From IMG/VR virus record IMGVR_UViG_3300009703_001822: a stretch of DNA of 64,000 bases; one strand, written 5' to 3'. This DNA is from a virus. This document shows, in pieces, positions 1-64,000 of the stretch (the stretch's first letter is position 1; each line of letters starts with the position of its first letter). A program made the position numbers and the translations under genes. Under the pieces are notes generated by a model. That model had not been told where the DNA came from and ran no database searches. It saw only the letters and a program-made list of their open reading frames with translations.

Positions 1-1
1 A

Positions 2-679
2 GCTAACTTTTACTTCTCTGAGGCAGTAGGACTATGGAAAGATGCTAAAATCAGTCATTACAATAATCCTAAACTAAATCTAGGTAAGGATAGTCCACCC
101 GTAGAAGTACCCGACAATCATGTACTATTAATATGGACTGCAATGGAAAATGAATGGAGTCCTGGTTGGAATAGACAACGAGTTATATTTAAAAAACTAC
201 TCGAGGAAGATGTGCCTGTTGTTGTAAAGTACGATCCTCAGTTTATGTTGAAATCTGATGGCACACTAGATCCTGATAAGATGGATAGACATAAAGAGTG
301 GATAGACTTTGTAGAAGGTGATGCTGTTGTACTTACAGGACTTGAATCATTACACGATATATTACCTAAATCTAGATGTGTGATAATGGACGAACATGTT
401 ATTAATCTAGAACCGTTCATGTACAATAAACCTATATTATGTACAGGCAACCCACCTTATAGACACTTTGTTAAACAAATACATCACCCACACCAACTTA
501 TACCAGCAATAAAAGATTTAACTTGGTTTCATAAGGATAGACAATGGAGTGATACACAATTTCCCACGAGCTGGGATTGGTTTCAGTGGTATGTAAGCAA
601 ATATCTATGTAGTGATGTAGAGTCAGTCTCTAGAAGACTTGATGCTCTCCTAGAGTCTAACACTATTCAACATCATTAA
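2..679 (+). CDS. 5'-truncated putative capsule-polysaccharide-type (KpsS/KpsC-like, GT-B) glycosyltransferase
   Basis: Frame is open from base 2 into ORF 143..679. INLEPFMYNKPILCTGNPPY resembles the 'LEA..GKPV...G..Y' C-terminal motif of capsule biosynthesis GT-B proteins. Confidence 0.4.
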   Translation, partial: ANFYFSEAVGLWKDAKISHYNNPKLNLGKDSPPVEVPDNHVLLIWTAMENEWSPGWNRQRVIFKKLLEEDVPVVVKYDPQFMLKSDGTLDPDKMDRHKEWIDFVEGDAVVLTGLESLHDILPKSRCVIMDEHVINLEPFMYNKPILCTGNPPYRHFVKQIHHPHQLIPAIKDLTWFHKDRQWSDTQFPTSWDWFQWYVSKYLCSDVESVSRRLDALLESNTIQHH

Positions 680-1094
680 GTGGATTTTCAAGTATAGTTT
701 GGATCTTTTCTTCTAACTCATCTTTATTCTTTCTAATGTCAGCATCCATTTCTCTAAAACGCTTCTGCATTTCTCTTTCCATCTCATAGACATCGTTACG
801 GATTTGCCTCTGTGTCTCAGCAGTAGTAGCATCTACTTTACGAGCCAAGTCTGCTGCGTTTGAGATCTCTCCTTGTAAGTTATCCTTAATAACATCAGTT
901 AGTTCAGTTAGTCTTACTATTTCGTTTTCTATGGTTGCTGGATTAAGCGCTTGTAGCTTCTGTTCTGCTATCAATAGACGATTATAGAGTTCAAAACCTC
1001 CCCAAAGGCCTCCTATTAGAGTACCTAGTAAAGGAAGTATTAGTAGGAGTTTACTTCCGCCTACTTTAATGCCCTTATATTCTACTTCTGCCAT
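663..1094 (-). CDS. membrane-anchored coiled-coil protein
   Basis: N-terminal hydrophobic helix (LLLILPLLGTLIGGLWGG) followed by charged helical heptads. SD AAGGAG upstream. Confidence 0.7.
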   Translation of the reverse strand: MAEVEYKGIKVGGSKLLLILPLLGTLIGGLWGGFELYNRLLIAEQKLQALNPATIENEIVRLTELTDVIKDNLQGEISNAADLARKVDATTAETQRQIRNDVYEMEREMQKRFREMDADIRKNKDELEEKIQTILENPLNDVE

Positions 1095-1097
1095 ATC

Positions 1098-3773
1098 TTA
1101 CTCCTTATATTGTGATAATATCATTTCTTGCATTTTTAAGTCTGATTTACCTGCCATCATATACATGCTATATTTGTTGTCGTCAATTTTGGCATTGGTA
1201 TATAATGCTTTTACTTGATACCAATCTGGTTGATCTGTTAATTGTTCCATTCCTGTATAAGCACTAAAACCTGCTTTGTAACCTATTACAGCAACAGCTA
1301 TTGTTTGGTTAGGTGTTTCTCCATCTTCACCTTGTTCTAATTGTGCTTGTAAATTTTCCATTGCTGCCTCTTCACCTAGTCTTTCTGCTAGATTCTCTAC
1401 AGCTTTTGTTGTTCTTTGTTCTGATACTGTTGGAGGTGCTACATCAAACTTAGCAAAGTTAGGAACTTCATTACTTAGAAACTGTCCTATACTTTGTCCT
1501 GTACCAATAGCATCGTTAAATGTATTCTCAAACTCTGCACTACTCCCTCCAAAAGAGTCACCACCTGCCTCGAATGTAAACTCCGATTGTGCTACTTGTT
1601 GATCTTGTTGTTGTTCTGCTACTTCAAAAGCGCTAACTGCAGGACCACCAACATCTGTTTGTCCTACATCTATACTTACTTGTCCTGTTGCTTGTTCTTG
1701 TTGATCTAATTGGAAACTATCTCCTGATGTATCACTACTTACAAGAGTTCCTGTACTACCTTGACTACCACCGTTATATGTAACACCTGAAGAACCTGAA
1801 CTACTAGAGCCACTACCACTAGATACTTGCTGACTTACAACTGCTGCTGCCTCTTTACCTAGTTCGTTTCTTAGTTTAGCAATAACTCTACTAGCACGAG
1901 AAGGTTTTCTTTGTTCTGGTTCTGAAGCTTCTACTTCATCAGGTGTTATTTCATCTACTTCTCTATCTAACTCTATTTCTTCCTCTTCTATCATTTCCTC
2001 TTCTTCAAATAACTCCTCAGGCTCCTCATTAAGTAGTTCTTCTAATTCTTCTGTGTCTATTAGTTCCTCGAACGCTTCATCGTCGATTAGTTCTTCTAAT
2101 ACTTCTAAATTTATCTCTTCTTCAAATATCTCTTCCATTTCCTCAACAAACTCTTCTAAATCTTCTCGCTCATAGTCTTCTAATGCTTCTATAAAGTCTT
2201 CTTCACTAAACTCTTCTATAAACTCATCTACTGGCATCCATTCTTCTTCACGCATTATTTCTAATCCACCTTCTTCTTCAAGAATGAATATTTCTTCCAT
2301 TGCAAATATTTCTTCTTCCATCATATACTGTTCTTCTTCACGCATCATCTCTTCTAGATCATATTGTTCCATGTTAGCATCTAGTGCTACAAGAAATGCC
2401 TCTTCTGAACCTGGTTCTGAGAAATCTAAAAATCCACCTTCATCAAACTCTGGATCTGCTCCATACCACTCATCTACTTGCTCTTGTCCAAACTGTTCTA
2501 CATCTAGTGCGTACCAATCGGCATCTGAAAAGTTCTCACAAGCGTTTTGATAACAAGGATCATTAGGATCTAAGTATTCATCATATTCTGCATCATACCA
2601 CATATCGTCTTGACTCCATGTGTCTCCGTTATCATCATAACCATACATGGCGTCTTCGTCTTGTCCATATTCGTCGAATCCATCATCATAACCATACATA
2701 TCTCCTTGGCTATCTGTGTTCATCATATCTTCTAATGATTCTTGATATGCTAACTCCTCAAAGTAACCATCACATTGTCTATCATACAAAGGATCTCGTT
2801 GACACTCTAATAAGAAAGTAGCTGCTGCGTATCCTGTACAGTTCTCACTATACAATGGATCTAAGCCACATTGTTGAGTTTCATAAGCTGCTGCGTATCC
2901 TGTACATTGATTATTGTATAAAGGATCAAGTCCACATTGTTGCGTAAAGTATGCATCTGCATAACCCGAACACTCTGTACTATACAAAGGATCTGCTGCA
3001 CAATGTTGAGCTAGTGTAAGGCCTTCACTATACAATGAACCTCCGTTTTCTATATCAGGTCCACCATAGCCTGCTAGGAATAGATCTAAGTTACCATAAT
3101 CTTGTCCATCATTATAGAATAGATATGTTTTCTTTTCACTACTAGAACCTTGCTCACCTATTAATACATCGTGATTACTAATATCTAGTTCTCTATATCT
3201 AAATTCGTATGTATCGTTGTGATATAATATAGCCTCGAAACTATTACTAGAACTTCTATTATATTCTTTCATGTAATACCAACCAAAGACTACATAGTCA
3301 TCAAAGGCTTTAAATAACATTTTAGATGTACACCAGGTATTATTACAATGAGAACCACTTTTGTTTGACTGACCTCTAATTAAATCTGTCCAGAAAGGAT
3401 ATAGTGTATAGTTTCTATATGGTAATGCTTGTGGTGTGTAGTCTTGGCAGTTAGCAGAATTTTTACCATCGCTTCTACCTGAGAAGTTTACACAACCGTT
3501 GGTAGACATTCTTGCTTGACTCCAATTATATCCCCAACGATCAAATGTAAATCCTAAGTTTACTTTGGCAGACATTGAATCATCATTTGAATTTAGATTT
3601 GTAGTGCCAGACATATTATATAAGTCTATAAGAGGTTGACTGCCTTCGTAGATATAATTATCTTCGTTAAAGCAGTTTTGGTTGTTGGTGCAATTAGTAT
3701 TAAAGCTATCTGCGAATACAGATGTGCTAAATAATAAACATAAACCTAGTATTAGCTGTTTAATTCTGCCCAT
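1098..3773 (-). CDS. large secreted acidic protein with NIDO-like domain and CxxDPLYxxxCxGY repeats
   Basis: Signal peptide; VNLGFTF...STNGCVNF...LYPFWTDL NIDO-like motif; four Cys repeats; very Glu/Asp-rich middle. Confidence 0.65.
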   Translation of the reverse strand: MGRIKQLILGLCLLFSTSVFADSFNTNCTNNQNCFNEDNYIYEGSQPLIDLYNMSGTTNLNSNDDSMSAKVNLGFTFDRWGYNWSQARMSTNGCVNFSGRSDGKNSANCQDYTPQALPYRNYTLYPFWTDLIRGQSNKSGSHCNNTWCTSKMLFKAFDDYVVFGWYYMKEYNRSSSNSFEAILYHNDTYEFRYRELDISNHDVLIGEQGSSSEKKTYLFYNDGQDYGNLDLFLAGYGGPDIENGGSLYSEGLTLAQHCAADPLYSTECSGYADAYFTQQCGLDPLYNNQCTGYAAAYETQQCGLDPLYSENCTGYAAATFLLECQRDPLYDRQCDGYFEELAYQESLEDMMNTDSQGDMYGYDDGFDEYGQDEDAMYGYDDNGDTWSQDDMWYDAEYDEYLDPNDPCYQNACENFSDADWYALDVEQFGQEQVDEWYGADPEFDEGGFLDFSEPGSEEAFLVALDANMEQYDLEEMMREEEQYMMEEEIFAMEEIFILEEEGGLEIMREEEWMPVDEFIEEFSEEDFIEALEDYEREDLEEFVEEMEEIFEEEINLEVLEELIDDEAFEELIDTEELEELLNEEPEELFEEEEMIEEEEIELDREVDEITPDEVEASEPEQRKPSRASRVIAKLRNELGKEAAAVVSQQVSSGSGSSSSGSSGVTYNGGSQGSTGTLVSSDTSGDSFQLDQQEQATGQVSIDVGQTDVGGPAVSAFEVAEQQQDQQVAQSEFTFEAGGDSFGGSSAEFENTFNDAIGTGQSIGQFLSNEVPNFAKFDVAPPTVSEQRTTKAVENLAERLGEEAAMENLQAQLEQGEDGETPNQTIAVAVIGYKAGFSAYTGMEQLTDQPDWYQVKALYTNAKIDDNKYSMYMMAGKSDLKMQEMILSQYKE
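2760..3010 (-). repeat. 4 tandem CxxDPLYxxxCxGY peptide repeats (22-aa period)
   Basis: CAADPLYSTECSGY / CGLDPLYNNQCTGY / CGLDPLYSENCTGY / CQRDPLYDRQCDGY. DNA repeat gctgctgcgtatcctgtaca occurs twice. Confidence 0.85.
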
Positions 3774-5017
3774 TCGTTCCTACAAGTCCTACCTGATTTG
3801 TGTACGCCTTTATGTTTGCCGTCTAAGTGCTTTGTCTTTTTACAGGCTTTGATAAAAGCGTCTATTTCATTTTGTTTAGCTCTCTCAACTTCCCTTTCTT
3901 CTGCTACTATAAGGGCTTGTCGATTTTCCATTTTCTTTTTGTAGTCATCGTAGTCTGGTCTTTCCTGTGAATGTGCGTCCCACTCTAGAGCTGCCTCTTG
4001 TCCAATTTTACCTTCGAACGGACAAGGTGTTCCTGCCATTTCCATCGCTGCAAATACTCTAGCATCTTGACACATTAAGGATACAGCTGCTACTTTCATT
4101 CCCATATCATATACAGTTTTAGAAAGTTTAATCCTTTCACAGTTTTCATCTCTAACAGACTTACCAGCTGCTACACCAAATAATTGTGTTTGTACTGCTC
4201 CACTAACACCTGTGGTACATAGATCTTGTGAGAAACTTGCTCCAATACTAGGTGCTATGGCACTAGGAGGAGGGCTTTTAATCTCTTGTTTAATAGTTTG
4301 ATCTGTCTTGTTAATATTTTCATTTCTATTATTGTTCTCATTCTTGTTCGTGTTATTTGTTGTAACATTAGAATCACTTGTACTTTCGTTCTTATTAACA
4401 TTCGTGTTATTAGATGTTGAATTATTATTGTTATTATTAGTGTTCGTATTATTAGAATTACTATTAACAGTTTGATTAACAGTTGAATTATTTGTGTTCG
4501 TATTATTAGCAGTACTATTTACCGTGCTATTATTGGTATTCGTGTTGTTGTTAGTATTCGTTGAATTACCAGTATAATTCGTGGTGTTGTTATTCGTATT
4601 ATTATTGGTATTGGTTGAAGTACCTGTGTAATTCGTGGTGTTATTGTTATTATTAGTATTCGTTGAAGTACCTGTGTAAACCGTGGTGTTGTTATTGGTG
4701 TTCGTATTGTTGTTCGTATTCGTATTCGTCGCTGTAGAAGTGTTCGTGTTCACATTCGTATTTGCGTTGGTGTTCGTATTCGTTGAAGTGTTGGTGTTCG
4801 TCGAAGTGTTCGTATTCGTGTTCGTGTTCGTGTTGGTATTCGTGTTCGTGTTCGTATTCGTTCCTGTGGTTGTAGTCGTGGTACTTACAGATTCACAAAA
4901 CTCTGTGCCTTGTGTACAGTTACCTGTTTGATCTGCATGTGCAGGAGTCGATAAGCCTAAAGCTCCAAACATAACAAATAGAGCCATATATTTTTTGTTC
5001 ATTGATGTTTTCCTCAA
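3752..5017 (-). CDS. secreted Asn/Thr-rich protein with Cys-containing C-terminal domain
   Basis: Signal peptide (AHA|D), about 190-aa (NT)n low-complexity tract, C-terminal PPPSAIAPS..DLC..NCERIKL..MCQD..GTPCP domain. Confidence 0.75.
   Translation of the reverse strand: MRKTSMNKKYMALFVMFGALGLSTPAHADQTGNCTQGTEFCESVSTTTTTTGTNTNTNTNTNTNTNTNTNTSTNTNTSTNTNTNANTNVNTNTSTATNTNTNNNTNTNNNTTVYTGTSTNTNNNNNTTNYTGTSTNTNNNTNNNTTNYTGNSTNTNNNTNTNNSTVNSTANNTNTNNSTVNQTVNSNSNNTNTNNNNNNSTSNNTNVNKNESTSDSNVTTNNTNKNENNNRNENINKTDQTIKQEIKSPPPSAIAPSIGASFSQDLCTTGVSGAVQTQLFGVAAGKSVRDENCERIKLSKTVYDMGMKVAAVSLMCQDARVFAAMEMAGTPCPFEGKIGQEAALEWDAHSQERPDYDDYKKKMENRQALIVAEEREVERAKQNEIDAFIKACKKTKHLDGKHKGVHKSGRTCRNEWAELNS
4300..4880 (-). 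repeat. coding hexamer microsatellite-like tract encoding (Asn-Thr)n
   Basis: gtgttc/gtattc units repeated on the + strand. Confidence 0.85.
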
Positions 5018-5075
5018 ATAAATGTCAACTCAAACAAAAAATAATTTAATCATAACCTCGGTTAGTGTTCCTACT

Positions 5076-5083
5076 TATTTATA
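5076..5083 (-). promoter_or_regulatory. T4-type late promoter TATAAATA driving the secreted-protein operon
   Basis: TATTTATA on + strand, upstream of the 5017 start. Confidence 0.65.
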
Positions 5084-5180
5084 AGATCTGGTCCTTCATT
5101 ATACCAGATAGTTATACAATATACACCTAGGTATTATAAATCACTATGTGATGGATATTAAGGGCTACTCTATAAGCGCT

Positions 5181-5188
5181 TATAAATA
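5181..5188 (+). promoter_or_regulatory. T4-type late promoter TATAAATA driving the desaturase/radical SAM operon
   Basis: Exact consensus 23 nt before the 5212 start; overlaps palindrome TATAAGCGCTTATA (5171-5184). Confidence 0.7.
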
Positions 5189-5211
5189 TCAGATATAGTA
5201 GGAACAGATGA

Positions 5212-5517
5212 GTGAAAGCGAGATTAGCATTGACCTTCTTTCTTATGGTGGTATTTTTCTGGAGTTGGCCGGTTCGCCTCTTCACTAAAAAGAACAACTG
5301 CTATTTTTGGACATTAGAAAACTTAATTACAAAAGGCGGTCGTGCTAAGTGGTATCCAAGCAAAAGATGGGCTGGGTATCATGTTATTTGGATATCCCCT
5401 GAGGGAGAAGCATACGAGTACACAATTCCCCGTATGAGGAGGGACACACCTTGGTATAAAATGCTGTTTTATGATGGTTCTGTTCGTAAATTTAGAACAA
5501 CTAGAAAAGATCAATGA
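5212..5517 (+). CDS. small membrane-anchored hypothetical protein
   Basis: GTG start with AGGA SD, N-terminal hydrophobic segment, ATGA overlap with the next gene. Confidence 0.6.
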   Translation: MKARLALTFFLMVVFFWSWPVRLFTKKNNCYFWTLENLITKGGRAKWYPSKRWAGYHVIWISPEGEAYEYTIPRMRRDTPWYKMLFYDGSVRKFRTTRKDQ

Positions 5518-6254
5518 GACAAGCGGTATTAAAACAAAATAAGTCCTGGGCGCCCATCACATTACTGGCAGGACAGCTTATTGCCCAGGCAACCGCACTA
5601 CTTTCCTTATTCTTATATAATTGGACACCGGCAACCATTGCCATATCCTTATTTGTTTATTGTAGTATCATGTTAGGTATTACAATGGGTTATCATAGAT
5701 ATTACTCTCACAAACAATTTGAGTGTCCTAAGTGGATTGAATACTATCTATTATTCTTTGCACACATAGCAATGTTTGGACCTGCAATAACATGGGTAGC
5801 CAATCATAGAGAACATCACAAGTATGCAGACACATCTAAAGACCCTCATAGTCCTCATTATAGAGGCTGGTTAATGGCATACGCAGGTCAAGTACTTATA
5901 GATATAGATTTTAAACTTGTTAGAGACTTACTAAAACAAAAGTTACACAGAAACCAAGTTAAATATTATTGGCATGTTATATTAATATATGCAGCTGTAT
6001 TATTTAGCATAAGTCCAGAAGCATTACTATATGCTTGGTTAATACCAGCAGGATTTGCTAAACTTATAGGTTCTTTAGTGTTTACTTTCTCACATAGAGG
6101 CAAGAAAGCTAATAGTGATACATGGGTAGGGCTTATAACATTAGGTGAAGGGTTCCACGATTTACATCATAAGAATGTCAGAGTAGTATTGTGGCATCCT
6201 TTAGATTTAGGTGGACAGCTTATTAGAATGATAGATCGGAATGTTAAAATATAA
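5514..6254 (+). CDS. membrane fatty-acid (delta-9-like) desaturase
   Basis: Three His boxes (GYHRYYSH, HREHH, GEGFHDLHH), DPHSP motif and TM helices. Confidence 0.9.
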   Translation: MRQAVLKQNKSWAPITLLAGQLIAQATALLSLFLYNWTPATIAISLFVYCSIMLGITMGYHRYYSHKQFECPKWIEYYLLFFAHIAMFGPAITWVANHREHHKYADTSKDPHSPHYRGWLMAYAGQVLIDIDFKLVRDLLKQKLHRNQVKYYWHVILIYAAVLFSISPEALLYAWLIPAGFAKLIGSLVFTFSHRGKKANSDTWVGLITLGEGFHDLHHKNVRVVLWHPLDLGGQLIRMIDRNVKI

Positions 6255-6912
6255 TAAAAGGCACTATCCAGCAATAGCAGAAATAGATATAGACTTAGAT
6301 TACACATTAATCGAAGACTACTTATGGGAAAACTATGATAGGTGGCAAAACAACTTTGAAGCGCATAAAGGGCTTGCTGTGGCTTCTAATAATATTGCTA
6401 GCGATACTTACAAGGCAGTCCAACACTTTCATCTAACAGAATGTAGAAAAGAAGAACAGTTAGATGAGGCAGAACAATATTCTACAAAAGACAAACTTCG
6501 TAGAAACATACCCTTTACAATGGACGAACATAATTGGGACGAACCTGTAGACTTTTACAAAAATTCTAAACTACAATCACATTTAAACTCTGCCTTTCAG
6601 GATAAACTAATACGAGTTAGATATTCTCGTATGTTTCCAGGAGGTGTAGTTCCTAAGCATATTGACTACAATACAACTTATGCCATGAGATTTATTATTC
6701 CTATATCAGGCAACAAAGGTGTTACAAATACCTTTTGGTATAATGGAGAAGAAATAAAGGTTGAAATGAAGGAGAAAAGATGTTATTTTCTTAATATAGG
6801 TTATCCGCATATGGTAGAACATAATGGTATGGGGATACGACATTATTTAATGGGGAGCGTTGCAGGACAACGAGATTTTGAATGTATAAGATATATAACA
6901 GAAAAGAATTAG
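6241..6912 (+). CDS. 2OG-Fe(II) oxygenase, Asp/Asn beta-hydroxylase-like
   Basis: RVRYSRMFPGGVVPKHID...RFIIPI...YFLNIGYPHMVEH..R.YL (HxD...H DSBH). Confidence 0.75.
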   Translation: MLKYNKRHYPAIAEIDIDLDYTLIEDYLWENYDRWQNNFEAHKGLAVASNNIASDTYKAVQHFHLTECRKEEQLDEAEQYSTKDKLRRNIPFTMDEHNWDEPVDFYKNSKLQSHLNSAFQDKLIRVRYSRMFPGGVVPKHIDYNTTYAMRFIIPISGNKGVTNTFWYNGEEIKVEMKEKRCYFLNIGYPHMVEHNGMGIRHYLMGSVAGQRDFECIRYITEKN

Positions 6913-7466
6913 AATCAAGAGGCATTCTAGGCGTCATAGATATAATTATTAATCAGGCACACGAAGAAGGCAACGGCGAGGCCTTTAAAAATAAATATCA
7001 TCCTTATAGATCTCCTGGAGAAACATTTGTGGCACTATGGGAAGGCAGACCTGCAGGTATGATATCAGCAGAACCTTCAACTTATACAAACGATCCAGAC
7101 ATAGCAATACGAGCATGTCGTTTACATGTACTAAAACCTTATAGAACAAAACAAATAGGATTCCATTTATACGATCATTGTTATCATTATGCAAAAGACA
7201 ATGGTTACAAAGTATGTTATATAACACACGATGTTAAAGGTAGAGCAATGAATGCTATATATCAACATCAAAAGAAGTCTTTGTTCGCAGGAAGTAGTAA
7301 AGACCCTTACGAATTGGAATCATGGAAAAATTTAGAATGGAATCAGGAGTATCTATTTCAAGTAGATCTTAAAGCAGAATTCTATCAAAACATTTATCAA
7401 ACAATATTAGAAGAAGGATATCATTGGATACCAACATCTAATGTAATACCTAAAGATGAAATTTAA
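6882..7466 (+). CDS. GNAT-family acetyltransferase
   Basis: RLHVLKPYRTKQIGFHL acetyl-CoA motif A. Confidence 0.75.
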   Translation: MYKIYNRKELESRGILGVIDIIINQAHEEGNGEAFKNKYHPYRSPGETFVALWEGRPAGMISAEPSTYTNDPDIAIRACRLHVLKPYRTKQIGFHLYDHCYHYAKDNGYKVCYITHDVKGRAMNAIYQHQKKSLFAGSSKDPYELESWKNLEWNQEYLFQVDLKAEFYQNIYQTILEEGYHWIPTSNVIPKDEI

Positions 7467-8064
7467 CGAAGAACAATTAATAGACTGGACACAGGGTATT
7501 AGAGAACACCCTGATATGTTAAATGCTTTTTGGCCTAGTCAGATTAAATCTAAAATATGGTTATCTGATTGGGTAAAAAGTTATTTGCCTAGTGCAAAGA
7601 AAATAATTATATTTGGCTCTTGGTATGGTGTGTTAGCAGATATATTAACACTACGATTAAAAGATACTAATATATTATGTAATGATATAGACAAAGAAGC
7701 AATATCCTGGTGTATGCGAAAGTATCACACCGATACAACTAGAATGGAAGAATTTGTCTACGAAACCCGTGTTGATCTTGTAATAAATACTGTAACAGAA
7801 CATTTAACACAGGAACTATATGATAAGTGGTATGAGAAGATTCCAAAAGGAACATACTTCGTCATACAAGGCAACAATGATTTTAAAGAACAAGATCATG
7901 TTAGAGCTTTTAATAATTTAGATGAATTTAATAAATTGAATAAAGTAGAAAATACATTACACACAGGAACCATTTCTTATGAAGGTCCTTGGGATATGGT
8001 AGATAACAAGCCCACTTATTATGAGAGGTATATGACAATAGGGTTTAAGAGTGAATACAACTAA
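7456..8064 (+). CDS. class I SAM-dependent methyltransferase-like protein
   Basis: IIIFGSWYG motif I, CNDID acidic motif II, DLVINT..EH. Confidence 0.7.
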   Translation: MKFNEEQLIDWTQGIREHPDMLNAFWPSQIKSKIWLSDWVKSYLPSAKKIIIFGSWYGVLADILTLRLKDTNILCNDIDKEAISWCMRKYHTDTTRMEEFVYETRVDLVINTVTEHLTQELYDKWYEKIPKGTYFVIQGNNDFKEQDHVRAFNNLDEFNKLNKVENTLHTGTISYEGPWDMVDNKPTYYERYMTIGFKSEYN

Positions 8065-9430
8065 TGAAGATAGAATAAAAGTATTAGAGCTAAAGAGAGA
8101 CAAAATTAATACAATTAGTCCTAGCTTTTGTTCTGCTAAATGGTTACAAACATCATTATATTTACAAAATGGTTTCAATCATTCCTGTCACCATCCGTCA
8201 GCACATAAAATACCTATAGAAGAAATTAAGGCAAACCCTGCTGCACTACACAATTCTAAATATAAAAAACAACAAAGAGCTAAAATGTTAAACGGCGAAA
8301 GGCCGTCTGAATGTGATTATTGTTGGAAAATAGAAGACTTAGATAAAAATTATTTTTCGGATAGGCATTACAAGACAGCAGATTGGTGGGCTTGGGATAG
8401 AGTAGACGAGATAGCAAAAAGTAGTCCTGCCGACGATGTGTTTCCTAGTTATTTAGAAGTTTCATTTTCTAATGCTTGTAACTTTGCTTGTGCTTATTGT
8501 AGTCCAGATATATCCTCTACATGGATGGATGATATAGAAGAACATGGCAGTTATCCTGTACAAAACGGAAATCACGATTTAGAATATTTAAAAAGTGTAG
8601 GAAAGATACCATACAAAAGAAGTGAGGAAAATCCATATATGGATGCTTGGTTTAAATGGATGCCAGAAGTATTACCTCATTTAAAAGTATTTAGAGTTAC
8701 AGGTGGTGAACCTACAATGTCTAAAGATGTGTGGAGAACATTAGATTATATAATGGAAAACCCACAACCTCAATTGCAGTTAGCAATTAACACTAATTTA
8801 GGAACACATACAAAACTTATAGACAAATTAATAGACTATATAAACAAATTAGAAGACAAAGTAGAACGAATAGATGTTTATACAAGTGTTGAGTCTGTAG
8901 GACAAGATGCTAATTATGTAAGAGACGGATTAGATTATGACTATTGGTATATGAATGTCAAGCATGTTTTAGCAAGAACAAATAGTTTAGTAGCAATAAT
9001 GACTACACTTAATATGCTAAGTTTACCTACATTTAATAATTTTATAGATGATATAATGGATTTAAGAATACTATTTAATAAAGGATTAGAAAACAATAGA
9101 ATACCTATAAGCTTAAATTATTTAAGATGGCCTCCTCATTTACAAGCAACATTATTAGATAAAGAAACAAGAGTAGACTATGTAAATAAAATATTGCCTC
9201 ATGGAGAGCAATGGTTGAAGTATTACAGCCCAGATAAATATGCTAGACTGTATTTAGAAGAATGGGATCAGTTAAAGCGCTGGTGTGACTACTTAGTCAC
9301 GGAACCAACGCAAGATAAATTTAGAAAAGATTTTGTAAATTATATAAAAGCGTATGATGTTAGAAGAGATAAAGACTTCACATCTACCTTTCCTGATTTT
9401 GCAAATTTGTTAGAGGATTGGAATGTCTGA
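8051..9430 (+). CDS. N-terminal twitch/SPASM-domain radical SAM protein (1)
   Basis: CNFACAYC, TGGEP; N-terminal C..SCHH..CDYC auxiliary cluster motif. Confidence 0.92.
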   Translation: MNTTNEDRIKVLELKRDKINTISPSFCSAKWLQTSLYLQNGFNHSCHHPSAHKIPIEEIKANPAALHNSKYKKQQRAKMLNGERPSECDYCWKIEDLDKNYFSDRHYKTADWWAWDRVDEIAKSSPADDVFPSYLEVSFSNACNFACAYCSPDISSTWMDDIEEHGSYPVQNGNHDLEYLKSVGKIPYKRSEENPYMDAWFKWMPEVLPHLKVFRVTGGEPTMSKDVWRTLDYIMENPQPQLQLAINTNLGTHTKLIDKLIDYINKLEDKVERIDVYTSVESVGQDANYVRDGLDYDYWYMNVKHVLARTNSLVAIMTTLNMLSLPTFNNFIDDIMDLRILFNKGLENNRIPISLNYLRWPPHLQATLLDKETRVDYVNKILPHGEQWLKYYSPDKYARLYLEEWDQLKRWCDYLVTEPTQDKFRKDFVNYIKAYDVRRDKDFTSTFPDFANLLEDWNV

Positions 9431-10940
9431 AGATGTAGAAAAGTTAGTTAAGTATAGACAGGAAGTACTAGACACAAAGTCTACGAGTTTTTGTGGTGCT
9501 AAGTGGTACAACGCTACAACCTGGTTAGGTAGTGGAACAACTGCATCATGTCATCACCCACCTGCACACAAAATTCCTTTAGTAGAGTTAGAAGGAAATC
9601 CTTCTGCTATACACAATACAAACCACAAAAAAGCAATGCGTAAAATGATGCAACAAGGCGATCGTCCTCGAGAATGTGAATATTGTTGGAAAATAGAAGA
9701 CATACCAGGAGATACAAGGGTTTCAGACAGAGTATTTAAATCTAACATTTACACAAACGAACAATTAGAAGCTGCACACAAGGCAGACTACAACGACAAC
9801 ACAATGTTAAAAACATTTGAAATTGCATTTGATAGAGTATGTAATTTAGCATGTAGTTATTGTAATGCAAGTTTCTCTACAACATGGGCTAAAGACATTA
9901 AAAAAGACGGACCCTATCAAAATCTTATTAGTGATGGTGCAGCTGCTTTTCAACAAGATGGTAGTTGGACAGAACCATTTGGTAGAGATGCTGTAACAGC
10001 AGAAACAAATCCCTACATTAAAGCATTCTGGGAATGGTGGGACGAAGGTTTGGCAGACAATTTAGAAGAACTAAGAGTAACAGGTGGTGAACCTCTTATG
10101 TCAGGAGAGACATGGAAACTGTTTGATAAAATAAAAGCTCGCCCTGAAATGAGACTAGCAATAAACAGTAATCTAATATGTAAAGATAAAATTATGGACA
10201 ACTTAATTAAAAAGAGTCAAGACATTAAGAAGTTCCATGTTTATACAAGCGCCGAGTGTTATGGAGAACATCAAGAGTATATAAGAGATAATTTTATATG
10301 GAAAACCTGGGATAAAAATATGAGACGTCTTATTACAGAAGGCAATTACGAAGGACTTCATATAATGATGACTATTAACAGTCTTTGCTTATTTACAATA
10401 ACAGAATTCTTAGATCATGTTTATACATTCAAAGAAATAAAAGGCATAAAGTCGCCTACAGTTACACTTAATCTATTGCGTTTTCCTAGTTTCCAAAGCC
10501 CACTATCATTACCAGATAATATTAAAATACATGTAAGAAAGAAACTAATGGATTGGTATGCCAAACAAGATGATAGAAAACTTTGGACAGGTATTGAAAG
10601 AGCTAATATAGAAAGACTAATAGATTACTTAGACCATGTTGACGCTCCTCATAGAAGAACAAGTTCTAAACCAGCATTGTGGAGGGACTTCAAATCTTTT
10701 TATGAACAATATGATATAAGACGAGATAAAGACATAAGAATATTTCCTGAGATACTTACAGACTGGTTAGATGGTTTACCACCTACATTACAAGTACATG
10801 CAGGACTAACAGATGGAGACAGTACAAAAAATAATGTTGGAGAAGAGGATCTTATAAAAATTGCTAAAGAAGAAGGTTGGATACTAGAACCTGACAATAG
10901 TAATATAGATAAACCTTTGGGGGATTATGATAAAGACTGA
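9423..10940 (+). CDS. N-terminal twitch/SPASM-domain radical SAM protein (2)
   Basis: CNLACSYC, TGGEP; FCGAKW..SCHH..CEYCW. Confidence 0.92.
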   Translation: MSEDVEKLVKYRQEVLDTKSTSFCGAKWYNATTWLGSGTTASCHHPPAHKIPLVELEGNPSAIHNTNHKKAMRKMMQQGDRPRECEYCWKIEDIPGDTRVSDRVFKSNIYTNEQLEAAHKADYNDNTMLKTFEIAFDRVCNLACSYCNASFSTTWAKDIKKDGPYQNLISDGAAAFQQDGSWTEPFGRDAVTAETNPYIKAFWEWWDEGLADNLEELRVTGGEPLMSGETWKLFDKIKARPEMRLAINSNLICKDKIMDNLIKKSQDIKKFHVYTSAECYGEHQEYIRDNFIWKTWDKNMRRLITEGNYEGLHIMMTINSLCLFTITEFLDHVYTFKEIKGIKSPTVTLNLLRFPSFQSPLSLPDNIKIHVRKKLMDWYAKQDDRKLWTGIERANIERLIDYLDHVDAPHRRTSSKPALWRDFKSFYEQYDIRRDKDIRIFPEILTDWLDGLPPTLQVHAGLTDGDSTKNNVGEEDLIKIAKEEGWILEPDNSNIDKPLGDYDKD

Positions 10941-12105
10941 ACAAGATACAAAAGACTATATCAAACAAAATAATGTGTTTGAATTTAGAAACAATTTTAG
11001 TTGGATGACTTTATTAGATGGTATTACACATGCTTTACCTAATGCACATGCCAGAGTAAAGAAATATAAACTACAAGATGCCATAGAAGAAAGAAATGCT
11101 GTAGACGCTTTGATATATGATGTAATATATGTATTCAATGAAGATGGCATACGACAACCTTTAGACAATCCTAATGCATCTGAGGTGGCAATATTTTTTG
11201 GAGACTCTATTGCTTTTGGAGAAGGAAATTATACAGACGCAACAATACCTACACTATTTCAATTAGAAAACTCTAAGTATCAATGCTTTAACTATGGATT
11301 TATGGCACACGCAGCTAGTCATATGTTAGTAAGAGTTATGTCAGAGTCTTTTACAAAGAAGTTTGAATACACAGGAGGCAGAGTATTTTATTTGTACAGA
11401 GATGATACAATTAAGATTACAACAGGCAATGTTCCTTGGAGAGAGTATTCTCCCATAATAACTTATGATACAGACAATGTAAAACCTGCAGGGTTTTGGA
11501 AAGACGAAGATATAGATGAGCCATTACCTTCTCAATATGAAGAGGAAGATTACAAATTAACAGCAGACACATTTAAAGAAATACAGAAACAACTTTACAA
11601 AATAAATCCTTATTTAGAATTACATATTGTTTTCTTGCCATTAACATTTACAACGGAAAAAATGAAAACAATGATAGGAGACATAAAATATACAGACTTA
11701 TCTTTGTTTGACATGTCCCATAGAACTAATCAATATGATTTGTTTTTAGATGGCAGTTTTACAATGCCTGCTAATAAAATTATAGCAGATAACTTAAAAA
11801 GCGAGAACAAATACAATATAGAACACGAAGATTTTCTTTCAGACTTAGAGTTTATAGGTTATATGTTACCTGCACACAATGAATTTCCTTATGATGATGC
11901 TGGAGTATTATTAGCACAACTTATAAGACGATATGGCACAGAAGGAGATTTCATGGTGGATCTTAAAAGTTTGTGGGAAAAGAAATTATTATTACTAGAA
12001 CATATTACTTCTGATACAACAAAAGAACAACTCAAAGAACTTTGTGAACCTATGAGAAGAAATAAAAATTTGTTAGATATATTCTATCAGGAGTATATAC
12101 AATGA
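10927..12105 (+). CDS. SGNH/GDSL hydrolase-fold protein
   Basis: IFFGDSIAFGEG block I and FNYG block II. Confidence 0.55.
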   Translation: MIKTEQDTKDYIKQNNVFEFRNNFSWMTLLDGITHALPNAHARVKKYKLQDAIEERNAVDALIYDVIYVFNEDGIRQPLDNPNASEVAIFFGDSIAFGEGNYTDATIPTLFQLENSKYQCFNYGFMAHAASHMLVRVMSESFTKKFEYTGGRVFYLYRDDTIKITTGNVPWREYSPIITYDTDNVKPAGFWKDEDIDEPLPSQYEEEDYKLTADTFKEIQKQLYKINPYLELHIVFLPLTFTTEKMKTMIGDIKYTDLSLFDMSHRTNQYDLFLDGSFTMPANKIIADNLKSENKYNIEHEDFLSDLEFIGYMLPAHNEFPYDDAGVLLAQLIRRYGTEGDFMVDLKSLWEKKLLLLEHITSDTTKEQLKELCEPMRRNKNLLDIFYQEYIQ

Positions 12106-13406
12106 CAAAGCATCTTTGTACTGCTCCTTGGACACATACTTATGTTAGCCCACAAGGCGAGCGTAGATTATGTTGTGCAAGCAGAGAAGAGGCAAAGTTT
12201 ACAAAACAATACCTAGACTCTGGTGGGGGCAGTACAGATTTTAATCCTGAATCTTTGGAGGAACATTGGAACAGTGATTATATGAAAGACATACGAAAGC
12301 GTATGTTAGCAGGAGAAGCTATACCTCAATGTGTTGTATGTAATGATAATGTTTTAAACTTACATACCTATAGAGAGTATTTTACTAAAACATTATTCCC
12401 TCATAAAGTATTAGACATAATTAACAATACAAGAGAAGACGGGCATTATGATGAAATGCCAGTTTCATATGATTATCGTTTATCTAACTTATGTAATTTT
12501 AAATGTAGAATGTGTGGCGATCAACTATCCTCGTCTTGGGAGGCAGAAAATAGAATACATGCTGTTGATGTAACAGATGCATGGTTAGAGCCTACTACAA
12601 GAGGACAAATTTTTAATTTCCAAAAAGAAGTATTAGAGGAAGAACTACAAGATGCTGTAGACAAAGGATTAATAGAAGAAATATATTGGGTAGGTGGAGA
12701 GCCTTTAATGTGGGAAAGACATTGGACTATTATGAACCAACTTGTTTCTACAGGACAATCTAAAGATATAATAATACGATACAATACAAATTTAAGCAAA
12801 ACAAGTTACCCTAACAAATTTGGCAAAAGATATCAACTATATGATATGTTGGGAGAGTTTAAAAGAATTAATTTGTGTGCTAGTATAGACGCAACAGGAG
12901 ATGTTGGAGAGTATATAAGAACAGGATTAAAGTGGGACGAATGGTTACAAAATTTTAAAGAAGGTTTATTTTTAAATGAACTTTATGGTGATGATGGTAT
13001 GGTATTAGATGTAACTCTTACAACGCCCGGTTTATTTCATTTAAGAGATATGTTTGATTTAGCAACAGAACTAGATTGTAAAACATATTTTAAATTTACA
13101 TACGCATTTGATCCGTCTAAAATAATGGCACCTACTGCACTACCTAAGAATATTACTATACCTGTTTGTAAAGAACTTATAGCATATATGGAACCTAGAA
13201 AGACATGGAAAACACAAGTTTATATAGACTCATTAAAGAACTTAATGGAAAGATCTAGTTTTGATGAAGAGTGGCCTGAACATTATAAATTTGGTTTGAT
13301 GAAAGGTAAACAACATATAGAAAGATTAGAAAGTATAAGAGAACAAAAAGTTAGATTTAGAGATACACTAAATGCTGATGCGAGGTTGTGGTACGATGAC
13401 ATCTAA
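12102..13406 (+). CDS. N-terminal twitch/SPASM-domain radical SAM protein (3)
   Basis: CNFKCRMC, VGGEP; LCTAPW..LCC..CVVC. Confidence 0.92.
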   Translation: MTKHLCTAPWTHTYVSPQGERRLCCASREEAKFTKQYLDSGGGSTDFNPESLEEHWNSDYMKDIRKRMLAGEAIPQCVVCNDNVLNLHTYREYFTKTLFPHKVLDIINNTREDGHYDEMPVSYDYRLSNLCNFKCRMCGDQLSSSWEAENRIHAVDVTDAWLEPTTRGQIFNFQKEVLEEELQDAVDKGLIEEIYWVGGEPLMWERHWTIMNQLVSTGQSKDIIIRYNTNLSKTSYPNKFGKRYQLYDMLGEFKRINLCASIDATGDVGEYIRTGLKWDEWLQNFKEGLFLNELYGDDGMVLDVTLTTPGLFHLRDMFDLATELDCKTYFKFTYAFDPSKIMAPTALPKNITIPVCKELIAYMEPRKTWKTQVYIDSLKNLMERSSFDEEWPEHYKFGLMKGKQHIERLESIREQKVRFRDTLNADARLWYDDI

Positions 13407-14598
13407 AACATTTTGCCCGTTGCCGTGGAAACATTTAGCAACACACCCTCATGGAAGATTAAGTTTGTGTTGTGAAGCCGATACCACAATGAAAACAGCA
13501 TTTACAACTGATTTTGGTTTCAATAGAACTCTACAAAATACACAATATAATTATGACACTATAATGAATAGTTCGTCTTTTCGTAATGTAAGATTACAGA
13601 TGTTAAATGGAGAGTATCCACAAGAATGTAAAAGATGTTGGAACTCAGAATCGGTAGGAAACAAAAGCAAAAGAATAATAGAATTAGAAAGACATAACTT
13701 TACAGAAGAACAAGCAATACAATGTACAGATATAACAGATGGTAGAATAAAAGATATAAGTTTTGAATTTATAGAATTAAGATTAGGTAACCATTGTAAT
13801 TTAATTTGTAGAACATGTAATCCTATTTCTAGTACTCGTTGGAGAAAAGAGTGGCAAAAATTAGGTTTGGAGGCAGGATACAATGCAATACCACAACAAG
13901 AAATGGATTGGCCTTTAGATCAAGATTTTTGGGATAGTCTACTTTCACATGTAAATGAATTAAGATTTTTATATATTAATGGTGGCGAGCCTTTACTTAT
14001 AGACAAGCATGGTAAGTTTTTAAAAGAACTAATTAATTTAGATATAGCAAAAAATGTTACTATTGTTTATTCTACAAACTCAACGGTATCGGGTGAGGAT
14101 TATGAGGATATCTGGAAAGAATTTTATAAAGTAGAAACAATGTTATCTATAGACGATATAGAAGGTAGAAATGAATATATGAGATACCCTTCGAAGTGGG
14201 ACAATACAATAAAACAATATGAATGGTTTAAAGAGTTAGGTGAAAGACATGATAACATTAATACAACAATATGTCAGACAGTTTCTATATTGAACATATA
14301 TTATCTAAGTGAATTCTACGAATACTTTAATGGTACACAAATATCCTGCAACTTTGTTACTAATCCTATGTATTACGATCCTGCAATATTACCACAGGAC
14401 ATAAAAGATACAATTATTAATAAATACAAAGGGGAAGTATTCTACGATACCATAAAAAATTATTTAGGTATAGAAAACAAAGGTAGAACATTACTTCAAT
14501 TTTTTGATGTTACTAACAGACAAGATGTATTAAGGAAAGAATCTTATAAAGAAACATTTTCTGAATTTTATGATTTGATAAAAGAATATGACAGATAA
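13396..14598 (+). CDS. N-terminal twitch/SPASM-domain radical SAM protein (4)
   Basis: CNLICRTC, NGGEP; FCPLPW..LCC..CKRCW. Start reassigned to ATG 13396 (MTSKTFC), downstream of GAGG. Confidence 0.92.
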   Translation: MTSKTFCPLPWKHLATHPHGRLSLCCEADTTMKTAFTTDFGFNRTLQNTQYNYDTIMNSSSFRNVRLQMLNGEYPQECKRCWNSESVGNKSKRIIELERHNFTEEQAIQCTDITDGRIKDISFEFIELRLGNHCNLICRTCNPISSTRWRKEWQKLGLEAGYNAIPQQEMDWPLDQDFWDSLLSHVNELRFLYINGGEPLLIDKHGKFLKELINLDIAKNVTIVYSTNSTVSGEDYEDIWKEFYKVETMLSIDDIEGRNEYMRYPSKWDNTIKQYEWFKELGERHDNINTTICQTVSILNIYYLSEFYEYFNGTQISCNFVTNPMYYDPAILPQDIKDTIINKYKGEVFYDTIKNYLGIENKGRTLLQFFDVTNRQDVLRKESYKETFSEFYDLIKEYDR

Positions 14599-15961
14599 TT
14601 TAACACAAGACGAAATAGATATTGGCATACGAGCTGAAGATAAAGGTGGCGATGAAAATATACCTTTACTTGATACAACTAAGTGTGCATTACCTTTAAT
14701 ACATTTACATACTTGGCCCAACAAAAATGTTTTTGCTTGTTGTTTGGGTGGTTACGATACTAAAATAGGTTCCTTAGAAGAAGGTACACTACAAGAAATA
14801 TTTAACAACGATATGATGAAAGACATACGAAAGAAAATGTTAAATAACGAAAGACCAAGAGAATGTACTAACTGTTTTAAGGAAGAAGATACCGGAGGAT
14901 TTTCATTTAGAAAAACTGCTAATAGAGATTTCAAACATCATTTAGATAAATGGGACGATGTTAAGGAAGACGGCACACTAGAGAAAATGGACTTAGCATA
15001 TTGGGACTTTCGTTTTTCAAATGTATGTAGTTTTTCTTGTCGTAGCTGTGGTCCTCAGTTAAGTTCGGGTTGGTATAAAGATACTAAAAAGATGTATGGT
15101 AGTTTGAATTTTGAAGACAACTTTAATCTTATAAAAGAAAGAACAATAGAAGTATGGGATCAACTAGAACCTCACTTCGATACAGTAGAAAGAATATACT
15201 TTGCAGGTGGTGAACCTTTAATGATGGAGGAGCATTATAGAATACTAAAAAGATTAATAAAGATGGAAAGAAGCGAGGTTGTGTTAATATATAATACAAA
15301 CTTAAGCACATTAAATCTTAAGAAGGATAGTGTATTAGATTTGTGGCCACAGTTTGACCGTGTTGTTATAGAAGCAAGTTTAGATGGTAGTGGTGAGAGA
15401 GGAGAGTTTGTTCGTAAAGGTTTAGTGTGGGATGAATGGAAGGAAAATAGAAAACAAATTGAAAAGGCATGTCCTAATATAGAGTTTAATATTAACTATA
15501 CAATAAGCATACAAAATGTTTTACATGTAAGAGAATGTATGGAAGAATTAATAGACATAAAAGCAATTAATAGTCCTCACAATTTTAGATTTAATCTAGT
15601 ACACCACCCTGTATGGTTAAATGTTATTATGTTGCCAGATCATATGAAACAAACAATAAAAGATTATATGGAAGAATGGAAATTGGATATAAACAAAGAC
15701 TATCCTAGATTAGCTAGAGGCTCTATAACAGCGGCTATAAATTCTTTCTTAGAGTATATGTTTTCTGAGAAAGGAAATCCTAAAATGATACAACTATTCT
15801 GTAGACAAATGGAGATGATAGATTCTGTAAGAGATGAATGTTGGCAAGAAGCAATACCAGAAATGGCTTGCTTAGATCCTTTATGGAAAGGGGTAAGAAA
15901 AGAATTAAATACATTAGCATTAAGATATGAAACCGGGAGATTATTAGGCTATGAAAAATAA
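14588..15961 (+). CDS. N-terminal twitch/SPASM-domain radical SAM protein (5)
   Basis: CSFSCRSC, AGGEP; KCALP..ACC..CTNCF. Confidence 0.92.
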   Translation: MTDNLTQDEIDIGIRAEDKGGDENIPLLDTTKCALPLIHLHTWPNKNVFACCLGGYDTKIGSLEEGTLQEIFNNDMMKDIRKKMLNNERPRECTNCFKEEDTGGFSFRKTANRDFKHHLDKWDDVKEDGTLEKMDLAYWDFRFSNVCSFSCRSCGPQLSSGWYKDTKKMYGSLNFEDNFNLIKERTIEVWDQLEPHFDTVERIYFAGGEPLMMEEHYRILKRLIKMERSEVVLIYNTNLSTLNLKKDSVLDLWPQFDRVVIEASLDGSGERGEFVRKGLVWDEWKENRKQIEKACPNIEFNINYTISIQNVLHVRECMEELIDIKAINSPHNFRFNLVHHPVWLNVIMLPDHMKQTIKDYMEEWKLDINKDYPRLARGSITAAINSFLEYMFSEKGNPKMIQLFCRQMEMIDSVRDECWQEAIPEMACLDPLWKGVRKELNTLALRYETGRLLGYEK

Positions 15962-16478
15962 AGCATTATTATGTGGTGGACACTCTAAATTTGGAAAAGT
16001 GTTTGCCGAACTATTAGAAGAACATTACGACTTAACTAACTTAAACAGGCAACAAATAAATTCGCCTGATATATTAGATGATTTAGACGACGATTATGAT
16101 TTTATTTTCTTTAATCATAACAGGGGCACAGGAGGATTTGAAGATCTAAATGAAAGTATAAAAATTAATTGTATGTTGCCTTACAGAATTGTTAAGAAAC
16201 AAAAACAATTAAGAAAGGTTGGTTGGATGATTACAGGCGATTGCCATTTAAATATGGGTTATCCTACAAATCACTATTCATTAGATGAGTCCTTTCAATG
16301 TTATGTAGTTATCAAATCTATACACATGGCACAACAAAGATATTTTTCTCAACAATATAATACCTTTGTATGTGATCCTGGTATGTTAAATGATGAAAAC
16401 CATCTTAGTAAAGCAGAAGAGTTATTAGGATTTTCTTTATCAGATGACGAGTCCGATTTGATATACATGAACCGATGA
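15951..16478 (+). CDS. divergent short-chain dehydrogenase/Rossmann-fold protein
   Basis: ALLCGGHSKFGK glycine motif, YxxxK (YVVIK), DPG. Confidence 0.55.
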   Translation: MKNKALLCGGHSKFGKVFAELLEEHYDLTNLNRQQINSPDILDDLDDDYDFIFFNHNRGTGGFEDLNESIKINCMLPYRIVKKQKQLRKVGWMITGDCHLNMGYPTNHYSLDESFQCYVVIKSIHMAQQRYFSQQYNTFVCDPGMLNDENHLSKAEELLGFSLSDDESDLIYMNR

Positions 16479-17050
16479 AACAAATAGATCCAGATCACCC
16501 TATATGGGAAGTTGATTTTTCTTTGCCAGATATAGAATGGCAACAGAAGGATGACTATGTTCAAGAAGGTCTGGAGATGACAAATTTAAGGCATGAACTA
16601 TTTTGTCCTGTACAGGAAGATTATTTGAAATGGTTGGATGCTTGGAAAACACAATTATTTCAAGTTATAAAACCTTTTAGAAAAGAGGAAACTACACCAC
16701 CTGTTGCAGTTAAGATGTGGAAAAGATATTTACAAACAATACACTTTCCAGGTGGTTTTGAAAAATACTTAAATATACTATTAGATAAACCTGGTTTTAT
16801 TATGAATCCACATGAGGATAATAGATATGTTGTAGGTATATTACTTGTTAATTTACAAGACAATCCTACAGGAACATACTTTACAAGCATAGATTACAAG
16901 CTTCCTGGAACTAAAGGAAAGGGTGTATTTTTCTTAAATCATAGTAATACAATGCACGGTATTGAACAAAAAGGACCAGGAGATAGAATAATAGCATACC
17001 AACATATATCAATCGGCCACTTAAAAGATATAAATAAAACTGATGGCTAA
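16475..17050 (+). CDS. 2OG-Fe(II) oxygenase-like protein
   Basis: DKPGFIMNPHED...GTYF...HGI...R (HxD...H..R). Confidence 0.65.
   Translation: MKQIDPDHPIWEVDFSLPDIEWQQKDDYVQEGLEMTNLRHELFCPVQEDYLKWLDAWKTQLFQVIKPFRKEETTPPVAVKMWKRYLQTIHFPGGFEKYLNILLDKPGFIMNPHEDNRYVVGILLVNLQDNPTGTYFTSIDYKLPGTKGKGVFFLNHSNTMHGIEQKGPGDRIIAYQHISIGHLKDINKTDG
17029..17036 (+). promoter_or_regulatory. T4-type late promoter, 6 nt before ATG 17043
   Basis: TATAAATA consensus. Confidence 0.6.
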
Positions 17051-17333
17051 GGTAATACAATTTCCTAAGAAGGAACCAAAGCCCAAACTTATAAAGGGCT
17101 ATAGGATGTCCTTCTATACAGAGGACGAAATAGATCTAGCGCTTTTATGTATCAATACATATGGCTGGAATCGTATCGGCTATACTAGAAACAATCTTAG
17201 CAAAGTAGATCCTTTGTACATAAAAGATTGTTTAATACGAGGCTATAATTCAGATTTGTTTTCTTATCCAGCAAGGAAGCTTATAAATAAAATTATAGAC
17301 GGAATGGAAACTATTGAGGTTAAGGCTAACTAA
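17043..17333 (+). CDS. hypothetical protein
   Basis: 96-aa ORF with the MAKVIQFP N-terminus typical of small phage proteins. Confidence 0.65.
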   Translation: MAKVIQFPKKEPKPKLIKGYRMSFYTEDEIDLALLCINTYGWNRIGYTRNNLSKVDPLYIKDCLIRGYNSDLFSYPARKLINKIIDGMETIEVKAN

Positions 17334-17334
17334 T

Positions 17335-17670
17335 ATGCCAATATACACATTTGAAAATACAGAAACTGAAGAACAGTTTGATATGATGATGGCCATAGCA
17401 GATAAAGAAAAGTGGCTGGAAAAGAATCCCCACATGAAACAAATTATTACTGCACCAAACTTAAATTTTGGTGGTGTGGGAGATCGTACGAAACCAGATA
17501 AAGGTTTCCAAGATGTTTTATCAAGAGTAGCAGACGCTAATCCTTATTCACCAATGGCAGATGACTTTGGTAGAAAGGATGCAAAGTCTGTTAAAATTAG
17601 AGACACAGTTAAAAAAGTTAAAAAACGAGTCGGTAATTTGATGAGTGAATCAAAACCGGACAATGTATAA
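17335..17670 (+). CDS. FmdB-like regulatory protein
   Basis: MPIYTFENTETEEQF...LEKNPH...KPDKGFQDVL; lies directly before phoH as in T4-like marine phages. Start reassigned to 17335. Confidence 0.7.
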   Translation: MPIYTFENTETEEQFDMMMAIADKEKWLEKNPHMKQIITAPNLNFGGVGDRTKPDKGFQDVLSRVADANPYSPMADDFGRKDAKSVKIRDTVKKVKKRVGNLMSESKPDNV

Positions 17671-17729
17671 AGGAGGCAATAAGAAAATTATATCATGTTA
17701 GATAAAATCAACTAACAGGAGAACAATTA

Positions 17730-18470
17730 ATGGCTAGAAGAAATCTTCAACTAGTTCAAGACAACAAACAAAAAGGCAGGCGCTCGACGCCACTAAAAAT
17801 ACAACCAAACGATCTATTCAGATTTGATCCAATTACAGACACTCAATCCTTATTTTGGCAAAAGTACAAAAAGAAAGATGCATTACTCTTACACGGCTCT
17901 GCTGGTACAGGTAAAACATTTATTGCTTTATATAAGGCTATGGAAGATGTAATTAACAAAGGAGGCCCATACAATAAATTAATTATTATACGAAGTGCAG
18001 TACCCTCCCGAGAAATAGGACACTTGCCTGGTGACTATGGAGAAAAGATAGATGTTTATTCCATACCATATCAAAATATGATGGACGAACTCTTTCCTCA
18101 AAAAGAGAAACCATATGACAGACTGATGGAGCAAAAGAAATTATACTTTATGTGCACCTCGTTTGTTAGAGGTATTACATTAGATAATGCAATCATACTT
18201 GTTGATGAATGTCAGAATATGAACGACATGGAAATTAACAGTATTATGACAAGAGTAGGACATCAATCTAAAATTATATTTTCTGGAGACTTTAGACAAA
18301 CAGACTTATATAAGAACAATGATAAATCAGGGCTTAAGAAGTTTATACAAATAGCGGAGAATATGCCGTCATTTGATACAATAGAGTTTGGTCCTGAGGA
18401 TATTGTTCGTTCAGAATTAGTCAAAGAGTACATATTAGCAAGGGTAAATTACGAAGAAAAATACGAATAA
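17730..18470 (+). CDS. phoH: PhoH-like ATPase
   Basis: GSAGTGKT Walker A, IGHLPG, RGITLDN, VDECQN, TRVG, GDFRQTD. Confidence 0.95.
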   Translation: MARRNLQLVQDNKQKGRRSTPLKIQPNDLFRFDPITDTQSLFWQKYKKKDALLLHGSAGTGKTFIALYKAMEDVINKGGPYNKLIIIRSAVPSREIGHLPGDYGEKIDVYSIPYQNMMDELFPQKEKPYDRLMEQKKLYFMCTSFVRGITLDNAIILVDECQNMNDMEINSIMTRVGHQSKIIFSGDFRQTDLYKNNDKSGLKKFIQIAENMPSFDTIEFGPEDIVRSELVKEYILARVNYEEKYE

Positions 18471-18474
18471 GTGC

Positions 18475-18503
18475 TTGACTTTTGGTCCTAAAGAGTGCAT
18501 AAT
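18475..18503 (+). promoter_or_regulatory. sigma70-like early promoter copy 1 (TTGACT-17-CATAAT)
   Basis: Bases 18473-18511 are 36/39 identical to 56410-56448. Confidence 0.8.
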
Positions 18504-18509
18504 GTACGC

Positions 18510-19013
18510 ATGAAACTAAAGAAAGCCATCGAATTTGCTACTAAAGCACATGAAGGACAGACTAGAAAATACACTGGTGAGCCCTACATTGTACACCCTT
18601 TAGAAGTAGCTGATATTGTAAAGACTGTAGAGCATACAGAAGAAATGCTTATGGCAGCAGTTCTACACGACACCGTAGAAGATACTGATACTACAATACA
18701 AGACATAGACAGAGAGTTTGGACCTGTTGTGGCTCAATTAGTAGAAGAATTAACTGATGTTTCTAAGCCAGAAGATGGTAACAGAGCCTTCAGAAAAGGG
18801 TTAGATAGGGAACATTCAGCACAGGCATCTGCCCAAGGACAAACAATTAAGATAGCAGATCTTATAAGTAACACTAAGTCTATAACAGAACATGACCCTC
18901 ATTTTGCGAAGGTTTACATGAAAGAAAAGGCTTTATTGTTACAAATCCTTGATAAGGCTGATAAAATTCTTTTGAAAAAAGCACAGAAAAAGGTTGACAT
19001 TTGGTTCAATTGA
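18510..19013 (+). CDS. HD-domain (p)ppGpp hydrolase-like protein (small alarmone hydrolase/Mesh1-like)
   Basis: AHEGQTRKYTGEPYIVHPLEVA, AAVLHDTVEDT, IKIADLISN. Start reassigned to ATG 18510. Confidence 0.85.
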   Translation: MKLKKAIEFATKAHEGQTRKYTGEPYIVHPLEVADIVKTVEHTEEMLMAAVLHDTVEDTDTTIQDIDREFGPVVAQLVEELTDVSKPEDGNRAFRKGLDREHSAQASAQGQTIKIADLISNTKSITEHDPHFAKVYMKEKALLLQILDKADKILLKKAQKKVDIWFN

Positions 19014-19022
19014 GTGCATAAT
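18994..19022 (+). promoter_or_regulatory. sigma70-like early promoter copy 2 (TTGACA-17-CATAAT)
   Basis: Same gagtgcataatgta core; followed by the aaaaagtgaggact leader shared with copy 3. Confidence 0.8.
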
Positions 19023-19058
19023 GTATGTATATTAAATAAAAAGTGAGGACTAAATAAT

Positions 19059-19421
19059 ATGAAACAAGAACTAATAACTAAAATCGAAGGACTTTGTAAA
19101 GCAATCGAAGGACAACACTTCAAAGCTTTCCCAAGCCTTAAAGACTACGGTGTTACTTACAAAGCAGGCCGTAAATTCTGTAAAATTATTATTACTGACG
19201 GCAACGGCGGTGATAGATCTGTATGGGGTTTCGTTAACCTAACACATGAAAAGTTCAACGAAGGCGATGTACTTAAAGCAGCCGGTTGGGCAGCTCCAGC
19301 TCTTAACAAAGCTAGAGGAAATGTTTTAAACGGTTACAGAGTAGGAGCTAGAGAACAATATGGTCCTGGTTACTTGTCTGGTTACTCAGCAGGTGGAACT
19401 AGAGACGGAGGTCTAGTTTAA
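19059..19421 (+). CDS. conserved phage early hypothetical protein
   Basis: GRKFCKI..SVWGFV..GDVLKAAGWAAPA..ARGN pattern; strong SD GAGGA. Confidence 0.75.
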   Translation: MKQELITKIEGLCKAIEGQHFKAFPSLKDYGVTYKAGRKFCKIIITDGNGGDRSVWGFVNLTHEKFNEGDVLKAAGWAAPALNKARGNVLNGYRVGAREQYGPGYLSGYSAGGTRDGGLV

Positions 19422-27277: not shown

Positions 27278-27716
27278 AGAAGAAGTTTACGAACAACTAA
27301 AAATAGATGAAGGAGTAGTCTATGCAATCTACAACGATCACCTCGGGTATCCCACCTTTGGAGTCGGTCACCTTATCAAGGAGAGTGACACGGAACATGG
27401 AAGGCCAGTTGGAACTCCAATTGACGAAGAAAGAGTTAGGTCGTGTTTCGAACAAGACCTTGACATTGCCATTGGAGAGTGTTCAGCTTTATACGGAGAG
27501 AGGGAATTTGGAGAACTACCCGATCCAGTCCAGCAAATCTTGGTTAATATGATGTTTAACATGGGACGAACTAGACTATCTAAGTTTAAAAAAATGAACG
27601 CAGCTATAGCAGAAGGAGATTGGAAAACTGCAGCTGTTGAAGGTAGGGATAGTCGTTGGTATAACCAAGTTAGAAATAGAGCTGAAAGATTGATGAAAAG
27701 ATTGGAAGTAGTTTAG
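27270..27716 (+). CDS. T4-type (GH24) lysozyme/endolysin
   Basis: LKIDEG..IYND.LGYPTFGVGHL (E-D-T triad), NMMFNMG, DSRWYNQV.NRA.RL. Start at ATG 27270. Confidence 0.92.
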   Translation: MNREEVYEQLKIDEGVVYAIYNDHLGYPTFGVGHLIKESDTEHGRPVGTPIDEERVRSCFEQDLDIAIGECSALYGEREFGELPDPVQQILVNMMFNMGRTRLSKFKKMNAAIAEGDWKTAAVEGRDSRWYNQVRNRAERLMKRLEVV

Positions 27717-30622
27717 ACCATTCGTCTATCATAATACCTTTCAATGGTACTATAATTATTTCTCACGCCTGGTGAGCCTATAGCAACTGCTACTTTACTG
27801 TCTGCTTTAGGAGCTGCCGGTGCTTGTGTAGTATTGTTTACTACAACGGGAGCGCTAGAATCCATAGTATCTGCCTCTTTACCTAAACGAGTCATGTTAT
27901 CCACAGCTTGTCCTGTGGGCGATACACTTGATTCAATACTGCCACGGGGCGAGTTGGGGTGGACTGCATCCCATGTTCTCCGAGATATCTCTTCCTCACT
28001 AAGTCCTGTATCCTTTAGAATTTGAGCGTGCTCTTTCATAAATTCTTCATCATTCTCTGCAGCCAGTGGATTGAATATATTGTATCTTTGGTTCATTCCG
28101 CCTTCCATTGTCGCTCTATCCATTTCTGATACTTCTGTTCCAAATGGACCTTGGAAAGTTTCGTTGTTAAACACTGCTGCCGAGGCTGATGTACCTTCAA
28201 AGTCAAGGTCAGTTCTGTCTACTCCTCCTATTGCTTGAATTTCTCCTTCATTATTCATTAACGCTTTTACAATGGCAGCATTTTTAATAGCGGCTTTATC
28301 ATTATCTGATATATCTTCTCCCGCTTCTTTCAATAGTTTATCTTCTATCTGTTTAGCTTCTTGTTTAATTTTGCCTGCAAGAGCGCTATCTTTATCTTCA
28401 ATTTGTCTCATTGCTGTATCAGCTTGTGCGTTTGACTCTTCTAACTCACTTGCACTAACTGGAATAGCATCTGCTATTTTACCACCAGCTTTCTTGCCTA
28501 ACCAACTACCACCAAAGTAACCAATAGCTCCACCAATTAATCCACCAATTGCTGTTCCTACAACAGGAACAACAGAGCCAATTGCTGCACCAGCAGCTGC
28601 TCCTGCTATAGCTCCTCCTGCTCCACCTGTACCTTCACCTATTGCCTCACCTTTTGCTACTTGTTCTTCTTCAGCTGTTAATTGTCCGGCATCAGCCATT
28701 GCCTCAGCTTCTCTACTTCCAGATACTGCTGTATAAATCCCAGCCCCTACACCAGCTACAGCTGCTAATGGGCCTCCAAATCTAGCTGCGCCTTTAAGTA
28801 ATCCTTTTGCTCCTCTAGCAAATCTTCCACCTTTACCTTTACCTTTACCTTTATTCTTACCGCCTCCGCCAACGGGTGGAAACATTCCTCCACCGCCACC
28901 GCCACCGCCTGATGCAGTTTGTTCTAACTGTTCTAATATTTTTTGTAATGTTTCTTCTGTTGCTGGTTTGTCAGAATCTTTAGATGTACCCGATCTTCCA
29001 GATACTAATTTTTCTCTTTTACTTTGTTTTCCTGCTGCTCCTGTACCAGCTGCTTCAAGTGTTTCAGATGCTTGAGCTACACTTTCTCCTGATGTACCAT
29101 CTATTTGAACAACATCTCCTCCAGGTGTTCCTATACCGTATTGTTCGCTCCATTCTTTTTTCTTCTTATCTTCCCAAGTTTCTTTAGGATCGCCTGTAAG
29201 ACCTAATCCTTCATCTCCTTGCATACGCTCCATTGCGTCTTTTTGACTTTCAATTTCAAACCCTTGTTGTACATTTTCTTGGAATTGTAGTCTGCCTTGT
29301 AGTCCTTCTACATTAGCTAATTTTCCTGTGCCTGCTTTACCGAAGAATCTATCGGCTCCAAATGCCTCACCCAATCCTTTCTTAGATAAAATATCTGTTC
29401 CTGCATTTATACCTAAGAAATTTGTTTTAATTCCTGTTCCTAAATTTTTAAGAAATCCACCTTGTGATTTATCTGCTACAGAATCCAGGCCTAATTTACC
29501 TGCTAGTTCTTCACCACCTGTCTTTTTTAATTTTTCAATTTTTTCCATTACATCTTTTTTAGTGCCTTTGCCTGTTTGCATGGCTGAAAAAGCTGCTGTT
29601 AATTCTGATAAACTTCCTTGTGCTGCCTCATTATTGTCTAATGCTTTTTGTACTTCTGCTGCGTTATATCCTATGTTTTTAGAAAGTTCTGCTGCTCCCT
29701 CAGAGGCTCTAAATTGGGAACCAGATCTTGTTGTACCCACTAACCCTTGTGATATTCTAACATCTTCTGCTAACGCTTTAACAGGGTCTGTGGCTGTAAA
29801 TTTGTTTGTATCGGCGTCTCTGAATTTGGCAGTTCCTGTTGTATAATCTCCAGCTCTTTTAATATTTTTACCACCAATTCTTAATTGTTCACCTTCTTTA
29901 AATGTAAGCATTCCGCCTTCATTCTTCCATTGTCCACTTAATTCGTCACCTGTTATTTTTTGTTTGTTTAAACTTTTGTCAGTAGTTTTTACATTCTTAC
30001 CCAAATCATGAATGTCTGTTACATTCCTTTCTCTCTTTAATGCAGCCTGATCTCTATCATATTGTGCTGCGTAGTCGGCGTCTGACATGCCATATCCAGA
30101 ACGCTTATCTTTTGTATCAAGTTTTTTACCTGATCCTGATATTGTAGTTTTATCTGCAGTCTTTTTAATTTGTTCACTATCTGCTGCTAGTTTAGAATCT
30201 GTTTGTGCGCTTGCTGATTGTGTATCGGATACTGTTTTTTGTATATTATCTAACCCGTCCAGTTTTTTCATTATCTGTTGGTTTTGTTCTAATATAAGTT
30301 CTCGAGCTACTTTTGCACCCGTGTTATGTTTCCTTTGCTTTTTATTATCATCTATAAGTTGCTTCTCAACAGCTGCAGTCTTAGCTCTGTCCTTCCTTTC
30401 AACATTAAACATAATGACTTCTTTAGCAATTTGAAGTGCATTAGCTTTTTTGTTAGATTGGGCGTCGTCTTTTAATTGAGATGTATCAGCAGCAGTATCG
30501 TCGTGTCTTTCATGTAGAGCTTGTTCCAGCTCTTTCATTTCCGAAGACTGAGCTATATCCGACTCTTTCGGATCTAACTCTTTCATCTTTGCTAATATTT
30601 CTTCTATCTTTTTATCGGACAT
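27713..30622 (-). CDS. tape measure / baseplate hub gp29-like protein
   Basis: 969-aa helical Ala/Gly/Lys-rich protein with Gly-zipper TM region and APVVVNN C-terminus; follows gp26/gp51. Confidence 0.7.
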   Translation of the reverse strand: MSDKKIEEILAKMKELDPKESDIAQSSEMKELEQALHERHDDTAADTSQLKDDAQSNKKANALQIAKEVIMFNVERKDRAKTAAVEKQLIDDNKKQRKHNTGAKVARELILEQNQQIMKKLDGLDNIQKTVSDTQSASAQTDSKLAADSEQIKKTADKTTISGSGKKLDTKDKRSGYGMSDADYAAQYDRDQAALKRERNVTDIHDLGKNVKTTDKSLNKQKITGDELSGQWKNEGGMLTFKEGEQLRIGGKNIKRAGDYTTGTAKFRDADTNKFTATDPVKALAEDVRISQGLVGTTRSGSQFRASEGAAELSKNIGYNAAEVQKALDNNEAAQGSLSELTAAFSAMQTGKGTKKDVMEKIEKLKKTGGEELAGKLGLDSVADKSQGGFLKNLGTGIKTNFLGINAGTDILSKKGLGEAFGADRFFGKAGTGKLANVEGLQGRLQFQENVQQGFEIESQKDAMERMQGDEGLGLTGDPKETWEDKKKKEWSEQYGIGTPGGDVVQIDGTSGESVAQASETLEAAGTGAAGKQSKREKLVSGRSGTSKDSDKPATEETLQKILEQLEQTASGGGGGGGGMFPPVGGGGKNKGKGKGKGGRFARGAKGLLKGAARFGGPLAAVAGVGAGIYTAVSGSREAEAMADAGQLTAEEEQVAKGEAIGEGTGGAGGAIAGAAAGAAIGSVVPVVGTAIGGLIGGAIGYFGGSWLGKKAGGKIADAIPVSASELEESNAQADTAMRQIEDKDSALAGKIKQEAKQIEDKLLKEAGEDISDNDKAAIKNAAIVKALMNNEGEIQAIGGVDRTDLDFEGTSASAAVFNNETFQGPFGTEVSEMDRATMEGGMNQRYNIFNPLAAENDEEFMKEHAQILKDTGLSEEEISRRTWDAVHPNSPRGSIESSVSPTGQAVDNMTRLGKEADTMDSSAPVVVNNTTQAPAAPKADSKVAVAIGSPGVRNNYSTIERYYDRRMV

Positions 30623-30624
30623 TT

Positions 30625-30822
30625 TTAATATTTCCTTGTTTCTGCTCTTTCTTTAGCCTTCTCAGCTTTCTGTTTCAGATGTAGAATTAGCATATTGACA
30701 TAAACTTCCCTTTCCCAAGGCATCATGTTTTCTAGCTCTGTCAGACTATATTGATGCTCTTGCATTAACAAAAAGTTAGTCTTGTAATAGTTTCCAAGAC
30801 TCTCCTGAGAAAGGATTAGGCG
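30625..30822 (-). CDS. gp51: gp51-like baseplate/tail assembly chaperone segment (not in ORF track); likely reached by -1 frameshift from gp26
   Basis: LSQESLGNYYKTNFLLMQEHQYSLTELENMMPWEREVYVNMLILHL; the first ATG (30765) lies inside the family motif. Confidence 0.8.
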   Translation of the reverse strand, partial: RLILSQESLGNYYKTNFLLMQEHQYSLTELENMMPWEREVYVNMLILHLKQKAEKAKERAETRKY

Positions 30823-31508
30823 AAAAAATGTTCGTACCCATTGATATTAATTATTTGTTCTGCCTCACAATGTGGACATTTATAATCAATATTATGTGAT
30901 AGAATAGGTATCGCTCTAAGAAATTCTCTCATTTCACCAAATGATTCTACAGGAAGATTTTCTACAAACTCTTGTAGCTCTTCTCTTGTAACATCATTAA
31001 TACTAACTTCTTCCTCTTCTGTTATGATAGATTCTATACAGTTAGCAATAGTATCAATATCTGACTGTTTATCCTCAGCTACTACATCAAGAGCACGAGG
31101 ATATCTCATTTTAATAACAAACTCTTCTCCTACTTTGACTTCATTGTCAGGTAAGGAGTCTAAACCTTTGACTGTTAAGTCTTTAAGTTCCATCTCATAT
31201 TTTGTGGATTTTTTACATTCTCCACAAACAAGATTGAACTCTTGTGTGCTTCCTATTGAAGCCTCTCGAATTCTTATGAATAAGTCTTGCATATCAAACA
31301 TAGCTAATTTAGTAGCATCGAGTTTATCGAATGTACAATTTTCTATAATTTGTCCACAAGCATTAATCATGTCTTTGAATTCTTCACTTTCACTAGCCAA
31401 CATAAGAATCTTTTCTTCCTTTACAAGAAAGGGTCTGAACTTTACAGTCTCTCCTGTAGATGGAACAGTAGTCTCAAATATTGGTGTTTCTACTTTAGGT
31501 AATGACAT
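30816..31508 (-). CDS. gp26: baseplate hub assembly protein gp26-like
   Basis: MSLPK..PSTGETVKFRPFLVKEEKILMLA, CGEC/CPHC, ends GYEHFFA. Confidence 0.88.
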   Translation of the reverse strand: MSLPKVETPIFETTVPSTGETVKFRPFLVKEEKILMLASESEEFKDMINACGQIIENCTFDKLDATKLAMFDMQDLFIRIREASIGSTQEFNLVCGECKKSTKYEMELKDLTVKGLDSLPDNEVKVGEEFVIKMRYPRALDVVAEDKQSDIDTIANCIESIITEEEEVSINDVTREELQEFVENLPVESFGEMREFLRAIPILSHNIDYKCPHCEAEQIININGYEHFFA

Positions 31509-31522
31509 ATTTTATCTCCAAA

Positions 31523-32359
31523 TTAATCATCAGAATTAAACGCAGGCAAGTAATCGCCACCGGTTCTAGTAAGCTCTCTATCAAGACCTGTTATAACTTC
31601 TTGAACATTGTTAGGATCTTGTGAGTAATGGCCTTTTTTACTTGGCACGAAGGAAACTTTTCCATCTCCATCTTTTTCTAATTTACCCGAATTCACTCCT
31701 GTGTTGTTCTCTTTGTATCCGTTACTAAGAACCATTTTAGCTTCCATATCACTTTTGTAAGGTCCATAAACTTCTGAAGAGTCCCAATACGCTGATGATA
31801 TTATTAATGTATTTCTAACAGCACTTACAGTTCCACTAGACAGAGGTACCAAGTTAATTACTTTAGGCATAGCCTCATATAGAGTCCATTGTTTTTTAAC
31901 ATTGTCCTGTACATCTAATGCTTTAATAATTATTTCTGTTGTTACACTATCGGGATAACCTATTTCTTGGCTGACAGTATCAGCACAAGCGTTTACCCAA
32001 TGTTCAAAGAAACTTCTCAAGAACCAATCTTGATCTGTAAGAAATGTAAAGTTAATTTCGTTTCCTAAGAAACCTACTTTTGTGTTTCTAAAGAAAGTCC
32101 AAGGACCTACATTATATTCTTTGTTACTTAATATCATACCAGGTATTTGTACTTCTTCACAAAATAGACAAACATCGGTTGTAAGATTTTTAACACCATC
32201 GGCATATTGCCAGTTCTTAAGATCTTCATTTGCTGATGGGCCTTCAATTAATTTACCAATATTGAATTCTACTTCAAATCTTTCTGCACGGGCAAAGGTT
32301 CTTTGTTTAAGTTCCTCTCTATACCGTTTAAAGGTTCCCCATGATTTTCCTTGAGCCAC
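31523..32359 (-). CDS. tail-tube-fold protein (gp54 initiator / gp19-like)
   Basis: ARAERFEV..LFCEEVQIPG..INFTFL.D.DW.LRSFFEHW..LYEAMPK. Confidence 0.7.
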   Translation of the reverse strand: MAQGKSWGTFKRYREELKQRTFARAERFEVEFNIGKLIEGPSANEDLKNWQYADGVKNLTTDVCLFCEEVQIPGMILSNKEYNVGPWTFFRNTKVGFLGNEINFTFLTDQDWFLRSFFEHWVNACADTVSQEIGYPDSVTTEIIIKALDVQDNVKKQWTLYEAMPKVINLVPLSSGTVSAVRNTLIISSAYWDSSEVYGPYKSDMEAKMVLSNGYKENNTGVNSGKLEKDGDGKVSFVPSKKGHYSQDPNNVQEVITGLDRELTRTGGDYLPAFNSDD

Positions 32360-32983
32360 TTACTTTCTCCTACTTAATGCCGCTGTATTTACTGACATGC
32401 GTCGTTTTCTTTCTGGTTTTTCCATTGTGTTTTGATATACAGTTCTCTCTGTAGCTCCTACAAATTTTTGTACAGGAAGAAATATAGCTGATTTCCAATT
32501 TTTAGGATCTACTTCTATCATCTCTCCTGTTATATTAGCTGTTAAATATTTTTTAACAGAACCTCTAACTTCTGGGAACCTTGAGAAGTTTCTTACAGAA
32601 GCCCATGTTGATCTTAATGTACTTTTATCTGTAATATTTTGCTGATCTACAGGATATATTTTATCCAATAGATTAGCTCTAAATGTAGGAGCCAGATAAT
32701 GTAAATTAATACCACTAAAACCTTGTGGCATAGGTTCTGTAATCACTACAAGAGGAACAGTATCATAATAAGGTAAGTCTGCTTTCCATTTAGGATCGTA
32801 AGAAAACATATACATTTTACCTACTTCTAATTGTCTAGCTTTTTTACCAAGATCTGTACTTCGTGCCTCTTGGAATGTATTAACTCCTCTAGCATAATCA
32901 CGGACAGCACGAACATACCATTGGACTGATCTGTCCAAGTTATCTCCAGCTGCTTGTCGTATGTCTGCAAAAGGTGTCGCCAT
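32360..32983 (-). CDS. gp2: DNA end protector gp2
   Basis: GKMYMFSYDPKWK..LPYYD..PLV, GINLHYL, AIFLPVQKF; late promoter at 32989-32996. Confidence 0.9.
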   Translation of the reverse strand: MATPFADIRQAAGDNLDRSVQWYVRAVRDYARGVNTFQEARSTDLGKKARQLEVGKMYMFSYDPKWKADLPYYDTVPLVVITEPMPQGFSGINLHYLAPTFRANLLDKIYPVDQQNITDKSTLRSTWASVRNFSRFPEVRGSVKKYLTANITGEMIEVDPKNWKSAIFLPVQKFVGATERTVYQNTMEKPERKRRMSVNTAALSRRK

Positions 32984-32996
32984 GTAAGTATTTATA

Positions 32997-33443
32997 CTAG
33001 ATACCCAATTCTTTTTCAGTAACTATCTTAAATTCCATGCCTTGAGCTTTACAAAAATCCTTTGCATGTTTCCATTTGGCCTCGTTTACTCCGTATTGTG
33101 CTATCTCTTGCAGATGTCTTTTGGTTCTACGCTTCTGAGGTGAGGGAGGTTTAGTAAATCTTTCTGGTTTTACTTCGATTAAATATTTCTTTATCTTATT
33201 TTTTTCTTGTACTTCTATATAGAAATCAACCATATACCTATGTACTTTATTGTCTAAAGGATTACGATAGGGTATTGCAATCTCTTCTGATACCCAACCT
33301 TTTATAGAACTGCTTAGATCACACCAGTTCATAAACTTTAATTCATAACTTGATCTATAGGTTATTGCATTGAAGTCGCCAAGATATTTCATTGGATTAC
33401 GAGGAATAAACTTTCCTTTATATATTTCTTTGGCATAAACCAT
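32997..33443 (-). CDS. gp4: head completion nuclease gp4
   Basis: YKGKFIPRNP.KY.GD...YRSSYE..FM.WCD..W.SEE..IPY..YMVDF..IEVKP..N.AKW. Start reassigned to 33443. Confidence 0.92.
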   Translation of the reverse strand: MVYAKEIYKGKFIPRNPMKYLGDFNAITYRSSYELKFMNWCDLSSSIKGWVSEEIAIPYRNPLDNKVHRYMVDFYIEVQEKNKIKKYLIEVKPERFTKPPSPQKRRTKRHLQEIAQYGVNEAKWKHAKDFCKAQGMEFKIVTEKELGI

Positions 33444-33477
33444 ATAAATAAGAATATAAGTTAAATAACTATTTATT
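33443..33477. promoter_or_regulatory. overlapping divergent late promoters for gp48 (+, TATAAATA 33443-50) and gp4 (-, AATAAATA 33470-77)
   Basis: Consensus octamers on both strands in the gp4/gp48 gap. Confidence 0.6.
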
Positions 33478-33487
33478 AGGATAATAT

Positions 33488-34630
33488 ATGGCAAGTTCCG
33501 ATAAACATTTAGAAAGAGGAGGTACCTACTTCAAATACCCACAAGAACTAGGGCAAGCACAGTTTCCTCATGCTGTTAAATTTTATGTAAATGCTCGAAA
33601 AACTGTAGCAGTAAACAACGAAATTGCCGCTTTCGAATTTACTGACGAGGAAAGACAAAAATTTAATAATGAAAATAGATCCAGTTCAGAACAATACGAA
33701 ACAGCAGCAATGATTTCTGGAGGTTTGGCTGCAGCTGTAGGTACCTATGCAGCAGCAAAAGGTATTACAGGAGAGGGTGTATCAGGCATGATGAGAACAG
33801 TACAAGTGGGTGCAGGTGCCACTGTTGGTGCAGGAATTGCATCTGCAGTTGCAGATAATATGGAACAAGTAAGATTGAAGAATGCGATATCCTTATTCAT
33901 ACCTCAATCAGTCGTTGCAGGATATACAGCCAATTGGGACGAAGCAGATTTAGGACCTGTAGCAGGTATGTTAGGAACAGGCGGTATTTCTAGTGGCGAT
34001 GCATTAGTGGGTAACGCAGCAGAACTTATAGGTAGAGGATTAGTATCAGGTGCAGCGAATATAGCATCCTCAGTAGGTATAGGAGATATTAACTTTAGTG
34101 GAATGTTTGAAGCTACAAGTAAGAAAGTAGAAAATCCATACAAAGAACAATTATTTAAATCAATGGGATTTAGGCAGTTTTCTTTTCAGTATAACTTTTC
34201 ACCTAAAAACGAAGGTGAAGCAAAAGAGGTTCAAGACATTGTAAAATTGTTTAAAGAAAACATGCACCCTTCTGTAGACGAGTCAGGATTGTTTTTAATT
34301 TATCCTTCAGAATTTTCTATAGAGTTTCAATCATTAGATAGTGCCGGCGAGCTAGTAAGAAATCATAACTTACCTGCAATATCATCTTGTGCATTAAAAA
34401 ATGTTAAGGTTACATATGGTCCTGATGGTATGTTTAACGCATTTAAAAATTCAGGCGGTATGCCAACTGAAACTACTATGGAATTACAATTTGTAGAACT
34501 AGAAACTCTCACAAGAGAAAGAATAAATGAATTGGAACCAACTCAAAAAGAAGTAGAAAAAGAAAAGAAAGAGGAAAAAGAACCTGAAGCACCCGTAGCC
34601 CAGAGGGGACATATAGGAAGGAGTATCTAA
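33488..34630 (+). CDS. gp48: baseplate tail-tube cap gp48
   Basis: NPYKEQLFKSMGFRQFSFQYNFSPKN..EA..V..IVK.FK..MHP; L.FVELE.LT. Confidence 0.88.
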   Translation: MASSDKHLERGGTYFKYPQELGQAQFPHAVKFYVNARKTVAVNNEIAAFEFTDEERQKFNNENRSSSEQYETAAMISGGLAAAVGTYAAAKGITGEGVSGMMRTVQVGAGATVGAGIASAVADNMEQVRLKNAISLFIPQSVVAGYTANWDEADLGPVAGMLGTGGISSGDALVGNAAELIGRGLVSGAANIASSVGIGDINFSGMFEATSKKVENPYKEQLFKSMGFRQFSFQYNFSPKNEGEAKEVQDIVKLFKENMHPSVDESGLFLIYPSEFSIEFQSLDSAGELVRNHNLPAISSCALKNVKVTYGPDGMFNAFKNSGGMPTETTMELQFVELETLTRERINELEPTQKEVEKEKKEEKEPEAPVAQRGHIGRSI

Positions 34631-35148
34631 TGTATTTTAAAGCACTGCCTAAAATGAAATATCCAGTTCCAACTTCTGACGGCAAAATTAAAGGTAAGAT
34701 TGTTACTGATATTTTTAGGCGTGTTCAATTAGATAGATTTTTTACTAATAGACAAACATTAGTAGATATTATTCTTGACGATAACGACACACCAGAAAGT
34801 GTAGCATATAACTATTATGGCTCTACACAATATCATTGGTTAGTATTGTTGTCTAATAGTATTGTAGATGTGGATAGAGAATGGCCGTTGTCTTATAACC
34901 AACTTAATGATTATATAGCAGATAAGTATGGAGCAAATAATTCTCAAGATGTACATCATTATGTAGACGCTACAAGAGAAGATATAATTGTAGATTGGGA
35001 CGCAGGAAAATTAGCTGCTGGAGAAATAAAAGAAGTTACAAACTTTACATACGAAAACGATAAAAACGATAACAAAAGACAAATATTTTTATTAGATAAA
35101 AGATTCCTTAAGGACATAGTTACACAGTATAAAAAATTGGTGAAGTAA
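34630..35148 (+). CDS. gp53: baseplate wedge gp53
   Basis: MYFK..P, TPE.VAYNYYGS..YHWLVLL.N, EWPL, VHHY. Confidence 0.9.
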   Translation: MYFKALPKMKYPVPTSDGKIKGKIVTDIFRRVQLDRFFTNRQTLVDIILDDNDTPESVAYNYYGSTQYHWLVLLSNSIVDVDREWPLSYNQLNDYIADKYGANNSQDVHHYVDATREDIIVDWDAGKLAAGEIKEVTNFTYENDKNDNKRQIFLLDKRFLKDIVTQYKKLVK

Positions 35149-35152
35149 TATC

Positions 35153-36535
35153 ATGGCGGAAACAACCGACGAACAATTAAATAAACCCGGTGATGTAAGA
35201 GTAGATGAGTTATTCATCACATTATCTAATGGTGAAAATTATGATCTATTACCCTTCTTTGTAGAATTAAATTTATATGAAGATGTGTGGAATGTTTTCC
35301 TTTCAGGAAATGTTATTTTAAAAGACGCTATTAATTTAATTGGTACAGGACCTATTGCAGGTGGAGAAGGTATTACAATGAAATTAAGAACACCTACTTA
35401 TGATGATATACCTGAAAATGTAATAGACAAAACATTTCAAATATATGCTATAAAAGATAGAGTTTTAAATAACGATAGAGAGCAAATTTATATACTACAT
35501 TTTATTTCTATAGAAGGAATGAATGATCAAGGTGTAGTATTGTCCCAAAGATTCCAAGGTAATACAGGTGAAATAGCAGAAAAAATATATGCAGATTATG
35601 TAGTAGAATCTAGAAGACCCTTAGAAGGTACAGAACCTACAAAGATGCTTATAGGAGATTTACCACACGCTTCTAAAGTAAATTTTCTAGCAAACTTATG
35701 GACACCAATACAAACATTACAATTTTTATCTAAGTATTGTAAGGGCAACAAACACATAGGAGCTGATTTCATATTTTTTGAAAGTAATAAACAGTTTTAT
35801 TATACATCAATACAAAATTTAATATCAGCACAAAGGGATTTAATATTTGACGAATATATTTATACGCCTCCAGGCATGGATTTGCCTCACAGAGATGGTG
35901 GAGAAACTTATACAGGAGTTAAATTACCTAAGACATTCGTTACTATAAGTTCTATACAAGTACCTAGAACAATTGATATTATAAATGGACAAGATAGTGG
36001 GTATTATTCTCAAACTGTAAGAGCATATGATTTGTTTACAAAAGAAAGAGTAGAACAGAAGTTAGATGTAAGAGAAGACTTTGATAAGTTTGCTCACACA
36101 GATCCTGGAATACCTATACCAGAAGGCATACAAAGAAATCCTTTTGCAATGACTACAATAAAAGTTTTAAATAGTGTAAACAATATGACACAATCATTTA
36201 ACTTGCCAGGCTCATCATCAGGTAATTCAGATAATGAAAATATAATTGGTGCAAGTTTATATAGAGACAATTATTTTAATTCTTTCAAGGACTATACATT
36301 TGAAATAGAAGCTCCTGGAAGAACAGATATAGAAGTAGGAAGACTAATTAATTTACAATACCCTTCTCCTATAACTAAAACAGAAGATGTAAATCCAGAC
36401 GATTTGTTTGATAAACAATTATCTGGTAAATATTTAATAACAGCAATAAGACATAAAATAGATACTGTTGCACATATAATGAAAATGGAAATAGTTAAAA
36501 ATGGATTACCAGAATCCATGGGGGAGCCTGAATAA
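35153..36535 (+). CDS. baseplate hub protein (gp27-like)
   Basis: Lies between gp53 and gp5; LYEDV..LSG..D, FIFFE, SGKYLITAIRH. Confidence 0.7.
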   Translation: MAETTDEQLNKPGDVRVDELFITLSNGENYDLLPFFVELNLYEDVWNVFLSGNVILKDAINLIGTGPIAGGEGITMKLRTPTYDDIPENVIDKTFQIYAIKDRVLNNDREQIYILHFISIEGMNDQGVVLSQRFQGNTGEIAEKIYADYVVESRRPLEGTEPTKMLIGDLPHASKVNFLANLWTPIQTLQFLSKYCKGNKHIGADFIFFESNKQFYYTSIQNLISAQRDLIFDEYIYTPPGMDLPHRDGGETYTGVKLPKTFVTISSIQVPRTIDIINGQDSGYYSQTVRAYDLFTKERVEQKLDVREDFDKFAHTDPGIPIPEGIQRNPFAMTTIKVLNSVNNMTQSFNLPGSSSGNSDNENIIGASLYRDNYFNSFKDYTFEIEAPGRTDIEVGRLINLQYPSPITKTEDVNPDDLFDKQLSGKYLITAIRHKIDTVAHIMKMEIVKNGLPESMGEPE

Positions 36536-38061
36536 TGAGTAGTTTAAAAAACTTTGGAAAATTAAATATACCAGATTGGATTTGGTGGATAGGTATTATT
36601 GAATCCAGAGCTGATGTAACACAGACAGGAAGATATAGAGTTAGAATAATGGGGTATCATACTGCTGATACTGAAGAATTACCTACAAAAGATTTACCTT
36701 TTGCCACCGTTGTTAATAGTGTTACAAATGCAAGCACATCAGGCATTATGGAAAATCCTAATCTATTACCTGGCTCAACAGTAGTAGGATTTTTTGCAGA
36801 TGGAGAAGAAGGACAATTTCCTATTATACTAGGTTCTTTTGCAGGACTGCCTCAGAAAAAGAATGAAGATCTTACAATAGAAGATGGATTCAACGATCCA
36901 AATAAAAAATATCCTAGAGGAGGCTTTGATGAAGACGCTCCTGAAGGATTTGCAGGTGTAGGTGAACCAGACATTTCTAGACTTGCAAGAGGAGAGAAGG
37001 CAGAAGAACATTACAGTCTAGTTACTAAAAGAGCAGAAAGAGAAAAAGATATAAGAACAGCTTCTGCACCTACAGTAGAAGCAGACGGTGTATTAGATGA
37101 TATATCAAATAAAGACTATGAAGGTAAAACATGGGAAGAGCCATATGCAAGAGGACAAGGACCATATGATACTTTTGAAATGTCTGAATTCAAACCTAAG
37201 TATTGGGACTCACTTAAAGATTTAAAAGAAGGTGGAGATGGTGTCCCTAAAGAACCTGGAACATATACATCTATGTATCCTTTTAATCTTGTTAGAGAAA
37301 CAGAAGCAGGGTTTACACAAGAAATAGACAATACAACAGGAAATGAAAGATATGCTTGGTATCATCCTGTAGGAAACTTTGAAGAAGTACAAGCAGACGG
37401 AACAAGAATTAATAAAATTAAAGGATCGGATTATGAGATTACAGTTAAAGACAAAAATGTTCTTATCAGAGGTTCTTGTAATGTAACTATTGCAGGTGAT
37501 GCTAAATTATTAGTACATGGAGACAAATACGAAGAAGTAGAAGGCAATTACTTTTTAAAAGTACATGGAGACAGAGTAACTAAAATACAAGGCAACGATG
37601 CCAAGGTAGTTAATTCAGATCAAAACTACAGCATAGGAGGTAATAGATCTGTTCGTGTAGCATTAGACGACTCTGCTACAATAGTAGGAAAACAAACACA
37701 AACAGTTGCAAAAACAAAAACAGAATCAGTAGCTGGAAAAGTTTCAGAGGATTTTGGAGATGGGCAATTAACAAAAGTAACAGGCAATATAATACAAAGA
37801 ACATCTAACGCATTCCAACAAATGGCAGGTGGTATTATGTCTATATTGTCTGGTTCAGATATGACATTAAAAACAGCTACCAAGATGACAGTAGAAGCAC
37901 AAACAGAAATGACAATAGATGCTCCTACAATGTCTATAGATGGACCGGCTGGAAACATTACTTCTAATGATGTAACATTACATACGCATACACATGCACA
38001 AGGTAATGATACAAGAGGTGATGGACAATCGGAAACAAACGCACCAACAGGAGGATCATAA
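36535..38061 (+). CDS. gp5: baseplate central spike gp5 (no lysozyme domain)
   Basis: OB-fold GRYRVRIMGYH..LPFA..VVGFFADG, YPFN..E.DNT..ER, beta-helix repeats, C-terminal LHTHTH apex. Confidence 0.88.
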   Translation: MSSLKNFGKLNIPDWIWWIGIIESRADVTQTGRYRVRIMGYHTADTEELPTKDLPFATVVNSVTNASTSGIMENPNLLPGSTVVGFFADGEEGQFPIILGSFAGLPQKKNEDLTIEDGFNDPNKKYPRGGFDEDAPEGFAGVGEPDISRLARGEKAEEHYSLVTKRAEREKDIRTASAPTVEADGVLDDISNKDYEGKTWEEPYARGQGPYDTFEMSEFKPKYWDSLKDLKEGGDGVPKEPGTYTSMYPFNLVRETEAGFTQEIDNTTGNERYAWYHPVGNFEEVQADGTRINKIKGSDYEITVKDKNVLIRGSCNVTIAGDAKLLVHGDKYEEVEGNYFLKVHGDRVTKIQGNDAKVVNSDQNYSIGGNRSVRVALDDSATIVGKQTQTVAKTKTESVAGKVSEDFGDGQLTKVTGNIIQRTSNAFQQMAGGIMSILSGSDMTLKTATKMTVEAQTEMTIDAPTMSIDGPAGNITSNDVTLHTHTHAQGNDTRGDGQSETNAPTGGS

Positions 38062-38062
38062 T

Positions 38063-38665
38063 ATGAGTTGCGGACCGTCAAAAGAATTATTAGCAGTTGC
38101 AGATCAAATAGATGCGTTGAACGCACAATTAGACGCAGCTATAATGGATATACCTGGCATGGGTGAACTTGCAGGATTAAAAGGCAAAGTAGAAGGAGAG
38201 GCACAAAAATTAAAAGATAAGTTAAGCGCTGCTTTACCGTCTATTAGTTTCCCTAATGTACCTTTTGGCCAACAGTCATTACAAGATCAAATAAAATCTG
38301 TAGCCGGTTTAATTGCATTAGGTATAGCGGGTAAAGATCAATTAGAGAATCAAATAGATTTTCTAAAAGCAAAATACAGTGGTATGGATGTTGATATTGA
38401 TAATATTGCAGACTTGTTACGACAAGGAGCAATGGATTTAGACTCTATTTGTAAAATGGTTCCTAATATACAAACACAAGGAATAGATCTTACAGTAAAA
38501 GGAATACCTACATCTTTTCCTGATATAGATCCTGTAGCTATTATTAGAGGCAACCCTGTACCAGAGATGCCTTCAATAGATAATGTTTACATAGATAAGA
38601 ATGTAAGATCAAAAGAACAAGCAGAGGAATTTTTAAATATTGAACTGCCTAACTTTGACTTTTAA
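38063..38665 (+). CDS. hypothetical baseplate-region protein
   Basis: Start reassigned to ATG 38063 (MSCGPS) after AGGAGG. Confidence 0.65.
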   Translation: MSCGPSKELLAVADQIDALNAQLDAAIMDIPGMGELAGLKGKVEGEAQKLKDKLSAALPSISFPNVPFGQQSLQDQIKSVAGLIALGIAGKDQLENQIDFLKAKYSGMDVDIDNIADLLRQGAMDLDSICKMVPNIQTQGIDLTVKGIPTSFPDIDPVAIIRGNPVPEMPSIDNVYIDKNVRSKEQAEEFLNIELPNFDF

Positions 38666-38679
38666 GTATAAATACTAAT

Positions 38680-39084
38680 ATGGCTATACTTAAACAAAAA
38701 AGAGCAAGAATTTATAAAGACTTTGATCTCTCGTTTGGTAAAAATTCTTTATCGGGAGATATTAATAAAAAACTTGATGTAAATGCCGTGAAACAGGCAA
38801 TGATTAATTTAGTCATGACTCAACCTTTTGAAAGGCCTTTTAATCCTTTACTAGGATCTGAGATAAATAATTTGTTATTTGAACATATGGATACTTTTAC
38901 TAGCGATGCTATACAAAAGAATTTATTATATTTGTTTAGAAATTATGAACCCAGATGTAGGATAACGGATCTAAGAGTAAAACCTTATTATGAATTAAAT
39001 GAATATGTAGTATCAATAGATTTTCATATTACAGGTATAAATGAACCACAAGAATTAGAAGTAAGACTAGAGAGGCTAAGGTAA
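38680..39084 (+). CDS. gp25: baseplate wedge gp25
   Basis: YKDFDLSF, AVKQAM.NLV.T..ERPFNP.LGS, YEPR; late promoter at 38667-74. Confidence 0.92.
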   Translation: MAILKQKRARIYKDFDLSFGKNSLSGDINKKLDVNAVKQAMINLVMTQPFERPFNPLLGSEINNLLFEHMDTFTSDAIQKNLLYLFRNYEPRCRITDLRVKPYYELNEYVVSIDFHITGINEPQELEVRLERLR

Positions 39085-40988
39085 TGGCGCAATTAAATAC
39101 AACAGAATTAGACTTTGAGAATATAAAAATAAATTTAAAAAATTTCTTAAAGTCACAGACAGAATTTTCAGATTACAATTTTGAAGGTTCTGGTATGGCA
39201 GTAATGATAGATTTATTGGCATACAATACACACTATCAAGGTATGTTAGCACACATGTTAGCTAACGAAAATTTTATAGATACAGCAGTTAAAAGAGAGT
39301 CTGTAGTATCTATTGCAAAAGCATTAGGTTATACACCGAGATCTTATTTAGGAGCCAGCGCAACAGTATCAATAACAGTTACACCTCCTGGTTCATTTAC
39401 AGGAACGAATCTTACATTATCCAGAAATGCAATTTTTACAAGTTCAGTCAACGGTACAACATATAAATTTTATCCTTTAGAGGATGTTACAACAGCTGCT
39501 ATAATAGATGAGGGTGTAAAGAAATTTGTTTTTACTGATCTAATTTTAAAAGAAGGATTAAGAACTGCAAATTCTTTTACAGTACAAGCAGCAAATCCTC
39601 AAGGCCCTTATATTATTCCTAATGAGAGTATAGACGCTACTACAATAAGAGCGAGAGTACAAACATCTTTATCTGATACATCTTTAACTACATGGAATAA
39701 ATCTACAACATTATTAGATGTTAAAAACGATTCTAGAGTATATTGGTGTGAAGAAGGTATAGATGGTTTAACACAATTAAGATTTGGAGATGGTGTACTA
39801 GGACAAAAATTATCTGTAGACAATGTTTTAATTGTAGACTATATTGCAAGTTCAGGTAAAACAGCAAACACTGCTAAAACATTCTCAGCAACATCTACAA
39901 TATCAGCAAGTGGAGAAACAGTTTCAGTTACCACGACAAGTCCTTCATCAGGCGGTAATATACAAGAATCAGTAGATGAGATTAGATTTAATGCACCTCG
40001 TTACAACGCTACAAGAGATAGAGCAGTAACTGAAACAGATTATAAGACACTAATATTACAAAGCAATGCTAATATACAATCTGTTGCAGTGTGGGGAGGA
40101 GAGAAAAACGATCCTCCTATGTATGGAAAAGTTTTTATATCTCTAAATCCTGTACCAGGACAGGTTATCACAGAACAAGATAAAGATAATATTAAGAACA
40201 GTATTATTGATCCTAAAACACCTGTAGCAATTATGCCAGAGTTTGTTGATCCTGAATACACATACATACAGTTAGAAATTGATACTACATATGATCCTAA
40301 AATTACATCACTGGCAAAAGGACAAGTAGAGGCAGCTGTATTACAACAAGTAGATGCGTATTTTTCAAATCAATTAAACAAATTAAATAAAAGTTTCTAT
40401 TATAGTAGACTACATGATTTGATTAACAAACAAACACAATCAATTATATCTACTAATATAAGATTAGGACTACAAAAAAGACAAAAACCTGAATTTAATA
40501 CTACACATAATTATACGGTTAGTTTTAATCAAAAATTACAACCCAGAGAATTAGGAAGCACATATTTTGATATAGAAATATCAGGTGTTACACATAAAGC
40601 CATATTATCAGACACACCGGCATCTACAGTAGTTGCTCCTTCATATAGTGGAACAGGTACAGTTAATGCAATTGGAACAGACGGACAAAACTTAGGTGCA
40701 GTAGGCACAATAGATTACGATTCCGGAAAAGTAGATTTACCTTCCATGACACTTAAAAAATTATATGGAACAGAAACAAATTTAAGAATTAATGTTACAC
40801 CACATGATAGTATTAAAGACATTACTACACAAGCTCTTATTAGAACTTCCGATACTAGCACAGCAGCAATCGTTGCTAAACCTTCTAGAAATACAGTTCT
40901 ATTATTAGATGATAGTGTTTTGAATGCTACAATTAATACACTATCAGGTGTAAGAATAACAGCAACTAAAGAAGTAGAAGAAGTTTAA
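39084..40988 (+). CDS. gp6: baseplate wedge gp6
   Basis: [47 protein letters not shown]. Confidence 0.93.
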
Positions 40989-43900
40989 TGGCGGATTATA
41001 TCCCATCATTTTATAGATATGTAAAATCTATAACAGTAACTAATGGAGGCACAGGATACTTTTCTGGAACGCCTACCATTGAAATTACTGGCGGTGGAGG
41101 TACAGGAGCAACAGCTACAGCAACAGTATCTAGTGGAGCAGTTACAAGTTTTACTATTACAAACAAGGGTACAGGTTATACATCGGTACCTACAGTTACA
41201 ATAACAGGTGGTGGCGGATCAGGCGCTGTTGGTACAGCAGTTTTAGATTCAGCACAGGACAATGCGTCTTTAGAAATAAGAAATAGAAGTTATTTAGTTA
41301 AAGAACAAATACCCGAACACATAAGAGATAGTTACCCTGTCTTTGTAACATTCCTAGAAAAGTATTATGCTTTTATGGATACAAATTACAAAGATCCAAC
41401 AAACTATACTTCTGATATAGATTATACAAATACACAATTCTTAGATAAATGGAGAGGAGCATTAGTATCAGACTTCCCTTCATTACTATCAGTTGATAAA
41501 GCTTTTTTCTACAAAAGAGCAAAAGACTTTTATGAATCTAAGGGTAGTAGACGATCTATAGAAGCGTGGTTTAGAATAATATATGATGAGAATGTAGATG
41601 TAACTTATCCTTATCAGTATGTTTTAAAACCTTCTGATGGTATCTACAATGTAGAAAAAACAATTAAAATACAAGAAGCAGAACATGGCGGAGGTAGTTT
41701 AGAGCCTTTAAATTTAGAAGGTAAAAAGATTGATATACGATATTCTGAAACTACAGGTACGGTTACAGTAACAAAACATACAAACGCTAATGTTAAAAGA
41801 GTAGAAAAGAATACATATCAAACAAATGGTTTGACATTACAAAGATTTGAATTAGTATTAGACTTTGATGATGCTAATGTTACAACTATTAATGGACCAG
41901 GTGCTGGAGCCGTTGTAACAGCCACAGTATCCGGCGGAGCAATTACAGACTTCACAGTAACAGATGGTGGTTCAGGATATATTGCAGCACCAATAGTACA
42001 AATATTTCCTAATGCAAGCGATACAATTACAACAACTGCAACGGCACATGCTCTAGTAGAGAATGGAGTAATAAAAGATGTTGTAGTAGATAACGGAGGA
42101 GCAGGATATAACAATGCGCCTGGAATAGAGTTTGATACAGATACAATTAGATCTTATGTTGTAGATGATGGTGCAGGTAACGCAGACGAAGATATATATG
42201 GTTATCTTGTTAGAGTATTAACAAGTGTAGGATTTAAATCTTATAGTGGTTCAGAGGCAGACGCAGGATTTAAGATAGGACAAATTTATGCTATTAATGA
42301 AACTGGCGATGACGGTAAAGCGTATGCTGTAACAGGTTATTTTGCTGATGACTATACATTTATAGGTGGACAAAACGATGCCTTTATAAGAATAACAGCA
42401 GTAACAAGTGCGGGGCTACCTTCGGCGTTCACAGTAATTAATCCAGGATCTACATTCTTAAATGACACAGCAGATATTCAAATAACTTCTCCTAAGGGAG
42501 AAACATGTACAATTACATTAACAACAGGTTATCTATTCGAGTATGAAGGTAAATGGAAAAACGATCAAGGTAAATTGTCTGATGTTAATGTAATTGCAGA
42601 TAACAAAAGATATCAACCATTCTCTTATGTAATTAAATCAGGCATATCACAAACCAATTGGGATAGAGGTTTGAGAGATACAGTACACCCTGCAGGTATG
42701 GAGGTGTTCGGAGATTTAATTATAAGAAGTGTGGTAGACTTTAATGTACTATACGAAGTCGAATCTACAGGATATACATTCTACATATTTGATGCAGATG
42801 ATATTGTTACAACTGTTGAAACAGGTCCATTGTTTGACTTTACTAAACTTCTTACAGAGGCACCTAGTGCAACAGAGGCACATGCAATAGCATTTACACC
42901 AGGAGGTAAGACAGATACAGCACTTGCTACAGACCAAGGATCTAATCCTTATGTTGTAAGTGGATATTGGAATGATGATAGTGATGGTGTATCATCAGAT
43001 AACTATAATATTGGAGATGAGCAATTTGTTAAAGCAATCTCCAAACCATTCACAGAAGTATTATCAGTAAATGATACAATAACAGAAAGTGATATAGATA
43101 TATCCTTCTTTAGAACATTTACTGAAACAAGAAATGCTACGGAGTCAATGGCAAAAGCATTTACTAAAGTGTTTGATGATGGTTTTGTAAACAATTATTG
43201 GACACCGGCAAATGGAACAAGCGCATATACAAATGACTTAGCAGATAATGGTGATTATCAGTATTATGTTGCAACAAGTTTAGGAGCAGTATCAGTATCA
43301 GACTCTGTTAATGTATTAAGAATATTAGGAGTTCAACCTACTGATACAGTTAGCGTAACTGAAGTTGCACAAATCGTGGCACAATTTAACATATCACCAA
43401 GTGATACAGGTACTGCACAAGAAAGTATAGCAGTTACATTTATTACATCATTTAGCGAAACGGGTACGGCTAGTGATGCCCAAGCGAAAACAATTGGTAA
43501 AGTATTAGCACATTCAACTTCTAATACTGATTCAGAAGTTTTAGCTCTTTCATTAGCAAAAACAGAAACAGTAACAACAAGCGATACAGATACATATTCT
43601 CTCAGCAAGTTTGCTACAGATACGACTTCAGGAGTTTCCGAAAGTCTATCAAGGACACTTACATGGCAGAGAACATTTACAGAATCGCCTAGTGCTACTG
43701 GACTTCCGATAAAAGCTCTATCCAAGCCTTTCTCGGATTCAGCAAGTGCTGGAGATAACTTGAGTTCTCAACTTACTAGGCAGGTAACAGCGTCAGATAC
43801 TTTGAGCAACATTACAAGTACTCAAGTACTACAAATTAATAAAGCAGTTTCGGAAACAATATCTACATCCGAGGCTATAAACAGTATAAATACAAGTAAA

Positions 43901-44068
43901 GGATTAACAGAAACACCAAATGGTACAGAATCCTTAGCAAGTGCGCTATCCAAACCAGCAACCGATAGTAGTACTGCTACAGATACGGGTACTGGTAAGA
44001 TGCAGGATTATGTAGATCCCACTTACTTAGACTCAGACTATGTTGGTTCTAGTTGGAACTTTACATAA
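40988..44068 (+). CDS. gp7: baseplate wedge gp7-like protein
   Basis: [33 protein letters not shown]; lies between gp6 and gp8; Ser/Thr-rich repeats. Confidence 0.75.
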
Positions 44069-44093
44069 CGGATAAACATATTAGGAGAATAAA

Positions 44094-44537
44094 ATGTTTA
44101 AAAATGATAAATCGAAAGCTACAGGTAAGCTTACCGTTGAAATCAAGAACAAGCAAGGCAAAGTAATCGACACTAGGGAAGTTAAAAACCTAGTAGTTGA
44201 TGATGGCCTTGAGTACATTGCATCTAGAATGAAAGATGCATCAGCTACAGCTATGTCTCACATGGGTATAGGAACAGGATCATCAGCAGCAGCTGCTAGT
44301 GATACTGCTCTAGGTACTGAGGCAGCTAGAGTAGCTCTTACTTCTACCACAGTTACAGCTAATGCTGTTGCTTATGTTGCTTCTTTTGGAGCAGGTACAG
44401 GTACAGGAGCTATTACAGAAGCAGGTATTTTAAATGCAGCTTCAAGTGGTACTCTTCTTTGTAGGACTGTTTTCTCAGTCGTAAACAAAGGCGCGTCAGA
44501 TTCAATGACAATTACTTGGACAGTAACAATTTCGTAA
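44094..44537 (+). CDS. small virion structural protein
   Basis: KNLVV..G, MGIGTG, ITEAGILNAASSGTLL.R..F..VNK; SD AGGAG. Confidence 0.7.
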   Translation: MFKNDKSKATGKLTVEIKNKQGKVIDTREVKNLVVDDGLEYIASRMKDASATAMSHMGIGTGSSAAAASDTALGTEAARVALTSTTVTANAVAYVASFGAGTGTGAITEAGILNAASSGTLLCRTVFSVVNKGASDSMTITWTVTIS

Positions 44538-44546
44538 GGTAAATAG

Positions 44547-46133
44547 ATGGCTCTAGTACTTCGAAGACTAGGTAGGGTTGAATTAGCAAGGACATTCCAT
44601 AGAGATGTTCGTAATAACAACGACTACTTTCATTTTGCTGTAGGCAGAACAGAGGCTTGGACAGATGAGACAAGCCCTGAAACACCTATTGACAATGATT
44701 CTTATGTCTCGAAGTTTAGAAGGAGCATGATGTTTACACAACGGATTGACTCTGCAGATGTTTGCTTACTAGCAAAACGAGTAAATTGGGCTACAGGCAC
44801 GGTGTATGATGAATATGATGATAATATTTCGTCTAGTAATCAATCATACTCCGGAGCCTCCAATTTAGCAGATGCGAATTTCTTTGTTGTAACAGATGAA
44901 TTCAAGGTATATAAATGTATCAGTAATAATAATAACGGACAAAGTACAGTCAAACCTACAAGTACAGGAACATCTGTATTTGAGTTGGCTGATAATTATA
45001 ACTGGAAATTTATGTTCCAAATCTCGGCATCCGATCAAAACAAATTTTTGGATGCCGATTTTGTTCCTGTTAGAAAACTTACAGGAAATCCTACACATGA
45101 TGTTACCGGCGAAGTAGATAGTGTTACAATTACAGCAGGAGGCACAGGTTATACAAGTGCACCTACAGTAGTTATACAAGGCGACGGAGATGGTTTAGCA
45201 GCAGGAACTGCAACTATATCAGGCGGTGCAGTAACAGGTGTTACAATCACAGCATCCGGTTCAGGTTATAGTTTTGCATTTATAACTTTTAATGGCGGTG
45301 GTGGTTCAGGAGCAGTAGGAAGTGTTAATTTAGGAGACGCAGATTCATTACCAGCATTACAAAGTGCTGTAGAAGGAGCGTCTGTAAACGGCACATTAGA
45401 TAGAGTTATTGTTACAACAGCAGGACAAGACTACGCAGCTAATGATGTACAGGTTACAGTAACAGGAGATGGCACAGGAGCAGAAGCAAGTGCTTATGTC
45501 AACGCAGCTACAGGAGCTATTACAAAAATAAGAATTACAAATCCTGGATCTAATTATTCTTATGCCGATATAGCTATTGTAAACACATCAGCTCCTGGCA
45601 CAGGAGCAGTAGCAAGAGCCATAGTATCTCCTCAAGGGGGACATGGTTCAAATGCACCTAGAGAATTATTTGCTAATAATTTAGGTGTTACAGTATCATT
45701 CTCAGATAATGATAATAAAGATTTAGTATTAGGCAATGACTTTAGACAAATTGCACTAATTAAAAATATAAAAACACCAGCAGGTGTTACATATACAACG
45801 AACACAGCAACGGCTTGTCATATTATTAATGTAGCAAGCGTTGCAAGTTATGCTGTCGATGACATCATAACAACAGATGACGGAGGATCGTTTACAGTCA
45901 TACAAATAGATTCAACTAATAAAAATATTTACTTGACATCTACAATTCCTGTGATGACAACCAATTCCGTTTTAACAAATACTACTCAAAACATCAGCAG
46001 TTTGAGTATAAATAGTATAACAGATCCAGAAGTAGATAATGCTACAGGAGAGGTTATTTACTTAGACAACAGGTCGCCGGTTATTAGATCGGCGGATCAA
46101 GTAGAACAGATAAAGGCATTGATTAGGTTTTAA
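44547..46133 (+). CDS. gp8: baseplate wedge gp8
   Basis: W..GTVYDEY, FFVVTDEFKVYKCISNN, YNWKFMF, GGHG, DFRQIALIKN, GEVIYLDNR. Confidence 0.85.
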   Translation: MALVLRRLGRVELARTFHRDVRNNNDYFHFAVGRTEAWTDETSPETPIDNDSYVSKFRRSMMFTQRIDSADVCLLAKRVNWATGTVYDEYDDNISSSNQSYSGASNLADANFFVVTDEFKVYKCISNNNNGQSTVKPTSTGTSVFELADNYNWKFMFQISASDQNKFLDADFVPVRKLTGNPTHDVTGEVDSVTITAGGTGYTSAPTVVIQGDGDGLAAGTATISGGAVTGVTITASGSGYSFAFITFNGGGGSGAVGSVNLGDADSLPALQSAVEGASVNGTLDRVIVTTAGQDYAANDVQVTVTGDGTGAEASAYVNAATGAITKIRITNPGSNYSYADIAIVNTSAPGTGAVARAIVSPQGGHGSNAPRELFANNLGVTVSFSDNDNKDLVLGNDFRQIALIKNIKTPAGVTYTTNTATACHIINVASVASYAVDDIITTDDGGSFTVIQIDSTNKNIYLTSTIPVMTTNSVLTNTTQNISSLSINSITDPEVDNATGEVIYLDNRSPVIRSADQVEQIKALIRF

Positions 46134-46136
46134 CAA

Positions 46137-49100
46137 ATGGCATTAAATTTAAATACATCACCATATTACGACGACTTTAACGATGACAACAGATTCCATC
46201 GTGTGTTGTTTAAACCTGGCGTACCAGTACAAGCTAGAGAGCTTACACAATTACAAACTATCTTACAAGACCAAATGGAAAAAGGTTTTGGTTTTGTTGT
46301 ACAAGAAGGTGCAGTAATAACAGGTTGTGCAGAGACACTTAGAGATGTAGATTATATTAAAGTCAACGACACAGACGCAGCAGCTGTTACAATAAACAAT
46401 ACAGACCTAGTAAAATATAAAGATAAAGAAATTGTAGGTTCTGTTACAGGTTTAAGAGCAGTAATACAAGATACAGAAACAGGTACTGTAGCAGGAAATC
46501 CTAACTTAAAAACTTTATATATTAAATATTTAAATACAATTTCAGGACATACACACTTTGCTTCTGGAGAAACTTTAACAGTTTATACAGCAAATGAAGG
46601 CACAACTGCATCTATAGCAGCAGGAACAGATTTAAATGGATACACTTTTGTTGTAAACAATTTAACAGATAATACAAGAGCAGGAACATATTATGGTAAT
46701 ACAAGTGATATTACCTTACAGCCAGGCATTATACATGCTCGTGGCTCATTTATTAAAACAGATAAGATTACAGTAAGATTAGACAAATACAACAATTTAA
46801 AAAGAAAACATATAGGGTTTGTTGTAACAGAATCTTTACAACAATCTGCAACAGACACTACACTATTAGATCCTGCACAGGGTTCATATAACTATAATGC
46901 ACCTGGAGCAGACAGATTAAAATATACAGTTACATTAGCATCGTATGATGATACAGCAACTAAACCTGAAAACTTTTACACATACGCACATGCTAGTATA
47001 GATGGTATAGAAAGAATAGGCCTTAAAGATAATCCTTTATCAGGCTTAGGAGAAATATTAGCAAATAGAACATACGACGAATCGGGTAATTATCTTGTTA
47101 GAGGTAATAATGTTTCATTAAGAGAACATTTAAATGATGGCACAAATGGTGGTGTTTACGCATCCGGAGATGCTGGTTCAAGAGCAGCTCTTGTAGTACA
47201 AGTAGATCCTGGTGTTTCTTATGTAGGAGGTTTCAAAAGAGAATTACAAAGTTCTAAAAGAATACCTATAATGAAGGCTAGTCAGTTTATCACTAAAGAG
47301 GCACAGCCCATTTCAACTTCATATGGTAACTACATAGAGATTAATTATGTAGAAGGATTATTTGATGTTGATGGTGGCGCTAAAATAGAATTATATAACG
47401 CAGTACAAGACGGAAATGCCTCAGCACAAGGAAGCAAAGTTGGAGAAGCCAAAGTAAGACAACTTGTTTATTCAAGTGGCACACCAGGTAATACAGCAGC
47501 AGTTTATAGACTTTATGTTTATGATCTCCAAATGTTAAGTGGAGACTTTACAGCAGTTAAAGGTGTAAGGTATAATAGCGGCGATACTTGGGGAGGAGTA
47601 GCTAATACAGTTCTTGTATCAAGTAAATCAGAAATTAAAGAAAGTAAAGTAAACAAATTGGTTTACAGATTATCTGAAAATAATATTAAAACATTAAAAG
47701 CAGAATCAGGTGGAACATACGATTACACATATCAATATCAAAAGGAATTTGATATATCACTAAACACTACTGATGGAACAGGTTCATTAACATTATCAGG
47801 TAACGAAACATTCCCTTATTCAGGAACATTAACAGACACACAAAAAAGAGATTTCATACTTATAGCAAAAGCAGGCTTTACACAAAACTCTGCTACAGTT
47901 GCAGTAGGCGAACATATAGACCTAACTTCAAATAATAGTAATGCATCTGTTACAGTAAACAGTGCAACATCAATTACTATTGATACAGGTGGAGCTATTA
48001 CAGGAACAAGTACAGTAAGAGTTTATGTACCTGTACAAGTATCAGATGCTACACCAATTGCTAAAACATTATCATCTGATAAGTATGTAAAAATAGATAC
48101 AAATTCACACTCTGCATCAACATCAGGAGAATATAGTATTGGTGTTGCAGACTTATATAAAGTAGAAAGTATTAGAGCACATACATCTGCTTTAACATCA
48201 GATACAGATGGAATAGATGTTACAAACGACTTTAGAGTATCTGACGGACAGGAAGATAACTTCTACGGACTTGCAAAAATAATTAAGAAAAATTCAAGTA
48301 CATTAAATCTTACAACTTACGATCATTTATTAATTAAATATTCTTACTTTGACTCTACAGTATCAAGCGCTTCATTTGCTTGTTTTGATAGTTATCCTGT
48401 AGATGATACAACAGCAAGTTTACCCTCAGGTAAAGTTAGAACAGAGGATATACCTAACTTCCAATCACAAAAATATGGAGAGTTTAATTTAAGAGATTGT
48501 GTTGACTTCCGTCCTTATATGACAAACACAGCAACAATTACAGGAACAATAGCAAGTGCTACAACAAACCCTGCTAATGATAAAATAATAAATAGACCAG
48601 GTTCAGGGCTAACTAATCCTTTACCTACAAAAACATTTAGTACAGATTTAGCTTATTACATAGGTAAAAAACTTAGAATTGTATTAGACTTTGATGGCAA
48701 TTATAGAGTAGTAGAAGGATCGTATAGTCAAAATCCTAAAATGCCAGCAGAACCTTCACAGTCTATGACAATGGCAGAAATAGATCTTGTACCTTTTCCT
48801 TGTTTATCACCTGAGTATGGTAAGGTAAAACAAAAAGGACAATATACAACTTCTATTAAAAATGTATCTCAAAAACGATACACAATGAAAAATATTAGTG
48901 GCCTAGAACAAAGAATTAAAAACTTAGAATACTATGCCTCATTAAACTTATTAGAAAATTATGCTAAAGATCAAACTATTGTTAATTCCTCAGGTACAGA
49001 TAGATTTAAAAATGGTATCTTAGTAGATCCATTTACAGGACACAATGTAGGATCTGTATTAGATCCTGATTATAAAATATCAATTGATCCTGAGAAAAAA

Positions 49101-52100
49101 CATGCAAGGCCATTTTTTGTATTAGAAAATATAGACACAAAAGTAGCAAGTAATATAGACAGAGATGCTACTTTCGCAGGTACACAATTAAAATTAACAG
49201 GCAATACAGTAACATTACCGTTCAATAGAATGGTTCTTACAGACCAAATGCAAGCTTCTCAGACAGAGAACTTAACAAAAGAATTATTATTTAAATACAA
49301 CGGAGAGATGGAACTAACTCCTGATGTAGACAACTTTATAGACACAGCAGTTCAACCAGCAGTCAATGTAAACTTTGATGGTAACTATGATGCTTGGGAG
49401 AACATGGCAAATGCTTGGGGCACACAATGGGGTTCATGGGAAGATTCAGGTGCTGCCAATGTAACAAGTTCTACTTCAGCATTAGACACATACAGCACAA
49501 GCACTGAGCGCTTTGGCGGAAGCAGTGCAACATTTACCACTACAACAACAGAACAACAGCAGACAAGATCAGGTATAGCGTTAAATGTTTCTGCCATAAC
49601 TGAAGTAAACTCTCTAGGAGAGAAAATAGTAGACATGGCAATAGCGCCATTTATGAGAAGTCGTCAGGTTACAGTTACATGTACTAGATTAAAACCTGAG
49701 ACAAGAGTTTATCCATTCTTTGATGGAGAGGCTGTATCAGATTTTTGTACATTACCAGATGGAACTACAACTACATTATCAACAGACGAAGATGGAAAAG
49801 TAACATTTTTGTTTACAATTCCTGCAGGAAGATTTAAAGCGGGTTCAAGAGTATTAAAAGTAACTAACAATTCAGATAATGGAACAAACAATGTTACAAC
49901 ACAGGCAAATGCTATTTACGAATCTTCAGGTTTCATACAACAGAAACAAGATACTATTGTAGGATTTAAATCTGCAAATGTAAATTCAACACAATTTTCG
50001 GATAGTAGAGTAGTAACGGAGACATCTTTTGATGTTAGTATAGGAGCAGGAACACCTTTACCACCTCCTCCTCCACCTACTATTATTAATAACCCAGTAC
50101 CTGTACCGGTACCGGTTACACCTGCACCGACGCCTCCTCCTGATGTAGGTTTACCTCCTGCAACAACTTCACCGTCGGCTATAACATCAACACCGGAGGT
50201 AACACCTGTTACAACAACGGCTGCAACTACAACGACGGCTAGTCCACCAATATCAACACCGGTGGTAACAACACCATCCCCAATAATAGACCGTGTTACA
50301 ACAACACCGGCACCACCTACAACTACGCCTTTTGTTATTGATTTTGATGTAGATGAGTTCTTGGCAGACTTTAGATGGGACTTTAATTTCGGTTGGGGTA
50401 TGGACCCATTAGCACAAACATTCACAGTACCTAATGTTCCTGGCGGAGCGTTTATTACTGACATTGAAATATTCTTTAAAAACAGGCCTGCTACAGGTAA
50501 TAATGGTGTTACAATGCAAATAAGAGAGGTTATTAATGGTGTGCCTGGACCTCGTATTTTGCCTAACGGTAGTAAGAGAGTGGAAAGAGCAGATATTATT
50601 ACTTCATCAGAATCGGGAGGCACAACAACAATTAATCCAACATCATTTACATTTAATAATCCTGTTTACTTACAAGGAGACAAAGAATATTGTTTCGTTC
50701 CCAAACCTGAAAATGATGATACAGGATATGACATATACATTTCTCAATTAGGAGAAAATCAAGTAGGAACAACAGAAAGAATTACAAAACAACCACATGG
50801 TGGTATGATGTTCTCATCAGCTAACGATAGAACTTGGAACGCACATCAGAATCAAGACATAATGTTTAAGATGCACAGAGCATCATTTAAACAAGGAACA
50901 GTTTCAGGTAAAGTTTCCAATGATAATTTAGATTGGATAAACTTTAGTTCTTACAGTACAACATCAGCAATAGCTTGGACGGCAGGAACAAGTTTAGTAG
51001 GACATACACCTACAATTACTAATGCAGGAACAGGATATACAGGACTTACACCTACAGTTACGGTAACTAATACAGGAACTAATGGTACAGGTTTAACAAT
51101 GACAGCAACAGTAACAGGAGATGTTATAACAGCTCTTACAGTTACTAACCCTGGTTCAGGTTATACAAGTGCTCCTACAATAGCAATTTCTGCAGGAACA
51201 GGAACACAAGCAACAGGAACATTAACCTTACAACAAGGTAAAGTAGTAAACTATAATGGATTAGACGAACAAGTTACAGTAGATAGAGGAACAGACACAA
51301 CAGCGTTCACTGCCTCACAATTAATAGGTAATACACAAGGCTATGGAACAATTAGTTCGTTTACAGATAAAGTTATAAATGAAGTTGCACTAAACGCAGC
51401 TCTAATGACACCACATCAAACAACAACTGCTACTGCAAGAGTTTCAATTAATGAAACAGGTGCAGGAAGTGCAGTAGGAGATCCTGGTGTAACAGAAGTT
51501 TATAGTGAATTAGACTTTAATACTACAACACAATTAGATAAAGAACATACAATTTATAGTAGATCAAACGAAATTAGTACTTACAGTGCTAATAAAACAG
51601 CACTATTAGAAGTTTCAATGTCAACCAACTTTGAAAATATTAGTCCAGCAATAACATTAGATCAATTAGATCTTTTATGTATTGCTAATAGTGTAAACAA
51701 TGATTCTACTAATGAAGATACAAGATATAAAGGAAATTCTTCTTCTCGGTATATAACAAGAAGAGTTAATCTTGAGGATGGCCAAGACGCTGAAGATATT
51801 ATGGTATATCTAGATGCTGCCATTCCGACAGAAGGAAATGTTAAGGTATATGGAAAACTAATGAATTCCTCAGACCAAGGCAATTTCCAAGAAGATTTAA
51901 GCTGGGTTGAATTATCATCAAGAACTGACCCGTTTGAATCAACAACTGATTTTGCAGAGTATAAGTATAACTTACCTTCCAAAGGTTCTAACGCAGCAGG
52001 ACTTAATGGTTCAGGTATATACGAATACGATGTTAAATCTTTATTAAGTATTGCGGTTACAGCAGGAGGTTCTAGTTATAGTTCTTCTCCTACTATAACA

Positions 52101-52379
52101 ATAACTGGCGGAGGTGGTTATGGAGCAGCAGCTACAGCAACCGTATCCGGCGGAGTAATACAATCCATCGAGATTACTAATCCAGGTAGAGAATATACAT
52201 CTACACCAACGGTTACAATTACAGACAGTGGTGGCTCAAGTGCTACGGCAACTGCTACTGTAGGTACAGTAACACATACAGGCTTTAAAACCTTTGCAGT
52301 TAAGGTAGTGCCTTTAAGTACAACAACATCTAAAGTACCTTTCTTTAAGGACTTAAGAGCTATAGCGTTGCAGGTGTAA
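46137..52379 (+). CDS. VrlC-like (DUF4815) large virion structural protein
   Basis: NLNTSPYYDDF..RVLFKPG.PVQARELTQLQ, APGADR, RTYDESGNY, RFKNGILVDPF, DPLAQTF, DLRAIAL. Confidence 0.85.
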   Translation: MALNLNTSPYYDDFNDDNRFHRVLFKPGVPVQARELTQLQTILQDQMEKGFGFVVQEGAVITGCAETLRDVDYIKVNDTDAAAVTINNTDLVKYKDKEIVGSVTGLRAVIQDTETGTVAGNPNLKTLYIKYLNTISGHTHFASGETLTVYTANEGTTASIAAGTDLNGYTFVVNNLTDNTRAGTYYGNTSDITLQPGIIHARGSFIKTDKITVRLDKYNNLKRKHIGFVVTESLQQSATDTTLLDPAQGSYNYNAPGADRLKYTVTLASYDDTATKPENFYTYAHASIDGIERIGLKDNPLSGLGEILANRTYDESGNYLVRGNNVSLREHLNDGTNGGVYASGDAGSRAALVVQVDPGVSYVGGFKRELQSSKRIPIMKASQFITKEAQPISTSYGNYIEINYVEGLFDVDGGAKIELYNAVQDGNASAQGSKVGEAKVRQLVYSSGTPGNTAAVYRLYVYDLQMLSGDFTAVKGVRYNSGDTWGGVANTVLVSSKSEIKESKVNKLVYRLSENNIKTLKAESGGTYDYTYQYQKEFDISLNTTDGTGSLTLSGNETFPYSGTLTDTQKRDFILIAKAGFTQNSATVAVGEHIDLTSNNSNASVTVNSATSITIDTGGAITGTSTVRVYVPVQVSDATPIAKTLSSDKYVKIDTNSHSASTSGEYSIGVADLYKVESIRAHTSALTSDTDGIDVTNDFRVSDGQEDNFYGLAKIIKKNSSTLNLTTYDHLLIKYSYFDSTVSSASFACFDSYPVDDTTASLPSGKVRTEDIPNFQSQKYGEFNLRDCVDFRPYMTNTATITGTIASATTNPANDKIINRPGSGLTNPLPTKTFSTDLAYYIGKKLRIVLDFDGNYRVVEGSYSQNPKMPAEPSQSMTMAEIDLVPFPCLSPEYGKVKQKGQYTTSIKNVSQKRYTMKNISGLEQRIKNLEYYASLNLLENYAKDQTIVNSSGTDRFKNGILVDPFTGHNVGSVLDPDYKISIDPEKKHARPFFVLENIDTKVASNIDRDATFAGTQLKLTGNTVTLPFNRMVLTDQMQASQTENLTKELLFKYNGEMELTPDVDNFIDTAVQPAVNVNFDGNYDAWENMANAWGTQWGSWEDSGAANVTSSTSALDTYSTSTERFGGSSATFTTTTTEQQQTRSGIALNVSAITEVNSLGEKIVDMAIAPFMRSRQVTVTCTRLKPETRVYPFFDGEAVSDFCTLPDGTTTTLSTDEDGKVTFLFTIPAGRFKAGSRVLKVTNNSDNGTNNVTTQANAIYESSGFIQQKQDTIVGFKSANVNSTQFSDSRVVTETSFDVSIGAGTPLPPPPPPTIINNPVPVPVPVTPAPTPPPDVGLPPATTSPSAITSTPEVTPVTTTAATTTTASPPISTPVVTTPSPIIDRVTTTPAPPTTTPFVIDFDVDEFLADFRWDFNFGWGMDPLAQTFTVPNVPGGAFITDIEIFFKNRPATGNNGVTMQIREVINGVPGPRILPNGSKRVERADIITSSESGGTTTINPTSFTFNNPVYLQGDKEYCFVPKPENDDTGYDIYISQLGENQVGTTERITKQPHGGMMFSSANDRTWNAHQNQDIMFKMHRASFKQGTVSGKVSNDNLDWINFSSYSTTSAIAWTAGTSLVGHTPTITNAGTGYTGLTPTVTVTNTGTNGTGLTMTATVTGDVITALTVTNPGSGYTSAPTIAISAGTGTQATGTLTLQQGKVVNYNGLDEQVTVDRGTDTTAFTASQLIGNTQGYGTISSFTDKVINEVALNAALMTPHQTTTATARVSINETGAGSAVGDPGVTEVYSELDFNTTTQLDKEHTIYSRSNEISTYSANKTALLEVSMSTNFENISPAITLDQLDLLCIANSVNNDSTNEDTRYKGNSSSRYITRRVNLEDGQDAEDIMVYLDAAIPTEGNVKVYGKLMNSSDQGNFQEDLSWVELSSRTDPFESTTDFAEYKYNLPSKGSNAAGLNGSGIYEYDVKSLLSIAVTAGGSSYSSSPTITITGGGGYGAAATATVSGGVIQSIEITNPGREYTSTPTVTITDSGGSSATATATVGTVTHTGFKTFAVKVVPLSTTTSKVPFFKDLRAIALQV

Positions 52380-52380
52380 G

Positions 52381-52611
52381 ATGAATAAGATACCTACAGG
52401 GATTATAAATATTGAAGGAGAAAGGGATCTTGTAAGAGATCGTAACTCAAAGGCCTTACTCAATACAAACAACGAAAGTCTTAAAGCATATAAAATCAAA
52501 AGAAATGCTAATCTTAAGATAATAGAGTATGAAAATGATATAAATACTTTAAAGACTGAAATTGTTGAGATAAGGAAAACTTTAGAAATTTTAGTCAACA
52601 AAATTACATAG
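52381..52611 (+). CDS. small coiled-coil protein downstream of VrlC
   Basis: LVRD.NSKALLNTN..Y, INTLKTEI.EI..L. Confidence 0.7.
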   Translation: MNKIPTGIINIEGERDLVRDRNSKALLNTNNESLKAYKIKRNANLKIIEYENDINTLKTEIVEIRKTLEILVNKIT

Positions 52612-52619
52612 GAAGAAAC

Positions 52620-53150
52620 ATGGCAACTTTAACATTAAGATCAGCAAAAGGTAGTCCTCTTACTAACAATGAGGTTGACGCTAACTTTACCAATCTTAAT
52701 ACTGATAAATACGAGTCAGGTAATAATGCTACATTTGGCACTATTGCAGGAACAACTGTATCTGTTACTTCTGTTACAACAACAGGTGCTTTAAGTGTAG
52801 GAGGTTCTTCCACACTAAGTACATCTGCTACAGTATCAGCAGCAGGCACAGATCAAGCAGGTGGTACAGCATTAACAAAGTCATATAATATTGTAACAAC
52901 TTGTGCAGCTAACGCGGGGGTAGTACTCCCAGATTGTGCATCAGGTTTGGAATCATTTATATTAAATGACACGGCTAACAATCTTAAGGTTTATCCTGCT
53001 TCAGGTGAATCTATAGACGGAGGCTCTGCAAACGCAGCAGTTGATTTGTCACCTGGACACTCATTAAAATTGGTAGGAGTAAGCGCAACAAAATGGAATA
53101 GGTTAAGTCCTGTTATCATTTATAACTCATCGGGAACAAGAGTAAACTAA
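52620..53150 (+). CDS. short tail-fibre-like structural protein
   Basis: MATLTLRSAKGSPLTNNEVDANFTNL fibre N-terminus; LP..G..I.N..L.VYP..ID C-terminal domain. Confidence 0.7.
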   Translation: MATLTLRSAKGSPLTNNEVDANFTNLNTDKYESGNNATFGTIAGTTVSVTSVTTTGALSVGGSSTLSTSATVSAAGTDQAGGTALTKSYNIVTTCAANAGVVLPDCASGLESFILNDTANNLKVYPASGESIDGGSANAAVDLSPGHSLKLVGVSATKWNRLSPVIIYNSSGTRVN

Positions 53151-53164
53151 AGAGAAGATAGAAT

Positions 53165-54445
53165 ATGAGACCTCTAAGAATTAAAGCATCAGCATATCCA
53201 GTTAGTTCTGGCAACCTTCAGGGCTTGCAAGAAATGACAGACGCAGAAATTGAGCAGTATTATAGTGCAATTCTAACAAAAGACTTCGCAGACAATACTG
53301 ACGGATCGGGTACGGCAGAGATTAATATCAATGGAGGATCTGGTACATCTATTGGAACAGCAACCGATACTAAAAGAGATGACGCAGTAGGAACACACCC
53401 AACAGATGGTGCAAGTTCTACGGTTACAACTTACACTGCTAAACAAATAGAAACAGCAGCATCAGAAAGTATTACTAACAGACCTTTAGGATATGTATCC
53501 TCAGGAACAGTTGGTGTACATGAATTCGATGATACAGAATTAGACACAGACATTTTAGATAAAGTAGCAGATGATTTTGCTGCACAAGGCGACTATACAA
53601 TAGGTCAATATAAATTGTCTACAAGCTCACCATCAGGTGGTACTTGGACTTCTCGCTACACATTAGCAAACACAGAAATAGATGGTACAACCACAAATTA
53701 TTACATTTGGCAAAAAACAACAGCTACAAGTTCTGCAGTAGATAATTACAAGCCATTAAAAGTAACAGGTGGCGGAGCTGGTGTACAGGAAATGACAGTT
53801 GCAGAGATGGAACAAATTGTTCCTAATTTAAGAAACTACATGATTTCTAGTGGTAAAGGGAAATATGTATTACAAGCAGCAGCCCCAGGTTCAGGTACTT
53901 GGGTAGATCAAGGTTCATTTATTGATACAAAGAAAGAAGTAGCAGCACAAAACTACACAGGAGCTTATTCAGGTACATACACCGGAGCTTATACTGGTGG
54001 TTATACAGGTGCTAAAAACTATGCAGGCAACTACACAGGCGCTAAAAACTATGCAGGAAGTTATGTAGGAACCTCAGGCTATTCAGGCACATACACAGGA
54101 ACCTCAGGTTATTCAGGCAACTACTCAGGTAACTACACAGGAAACTATGCAGCAGACTATGATGGTTATGCAGGTACTACATACTCAGGAACCTACACAG
54201 GTACATATACAGGATACTACACAGGCGCCAAAAACTATACAGGATATTATACAGGTGCTAAAACATATGGTGGAACCTACACAGGAACATCTGCTTATGC
54301 GGGCACATACACAGGAACATCTGCTTACTCAGGCTCATATTCAGGTAACTATACAGGATATTACTCAGGTACATATTCAGGAGATACAATCCAAAGTTCA
54401 AATGAGAATGTCAGTACGGTAAAACTGTGGCTTAGAACTGCTTAA
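53165..54445 (+). CDS. virion fibre-like protein with Tyr-x-Gly repeat tract
   Basis: Duplicated N-terminal module (LQEM..E / VQEM..E; GTW) and about 30 YxGx units. Confidence 0.7.
   Translation: MRPLRIKASAYPVSSGNLQGLQEMTDAEIEQYYSAILTKDFADNTDGSGTAEININGGSGTSIGTATDTKRDDAVGTHPTDGASSTVTTYTAKQIETAASESITNRPLGYVSSGTVGVHEFDDTELDTDILDKVADDFAAQGDYTIGQYKLSTSSPSGGTWTSRYTLANTEIDGTTTNYYIWQKTTATSSAVDNYKPLKVTGGGAGVQEMTVAEMEQIVPNLRNYMISSGKGKYVLQAAAPGSGTWVDQGSFIDTKKEVAAQNYTGAYSGTYTGAYTGGYTGAKNYAGNYTGAKNYAGSYVGTSGYSGTYTGTSGYSGNYSGNYTGNYAADYDGYAGTTYSGTYTGTYTGYYTGAKNYTGYYTGAKTYGGTYTGTSAYAGTYTGTSAYSGSYSGNYTGYYSGTYSGDTIQSSNENVSTVKLWLRTA
53951..54385 (+). repeat. YxGx / YxGxxx peptide repeat tract
   Basis: tacacagg/tattcagg units in DNA; visible in the translation. 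Confidence 0.9.
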
Positions 54446-54452
54446 TTAGCAG

Positions 54453-54460
54453 TATAAATA
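54453..54460 (+). promoter_or_regulatory. T4-type late promoter
   Basis: Intergenic TATAAATA. Confidence 0.7.
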
Positions 54461-54481
54461 AATTTACATTATGGAGATATT

Positions 54482-54982
54482 ATGGCAAACGAAAAAGTCG
54501 TACTTGAAATTGATCCTAAAGATATAAGTACAGTCCCAGAAGAAATAAAGAAAAGAAACTTTGTTTACAAAGCTCCTTATTGGTCTAATAAGGAAGCCAA
54601 ACACATTATCGTTACACTAGAGTATGAAGACGGTAGAAAGTCTACAGCATCAATACAAGACAAAGATGGAACCAATCCAGACTACATAGCAATACTAGAA
54701 GAATTTGGAGAGGAAGTATTAGATAAAAATACTGAAGAAGGTGTAAAGCGCCGTGATGAACAAATCAAGAAAAGACTTCAACGAAAAGAAACAGAAGCAG
54801 TTAGAGCTAGACAGGAACAATTATTTGGCGCTAAATTACAAGCATTTGAAATAGGTGCAGTTAAAGAATCTAAGAATACAAATCTAAAACGACTTATCCG
54901 TAAAGCCAAATCTCCTATGGAAGTACAAGCATATACAACTATATTATTAATGGAGACAATGGATGAACACAAGGAATCCTGA
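54482..54982 (+). CDS. hypothetical protein (possible fibre assembly chaperone)
   Basis: ORF with SD GGAG; chaperone role inferred only from its position after the fibre gene. Confidence 0.55.
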   Translation: MANEKVVLEIDPKDISTVPEEIKKRNFVYKAPYWSNKEAKHIIVTLEYEDGRKSTASIQDKDGTNPDYIAILEEFGEEVLDKNTEEGVKRRDEQIKKRLQRKETEAVRARQEQLFGAKLQAFEIGAVKESKNTNLKRLIRKAKSPMEVQAYTTILLMETMDEHKES

Positions 54983-55715
54983 AGATTTTCCTGAGAACGG
55001 TTTTGTAATTGTAGCATCCTTAAAGGAAAGATATTATCAAGCAGCTATAGAATGTGCTGAGTCAGTTAAACTCTTTTGGCCTGACGCACATATAACAGTA
55101 TATGTAGATCATGAAGAATGGATTAGACCTTCTGATTGGAATGTAGCAGATTGGATAGTACATTGGGAAGTACCTAAACACATTAGAGCAAAACTTTGGG
55201 CTTTAGGCAACACACCTTATAAAGGAATAACTTGTTATTTGGATGCTGATATGTATTGTCAGCATGAAGATGTAGAGTTTATATTTGATCAACTACCTGA
55301 CGATTTAGATTTATTGTTTACAAAAATTAGACCTTACAATGCTAAGGTAACTAAACTTACAAACACAGAAGAAATGACAGCACATTGTGGTATGTTCTTA
55401 TATAGAAATAATCCTCATACAATTAAACTTATGGAAGATTGGTATGGAGAGTATTGTAAACAAAATTTAAAAAATAAAAAAGGTGGTTGGGTACACGAAT
55501 TAGATGGTGATTATCCAGACGATGTAAGAAAGTGGGACACTTTTACAATGTGGCGATTACTTACATACGGAGATGGAAAAGTTAAGTGGGATGAAAACTT
55601 ACATATAAGATGGAATTTTATTAATGGACACATGGATGACGAACTTGAAGGTGAGGATATTGTTTTTTGGCATTACACTATCCCAGAACATGAAGTACAT
55701 TTAGGCAGAAAATAA
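54963..55715 (+). CDS. GT-A fold glycosyltransferase (GT8-like)
   Basis: SVK..PDAHITVY, RAKLWAL..TPY..TCYLDAD (DxD), RWN, HYT. Confidence 0.75.
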   Translation: MNTRNPEDFPENGFVIVASLKERYYQAAIECAESVKLFWPDAHITVYVDHEEWIRPSDWNVADWIVHWEVPKHIRAKLWALGNTPYKGITCYLDADMYCQHEDVEFIFDQLPDDLDLLFTKIRPYNAKVTKLTNTEEMTAHCGMFLYRNNPHTIKLMEDWYGEYCKQNLKNKKGGWVHELDGDYPDDVRKWDTFTMWRLLTYGDGKVKWDENLHIRWNFINGHMDDELEGEDIVFWHYTIPEHEVHLGRK

Positions 55716-56362
55716 TGAAATGGATCAACATATCAGATGAACTTCTAGAAATGTTAGATCCTTATGCCGAATGGTTTTTCCAACAAGACTTAAATTGGAT
55801 AAACGAAAAGGCAAACAAAAACGAAAAGAACACTAATACAATAGACCATGCTTGTGGAGATGATTATCTAAAAGAAATAGTAGATAAAGATGGAAGGCAT
55901 GAGGGATATCCTGAGATATCATATAGTTTTGATCTTAACCAGGGAGGAGTACCTGGTGAGTTTCAAGAGAAATACAATGAGCTAACTGATGAACTCCTGG
56001 CATTCTTAGGTGCCAGGAACCAAGCTGTTCATGTATATTATCCTAAGAATGGATTCATGGGTTGGCACAATAATTGGAATGCACATGGATACAATATATT
56101 ATTATCATATACGAAACATGGGGGTGGGTTCTTTAAGTATAGAGATCCTGCCACCCATGAAGTAGTAAAGATGTTAGATCCTGGTGGATGGTCTGGTAAA
56201 GTAGGATATTATGGCAGGGGCAGAGAACCCGATAAAGTCTACTATCATTGTGCTGGAACACACGAACCTAGGCTCACATTAGGGTTTGTTATCCCTAATA
56301 TCGACATGTGGCGGTCCATGATTGAGGAAATATCTGGAGAAGATGCCTCACATTTCTCCTAA
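55715..56362 (+). CDS. DSBH / 2OG-Fe(II) oxygenase-like protein
   Basis: YYPKNGFMGWHNN...YHCA...RLTLGF. Confidence 0.55.
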   Translation: MKWINISDELLEMLDPYAEWFFQQDLNWINEKANKNEKNTNTIDHACGDDYLKEIVDKDGRHEGYPEISYSFDLNQGGVPGEFQEKYNELTDELLAFLGARNQAVHVYYPKNGFMGWHNNWNAHGYNILLSYTKHGGGFFKYRDPATHEVVKMLDPGGWSGKVGYYGRGREPDKVYYHCAGTHEPRLTLGFVIPNIDMWRSMIEEISGEDASHFS

Positions 56363-56411
56363 ACCCTTGTTCTTACAGTAAAAAAGATTTCAAAAAAACC
56401 CTATAAATCGC

Positions 56412-56440
56412 TTGACTTATGGTCCGTAAGAGTGCATAAT
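56412..56440 (+). promoter_or_regulatory. sigma70-like early promoter copy 3 (TTGACT-17-CATAAT)
   Basis: Near-identical to the 18475 copy; A-tract UP element upstream. Confidence 0.8.
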
Positions 56441-56473
56441 GTACGCATAAACAATAAAAAGTGAGGACTTAAT

Positions 56474-56890
56474 ATGTATTTAGATAACGAAGTAACAATA
56501 GCAGGTGAAACAGTTCGTAAGGAACGATTTGGAATGGCCAGCATCCACAATGAGAACAAGACTTTTACAGGCGATGTACTGTATAAAGATCAAGTTCGTA
56601 ATTCATACGACAATTCAATTGAAACCAAATTCCAAGACACAGCTCAAGTAGATGGTCTTACAGTTTGGAAATCAAATGGTGAGGTTCCATTCGCAGACAT
56701 GCTATTAGACTTTGTACAAATTGGTGCAATTACTTTAGAACAAGCAGAGTTCTCACTAATACAAAAACAAAAAGATCAAAGCGCAAGTCTTGATACTTTG
56801 TTTAGAGCAGACGACGGCAACATTTACTTAGGTGAAGGTGCCCTAGACTACCGTGAAGAAAGACTAGCAAAACTAGCGGAGGTGGCGTAA
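56474..56890 (+). CDS. early hypothetical protein
   Basis: ORF after an early promoter with SD GAGGA. Confidence 0.7.
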   Translation: MYLDNEVTIAGETVRKERFGMASIHNENKTFTGDVLYKDQVRNSYDNSIETKFQDTAQVDGLTVWKSNGEVPFADMLLDFVQIGAITLEQAEFSLIQKQKDQSASLDTLFRADDGNIYLGEGALDYREERLAKLAEVA

Positions 56891-57993
56891 TGATATTTCC
56901 TTTACCAACACTCTACAAAAGAGACACGAACGGAAACATTCGTGAACTAACAGTTGAATATTCTAATGGCGTAGTAAATGCTACTAGAACTATTGCTGGT
57001 ATAAAAGACGGCAACCTAGTTACAAGTGGTTGGAAAGATGCTATAGGCAAGAACACAGGCAAAGCAAATGCTACTACAGATGCTGAACAAGCACAAAAAG
57101 AAGCACAAGCAATGTGGGATAAGAAAGTAGAAAAAGAATACTTTGAAGATATCTCTAAGGTTGATACTTACGATAAGTTCAAGCCACAACTAGCACATGA
57201 CTACACAAAAAGACCACAGTCAGATGGTTTCAGTCAACCTAAGTTAGATGGTATTAGATGTATTGCAAGAAAAGATGGTTTGTTTACAAGAGCAGGAAAA
57301 GAAATTACAACATGCGATCATATCTTTACAGCACTATATTCATTCTTTGATCAGAATCCTAATGTTATATTAGATGGTGAACTTTATAATCACGAACTAA
57401 AAGAAGACTTCAACAAGATTACAAGTCTTGTTAGGAAAGTAAAACCTACACAAGAAGAACAGGAAGAATGTTTTAAACTTGTTGAGTATCATGTATATGA
57501 TATGGTTTGGACTGATGGTGTTGAGCCTTACTTTAAAACTAGAATGGATTTTATAGAAGCACAAAACTTTGAACTTCCAATAGTTACTGTTGAAACTAAG
57601 ATGTGTGATACACAAGAAGAACTAGACGAACTGTATTCACAATACACAGAAGATGGTTACGAAGGACAGATGGTTCGTAACAATACAGTCTACGAAAACA
57701 AAAGAAGTAAGAACTTACTTAAAAGAAAAGAGTTCATTACAGAAGAGTTTGATGTTATAGAAGTATTAGAAGGCTCTGGTAATTGGGCAGGATATGCTAA
57801 ACACTTTGTTCTTACAGACGGAACAGAAACATTTAAGAGTGGTGTTAGAGGTAATCAAGCAACACTTAAAGCTCTACTAGAACAGGAGGAGAAACCTACT
57901 TGGGTTACATGTAGATTCTTTGAAAGATCAATTGACAATATACCTAGATTCCCGGTTGTAATTGACTGGGGTGTAGGTAGTAGGGAGGACTAG
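56890..57993 (+). CDS. ATP-dependent DNA ligase
   Basis: QPKLDGIRC (motif I), LDGELY, YHVYD, EGQMVR, LLKRK, PRFP. Confidence 0.93.
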   Translation: MIFPLPTLYKRDTNGNIRELTVEYSNGVVNATRTIAGIKDGNLVTSGWKDAIGKNTGKANATTDAEQAQKEAQAMWDKKVEKEYFEDISKVDTYDKFKPQLAHDYTKRPQSDGFSQPKLDGIRCIARKDGLFTRAGKEITTCDHIFTALYSFFDQNPNVILDGELYNHELKEDFNKITSLVRKVKPTQEEQEECFKLVEYHVYDMVWTDGVEPYFKTRMDFIEAQNFELPIVTVETKMCDTQEELDELYSQYTEDGYEGQMVRNNTVYENKRSKNLLKRKEFITEEFDVIEVLEGSGNWAGYAKHFVLTDGTETFKSGVRGNQATLKALLEQEEKPTWVTCRFFERSIDNIPRFPVVIDWGVGSRED

Positions 57994-58151
57994 TGTTAGA
58001 ACTAATAGGACTTATAGCCTTAATATGGGTTGCACTCAAATTTCTGCCAAACTTTTTAATGTTTGTGCTTAAATTACTGGTTGCATTAGTAATATTATAT
58101 TTAATTTTATACATATTTGCTGGCTTTATACAGTGGCATTTAATCATATGA
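57993..58151 (+). CDS. 52-aa two-TM membrane protein (not in ORF track)
   Basis: GTG start after GGGAGG; MLELIGLIALIWVALKFLPNFLMFVLKLLVALVILYLILYIFAGFIQWHLII; ATGA overlap with the next gene. Confidence 0.6.
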   Translation: MLELIGLIALIWVALKFLPNFLMFVLKLLVALVILYLILYIFAGFIQWHLII

Positions 58152-58666
58152 TAAAATATTATGATGGTGTCTTTACATCTAAACAATGTAAAGATTTAAT
58201 TAAAATGTATGATAAAAACAAAGAGGCTCATCAAGAAATTAATACGCCTCTTATGAAGTTTAATCAATATAACTTTACATCTAATGAAATGACAACGCCC
58301 TTACACCAGGAAATGGTAGAAGGGTTTATGTCATTAGGTCGTAAATATTTTTCTGATGTAGAAGCAAGAATACTTCCTAATATAGGTGGCTTTGAGGAAT
58401 TTAGAATTAAAAAATATGTTGAAGGAGGAGACTTCAAAGAACATATTGATGTAATGAACTATGCTAGTTCAAGAAGATTTGTAGGGTTTTTGCTTTACTT
58501 AAATGATTGTGATGGTGTTACAACATTTTCTAATCATGATGTAACTATAGAACCTAAGACAGGTCGTGTATTAGTTTTTCCACCTACTTGGGAATATCCT
58601 CACACAGGACACAAATCATCTACAGACAAATATATAATGTCTACTTACTTGCACTTAGCAGACTAA
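58148..58666 (+). CDS. 2OG-Fe(II) prolyl-4-hydroxylase-like oxygenase
   Basis: IKKY..GDFKEHID..RF..LLYLND..G.T.F..P.TG.VLVFPP.W.YPH.G..KYIMSTY. Confidence 0.85.
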   Translation: MIKYYDGVFTSKQCKDLIKMYDKNKEAHQEINTPLMKFNQYNFTSNEMTTPLHQEMVEGFMSLGRKYFSDVEARILPNIGGFEEFRIKKYVEGGDFKEHIDVMNYASSRRFVGFLLYLNDCDGVTTFSNHDVTIEPKTGRVLVFPPTWEYPHTGHKSSTDKYIMSTYLHLAD

Positions 58667-58929
58667 TCCCATTCAGAAAATTTAAGTCTAACAAGAGCTT
58701 TTCTTACAATAGCAATACCTGTTAATCCTATAAAATTAATAAACGCAGCCATCTCAGATGAGGTGCCTGCGTAGTCAATGCAAGACTTAATAATGAATAC
58801 ACTTAAAGGGAACATAATGATTGCTCCTATTGCTGTATCTACTGTTGCTTCGTGTAACGCTTTTCGTAATTTGTTACTTTGTACCAATCGCCATAAACCT
58901 TTCATAATATACTTTGCCATTCCAATCAT
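58663..58929 (-). CDS. small two-TM phage membrane protein
   Basis: EATVDTAIG..TM..TM..IVRK.LVRL.F pattern. Confidence 0.6.
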   Translation of the reverse strand: MIGMAKYIMKGLWRLVQSNKLRKALHEATVDTAIGAIIMFPLSVFIIKSCIDYAGTSSEMAAFINFIGLTGIAIVRKALVRLKFSEWD

Positions 58930-59542
58930 AATAGAATTGCTTAGTTTTACCGCTGTAGGATGTATCCTTTAAACCAGCATTTTCAATTAACGCTTTCTCA
59001 CTATCAACACAATTGATGCCATACATCTCTTCTATGACATTCGAATTCTGTACAGCAAATATAGCGTGTTTGTTTGCTGTTTTTAAATCCTTCAATGGAT
59101 ACATTTGCTCAGCTCCCATTGTAATAACTACATCAACCTTTAATTGATTTAACTCATCAAATGCGAACGGAATATCCATGTTCCAGTGATTTATTTTTAT
59201 GTATTCTTCTGCTATATAATGCTTATTAAACACCTTAGAGAGCTCTAAAGCTTCTTTATCGATGTCAACTAGGTGCATTTCTCCTACGGATAAGTTCTCA
59301 CATAAGAGAGGAACTAAAGGAACTCCTAACCAGCTGTTTAAGATAAGAATGTTGAATTGCTCATCTTTCATATAGTCATCTAGACTATTCTTTAGTTCTT
59401 CAACTAGCCATATAGCAGCTTCCATTGTATTAGGATTCAATGCTTGTCTAAAGTCATCATGTTTATGTTTCATTTCATGCTCTACTTTAGCAAGAGCATT
59501 GCCCCAATGTTGTAAGTTATTTAAAAAATTAAAATTTAACAT
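58874..59542 (-). CDS. methyltransferase-like protein, paralog of 7456..8064
   Basis: ILILNSWLG, LVDID, QNSN, CV.S, ERFMAIG. Start reassigned to 59542. Confidence 0.6.
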   Translation of the reverse strand: MLNFNFLNNLQHWGNALAKVEHEMKHKHDDFRQALNPNTMEAAIWLVEELKNSLDDYMKDEQFNILILNSWLGVPLVPLLCENLSVGEMHLVDIDKEALELSKVFNKHYIAEEYIKINHWNMDIPFAFDELNQLKVDVVITMGAEQMYPLKDLKTANKHAIFAVQNSNVIEEMYGINCVDSEKALIENAGLKDTSYSGKTKQFYYDWNGKVYYERFMAIGTK

Positions 59543-60203
59543 CTTCTTTTCTTCCCATTGAATCAAATAAACAGACATATGGTATTTGTCTGAATACATG
59601 TTTTTCTATATCATGTGGATATATATAGCCTTGGTTATAACTATAAAACCACCCTAACGGAAAATATTTAATTCTTGCTACACCCTTGTGCATAAAGAAA
59701 TTATCTATTCCACGATAGTACCATAATATTTTTTCTTTGTGTGCTTTAAAATAAAGAGATATATTCTCTTTATCTAAGTTATCATTCCATCTTAATATAC
59801 TAGAATTCAAATCTGTATATCTGTGAGGAACATGTTCTGTTTCTTTTTGTTGTGTTTCTAAATCATGCCAATGTGTCTGTCCAAAACATAGACAATCTTC
59901 AGGATCAAAGTTGGCTATATCATCTATATTCTTTTGTATAATAATATCTAAATCAAAGAAAAGATTATCACCTTTTTGTCTTACGACATTATCATCGAAT
60001 AGATACATTTTGTTCCACCACTTTTCTAATTTGTTTCCATTAGGAAAAGGTATAACTTTTATATCTTTATCTAGTCCTTTAGGCTTTTCAGTTAAACAAT
60101 AGAAAGTGAAGTCTTGAGATATGAACTCTTTACAAGATTCGTATATCTTATTCACATGTTTGGCAGAATATTTACTGCCCCATTTAACTGTATATATGTT
60201 CAT
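59529..60203 (-). CDS. GT-A glycosyltransferase-like protein
   Basis: TVKWGSKY, FYCLTE, WWNKM.LF, FFDLD (DxD), NSS..RW. Confidence 0.75.
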   Translation of the reverse strand: MNIYTVKWGSKYSAKHVNKIYESCKEFISQDFTFYCLTEKPKGLDKDIKVIPFPNGNKLEKWWNKMYLFDDNVVRQKGDNLFFDLDIIIQKNIDDIANFDPEDCLCFGQTHWHDLETQQKETEHVPHRYTDLNSSILRWNDNLDKENISLYFKAHKEKILWYYRGIDNFFMHKGVARIKYFPLGWFYSYNQGYIYPHDIEKHVFRQIPYVCLFDSMGRKEDVKF

Positions 60204-61015
60204 TGCCAATGTTTTAATAAATCCGGGTCCACCAATTCATTTTGTTTAACACTACCTCTACCTTTAAGCATAGGTGTAGGTAATAGATCAATATTAAATA
60301 CACAAAGGATTGGTGTGTCCCTGTATATTTCTGTTTCTAAGTCGTCGTCTTGCCAACTACGACCTCGGTTATATGAGTAGGCATAGTCTGCTGGGAAATG
60401 ATCCCATAATTTTTTGCCCCAATCTCCCCATCGCCATGAATGATAATTGTCTGTTCCGTCTGTATAAGTAAACCATATTTTTTCTTTGTTTGCTAATACA
60501 TCTTCCCATATACATTCACATTGATCGTCGGACCAAACTTGGCAACTGCCATTAGTATATGCTCCGTGAGATAATTTAAATCTCCGCGTCTTCATTGGGC
60601 GCGGGTCTTGCCACCAACTTCTTAGCTTTGTCGGTCTTTCCATATTATAGGTTAAAATAGGCTCTATATTATTTTGGATTATTACATCCAAATCAAAGAA
60701 GACGAAGCGGCCCGTTGGGTTATCTGGTGCGAAATTGTGAGTATTGAAGACCATTGTTTTAGGTCTGTCCCAGCATCTAGCCATGCCATACTTAAAGTCA
60801 TCAGAGCCGAACCAATACCTAGGATGTATGGTATCGATATCTGGAAATGGTATAACCTTAATATCGTTATCCAATCCCTCAGCGTCATCAGTATAACAGT
60901 AAAAATGGAAATCGTGCTTATCATCTGTATGCCTCCTTGCCATGTTCTTTAGTTTATTTACAAAATGAGGACCATATCTGGTTCCCCATTTTGAACATAC
61001 TATATTTACTCTCAT
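60200..61015 (-). CDS. GT-A glycosyltransferase-like protein
   Basis: CSKWGTRY, FYCYTD, FFDLDVII, NGSCQVW, YSYNRG. Confidence 0.75.
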   Translation of the reverse strand: MRVNIVCSKWGTRYGPHFVNKLKNMARRHTDDKHDFHFYCYTDDAEGLDNDIKVIPFPDIDTIHPRYWFGSDDFKYGMARCWDRPKTMVFNTHNFAPDNPTGRFVFFDLDVIIQNNIEPILTYNMERPTKLRSWWQDPRPMKTRRFKLSHGAYTNGSCQVWSDDQCECIWEDVLANKEKIWFTYTDGTDNYHSWRWGDWGKKLWDHFPADYAYSYNRGRSWQDDDLETEIYRDTPILCVFNIDLLPTPMLKGRGSVKQNELVDPDLLKHWQ

Positions 61016-61695
61016 ATTTCCTTGCCTTTAAATTCTTTTGCTAGCGGAAATACATTACTTATAACTTTGGCAACTTCATTTGCTATAGCTATATGTTCTT
61101 TTTGGGTTCCGTTAGCACCTCTTAATTCTATGTAATGAATCCAACTTCTTAAGGTTCCATTTACATACATTCTGCTCATAGTGTTGCCCTCGGGCAACAC
61201 GGCTCTTGCCTGTTCTTTGGCAATGCCATTTTCTATTGCCCAACAATATGCCTGTCTAGCATAACGAATAATATCTTTTTGATACTCGTCCCATTGTTTG
61301 GCAATTTGAAAACTTTCTATATCAGTACCTATCTCGATACTATTTTGTCTGTTCTTTTCATCTTGTAGTCTAGCCTCTCTTGTTACAAACTCTAAATCCT
61401 TTGTTGGGTCTGCATATCGTTGACTAAACTCTTGAAAGCTAAAACTCCTGTGTCTAAGAATTTGCCTACCGATGTCTCTAGTAGTTTCTATTTCTAAACA
61501 TACACTAACCATTTCTAATGGCGACCAGTGTTTGTGTTTCATTAGATACTTAATAAGTTTCTCGCTTGTTTCCTTGTTGTTTTGGTTATCAGGATTACTA
61601 ACCCTCGCACAATATGCAACAAGTTCTGTTGCGCTTGTGGACATTAATAATTCTTTACCATCTGTTTGACTGTGGCTGATTAACTTAACCTGCAT
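61012..61695 (-). CDS. thyX: flavin-dependent thymidylate synthase
   Basis: ARVS, HWSPLE, QILRHRSFSFQEFSQRY, EQARAVLP, LR...TQKEH. Confidence 0.95.
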   Translation of the reverse strand: MQVKLISHSQTDGKELLMSTSATELVAYCARVSNPDNQNNKETSEKLIKYLMKHKHWSPLEMVSVCLEIETTRDIGRQILRHRSFSFQEFSQRYADPTKDLEFVTREARLQDEKNRQNSIEIGTDIESFQIAKQWDEYQKDIIRYARQAYCWAIENGIAKEQARAVLPEGNTMSRMYVNGTLRSWIHYIELRGANGTQKEHIAIANEVAKVISNVFPLAKEFKGKEI

Positions 61696-61895
61696 ATGAC
61701 ATAGTCCTTACCGTATTGTTGTTTGTGTTTAGCAAGTTCATCCGTAACTTGCACCGTTTTATATTCAAAGTCTGTAATATCAGCTTTTACAATAAGCACA
61801 GCAAAATCAGACTCTTCAACTATTGGTATATAGTTATCGTAGTCTTCAAATGTGCCTTCTAATATTACTGACTTCTTGTTTGTTACTTTTAACAT
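61680..61895 (-). CDS. hypothetical protein
   Basis: 71-aa ORF overlapping both neighbours in the operon. Confidence 0.6.
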   Translation of the reverse strand: MLKVTNKKSVILEGTFEDYDNYIPIVEESDFAVLIVKADITDFEYKTVQVTDELAKHKQQYGKDYVICRLS

Positions 61896-63376
61896 TTTCC
61901 ACCTTGTTCATTATGTATTACTGCTGGATTTAACTTTAATAAATTATTAAAGTATCCTTTATAGAAGTCATTTGTAAAAATTTCTTCCAATGTGTGTTCT
62001 TTTATATTGTTCTTATCCCAACTATATAATAACTCTGTCTTATGTTCAGGAGAGTTATCTGCTGTAATTAGATTAAGAGCCACATGCTTACAAGGGAACA
62101 CATTACCTGTTGCGCTTAGATAAAATTTGTTTTCAACTTTGCCTTCGCACTTTACATGTGGAGAAAAATTTATTGTTCTCTCTTTATATATGTCATCTTT
62201 TTTTCGTGTCTGTAGAGTCTCTAGTTCTATAAGTTTATAGTCAGGCATATCCTGCTGTTCGTTTTTCTCAATAATTTTTTCTTCTTTAGGGACATTGTTT
62301 TCATATATAAATCCTGAGAACTTGTATTGTTTACATAGTTTCTTTGCTTGTTGTATATCATTGTCTAGTTGATTGGTATGTATATAACTCCAAAACACTC
62401 TACACCCTACATTGATTAGAGCTTTAGCATTATCTAATATTCTTTTATCAGGATTTCCTGTGTTTATATTAAAGGTTATATTGCCTGTATCTGCAAACAT
62501 AACACCTATATTTTTCCACCATAATATATCGTGGTCCTTTCCTTCGGTTACCATATCAACACCTATGCCCCAATCGGACATAAAATAATGAGATATATCC
62601 ATTAGTTCAGGATATAAAATAGGGTCTCCCTTATCATTAATAAATTTAATTCTTTTTAATTTAGCCTTAAGTAGGAAGTCTGAATTAAATCTATCTTTTA
62701 TTAATTCGTAATCTAAGAACTTTCCCTCACCATTTAAACACATTTCTACTCTTTCAGGTAAGTAAGGATACAAGTCTGTTTCCTTGTTATACATTAAGTC
62801 TATTTGTTCTTCTGTAAAATCATCATACCAAAATGGTAATGCTATTATATTACCTTCTAATTTTTCTGGATATGTTGCAGTAGTGTCTTGCAAGAAAGGT
62901 AGTTCGCCATCTTCTATAAAAAATTTATTATGGAAAGCATCATATTCATATAATAAATCATCTTCATTCTCTTCCCATTCTTCTAGAATTTTTTCCACTT
63001 TATTGTTTCGGAAAATAAAATATGCTAGGTTACCATCCTCTAGTCGAATACGCTTGTTGGTCTTATAAGTCTCTATGTCCCCTATATTGTTAATAATAGT
63101 ATTAGGAGTAATAAACAAAGAGCTACTCTTAGGCTTTGTGTATCTCATTATATCTATTTCTAACCAATCTAATCCATACTTAGGAACATGAAACTCTATA
63201 CCTTCAATATAGCCGTCCATCTTTTTCGTTGACATAAGTAAATCCATTTCATCATCTTGTACAAAGACAACGAAGTCAAAAGGATCTTCTATCAGCTTCT
63301 TGCACTGCGTATATAAAGCGTTTATTTGTACCTGACTATAATTATTATCTAGCTGATTTGCTATAATTGTTACCAT
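61889..63376 (-). CDS. degenerate glycosyltransferase-like N-terminus fused to degenerate radical SAM/SPASM-like domain
   Basis: N-terminus parallels neighbouring GTs (Y...INALY..CKK.I..PFDF); C-terminus GDP..YP, ILDNAKALI..G..V.W, C...FYLSATGNVFPC; no CxxxCxxC. Confidence 0.5.
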   Translation of the reverse strand: MVTIIANQLDNNYSQVQINALYTQCKKLIEDPFDFVVFVQDDEMDLLMSTKKMDGYIEGIEFHVPKYGLDWLEIDIMRYTKPKSSSLFITPNTIINNIGDIETYKTNKRIRLEDGNLAYFIFRNNKVEKILEEWEENEDDLLYEYDAFHNKFFIEDGELPFLQDTTATYPEKLEGNIIALPFWYDDFTEEQIDLMYNKETDLYPYLPERVEMCLNGEGKFLDYELIKDRFNSDFLLKAKLKRIKFINDKGDPILYPELMDISHYFMSDWGIGVDMVTEGKDHDILWWKNIGVMFADTGNITFNINTGNPDKRILDNAKALINVGCRVFWSYIHTNQLDNDIQQAKKLCKQYKFSGFIYENNVPKEEKIIEKNEQQDMPDYKLIELETLQTRKKDDIYKERTINFSPHVKCEGKVENKFYLSATGNVFPCKHVALNLITADNSPEHKTELLYSWDKNNIKEHTLEEIFTNDFYKGYFNNLLKLNPAVIHNEQGGKC

Positions 63377-63998
63377 GCCAAATTCTCAAAAGTGTTTCAT
63401 TTTCTAATTCATCTATTTTTATTTGTTTCTTACTAGGATTAGAATCCACATTGAACAAACAAAACTTAGGTTCTTCTCTATATTTATGTGCCTCTAAATC
63501 CGTCGGATGTGTCATACCTCTATTCCAACTGTATATCCATTCAAAAGGAATGTTATTCCAAAAATCTCTCTGACGCCAGAAGTGATAGTTATCTGTACCC
63601 TTAAAGAATGTTCTAAATATTTGTTGCTCTTCATCTAATGCGTCCCAGAATATATGTTCACATTGATCTTTATTCCAACACATTACACTAGAGTTATATA
63701 ATGTACCTCTAATCTCTATAAACAATCTTTCATGTATTCTTTTATTCCAATTATCCCATTTAACATGAATTATTCTAGGTTTAAGAGCTAACTCATCTAA
63801 GTCTGTTATATCATTTTGTATAATTACATCTAAGTCTAAGTAACACCATTTACCGTCATATTGTAAAAAGTTATGAGAGTTGAATACCAAAAACTTAGAT
63901 CTATCCCAACAATAGTTTTCTTTTCCAAACCAATATTTAGGATGTAAAGGTTCTATATCAGGTATATCACGAGTATCACATTCTAATCCTTTATTGTC
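63345..63998 (-). CDS. 5'-truncated GT-A glycosyltransferase-like protein
   Basis: Frame is open to the window end; HPKYWFG..CWDR.K.LVFN.HNF..YLDLDVII..NSSVMCW..GTDNYH; paralog of 60200..61015. Confidence 0.75.
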   Translation of the reverse strand, partial: DNKGLECDTRDIPDIEPLHPKYWFGKENYCWDRSKFLVFNSHNFLQYDGKWCYLDLDVIIQNDITDLDELALKPRIIHVKWDNWNKRIHERLFIEIRGTLYNSSVMCWNKDQCEHIFWDALDEEQQIFRTFFKGTDNYHFWRQRDFWNNIPFEWIYSWNRGMTHPTDLEAHKYREEPKFCLFNVDSNPSKKQIKIDELENETLLRIWHGNNYSKSAR

Positions 63999-64000
63999 AT

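Follow-up and report, generated by a model that had tools for sequence, protein, structure and literature searches.

Which molecule is modified by a block of 13 overlapping genes, five of them encoding radical SAM enzymes, in an uncultured marine T4-like myovirus that has the pelagimyophages as its closest cultured relatives? The block consists of 13 plus-strand ORFs (genes A–M) that fill positions 5212–17050 of the window, the 64,000-nt stretch of viral DNA analysed here. All 13 ORFs are linked, with each junction overlapping by 4–35 nt, and together they form an operon-like tailoring cassette. A TATAAATA box matching the T4-type late-promoter consensus is located at 5181..5188 on the plus strand, 24 nt upstream of the first ORF, and is the presumed promoter. 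A second conserved box, TATAAATC, is found at 5134-5141, ∼45 nt upstream of the TATAAATA box. No further TATAAATA box occurs within 5189-17028, and no convincing plus-strand terminator was found within the block, in agreement with a preliminary description of this locus as 13 overlapping genes behind one promoter. The relatives L002 and L003 carry a TATAAATA-type box at the equivalent position and also keep the TATAAATC box.

Intergenic DNA makes up 4.6% of the window, yet 10 of the 17 TATAAATA boxes touch it, and most boxes lie <80 nt upstream of a same-strand start. The overlapping run extends past the block with two ORFs (17043-17333 and 17314-17670), each with a TATAAATA box of its own (17029 and 17282, respectively). 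From this layout, we infer that the 13 genes are co-transcribed. The late timing proposed earlier is probable from the T4-type box motif. RNA-library contigs from three studies matched pieces of the block with 0–1 mismatches and in some cases span gene junctions; these matches, for which DNA contamination is a possible source, give weak support for expression.

Five N-twitch radical SAM enzymes and their partner genes

The radical SAM enzymes are encoded on the plus strand by genes F (8051..9430), G (9423..10940), I (12102..13406), J (13372..14598) and K (14588..15961). All five match the NCBIfam family NF033640 (N-twitch radical SAM, N_Twi_rSAM) over their full length, with scores of 323.8, 292.7, 312.4, 331.4 and 374.2 bits, respectively, against a cutoff of 170 bits. 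A four-Cys twitch domain precedes the CxxxCxxC core with its GGEP motif, and the four N-terminal cysteines, CxxxCxxC and GGEP are invariant in all five enzymes, as the preliminary description had stated. Each enzyme should bind the SAM-cleaving [4Fe-4S] cluster at CxxxCxxC and, in its N-terminal twitch domain, a second cluster ligated entirely by cysteines. Genes F and G share the subtype C-x2-KW...SCHH and are 36% identical, and gene I belongs to the subtype C-x2-PW...CC. The SPASM Pfam match is N-terminal in genes I (residues 6–81) and J (residues 15–90). An alternative start of gene J is possible at 13396.

Phylogenetic placement, which had been proposed together with HMM placement as a check, puts the five paralogs into five separate clades, each with 16–64 other viral loci. 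The gene F clade (support 0.93) has 80 leaves, which come from 64 viral loci, gene G falls into a separate clade with a support of 0.995, and genes I and J have clades of their own. Gene K (AF2 model with a pLDDT of 78) is nearest to bacterial single-copy members; its clade takes in 73 bacterial loci, and 4851 database relatives were found at E ≤ 1e-10. The paralogs are 22–36% identical to each other, whereas orthologs are 47–87% identical. By these sequence comparisons, the five enzymes are ancient, individually conserved and non-redundant paralogs. The dN/dS values of 0.07–0.26 for block genes against the closest relative (L001) demonstrate purifying selection on the cassette. Sampled bacteria, in contrast to the phage operon with its five anciently diverged paralogs, mostly carry a single NF033640 copy; the bacterial scan used K-type patterns and is therefore biased to the K-type clade.

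Neither a member of NF033640 with a tested reaction nor a paper on the family was found, and family membership thus tells no reaction. A fold search was equally neutral: the best matches share only the radical SAM core, and enzymes acting on sugars, peptides, nucleotides and lipids are tied, with Z scores of 10–12.7. The best VIA-align match was BlsE (Z of 12.7 and rmsd of 3.4 over 211 residues). BlsE and the other sugar-acting twitch/SPASM enzymes BtrN, DesII and AprD4 combine a radical SAM core with an auxiliary cluster as in the block enzymes, but their auxiliary domain is C-terminal rather than N-terminal.

The partner genes, all on the plus strand, were assigned with varying firmness. Gene A (5212..5517) encodes a 101-aa protein with a hydrophobic N-terminal segment, gave no family match, has a dN/dS of 0.10 and has orthologs in L002 and L003 (71–76%). 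The desaturase and GNAT calls of the preliminary description were confirmed. Gene B (5514..6254) belongs to the membrane fatty-acid-desaturase family (Pfam PF00487, 52 bits), contains three His boxes (HRYYSH, HREHH and HDLHH) and is 32.5% identical to Mosig_00080 of the cultured Pelagibacter phage Mosig. Gene D (6882..7466; PF00583, 35.7 bits) encodes a GNAT acyltransferase 34% identical to the N-acetyltransferase Mosig_00073, which likewise adjoins an AspH-like gene. A hydroxylase and a methyltransferase were supported, but weakly. Gene C (6241..6912) is an AspH-like (PF05118) cupin oxygenase candidate that scores 22.3 bits, just below the cutoff of 22.6, and is 27% identical (E of 6e-22) to Mosig_00072, annotated Asp_Arg_Hydrox. 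Gene E (7456..8064), a class-I SAM-methyltransferase-fold protein, gave a weak NF045844 match and only weak matches in single-sequence searches; its family profile (A7) matches the class-I methyltransferase 3dtn (E of 3.8e-4) and spermidine synthases.

An SGNH protein and a second hydroxylase are leads from motifs and Atlas similarity. Gene H (10927..12105; 392 aa) contains an FFGDSIAFGEG motif and reaches Atlas values of 0.92–0.95 to SGNH/GDSL clusters, with no HMM or PDB match. Gene M (16475..17050; 191 aa), a 2OG-Fe(II) oxygenase candidate, contains an HxD...H motif and reaches 0.94 to viral PF13640 clusters, with no HMM match. The SDR call for gene L (15951..16478; 175 aa, dN/dS of 0.21) was not backed by any search: the resemblance is limited to a G-rich loop and NHNRG and YxxxK-like motifs, and no match was obtained in Pfam, NCBIfam, PHROGs or the PDB.

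Genomic neighbourhoods of the N-twitch family

Family-wide gene context is more informative on the substrate. A protein family, c1, flanks the F-type enzyme in 62 of the 81 viral loci. The AF2 model of c1 (pLDDT of 82.7) best matches the capsid-glycosylating transferase A64R of PBCV-1 (2p6w, E of 1.5e-4) and then many GT-A transferases, at modest TM-scores of 0.28–0.40. Thr/Ser-rich fibre-like proteins (c5 and c3) are also present in 45–50 loci. Gene E is the most frequent partner of F-type enzymes, with homologs near N-twitch genes in 22 viral loci. In the cultured Ralstonia phage RsoM2USA, orthologs of gene F (RsoM2USA_349, 42% identical) and gene E (RsoM2USA_347) reside in a module with the order epimerase, fibre-like protein, c4, two copies of c2, c7, c1, F, c1 and E. 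The module genes are annotated as hypothetical and adjoin ORF356, ORF359 and ORF361, which are virion proteins confirmed by MS (PMC8504454). The window cassette differs from the RsoM2USA module in lacking the fibre and GT-A companions, in adding the desaturase, AspH and GNAT genes and in abutting an Asn/Thr-rich secreted protein. PBCV-1 offers a parallel in its virus-encoded machinery for decorating a virion protein, but PBCV-1 glycosylation involves no radical SAM enzymes, and c1 is missing from the window, as are the other companion families (c2–c7).

Sugar genes recur elsewhere around the family. The Mosig island that holds homologs of genes B, C, D and E (the last being Mosig_00090) and of an epimerase also encodes a carbamoyltransferase and a sugar aminotransferase of the DegT/ArnB type, along with further radical SAM enzymes. 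The 148 non-redundant bacterial genes located no more than two positions away from a family member included 6 GT2, 2 GT1/GT4, 4 GDSL, 2 GNAT and 1 DegT genes, a glycosyltransferase enrichment that is modest and was obtained without a matched control. Bacterial multi-copy loci contain an NAD sugar epimerase and a GT4 gene, together with a UbiA-like gene, numerous PhyH genes and an oxygenase resembling WelO5. The operon itself (5212-17050) contains no glycosyltransferase. Located 5–7 kb downstream on the plus strand are a nucleotide-sugar epimerase/dehydratase (21971-22846) and a PF11397 GlcNAc-type glycosyltransferase (23120-24109), which are separated by a 99-aa ORF and are possibly linked to the operon. 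Homologs of this epimerase are found near N-twitch genes in nine viral and seven bacterial loci and in RsoM2USA and Mosig.

The preliminary description had considered a virion protein, a virion glycan or a host-envelope substrate; the GT-A-like, epimerase and fibre-like neighbours favour a sugar or glycoconjugate over a peptide. Based on this gene context, editing of a sugar or glycoconjugate is the most likely reading of the cassette, although its probability falls slightly short of even.

Competing substrates and the unity of the cassette

Direct maturation of a ribosomally synthesized protein or peptide by the radical SAM enzymes and oxygenases is the strongest competitor but is itself unlikely. 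Such maturation would involve cross-links, epimerisation or β-hydroxylation, with either the neighbouring Asn/Thr-rich secreted protein or a fibre of the virion as the candidate substrate. SPASM/twitch enzymes with a known role often modify peptides, and the RiPP maturases EpeE, CteB, SkfB, anSME and SuiB are among the best fold matches (Z of 11–12), with the same two-cluster architecture and several tailoring genes per operon. PF05118 enzymes hydroxylate Asp and Asn in proteins, which would suit the AspH-like gene C. The auxiliary domain of the block enzymes is, however, N-terminal, giving a domain order permuted relative to known maturases; Pfam detected no RiPP-recognition domain (RRE), and the partner genes resemble transferases, not proteases or transporters. 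In line with the earlier description, which saw no obvious short precursor peptide, the operon encodes none and has no room for one; the sole intergenic ORF (26 codons at 5208) is missing in L002. The GT-A-like partners likewise point to sugars.

The proposed acceptor was also evaluated. The divergent Asn/Thr-rich secreted protein (3752..5017, minus strand) consists of a signal peptide, ∼200 aa of TN-type low complexity and a globular C-terminal domain, and has its own minus-strand TATAAATA box at 5076. It is the best local candidate acceptor: the same neighbour is kept in L002, L003 and L004, and arrays in other phages adjoin Ser/Thr-rich fibre-like proteins. Of the substrates proposed earlier, this protein shows an association with the cassette in the form of synteny, but the association is confined to one lineage (3 of 81 viral loci), and the C-terminal domain is frequent in pelagiphages that lack the cassette.

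Somewhat less probable is a mosaic of unrelated auxiliary genes that are transcribed together but have several independent roles and no single product. Under such an arrangement, the desaturase might serve membrane fluidity and the oxygenases other targets. Radical SAM cassettes have been mentioned, with no function assigned to them, in marine T4-like phage genomes (PMC5332604) and in pelagimyophage genomes, where they are gained and lost in variable regions (PMC7029224); the present block lies in the same phage group and in the same kind of island. Genes B–E are a separable module, present in Mosig without N-twitch enzymes. L002 and L003 have a sixth radical SAM gene in place of gene H, genes L and M are found only in L001 among the relatives compared, and divergence from L002 is far greater for genes D and E than for the genes next to them. 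The block is therefore mosaic, and its 13 genes may yield more than one product. Against unrelated purposes stand the overlap at every junction, the fact that L002, L003 and the more distantly related L004 keep B-C-D-E joined to their radical SAM genes, and the pairing of gene E with F-type enzymes in 22 viral loci and in RsoM2USA. The single tailoring pathway suggested by the preliminary description hence survives as a real tailoring-type cassette, but not as an indivisible one.

Lipid tailoring, such as late remodelling of the host membrane, of lipid A-type acyl chains or of a polyprenyl-linked lipid, is improbable. The window contains two desaturase-family genes (5514-6254 and 25725-26504), the AspH family of gene C includes the lipid A hydroxylase LpxO, and the block offers acyl chemistry through its GNAT and SGNH-like genes. 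GDGT-MAS, a lipid radical SAM enzyme, is among the fold matches and Tes among the weak HMM matches, and the bacterial multi-copy loci contribute the UbiA-like and PhyH genes. Nevertheless, fold matches to lipid enzymes score no higher than others, Mosig has the desaturase and AspH genes without N-twitch enzymes, and the genes on either side of F-type orthologs elsewhere are GT-A-like and fibre-like rather than lipid-related. Modification of phage DNA (hypermodification), tRNA or free nucleotides is very improbable: phages do use radical SAM enzymes for base hypermodification, Viperin, MoaA, QueE, TYW1 and MiaB-type enzymes appear among the fold and HMM matches, and the gene E profile also matches aminopropyl-transferase folds like those employed in wybutosine-type pathways, but Pfam and NCBIfam found no DNA-binding, transglycosylase or kinase genes in the block, and the late-promoter box and the tail-fibre-region siting in other phages are ill-suited to precursor supply.

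For the preferred editing of a sugar or glycoconjugate, we infer the following substrate, step order and target. The radical SAM enzymes would carry out stepwise, oxygen-independent radical editing (dehydrogenation, epimerisation, deoxygenation or C-C/C-X chemistry) of a sugar linked to a nucleotide or a lipid, or of a glycan that a protein already carries. Gene E would transfer a methyl group onto the product, the GNAT protein of gene D would transfer an acyl group and the SGNH-like protein of gene H could perform ester chemistry, while the desaturase-like B, AspH-like C and 2OG-oxygenase-like M proteins may contribute O2-dependent oxidation. The product would be destined for a target that is exposed on a surface and produced at a late stage of infection; this target may be a host envelope glycan or else a secreted protein or virion protein rich in Ser/Thr/Asn.

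The gene block and its predicted late promoter

Thirteen open reading frames (ORFs; genes A–M) on the plus strand fill positions 5212–17050 and overlap by 4–35 nt at each junction. Two small ORFs, each with a TATAAATA box of its own (17029 and 17282), extend the overlapping run to 17670, and no convincing plus-strand terminator was found inside the block. A TATAAATA box (5181–5188, plus strand) lies 24 nt ahead of the first ORF, and a mirror box on the minus strand (5076) faces the divergent upstream gene, which encodes an Asn/Thr-rich secreted protein. The whole window contains 17 copies of the box against 12.3 expected, a count that is only mildly high and not itself unusual. The placement of the boxes is unusual: 10 of the 17 touch intergenic DNA, which makes up 4.6% of the window, and for most of them a same-strand start follows within 80 nt; almost all sit on the coding strand. 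A TATAAATA-type box occupies the corresponding place in two viral relatives of the cassette (L002 and L003), and comparison with them reveals a second conserved box, TATAAATC, ~45 nt further upstream. As expected of a T4-type late unit, the TATAAATA box is thus located just 5′ of the first gene and is kept in relatives. The phage itself is T4-like and encodes homologs of the gp5, gp6, gp48, gp32 and gp59 type; its gp6 homolog shares 35% identity with the counterparts in Pelagibacter phage HTVC008M and Methylophilales phage Melnitz. Given this T4-like character and the placement and conservation of the box, a late promoter at 5181–5188 is a reasonable inference. The overlapping, operon-like arrangement of 13 genes behind a late-promoter box, as proposed in the preliminary description, is confirmed.

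At least 14 marine metagenome studies include DNA nearly identical to the cassette, and four metatranscriptome libraries from three studies contain contigs that match pieces of the block. Some of these contigs, with 0–1 mismatches, span the E/F junction, and a ~94%-identical relative in these libraries spans the F/G, G/H and I/J junctions. Parts of the block are uncovered, and such contigs do not give strand, ends or timing. The contigs provide a weak hint that the block is transcribed, as RNA libraries can contain DNA. A very high RNA-library depth at 4568–5101 was discarded as a signal because it derives from a low-complexity repeat.

Five N-twitch radical SAM paralogs and eight accessory genes

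Genes F (8051–9430), G (9423–10940), I (12102–13406), J (13372–14598) and K (14588–15961), all on the plus strand, encode members of the NCBIfam family NF033640 (twitch domain-containing radical SAM protein). Their full-length scores of 323.8, 292.7, 312.4, 331.4 and 374.2 bits, respectively, all exceed the curated full-length cutoff of 170 bits. The CxxxCxxC triad (C143, C147 and C150; F numbering here and below) and the GGEP motif (G218–P221) are invariant in all five proteins, as is the Cys set of the twitch (half-SPASM) region that precedes the core (C27, C46, C88 and C91). Pfam locates a SPASM-type domain N-terminal to the radical SAM domain, at residues 6–96, in three of the five proteins. 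Basic residues K53, R76, R105, R291 and R439 are also invariant across the paralogs, which are only 22–36% identical pairwise. The five divergent paralogs with their three motifs therefore stand as first described.

A tree of 324 members of the family puts every paralog into a separate clade: F with 80 leaves (support 0.93; 64 viral loci), G with 32 (0.995; 25 viral loci), I with 21 (0.58; 16 viral loci), J with 55 (0.62; 29 viral loci) and K with 120 (0.77; 25 viral and 73 bacterial loci). Because each has its own clade, the five enzymes are old, specialised paralogs rather than products of a recent amplification. The HMM and phylogenetic placement that had been proposed as a check thus came out in favour of the original assignment. 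Relative to the closest relative, L001, dN/dS is 0.07–0.11 for I, J and K and 0.21–0.26 for L and M. K has 4851 database relatives at E ≤ 1e-10. Literature searches with the NF033640 family name and accession returned no characterisation and no chemistry.

The eight other genes are assigned with graded strength. B encodes a desaturase-family membrane protein (PF00487, 52 bits against a gathering score of 29.7) with three His boxes (HRYYSH, HREHH and HDLHH), and D encodes a GNAT protein; these two earlier assignments hold. C is AspH-like, with a PF05118 score of 22.3 bits, just below the gathering score of 22.6, and with clear homology to an annotated Asp_Arg_Hydrox protein of Pelagibacter phage Mosig (E = 6e-22). 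E is assigned a class-I methyltransferase fold; a profile of 19 family members matches 3dtn at E = 3.8e-4, and spermidine synthases were matched as well. H contains the GDS block I and scores 0.92–0.95 against SGNH/GDSL clusters in Atlas, and M has an HxD...H motif and an Atlas score of 0.94 against viral 2OG oxygenase clusters. Neither H nor M gave a family HMM match or anything usable in a PDB sequence search, and pairwise BLAST detected no similarity between M and the other oxygenase-like genes. The calls for C, E, H and M are accordingly weaker or made at the motif or Atlas level. The earlier SDR call for L lacks search support: the 175-residue protein is short for a short-chain dehydrogenase, resembles SDRs in short motifs only and has no match in four libraries or the PDB. 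A is a small protein with a hydrophobic N-terminus and no assigned family.

Relatives, neighbourhoods and cultured phages

A scan of viral contigs located family members in at least 321 loci; 80 of these were examined and counted together with L001 (81 loci). The N-twitch family is carried by hundreds of phage contigs, frequently in fixed combinations of old paralogs. L002, L003 and the more distant relative L004 share an A/B-C-D-E-F-G...I-J-K layout. In L002 and L003 the H slot is taken by a sixth radical SAM gene, and the variations among the three relatives include extra genes between D and E and a 907-residue protein where L and M stand here. D (from 6882) and E (to 8064) are 41–49% identical to L002 positions 3947–5803, where an additional gene lies between the two, and the neighbouring genes are 72–87% identical. 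The far greater divergence of D and E than of the flanking genes suggests module exchange within the operon around D/E. Given this variation in the H slot, the D–E gap, the L/M position and D/E identity, the cassette is modular.

Among isolate phages none was found with the block: a megablast search with it was empty, and tblastn with K gave distant matches only. Two cultured phages carry related modules. The jumbo Ralstonia phage RsoM2USA (L162; record positions 215949–226089) contains in full the canonical and strikingly conserved module seen in most other viral loci, in which fibre-like c5/c5/c3 genes are followed by c4, c2, c2, c7 and c1 and then by the radical SAM gene or genes, often with c1 and E next (c1–c7 being companion protein families beside N-twitch genes). 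Its order is epimerase (_358), fibre-like (_355), c4, two c2, c7, c1 (_350), F ortholog (_349), c1 (_348) and E-like (_347). RsoM2USA_349 is 42% identical to F over 462 residues, and all genes of the module are annotated as hypothetical. The module adjoins ORF356, ORF359 and ORF361, whose products were identified in virions by mass spectrometry (PMC8504454).

None of the c1–c7 families is present in the window, and Pfam gave nothing for any of them; the PDB sequence search likewise gave nothing usable for c1 and c6. c1 flanks the F-type enzyme in 62 of the 81 loci. A folded model of c1 (pLDDT 82.7) best matches A64R, the capsid-glycosylating transferase of PBCV-1 (E = 1.5e-4); a long run of GT-A glycosyltransferases ranks after it, and TM-scores are modest (0.28–0.40). 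c6 has a TEK/fucosyltransferase-like signature by motif alone, and c3 and c5 are Thr/Ser-rich fibre-like proteins.

Genes B, C, D and E and the epimerase of the window all have homologs in Mosig, where the GNAT and AspH genes are adjacent as well. The Mosig island (L163/L164; record positions about 54.7–73.2 kb) encodes two AspH-like proteins, a GNAT, a desaturase, a TauD-like dioxygenase, nitroreductases, a DegT/ArnB-type sugar aminotransferase, a carbamoyltransferase, an E-like methyltransferase and an epimerase. Its three radical SAM genes are MoaA-like, not N-twitch. Because Mosig has B–E homologs without N-twitch enzymes, B–E form a module able to exist without them, in a sugar-nucleotide-like setting. 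In published work, radical SAM cassettes, glycosyltransferases and a core AspH were described in the variable regions of pelagimyophages (PMC7029224), and 12 radical SAM genes were mentioned in passing for one T4-like environmental genome (PMC5332604).

A scan of bacteria with K-type alignments and patterns, which biases the sample accordingly, found K-type members in 230 loci of many phyla, mostly as single copies. No more than two positions away from a member lie 148 non-redundant genes, which include six GT2, two GT1/GT4, four GDSL, two GNAT and one DegT gene as well as five other radical SAM genes. Multi-copy loci of Bacteroidota contain an NAD sugar epimerase, a GT4, a UbiA-like prenyltransferase, many PhyH dioxygenases, a WelO5-like oxygenase and an ABC transporter, and look like an uncharacterised biosynthetic cluster. 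In eight such loci (L099, L106, L120, L121, L133, L136, L141 and L146), two or three N-twitch genes stand beside PhyH arrays. The combination of radical SAM enzymes with several O2-dependent oxygenases and sugar genes is a recurring theme, here too.

Upstream of the block, the minus strand encodes two secreted proteins. The Asn/Thr-rich protein (3752–5017; 421 residues) consists of a Sec-type signal peptide, a TN-type repeat tract of ~200 residues and a C-terminal globular domain. This domain (phrog_20531) shares 47–59% identity with hypothetical proteins encoded by many Pelagibacter podophages and by the myophage Mosig and is common in pelagiphages without the cassette. The second protein (1098–3773; 891 residues) contains Cys-containing 'DPLY..C.GY' repeats and a Glu/Asp-rich, very acidic middle; no family was found for it, and L004 has a 29%-identical homolog at the same place. 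Both proteins flank the cassette in L004, the Asn/Thr-rich one also in L002 and L003, and a neighbour of the Asn/Thr-rich type is absent from all others of the 81 loci. An identification of the upstream proteins with the pelagimyophage 'curli operon' of PMC7029224 was rejected, as PDB searches of 663–1094 and 2–679 returned no CsgF or CsgG match.

Downstream, the block is followed by PhoH and an HD protein. A nucleotide-sugar epimerase/dehydratase (21971–22846, plus strand), homologs of which lie near N-twitch genes in nine viral and seven bacterial loci, is followed by a 99-residue ORF and a PF11397 (Skp1-type GlcNAc) glycosyltransferase (23120–24109, plus strand), and the three (21971–24109) directly precede gp59 and gp32. 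Besides B and C, the window has a second pair of this kind, in which a PF13759 2OG-Fe(II) oxygenase gene stands directly after a second desaturase-family gene (25725–27277, plus strand). A second island on the minus strand (58874–63890) comprises an E-like methyltransferase-fold gene (58874–59599), two paralogous proteins without an assigned family (59529–61015), ThyX (61012–61695), a weak GT8-like ORF and a 495-residue radical-SAM-related protein (61889–63376). In other phages, homologs of several of these genes lie near N-twitch genes. The 495-residue protein, related by BLAST, was not counted as a sixth radical SAM gene because both the CxxxCxxC triad and a family match are missing.

Possible substrates and products

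The cassette is real, selected and tightly packed, its five enzymes are firm family members and their paralogy is ancient. Transferase-like, sugar-nucleotide and oxygenase genes recur in its neighbourhood beside hydroxyl-rich fibre or secreted proteins. The preferred reading, to which we give somewhat less than an even chance, is that the five enzymes edit a sugar or glycoconjugate and that the product would end on a surface-exposed target late in infection. The association with nucleotide-sugar and glycosyltransferase genes is strong for orthologs elsewhere and modest in bacteria. Compared with the sugar setting of BtrN and BlsE, the operon itself contains no nucleotide-sugar or glycosyltransferase gene; the epimerase and glycosyltransferase lie 5–7 kb downstream. 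Modelled with AlphaFold2 (pLDDT 78), K resembles known structures only in the generic radical SAM core. The sugar-type twitch enzyme BlsE ranks first (Z = 12.7), but peptide and nucleotide enzymes score nearly equally: EpeE reaches 12.1 and PFL-AE, CteB, viperin, SkfB and anSME 11–12, so that EpeE to anSME fall within ~1.3 Z of BlsE. Foldseek and VIA-align wide searches with this model did not separate the sugar, peptide, nucleotide and lipid substrate classes.

Direct modification of a protein by the enzymes is unlikely. A divergent peptide-binding region remains conceivable at the C-terminus of the K model, which is helical. RiPP maturases carry a SPASM domain at the C-terminus, whereas the SPASM-type domain of the N-twitch enzymes here is N-terminal, and Pfam detected no RiPP recognition element in the block proteins. 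No precursor-peptide gene was found beside the array, every junction of which overlaps. The one ORF that might qualify, of 26 codons at 5208, is not kept in L002, in agreement with the original view that the operon has no obvious short precursor.

A mosaic of unrelated auxiliary genes is rather improbable; the separable B–E module and the varying slots would fit it, and the layout shared by L002–L004 and the recurring gene company speak for a coherent cassette. A narrower protein-directed possibility, quite improbable, is that N-twitch enzymes and O2-dependent oxygenases have as their direct target a low-complexity protein rich in hydroxyl and amide groups (Asn/Thr-rich here, Ser/Thr-rich and fibre-like elsewhere), giving radical modifications or unusual sugar–protein linkages. 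If true, this would be a new phage-encoded maturation of an extracellular or virion fibre. Lipid tailoring, a class left unseparated by fold, is improbable to a similar degree, and nucleic-acid modification is the least likely of the readings.

The cassette is a lineage-specific variant, without in-operon glycosyltransferases, of a phage N-twitch system that is widespread and uncharacterised. Compared with the common layout, it has gained desaturase, AspH and GNAT genes, and the Asn/Thr-rich secreted protein lies directly beside it. The array neighbour is Ser/Thr-rich and fibre-like in most phages versus Asn/Thr-rich and secreted here, and both are, speculatively, typical O-glycosylation-type acceptors. 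From the tailoring cluster put forward in the preliminary description, the real cassette and the missing precursor are retained, and the SDR, late timing and substrate rest on motifs or inference.

The interest of the system lies mainly in its uncharacterised chemistry and in two cultured phages as a route to test it, RsoM2USA for the F/E/GT-A/fibre module and Mosig for B–E. If sugars or surface proteins are edited by oxygen-independent radical chemistry, this would be new enzymology. It would also add a new layer to the decoration of phage surfaces or host envelopes, affecting host range and superinfection in abundant ocean phages.
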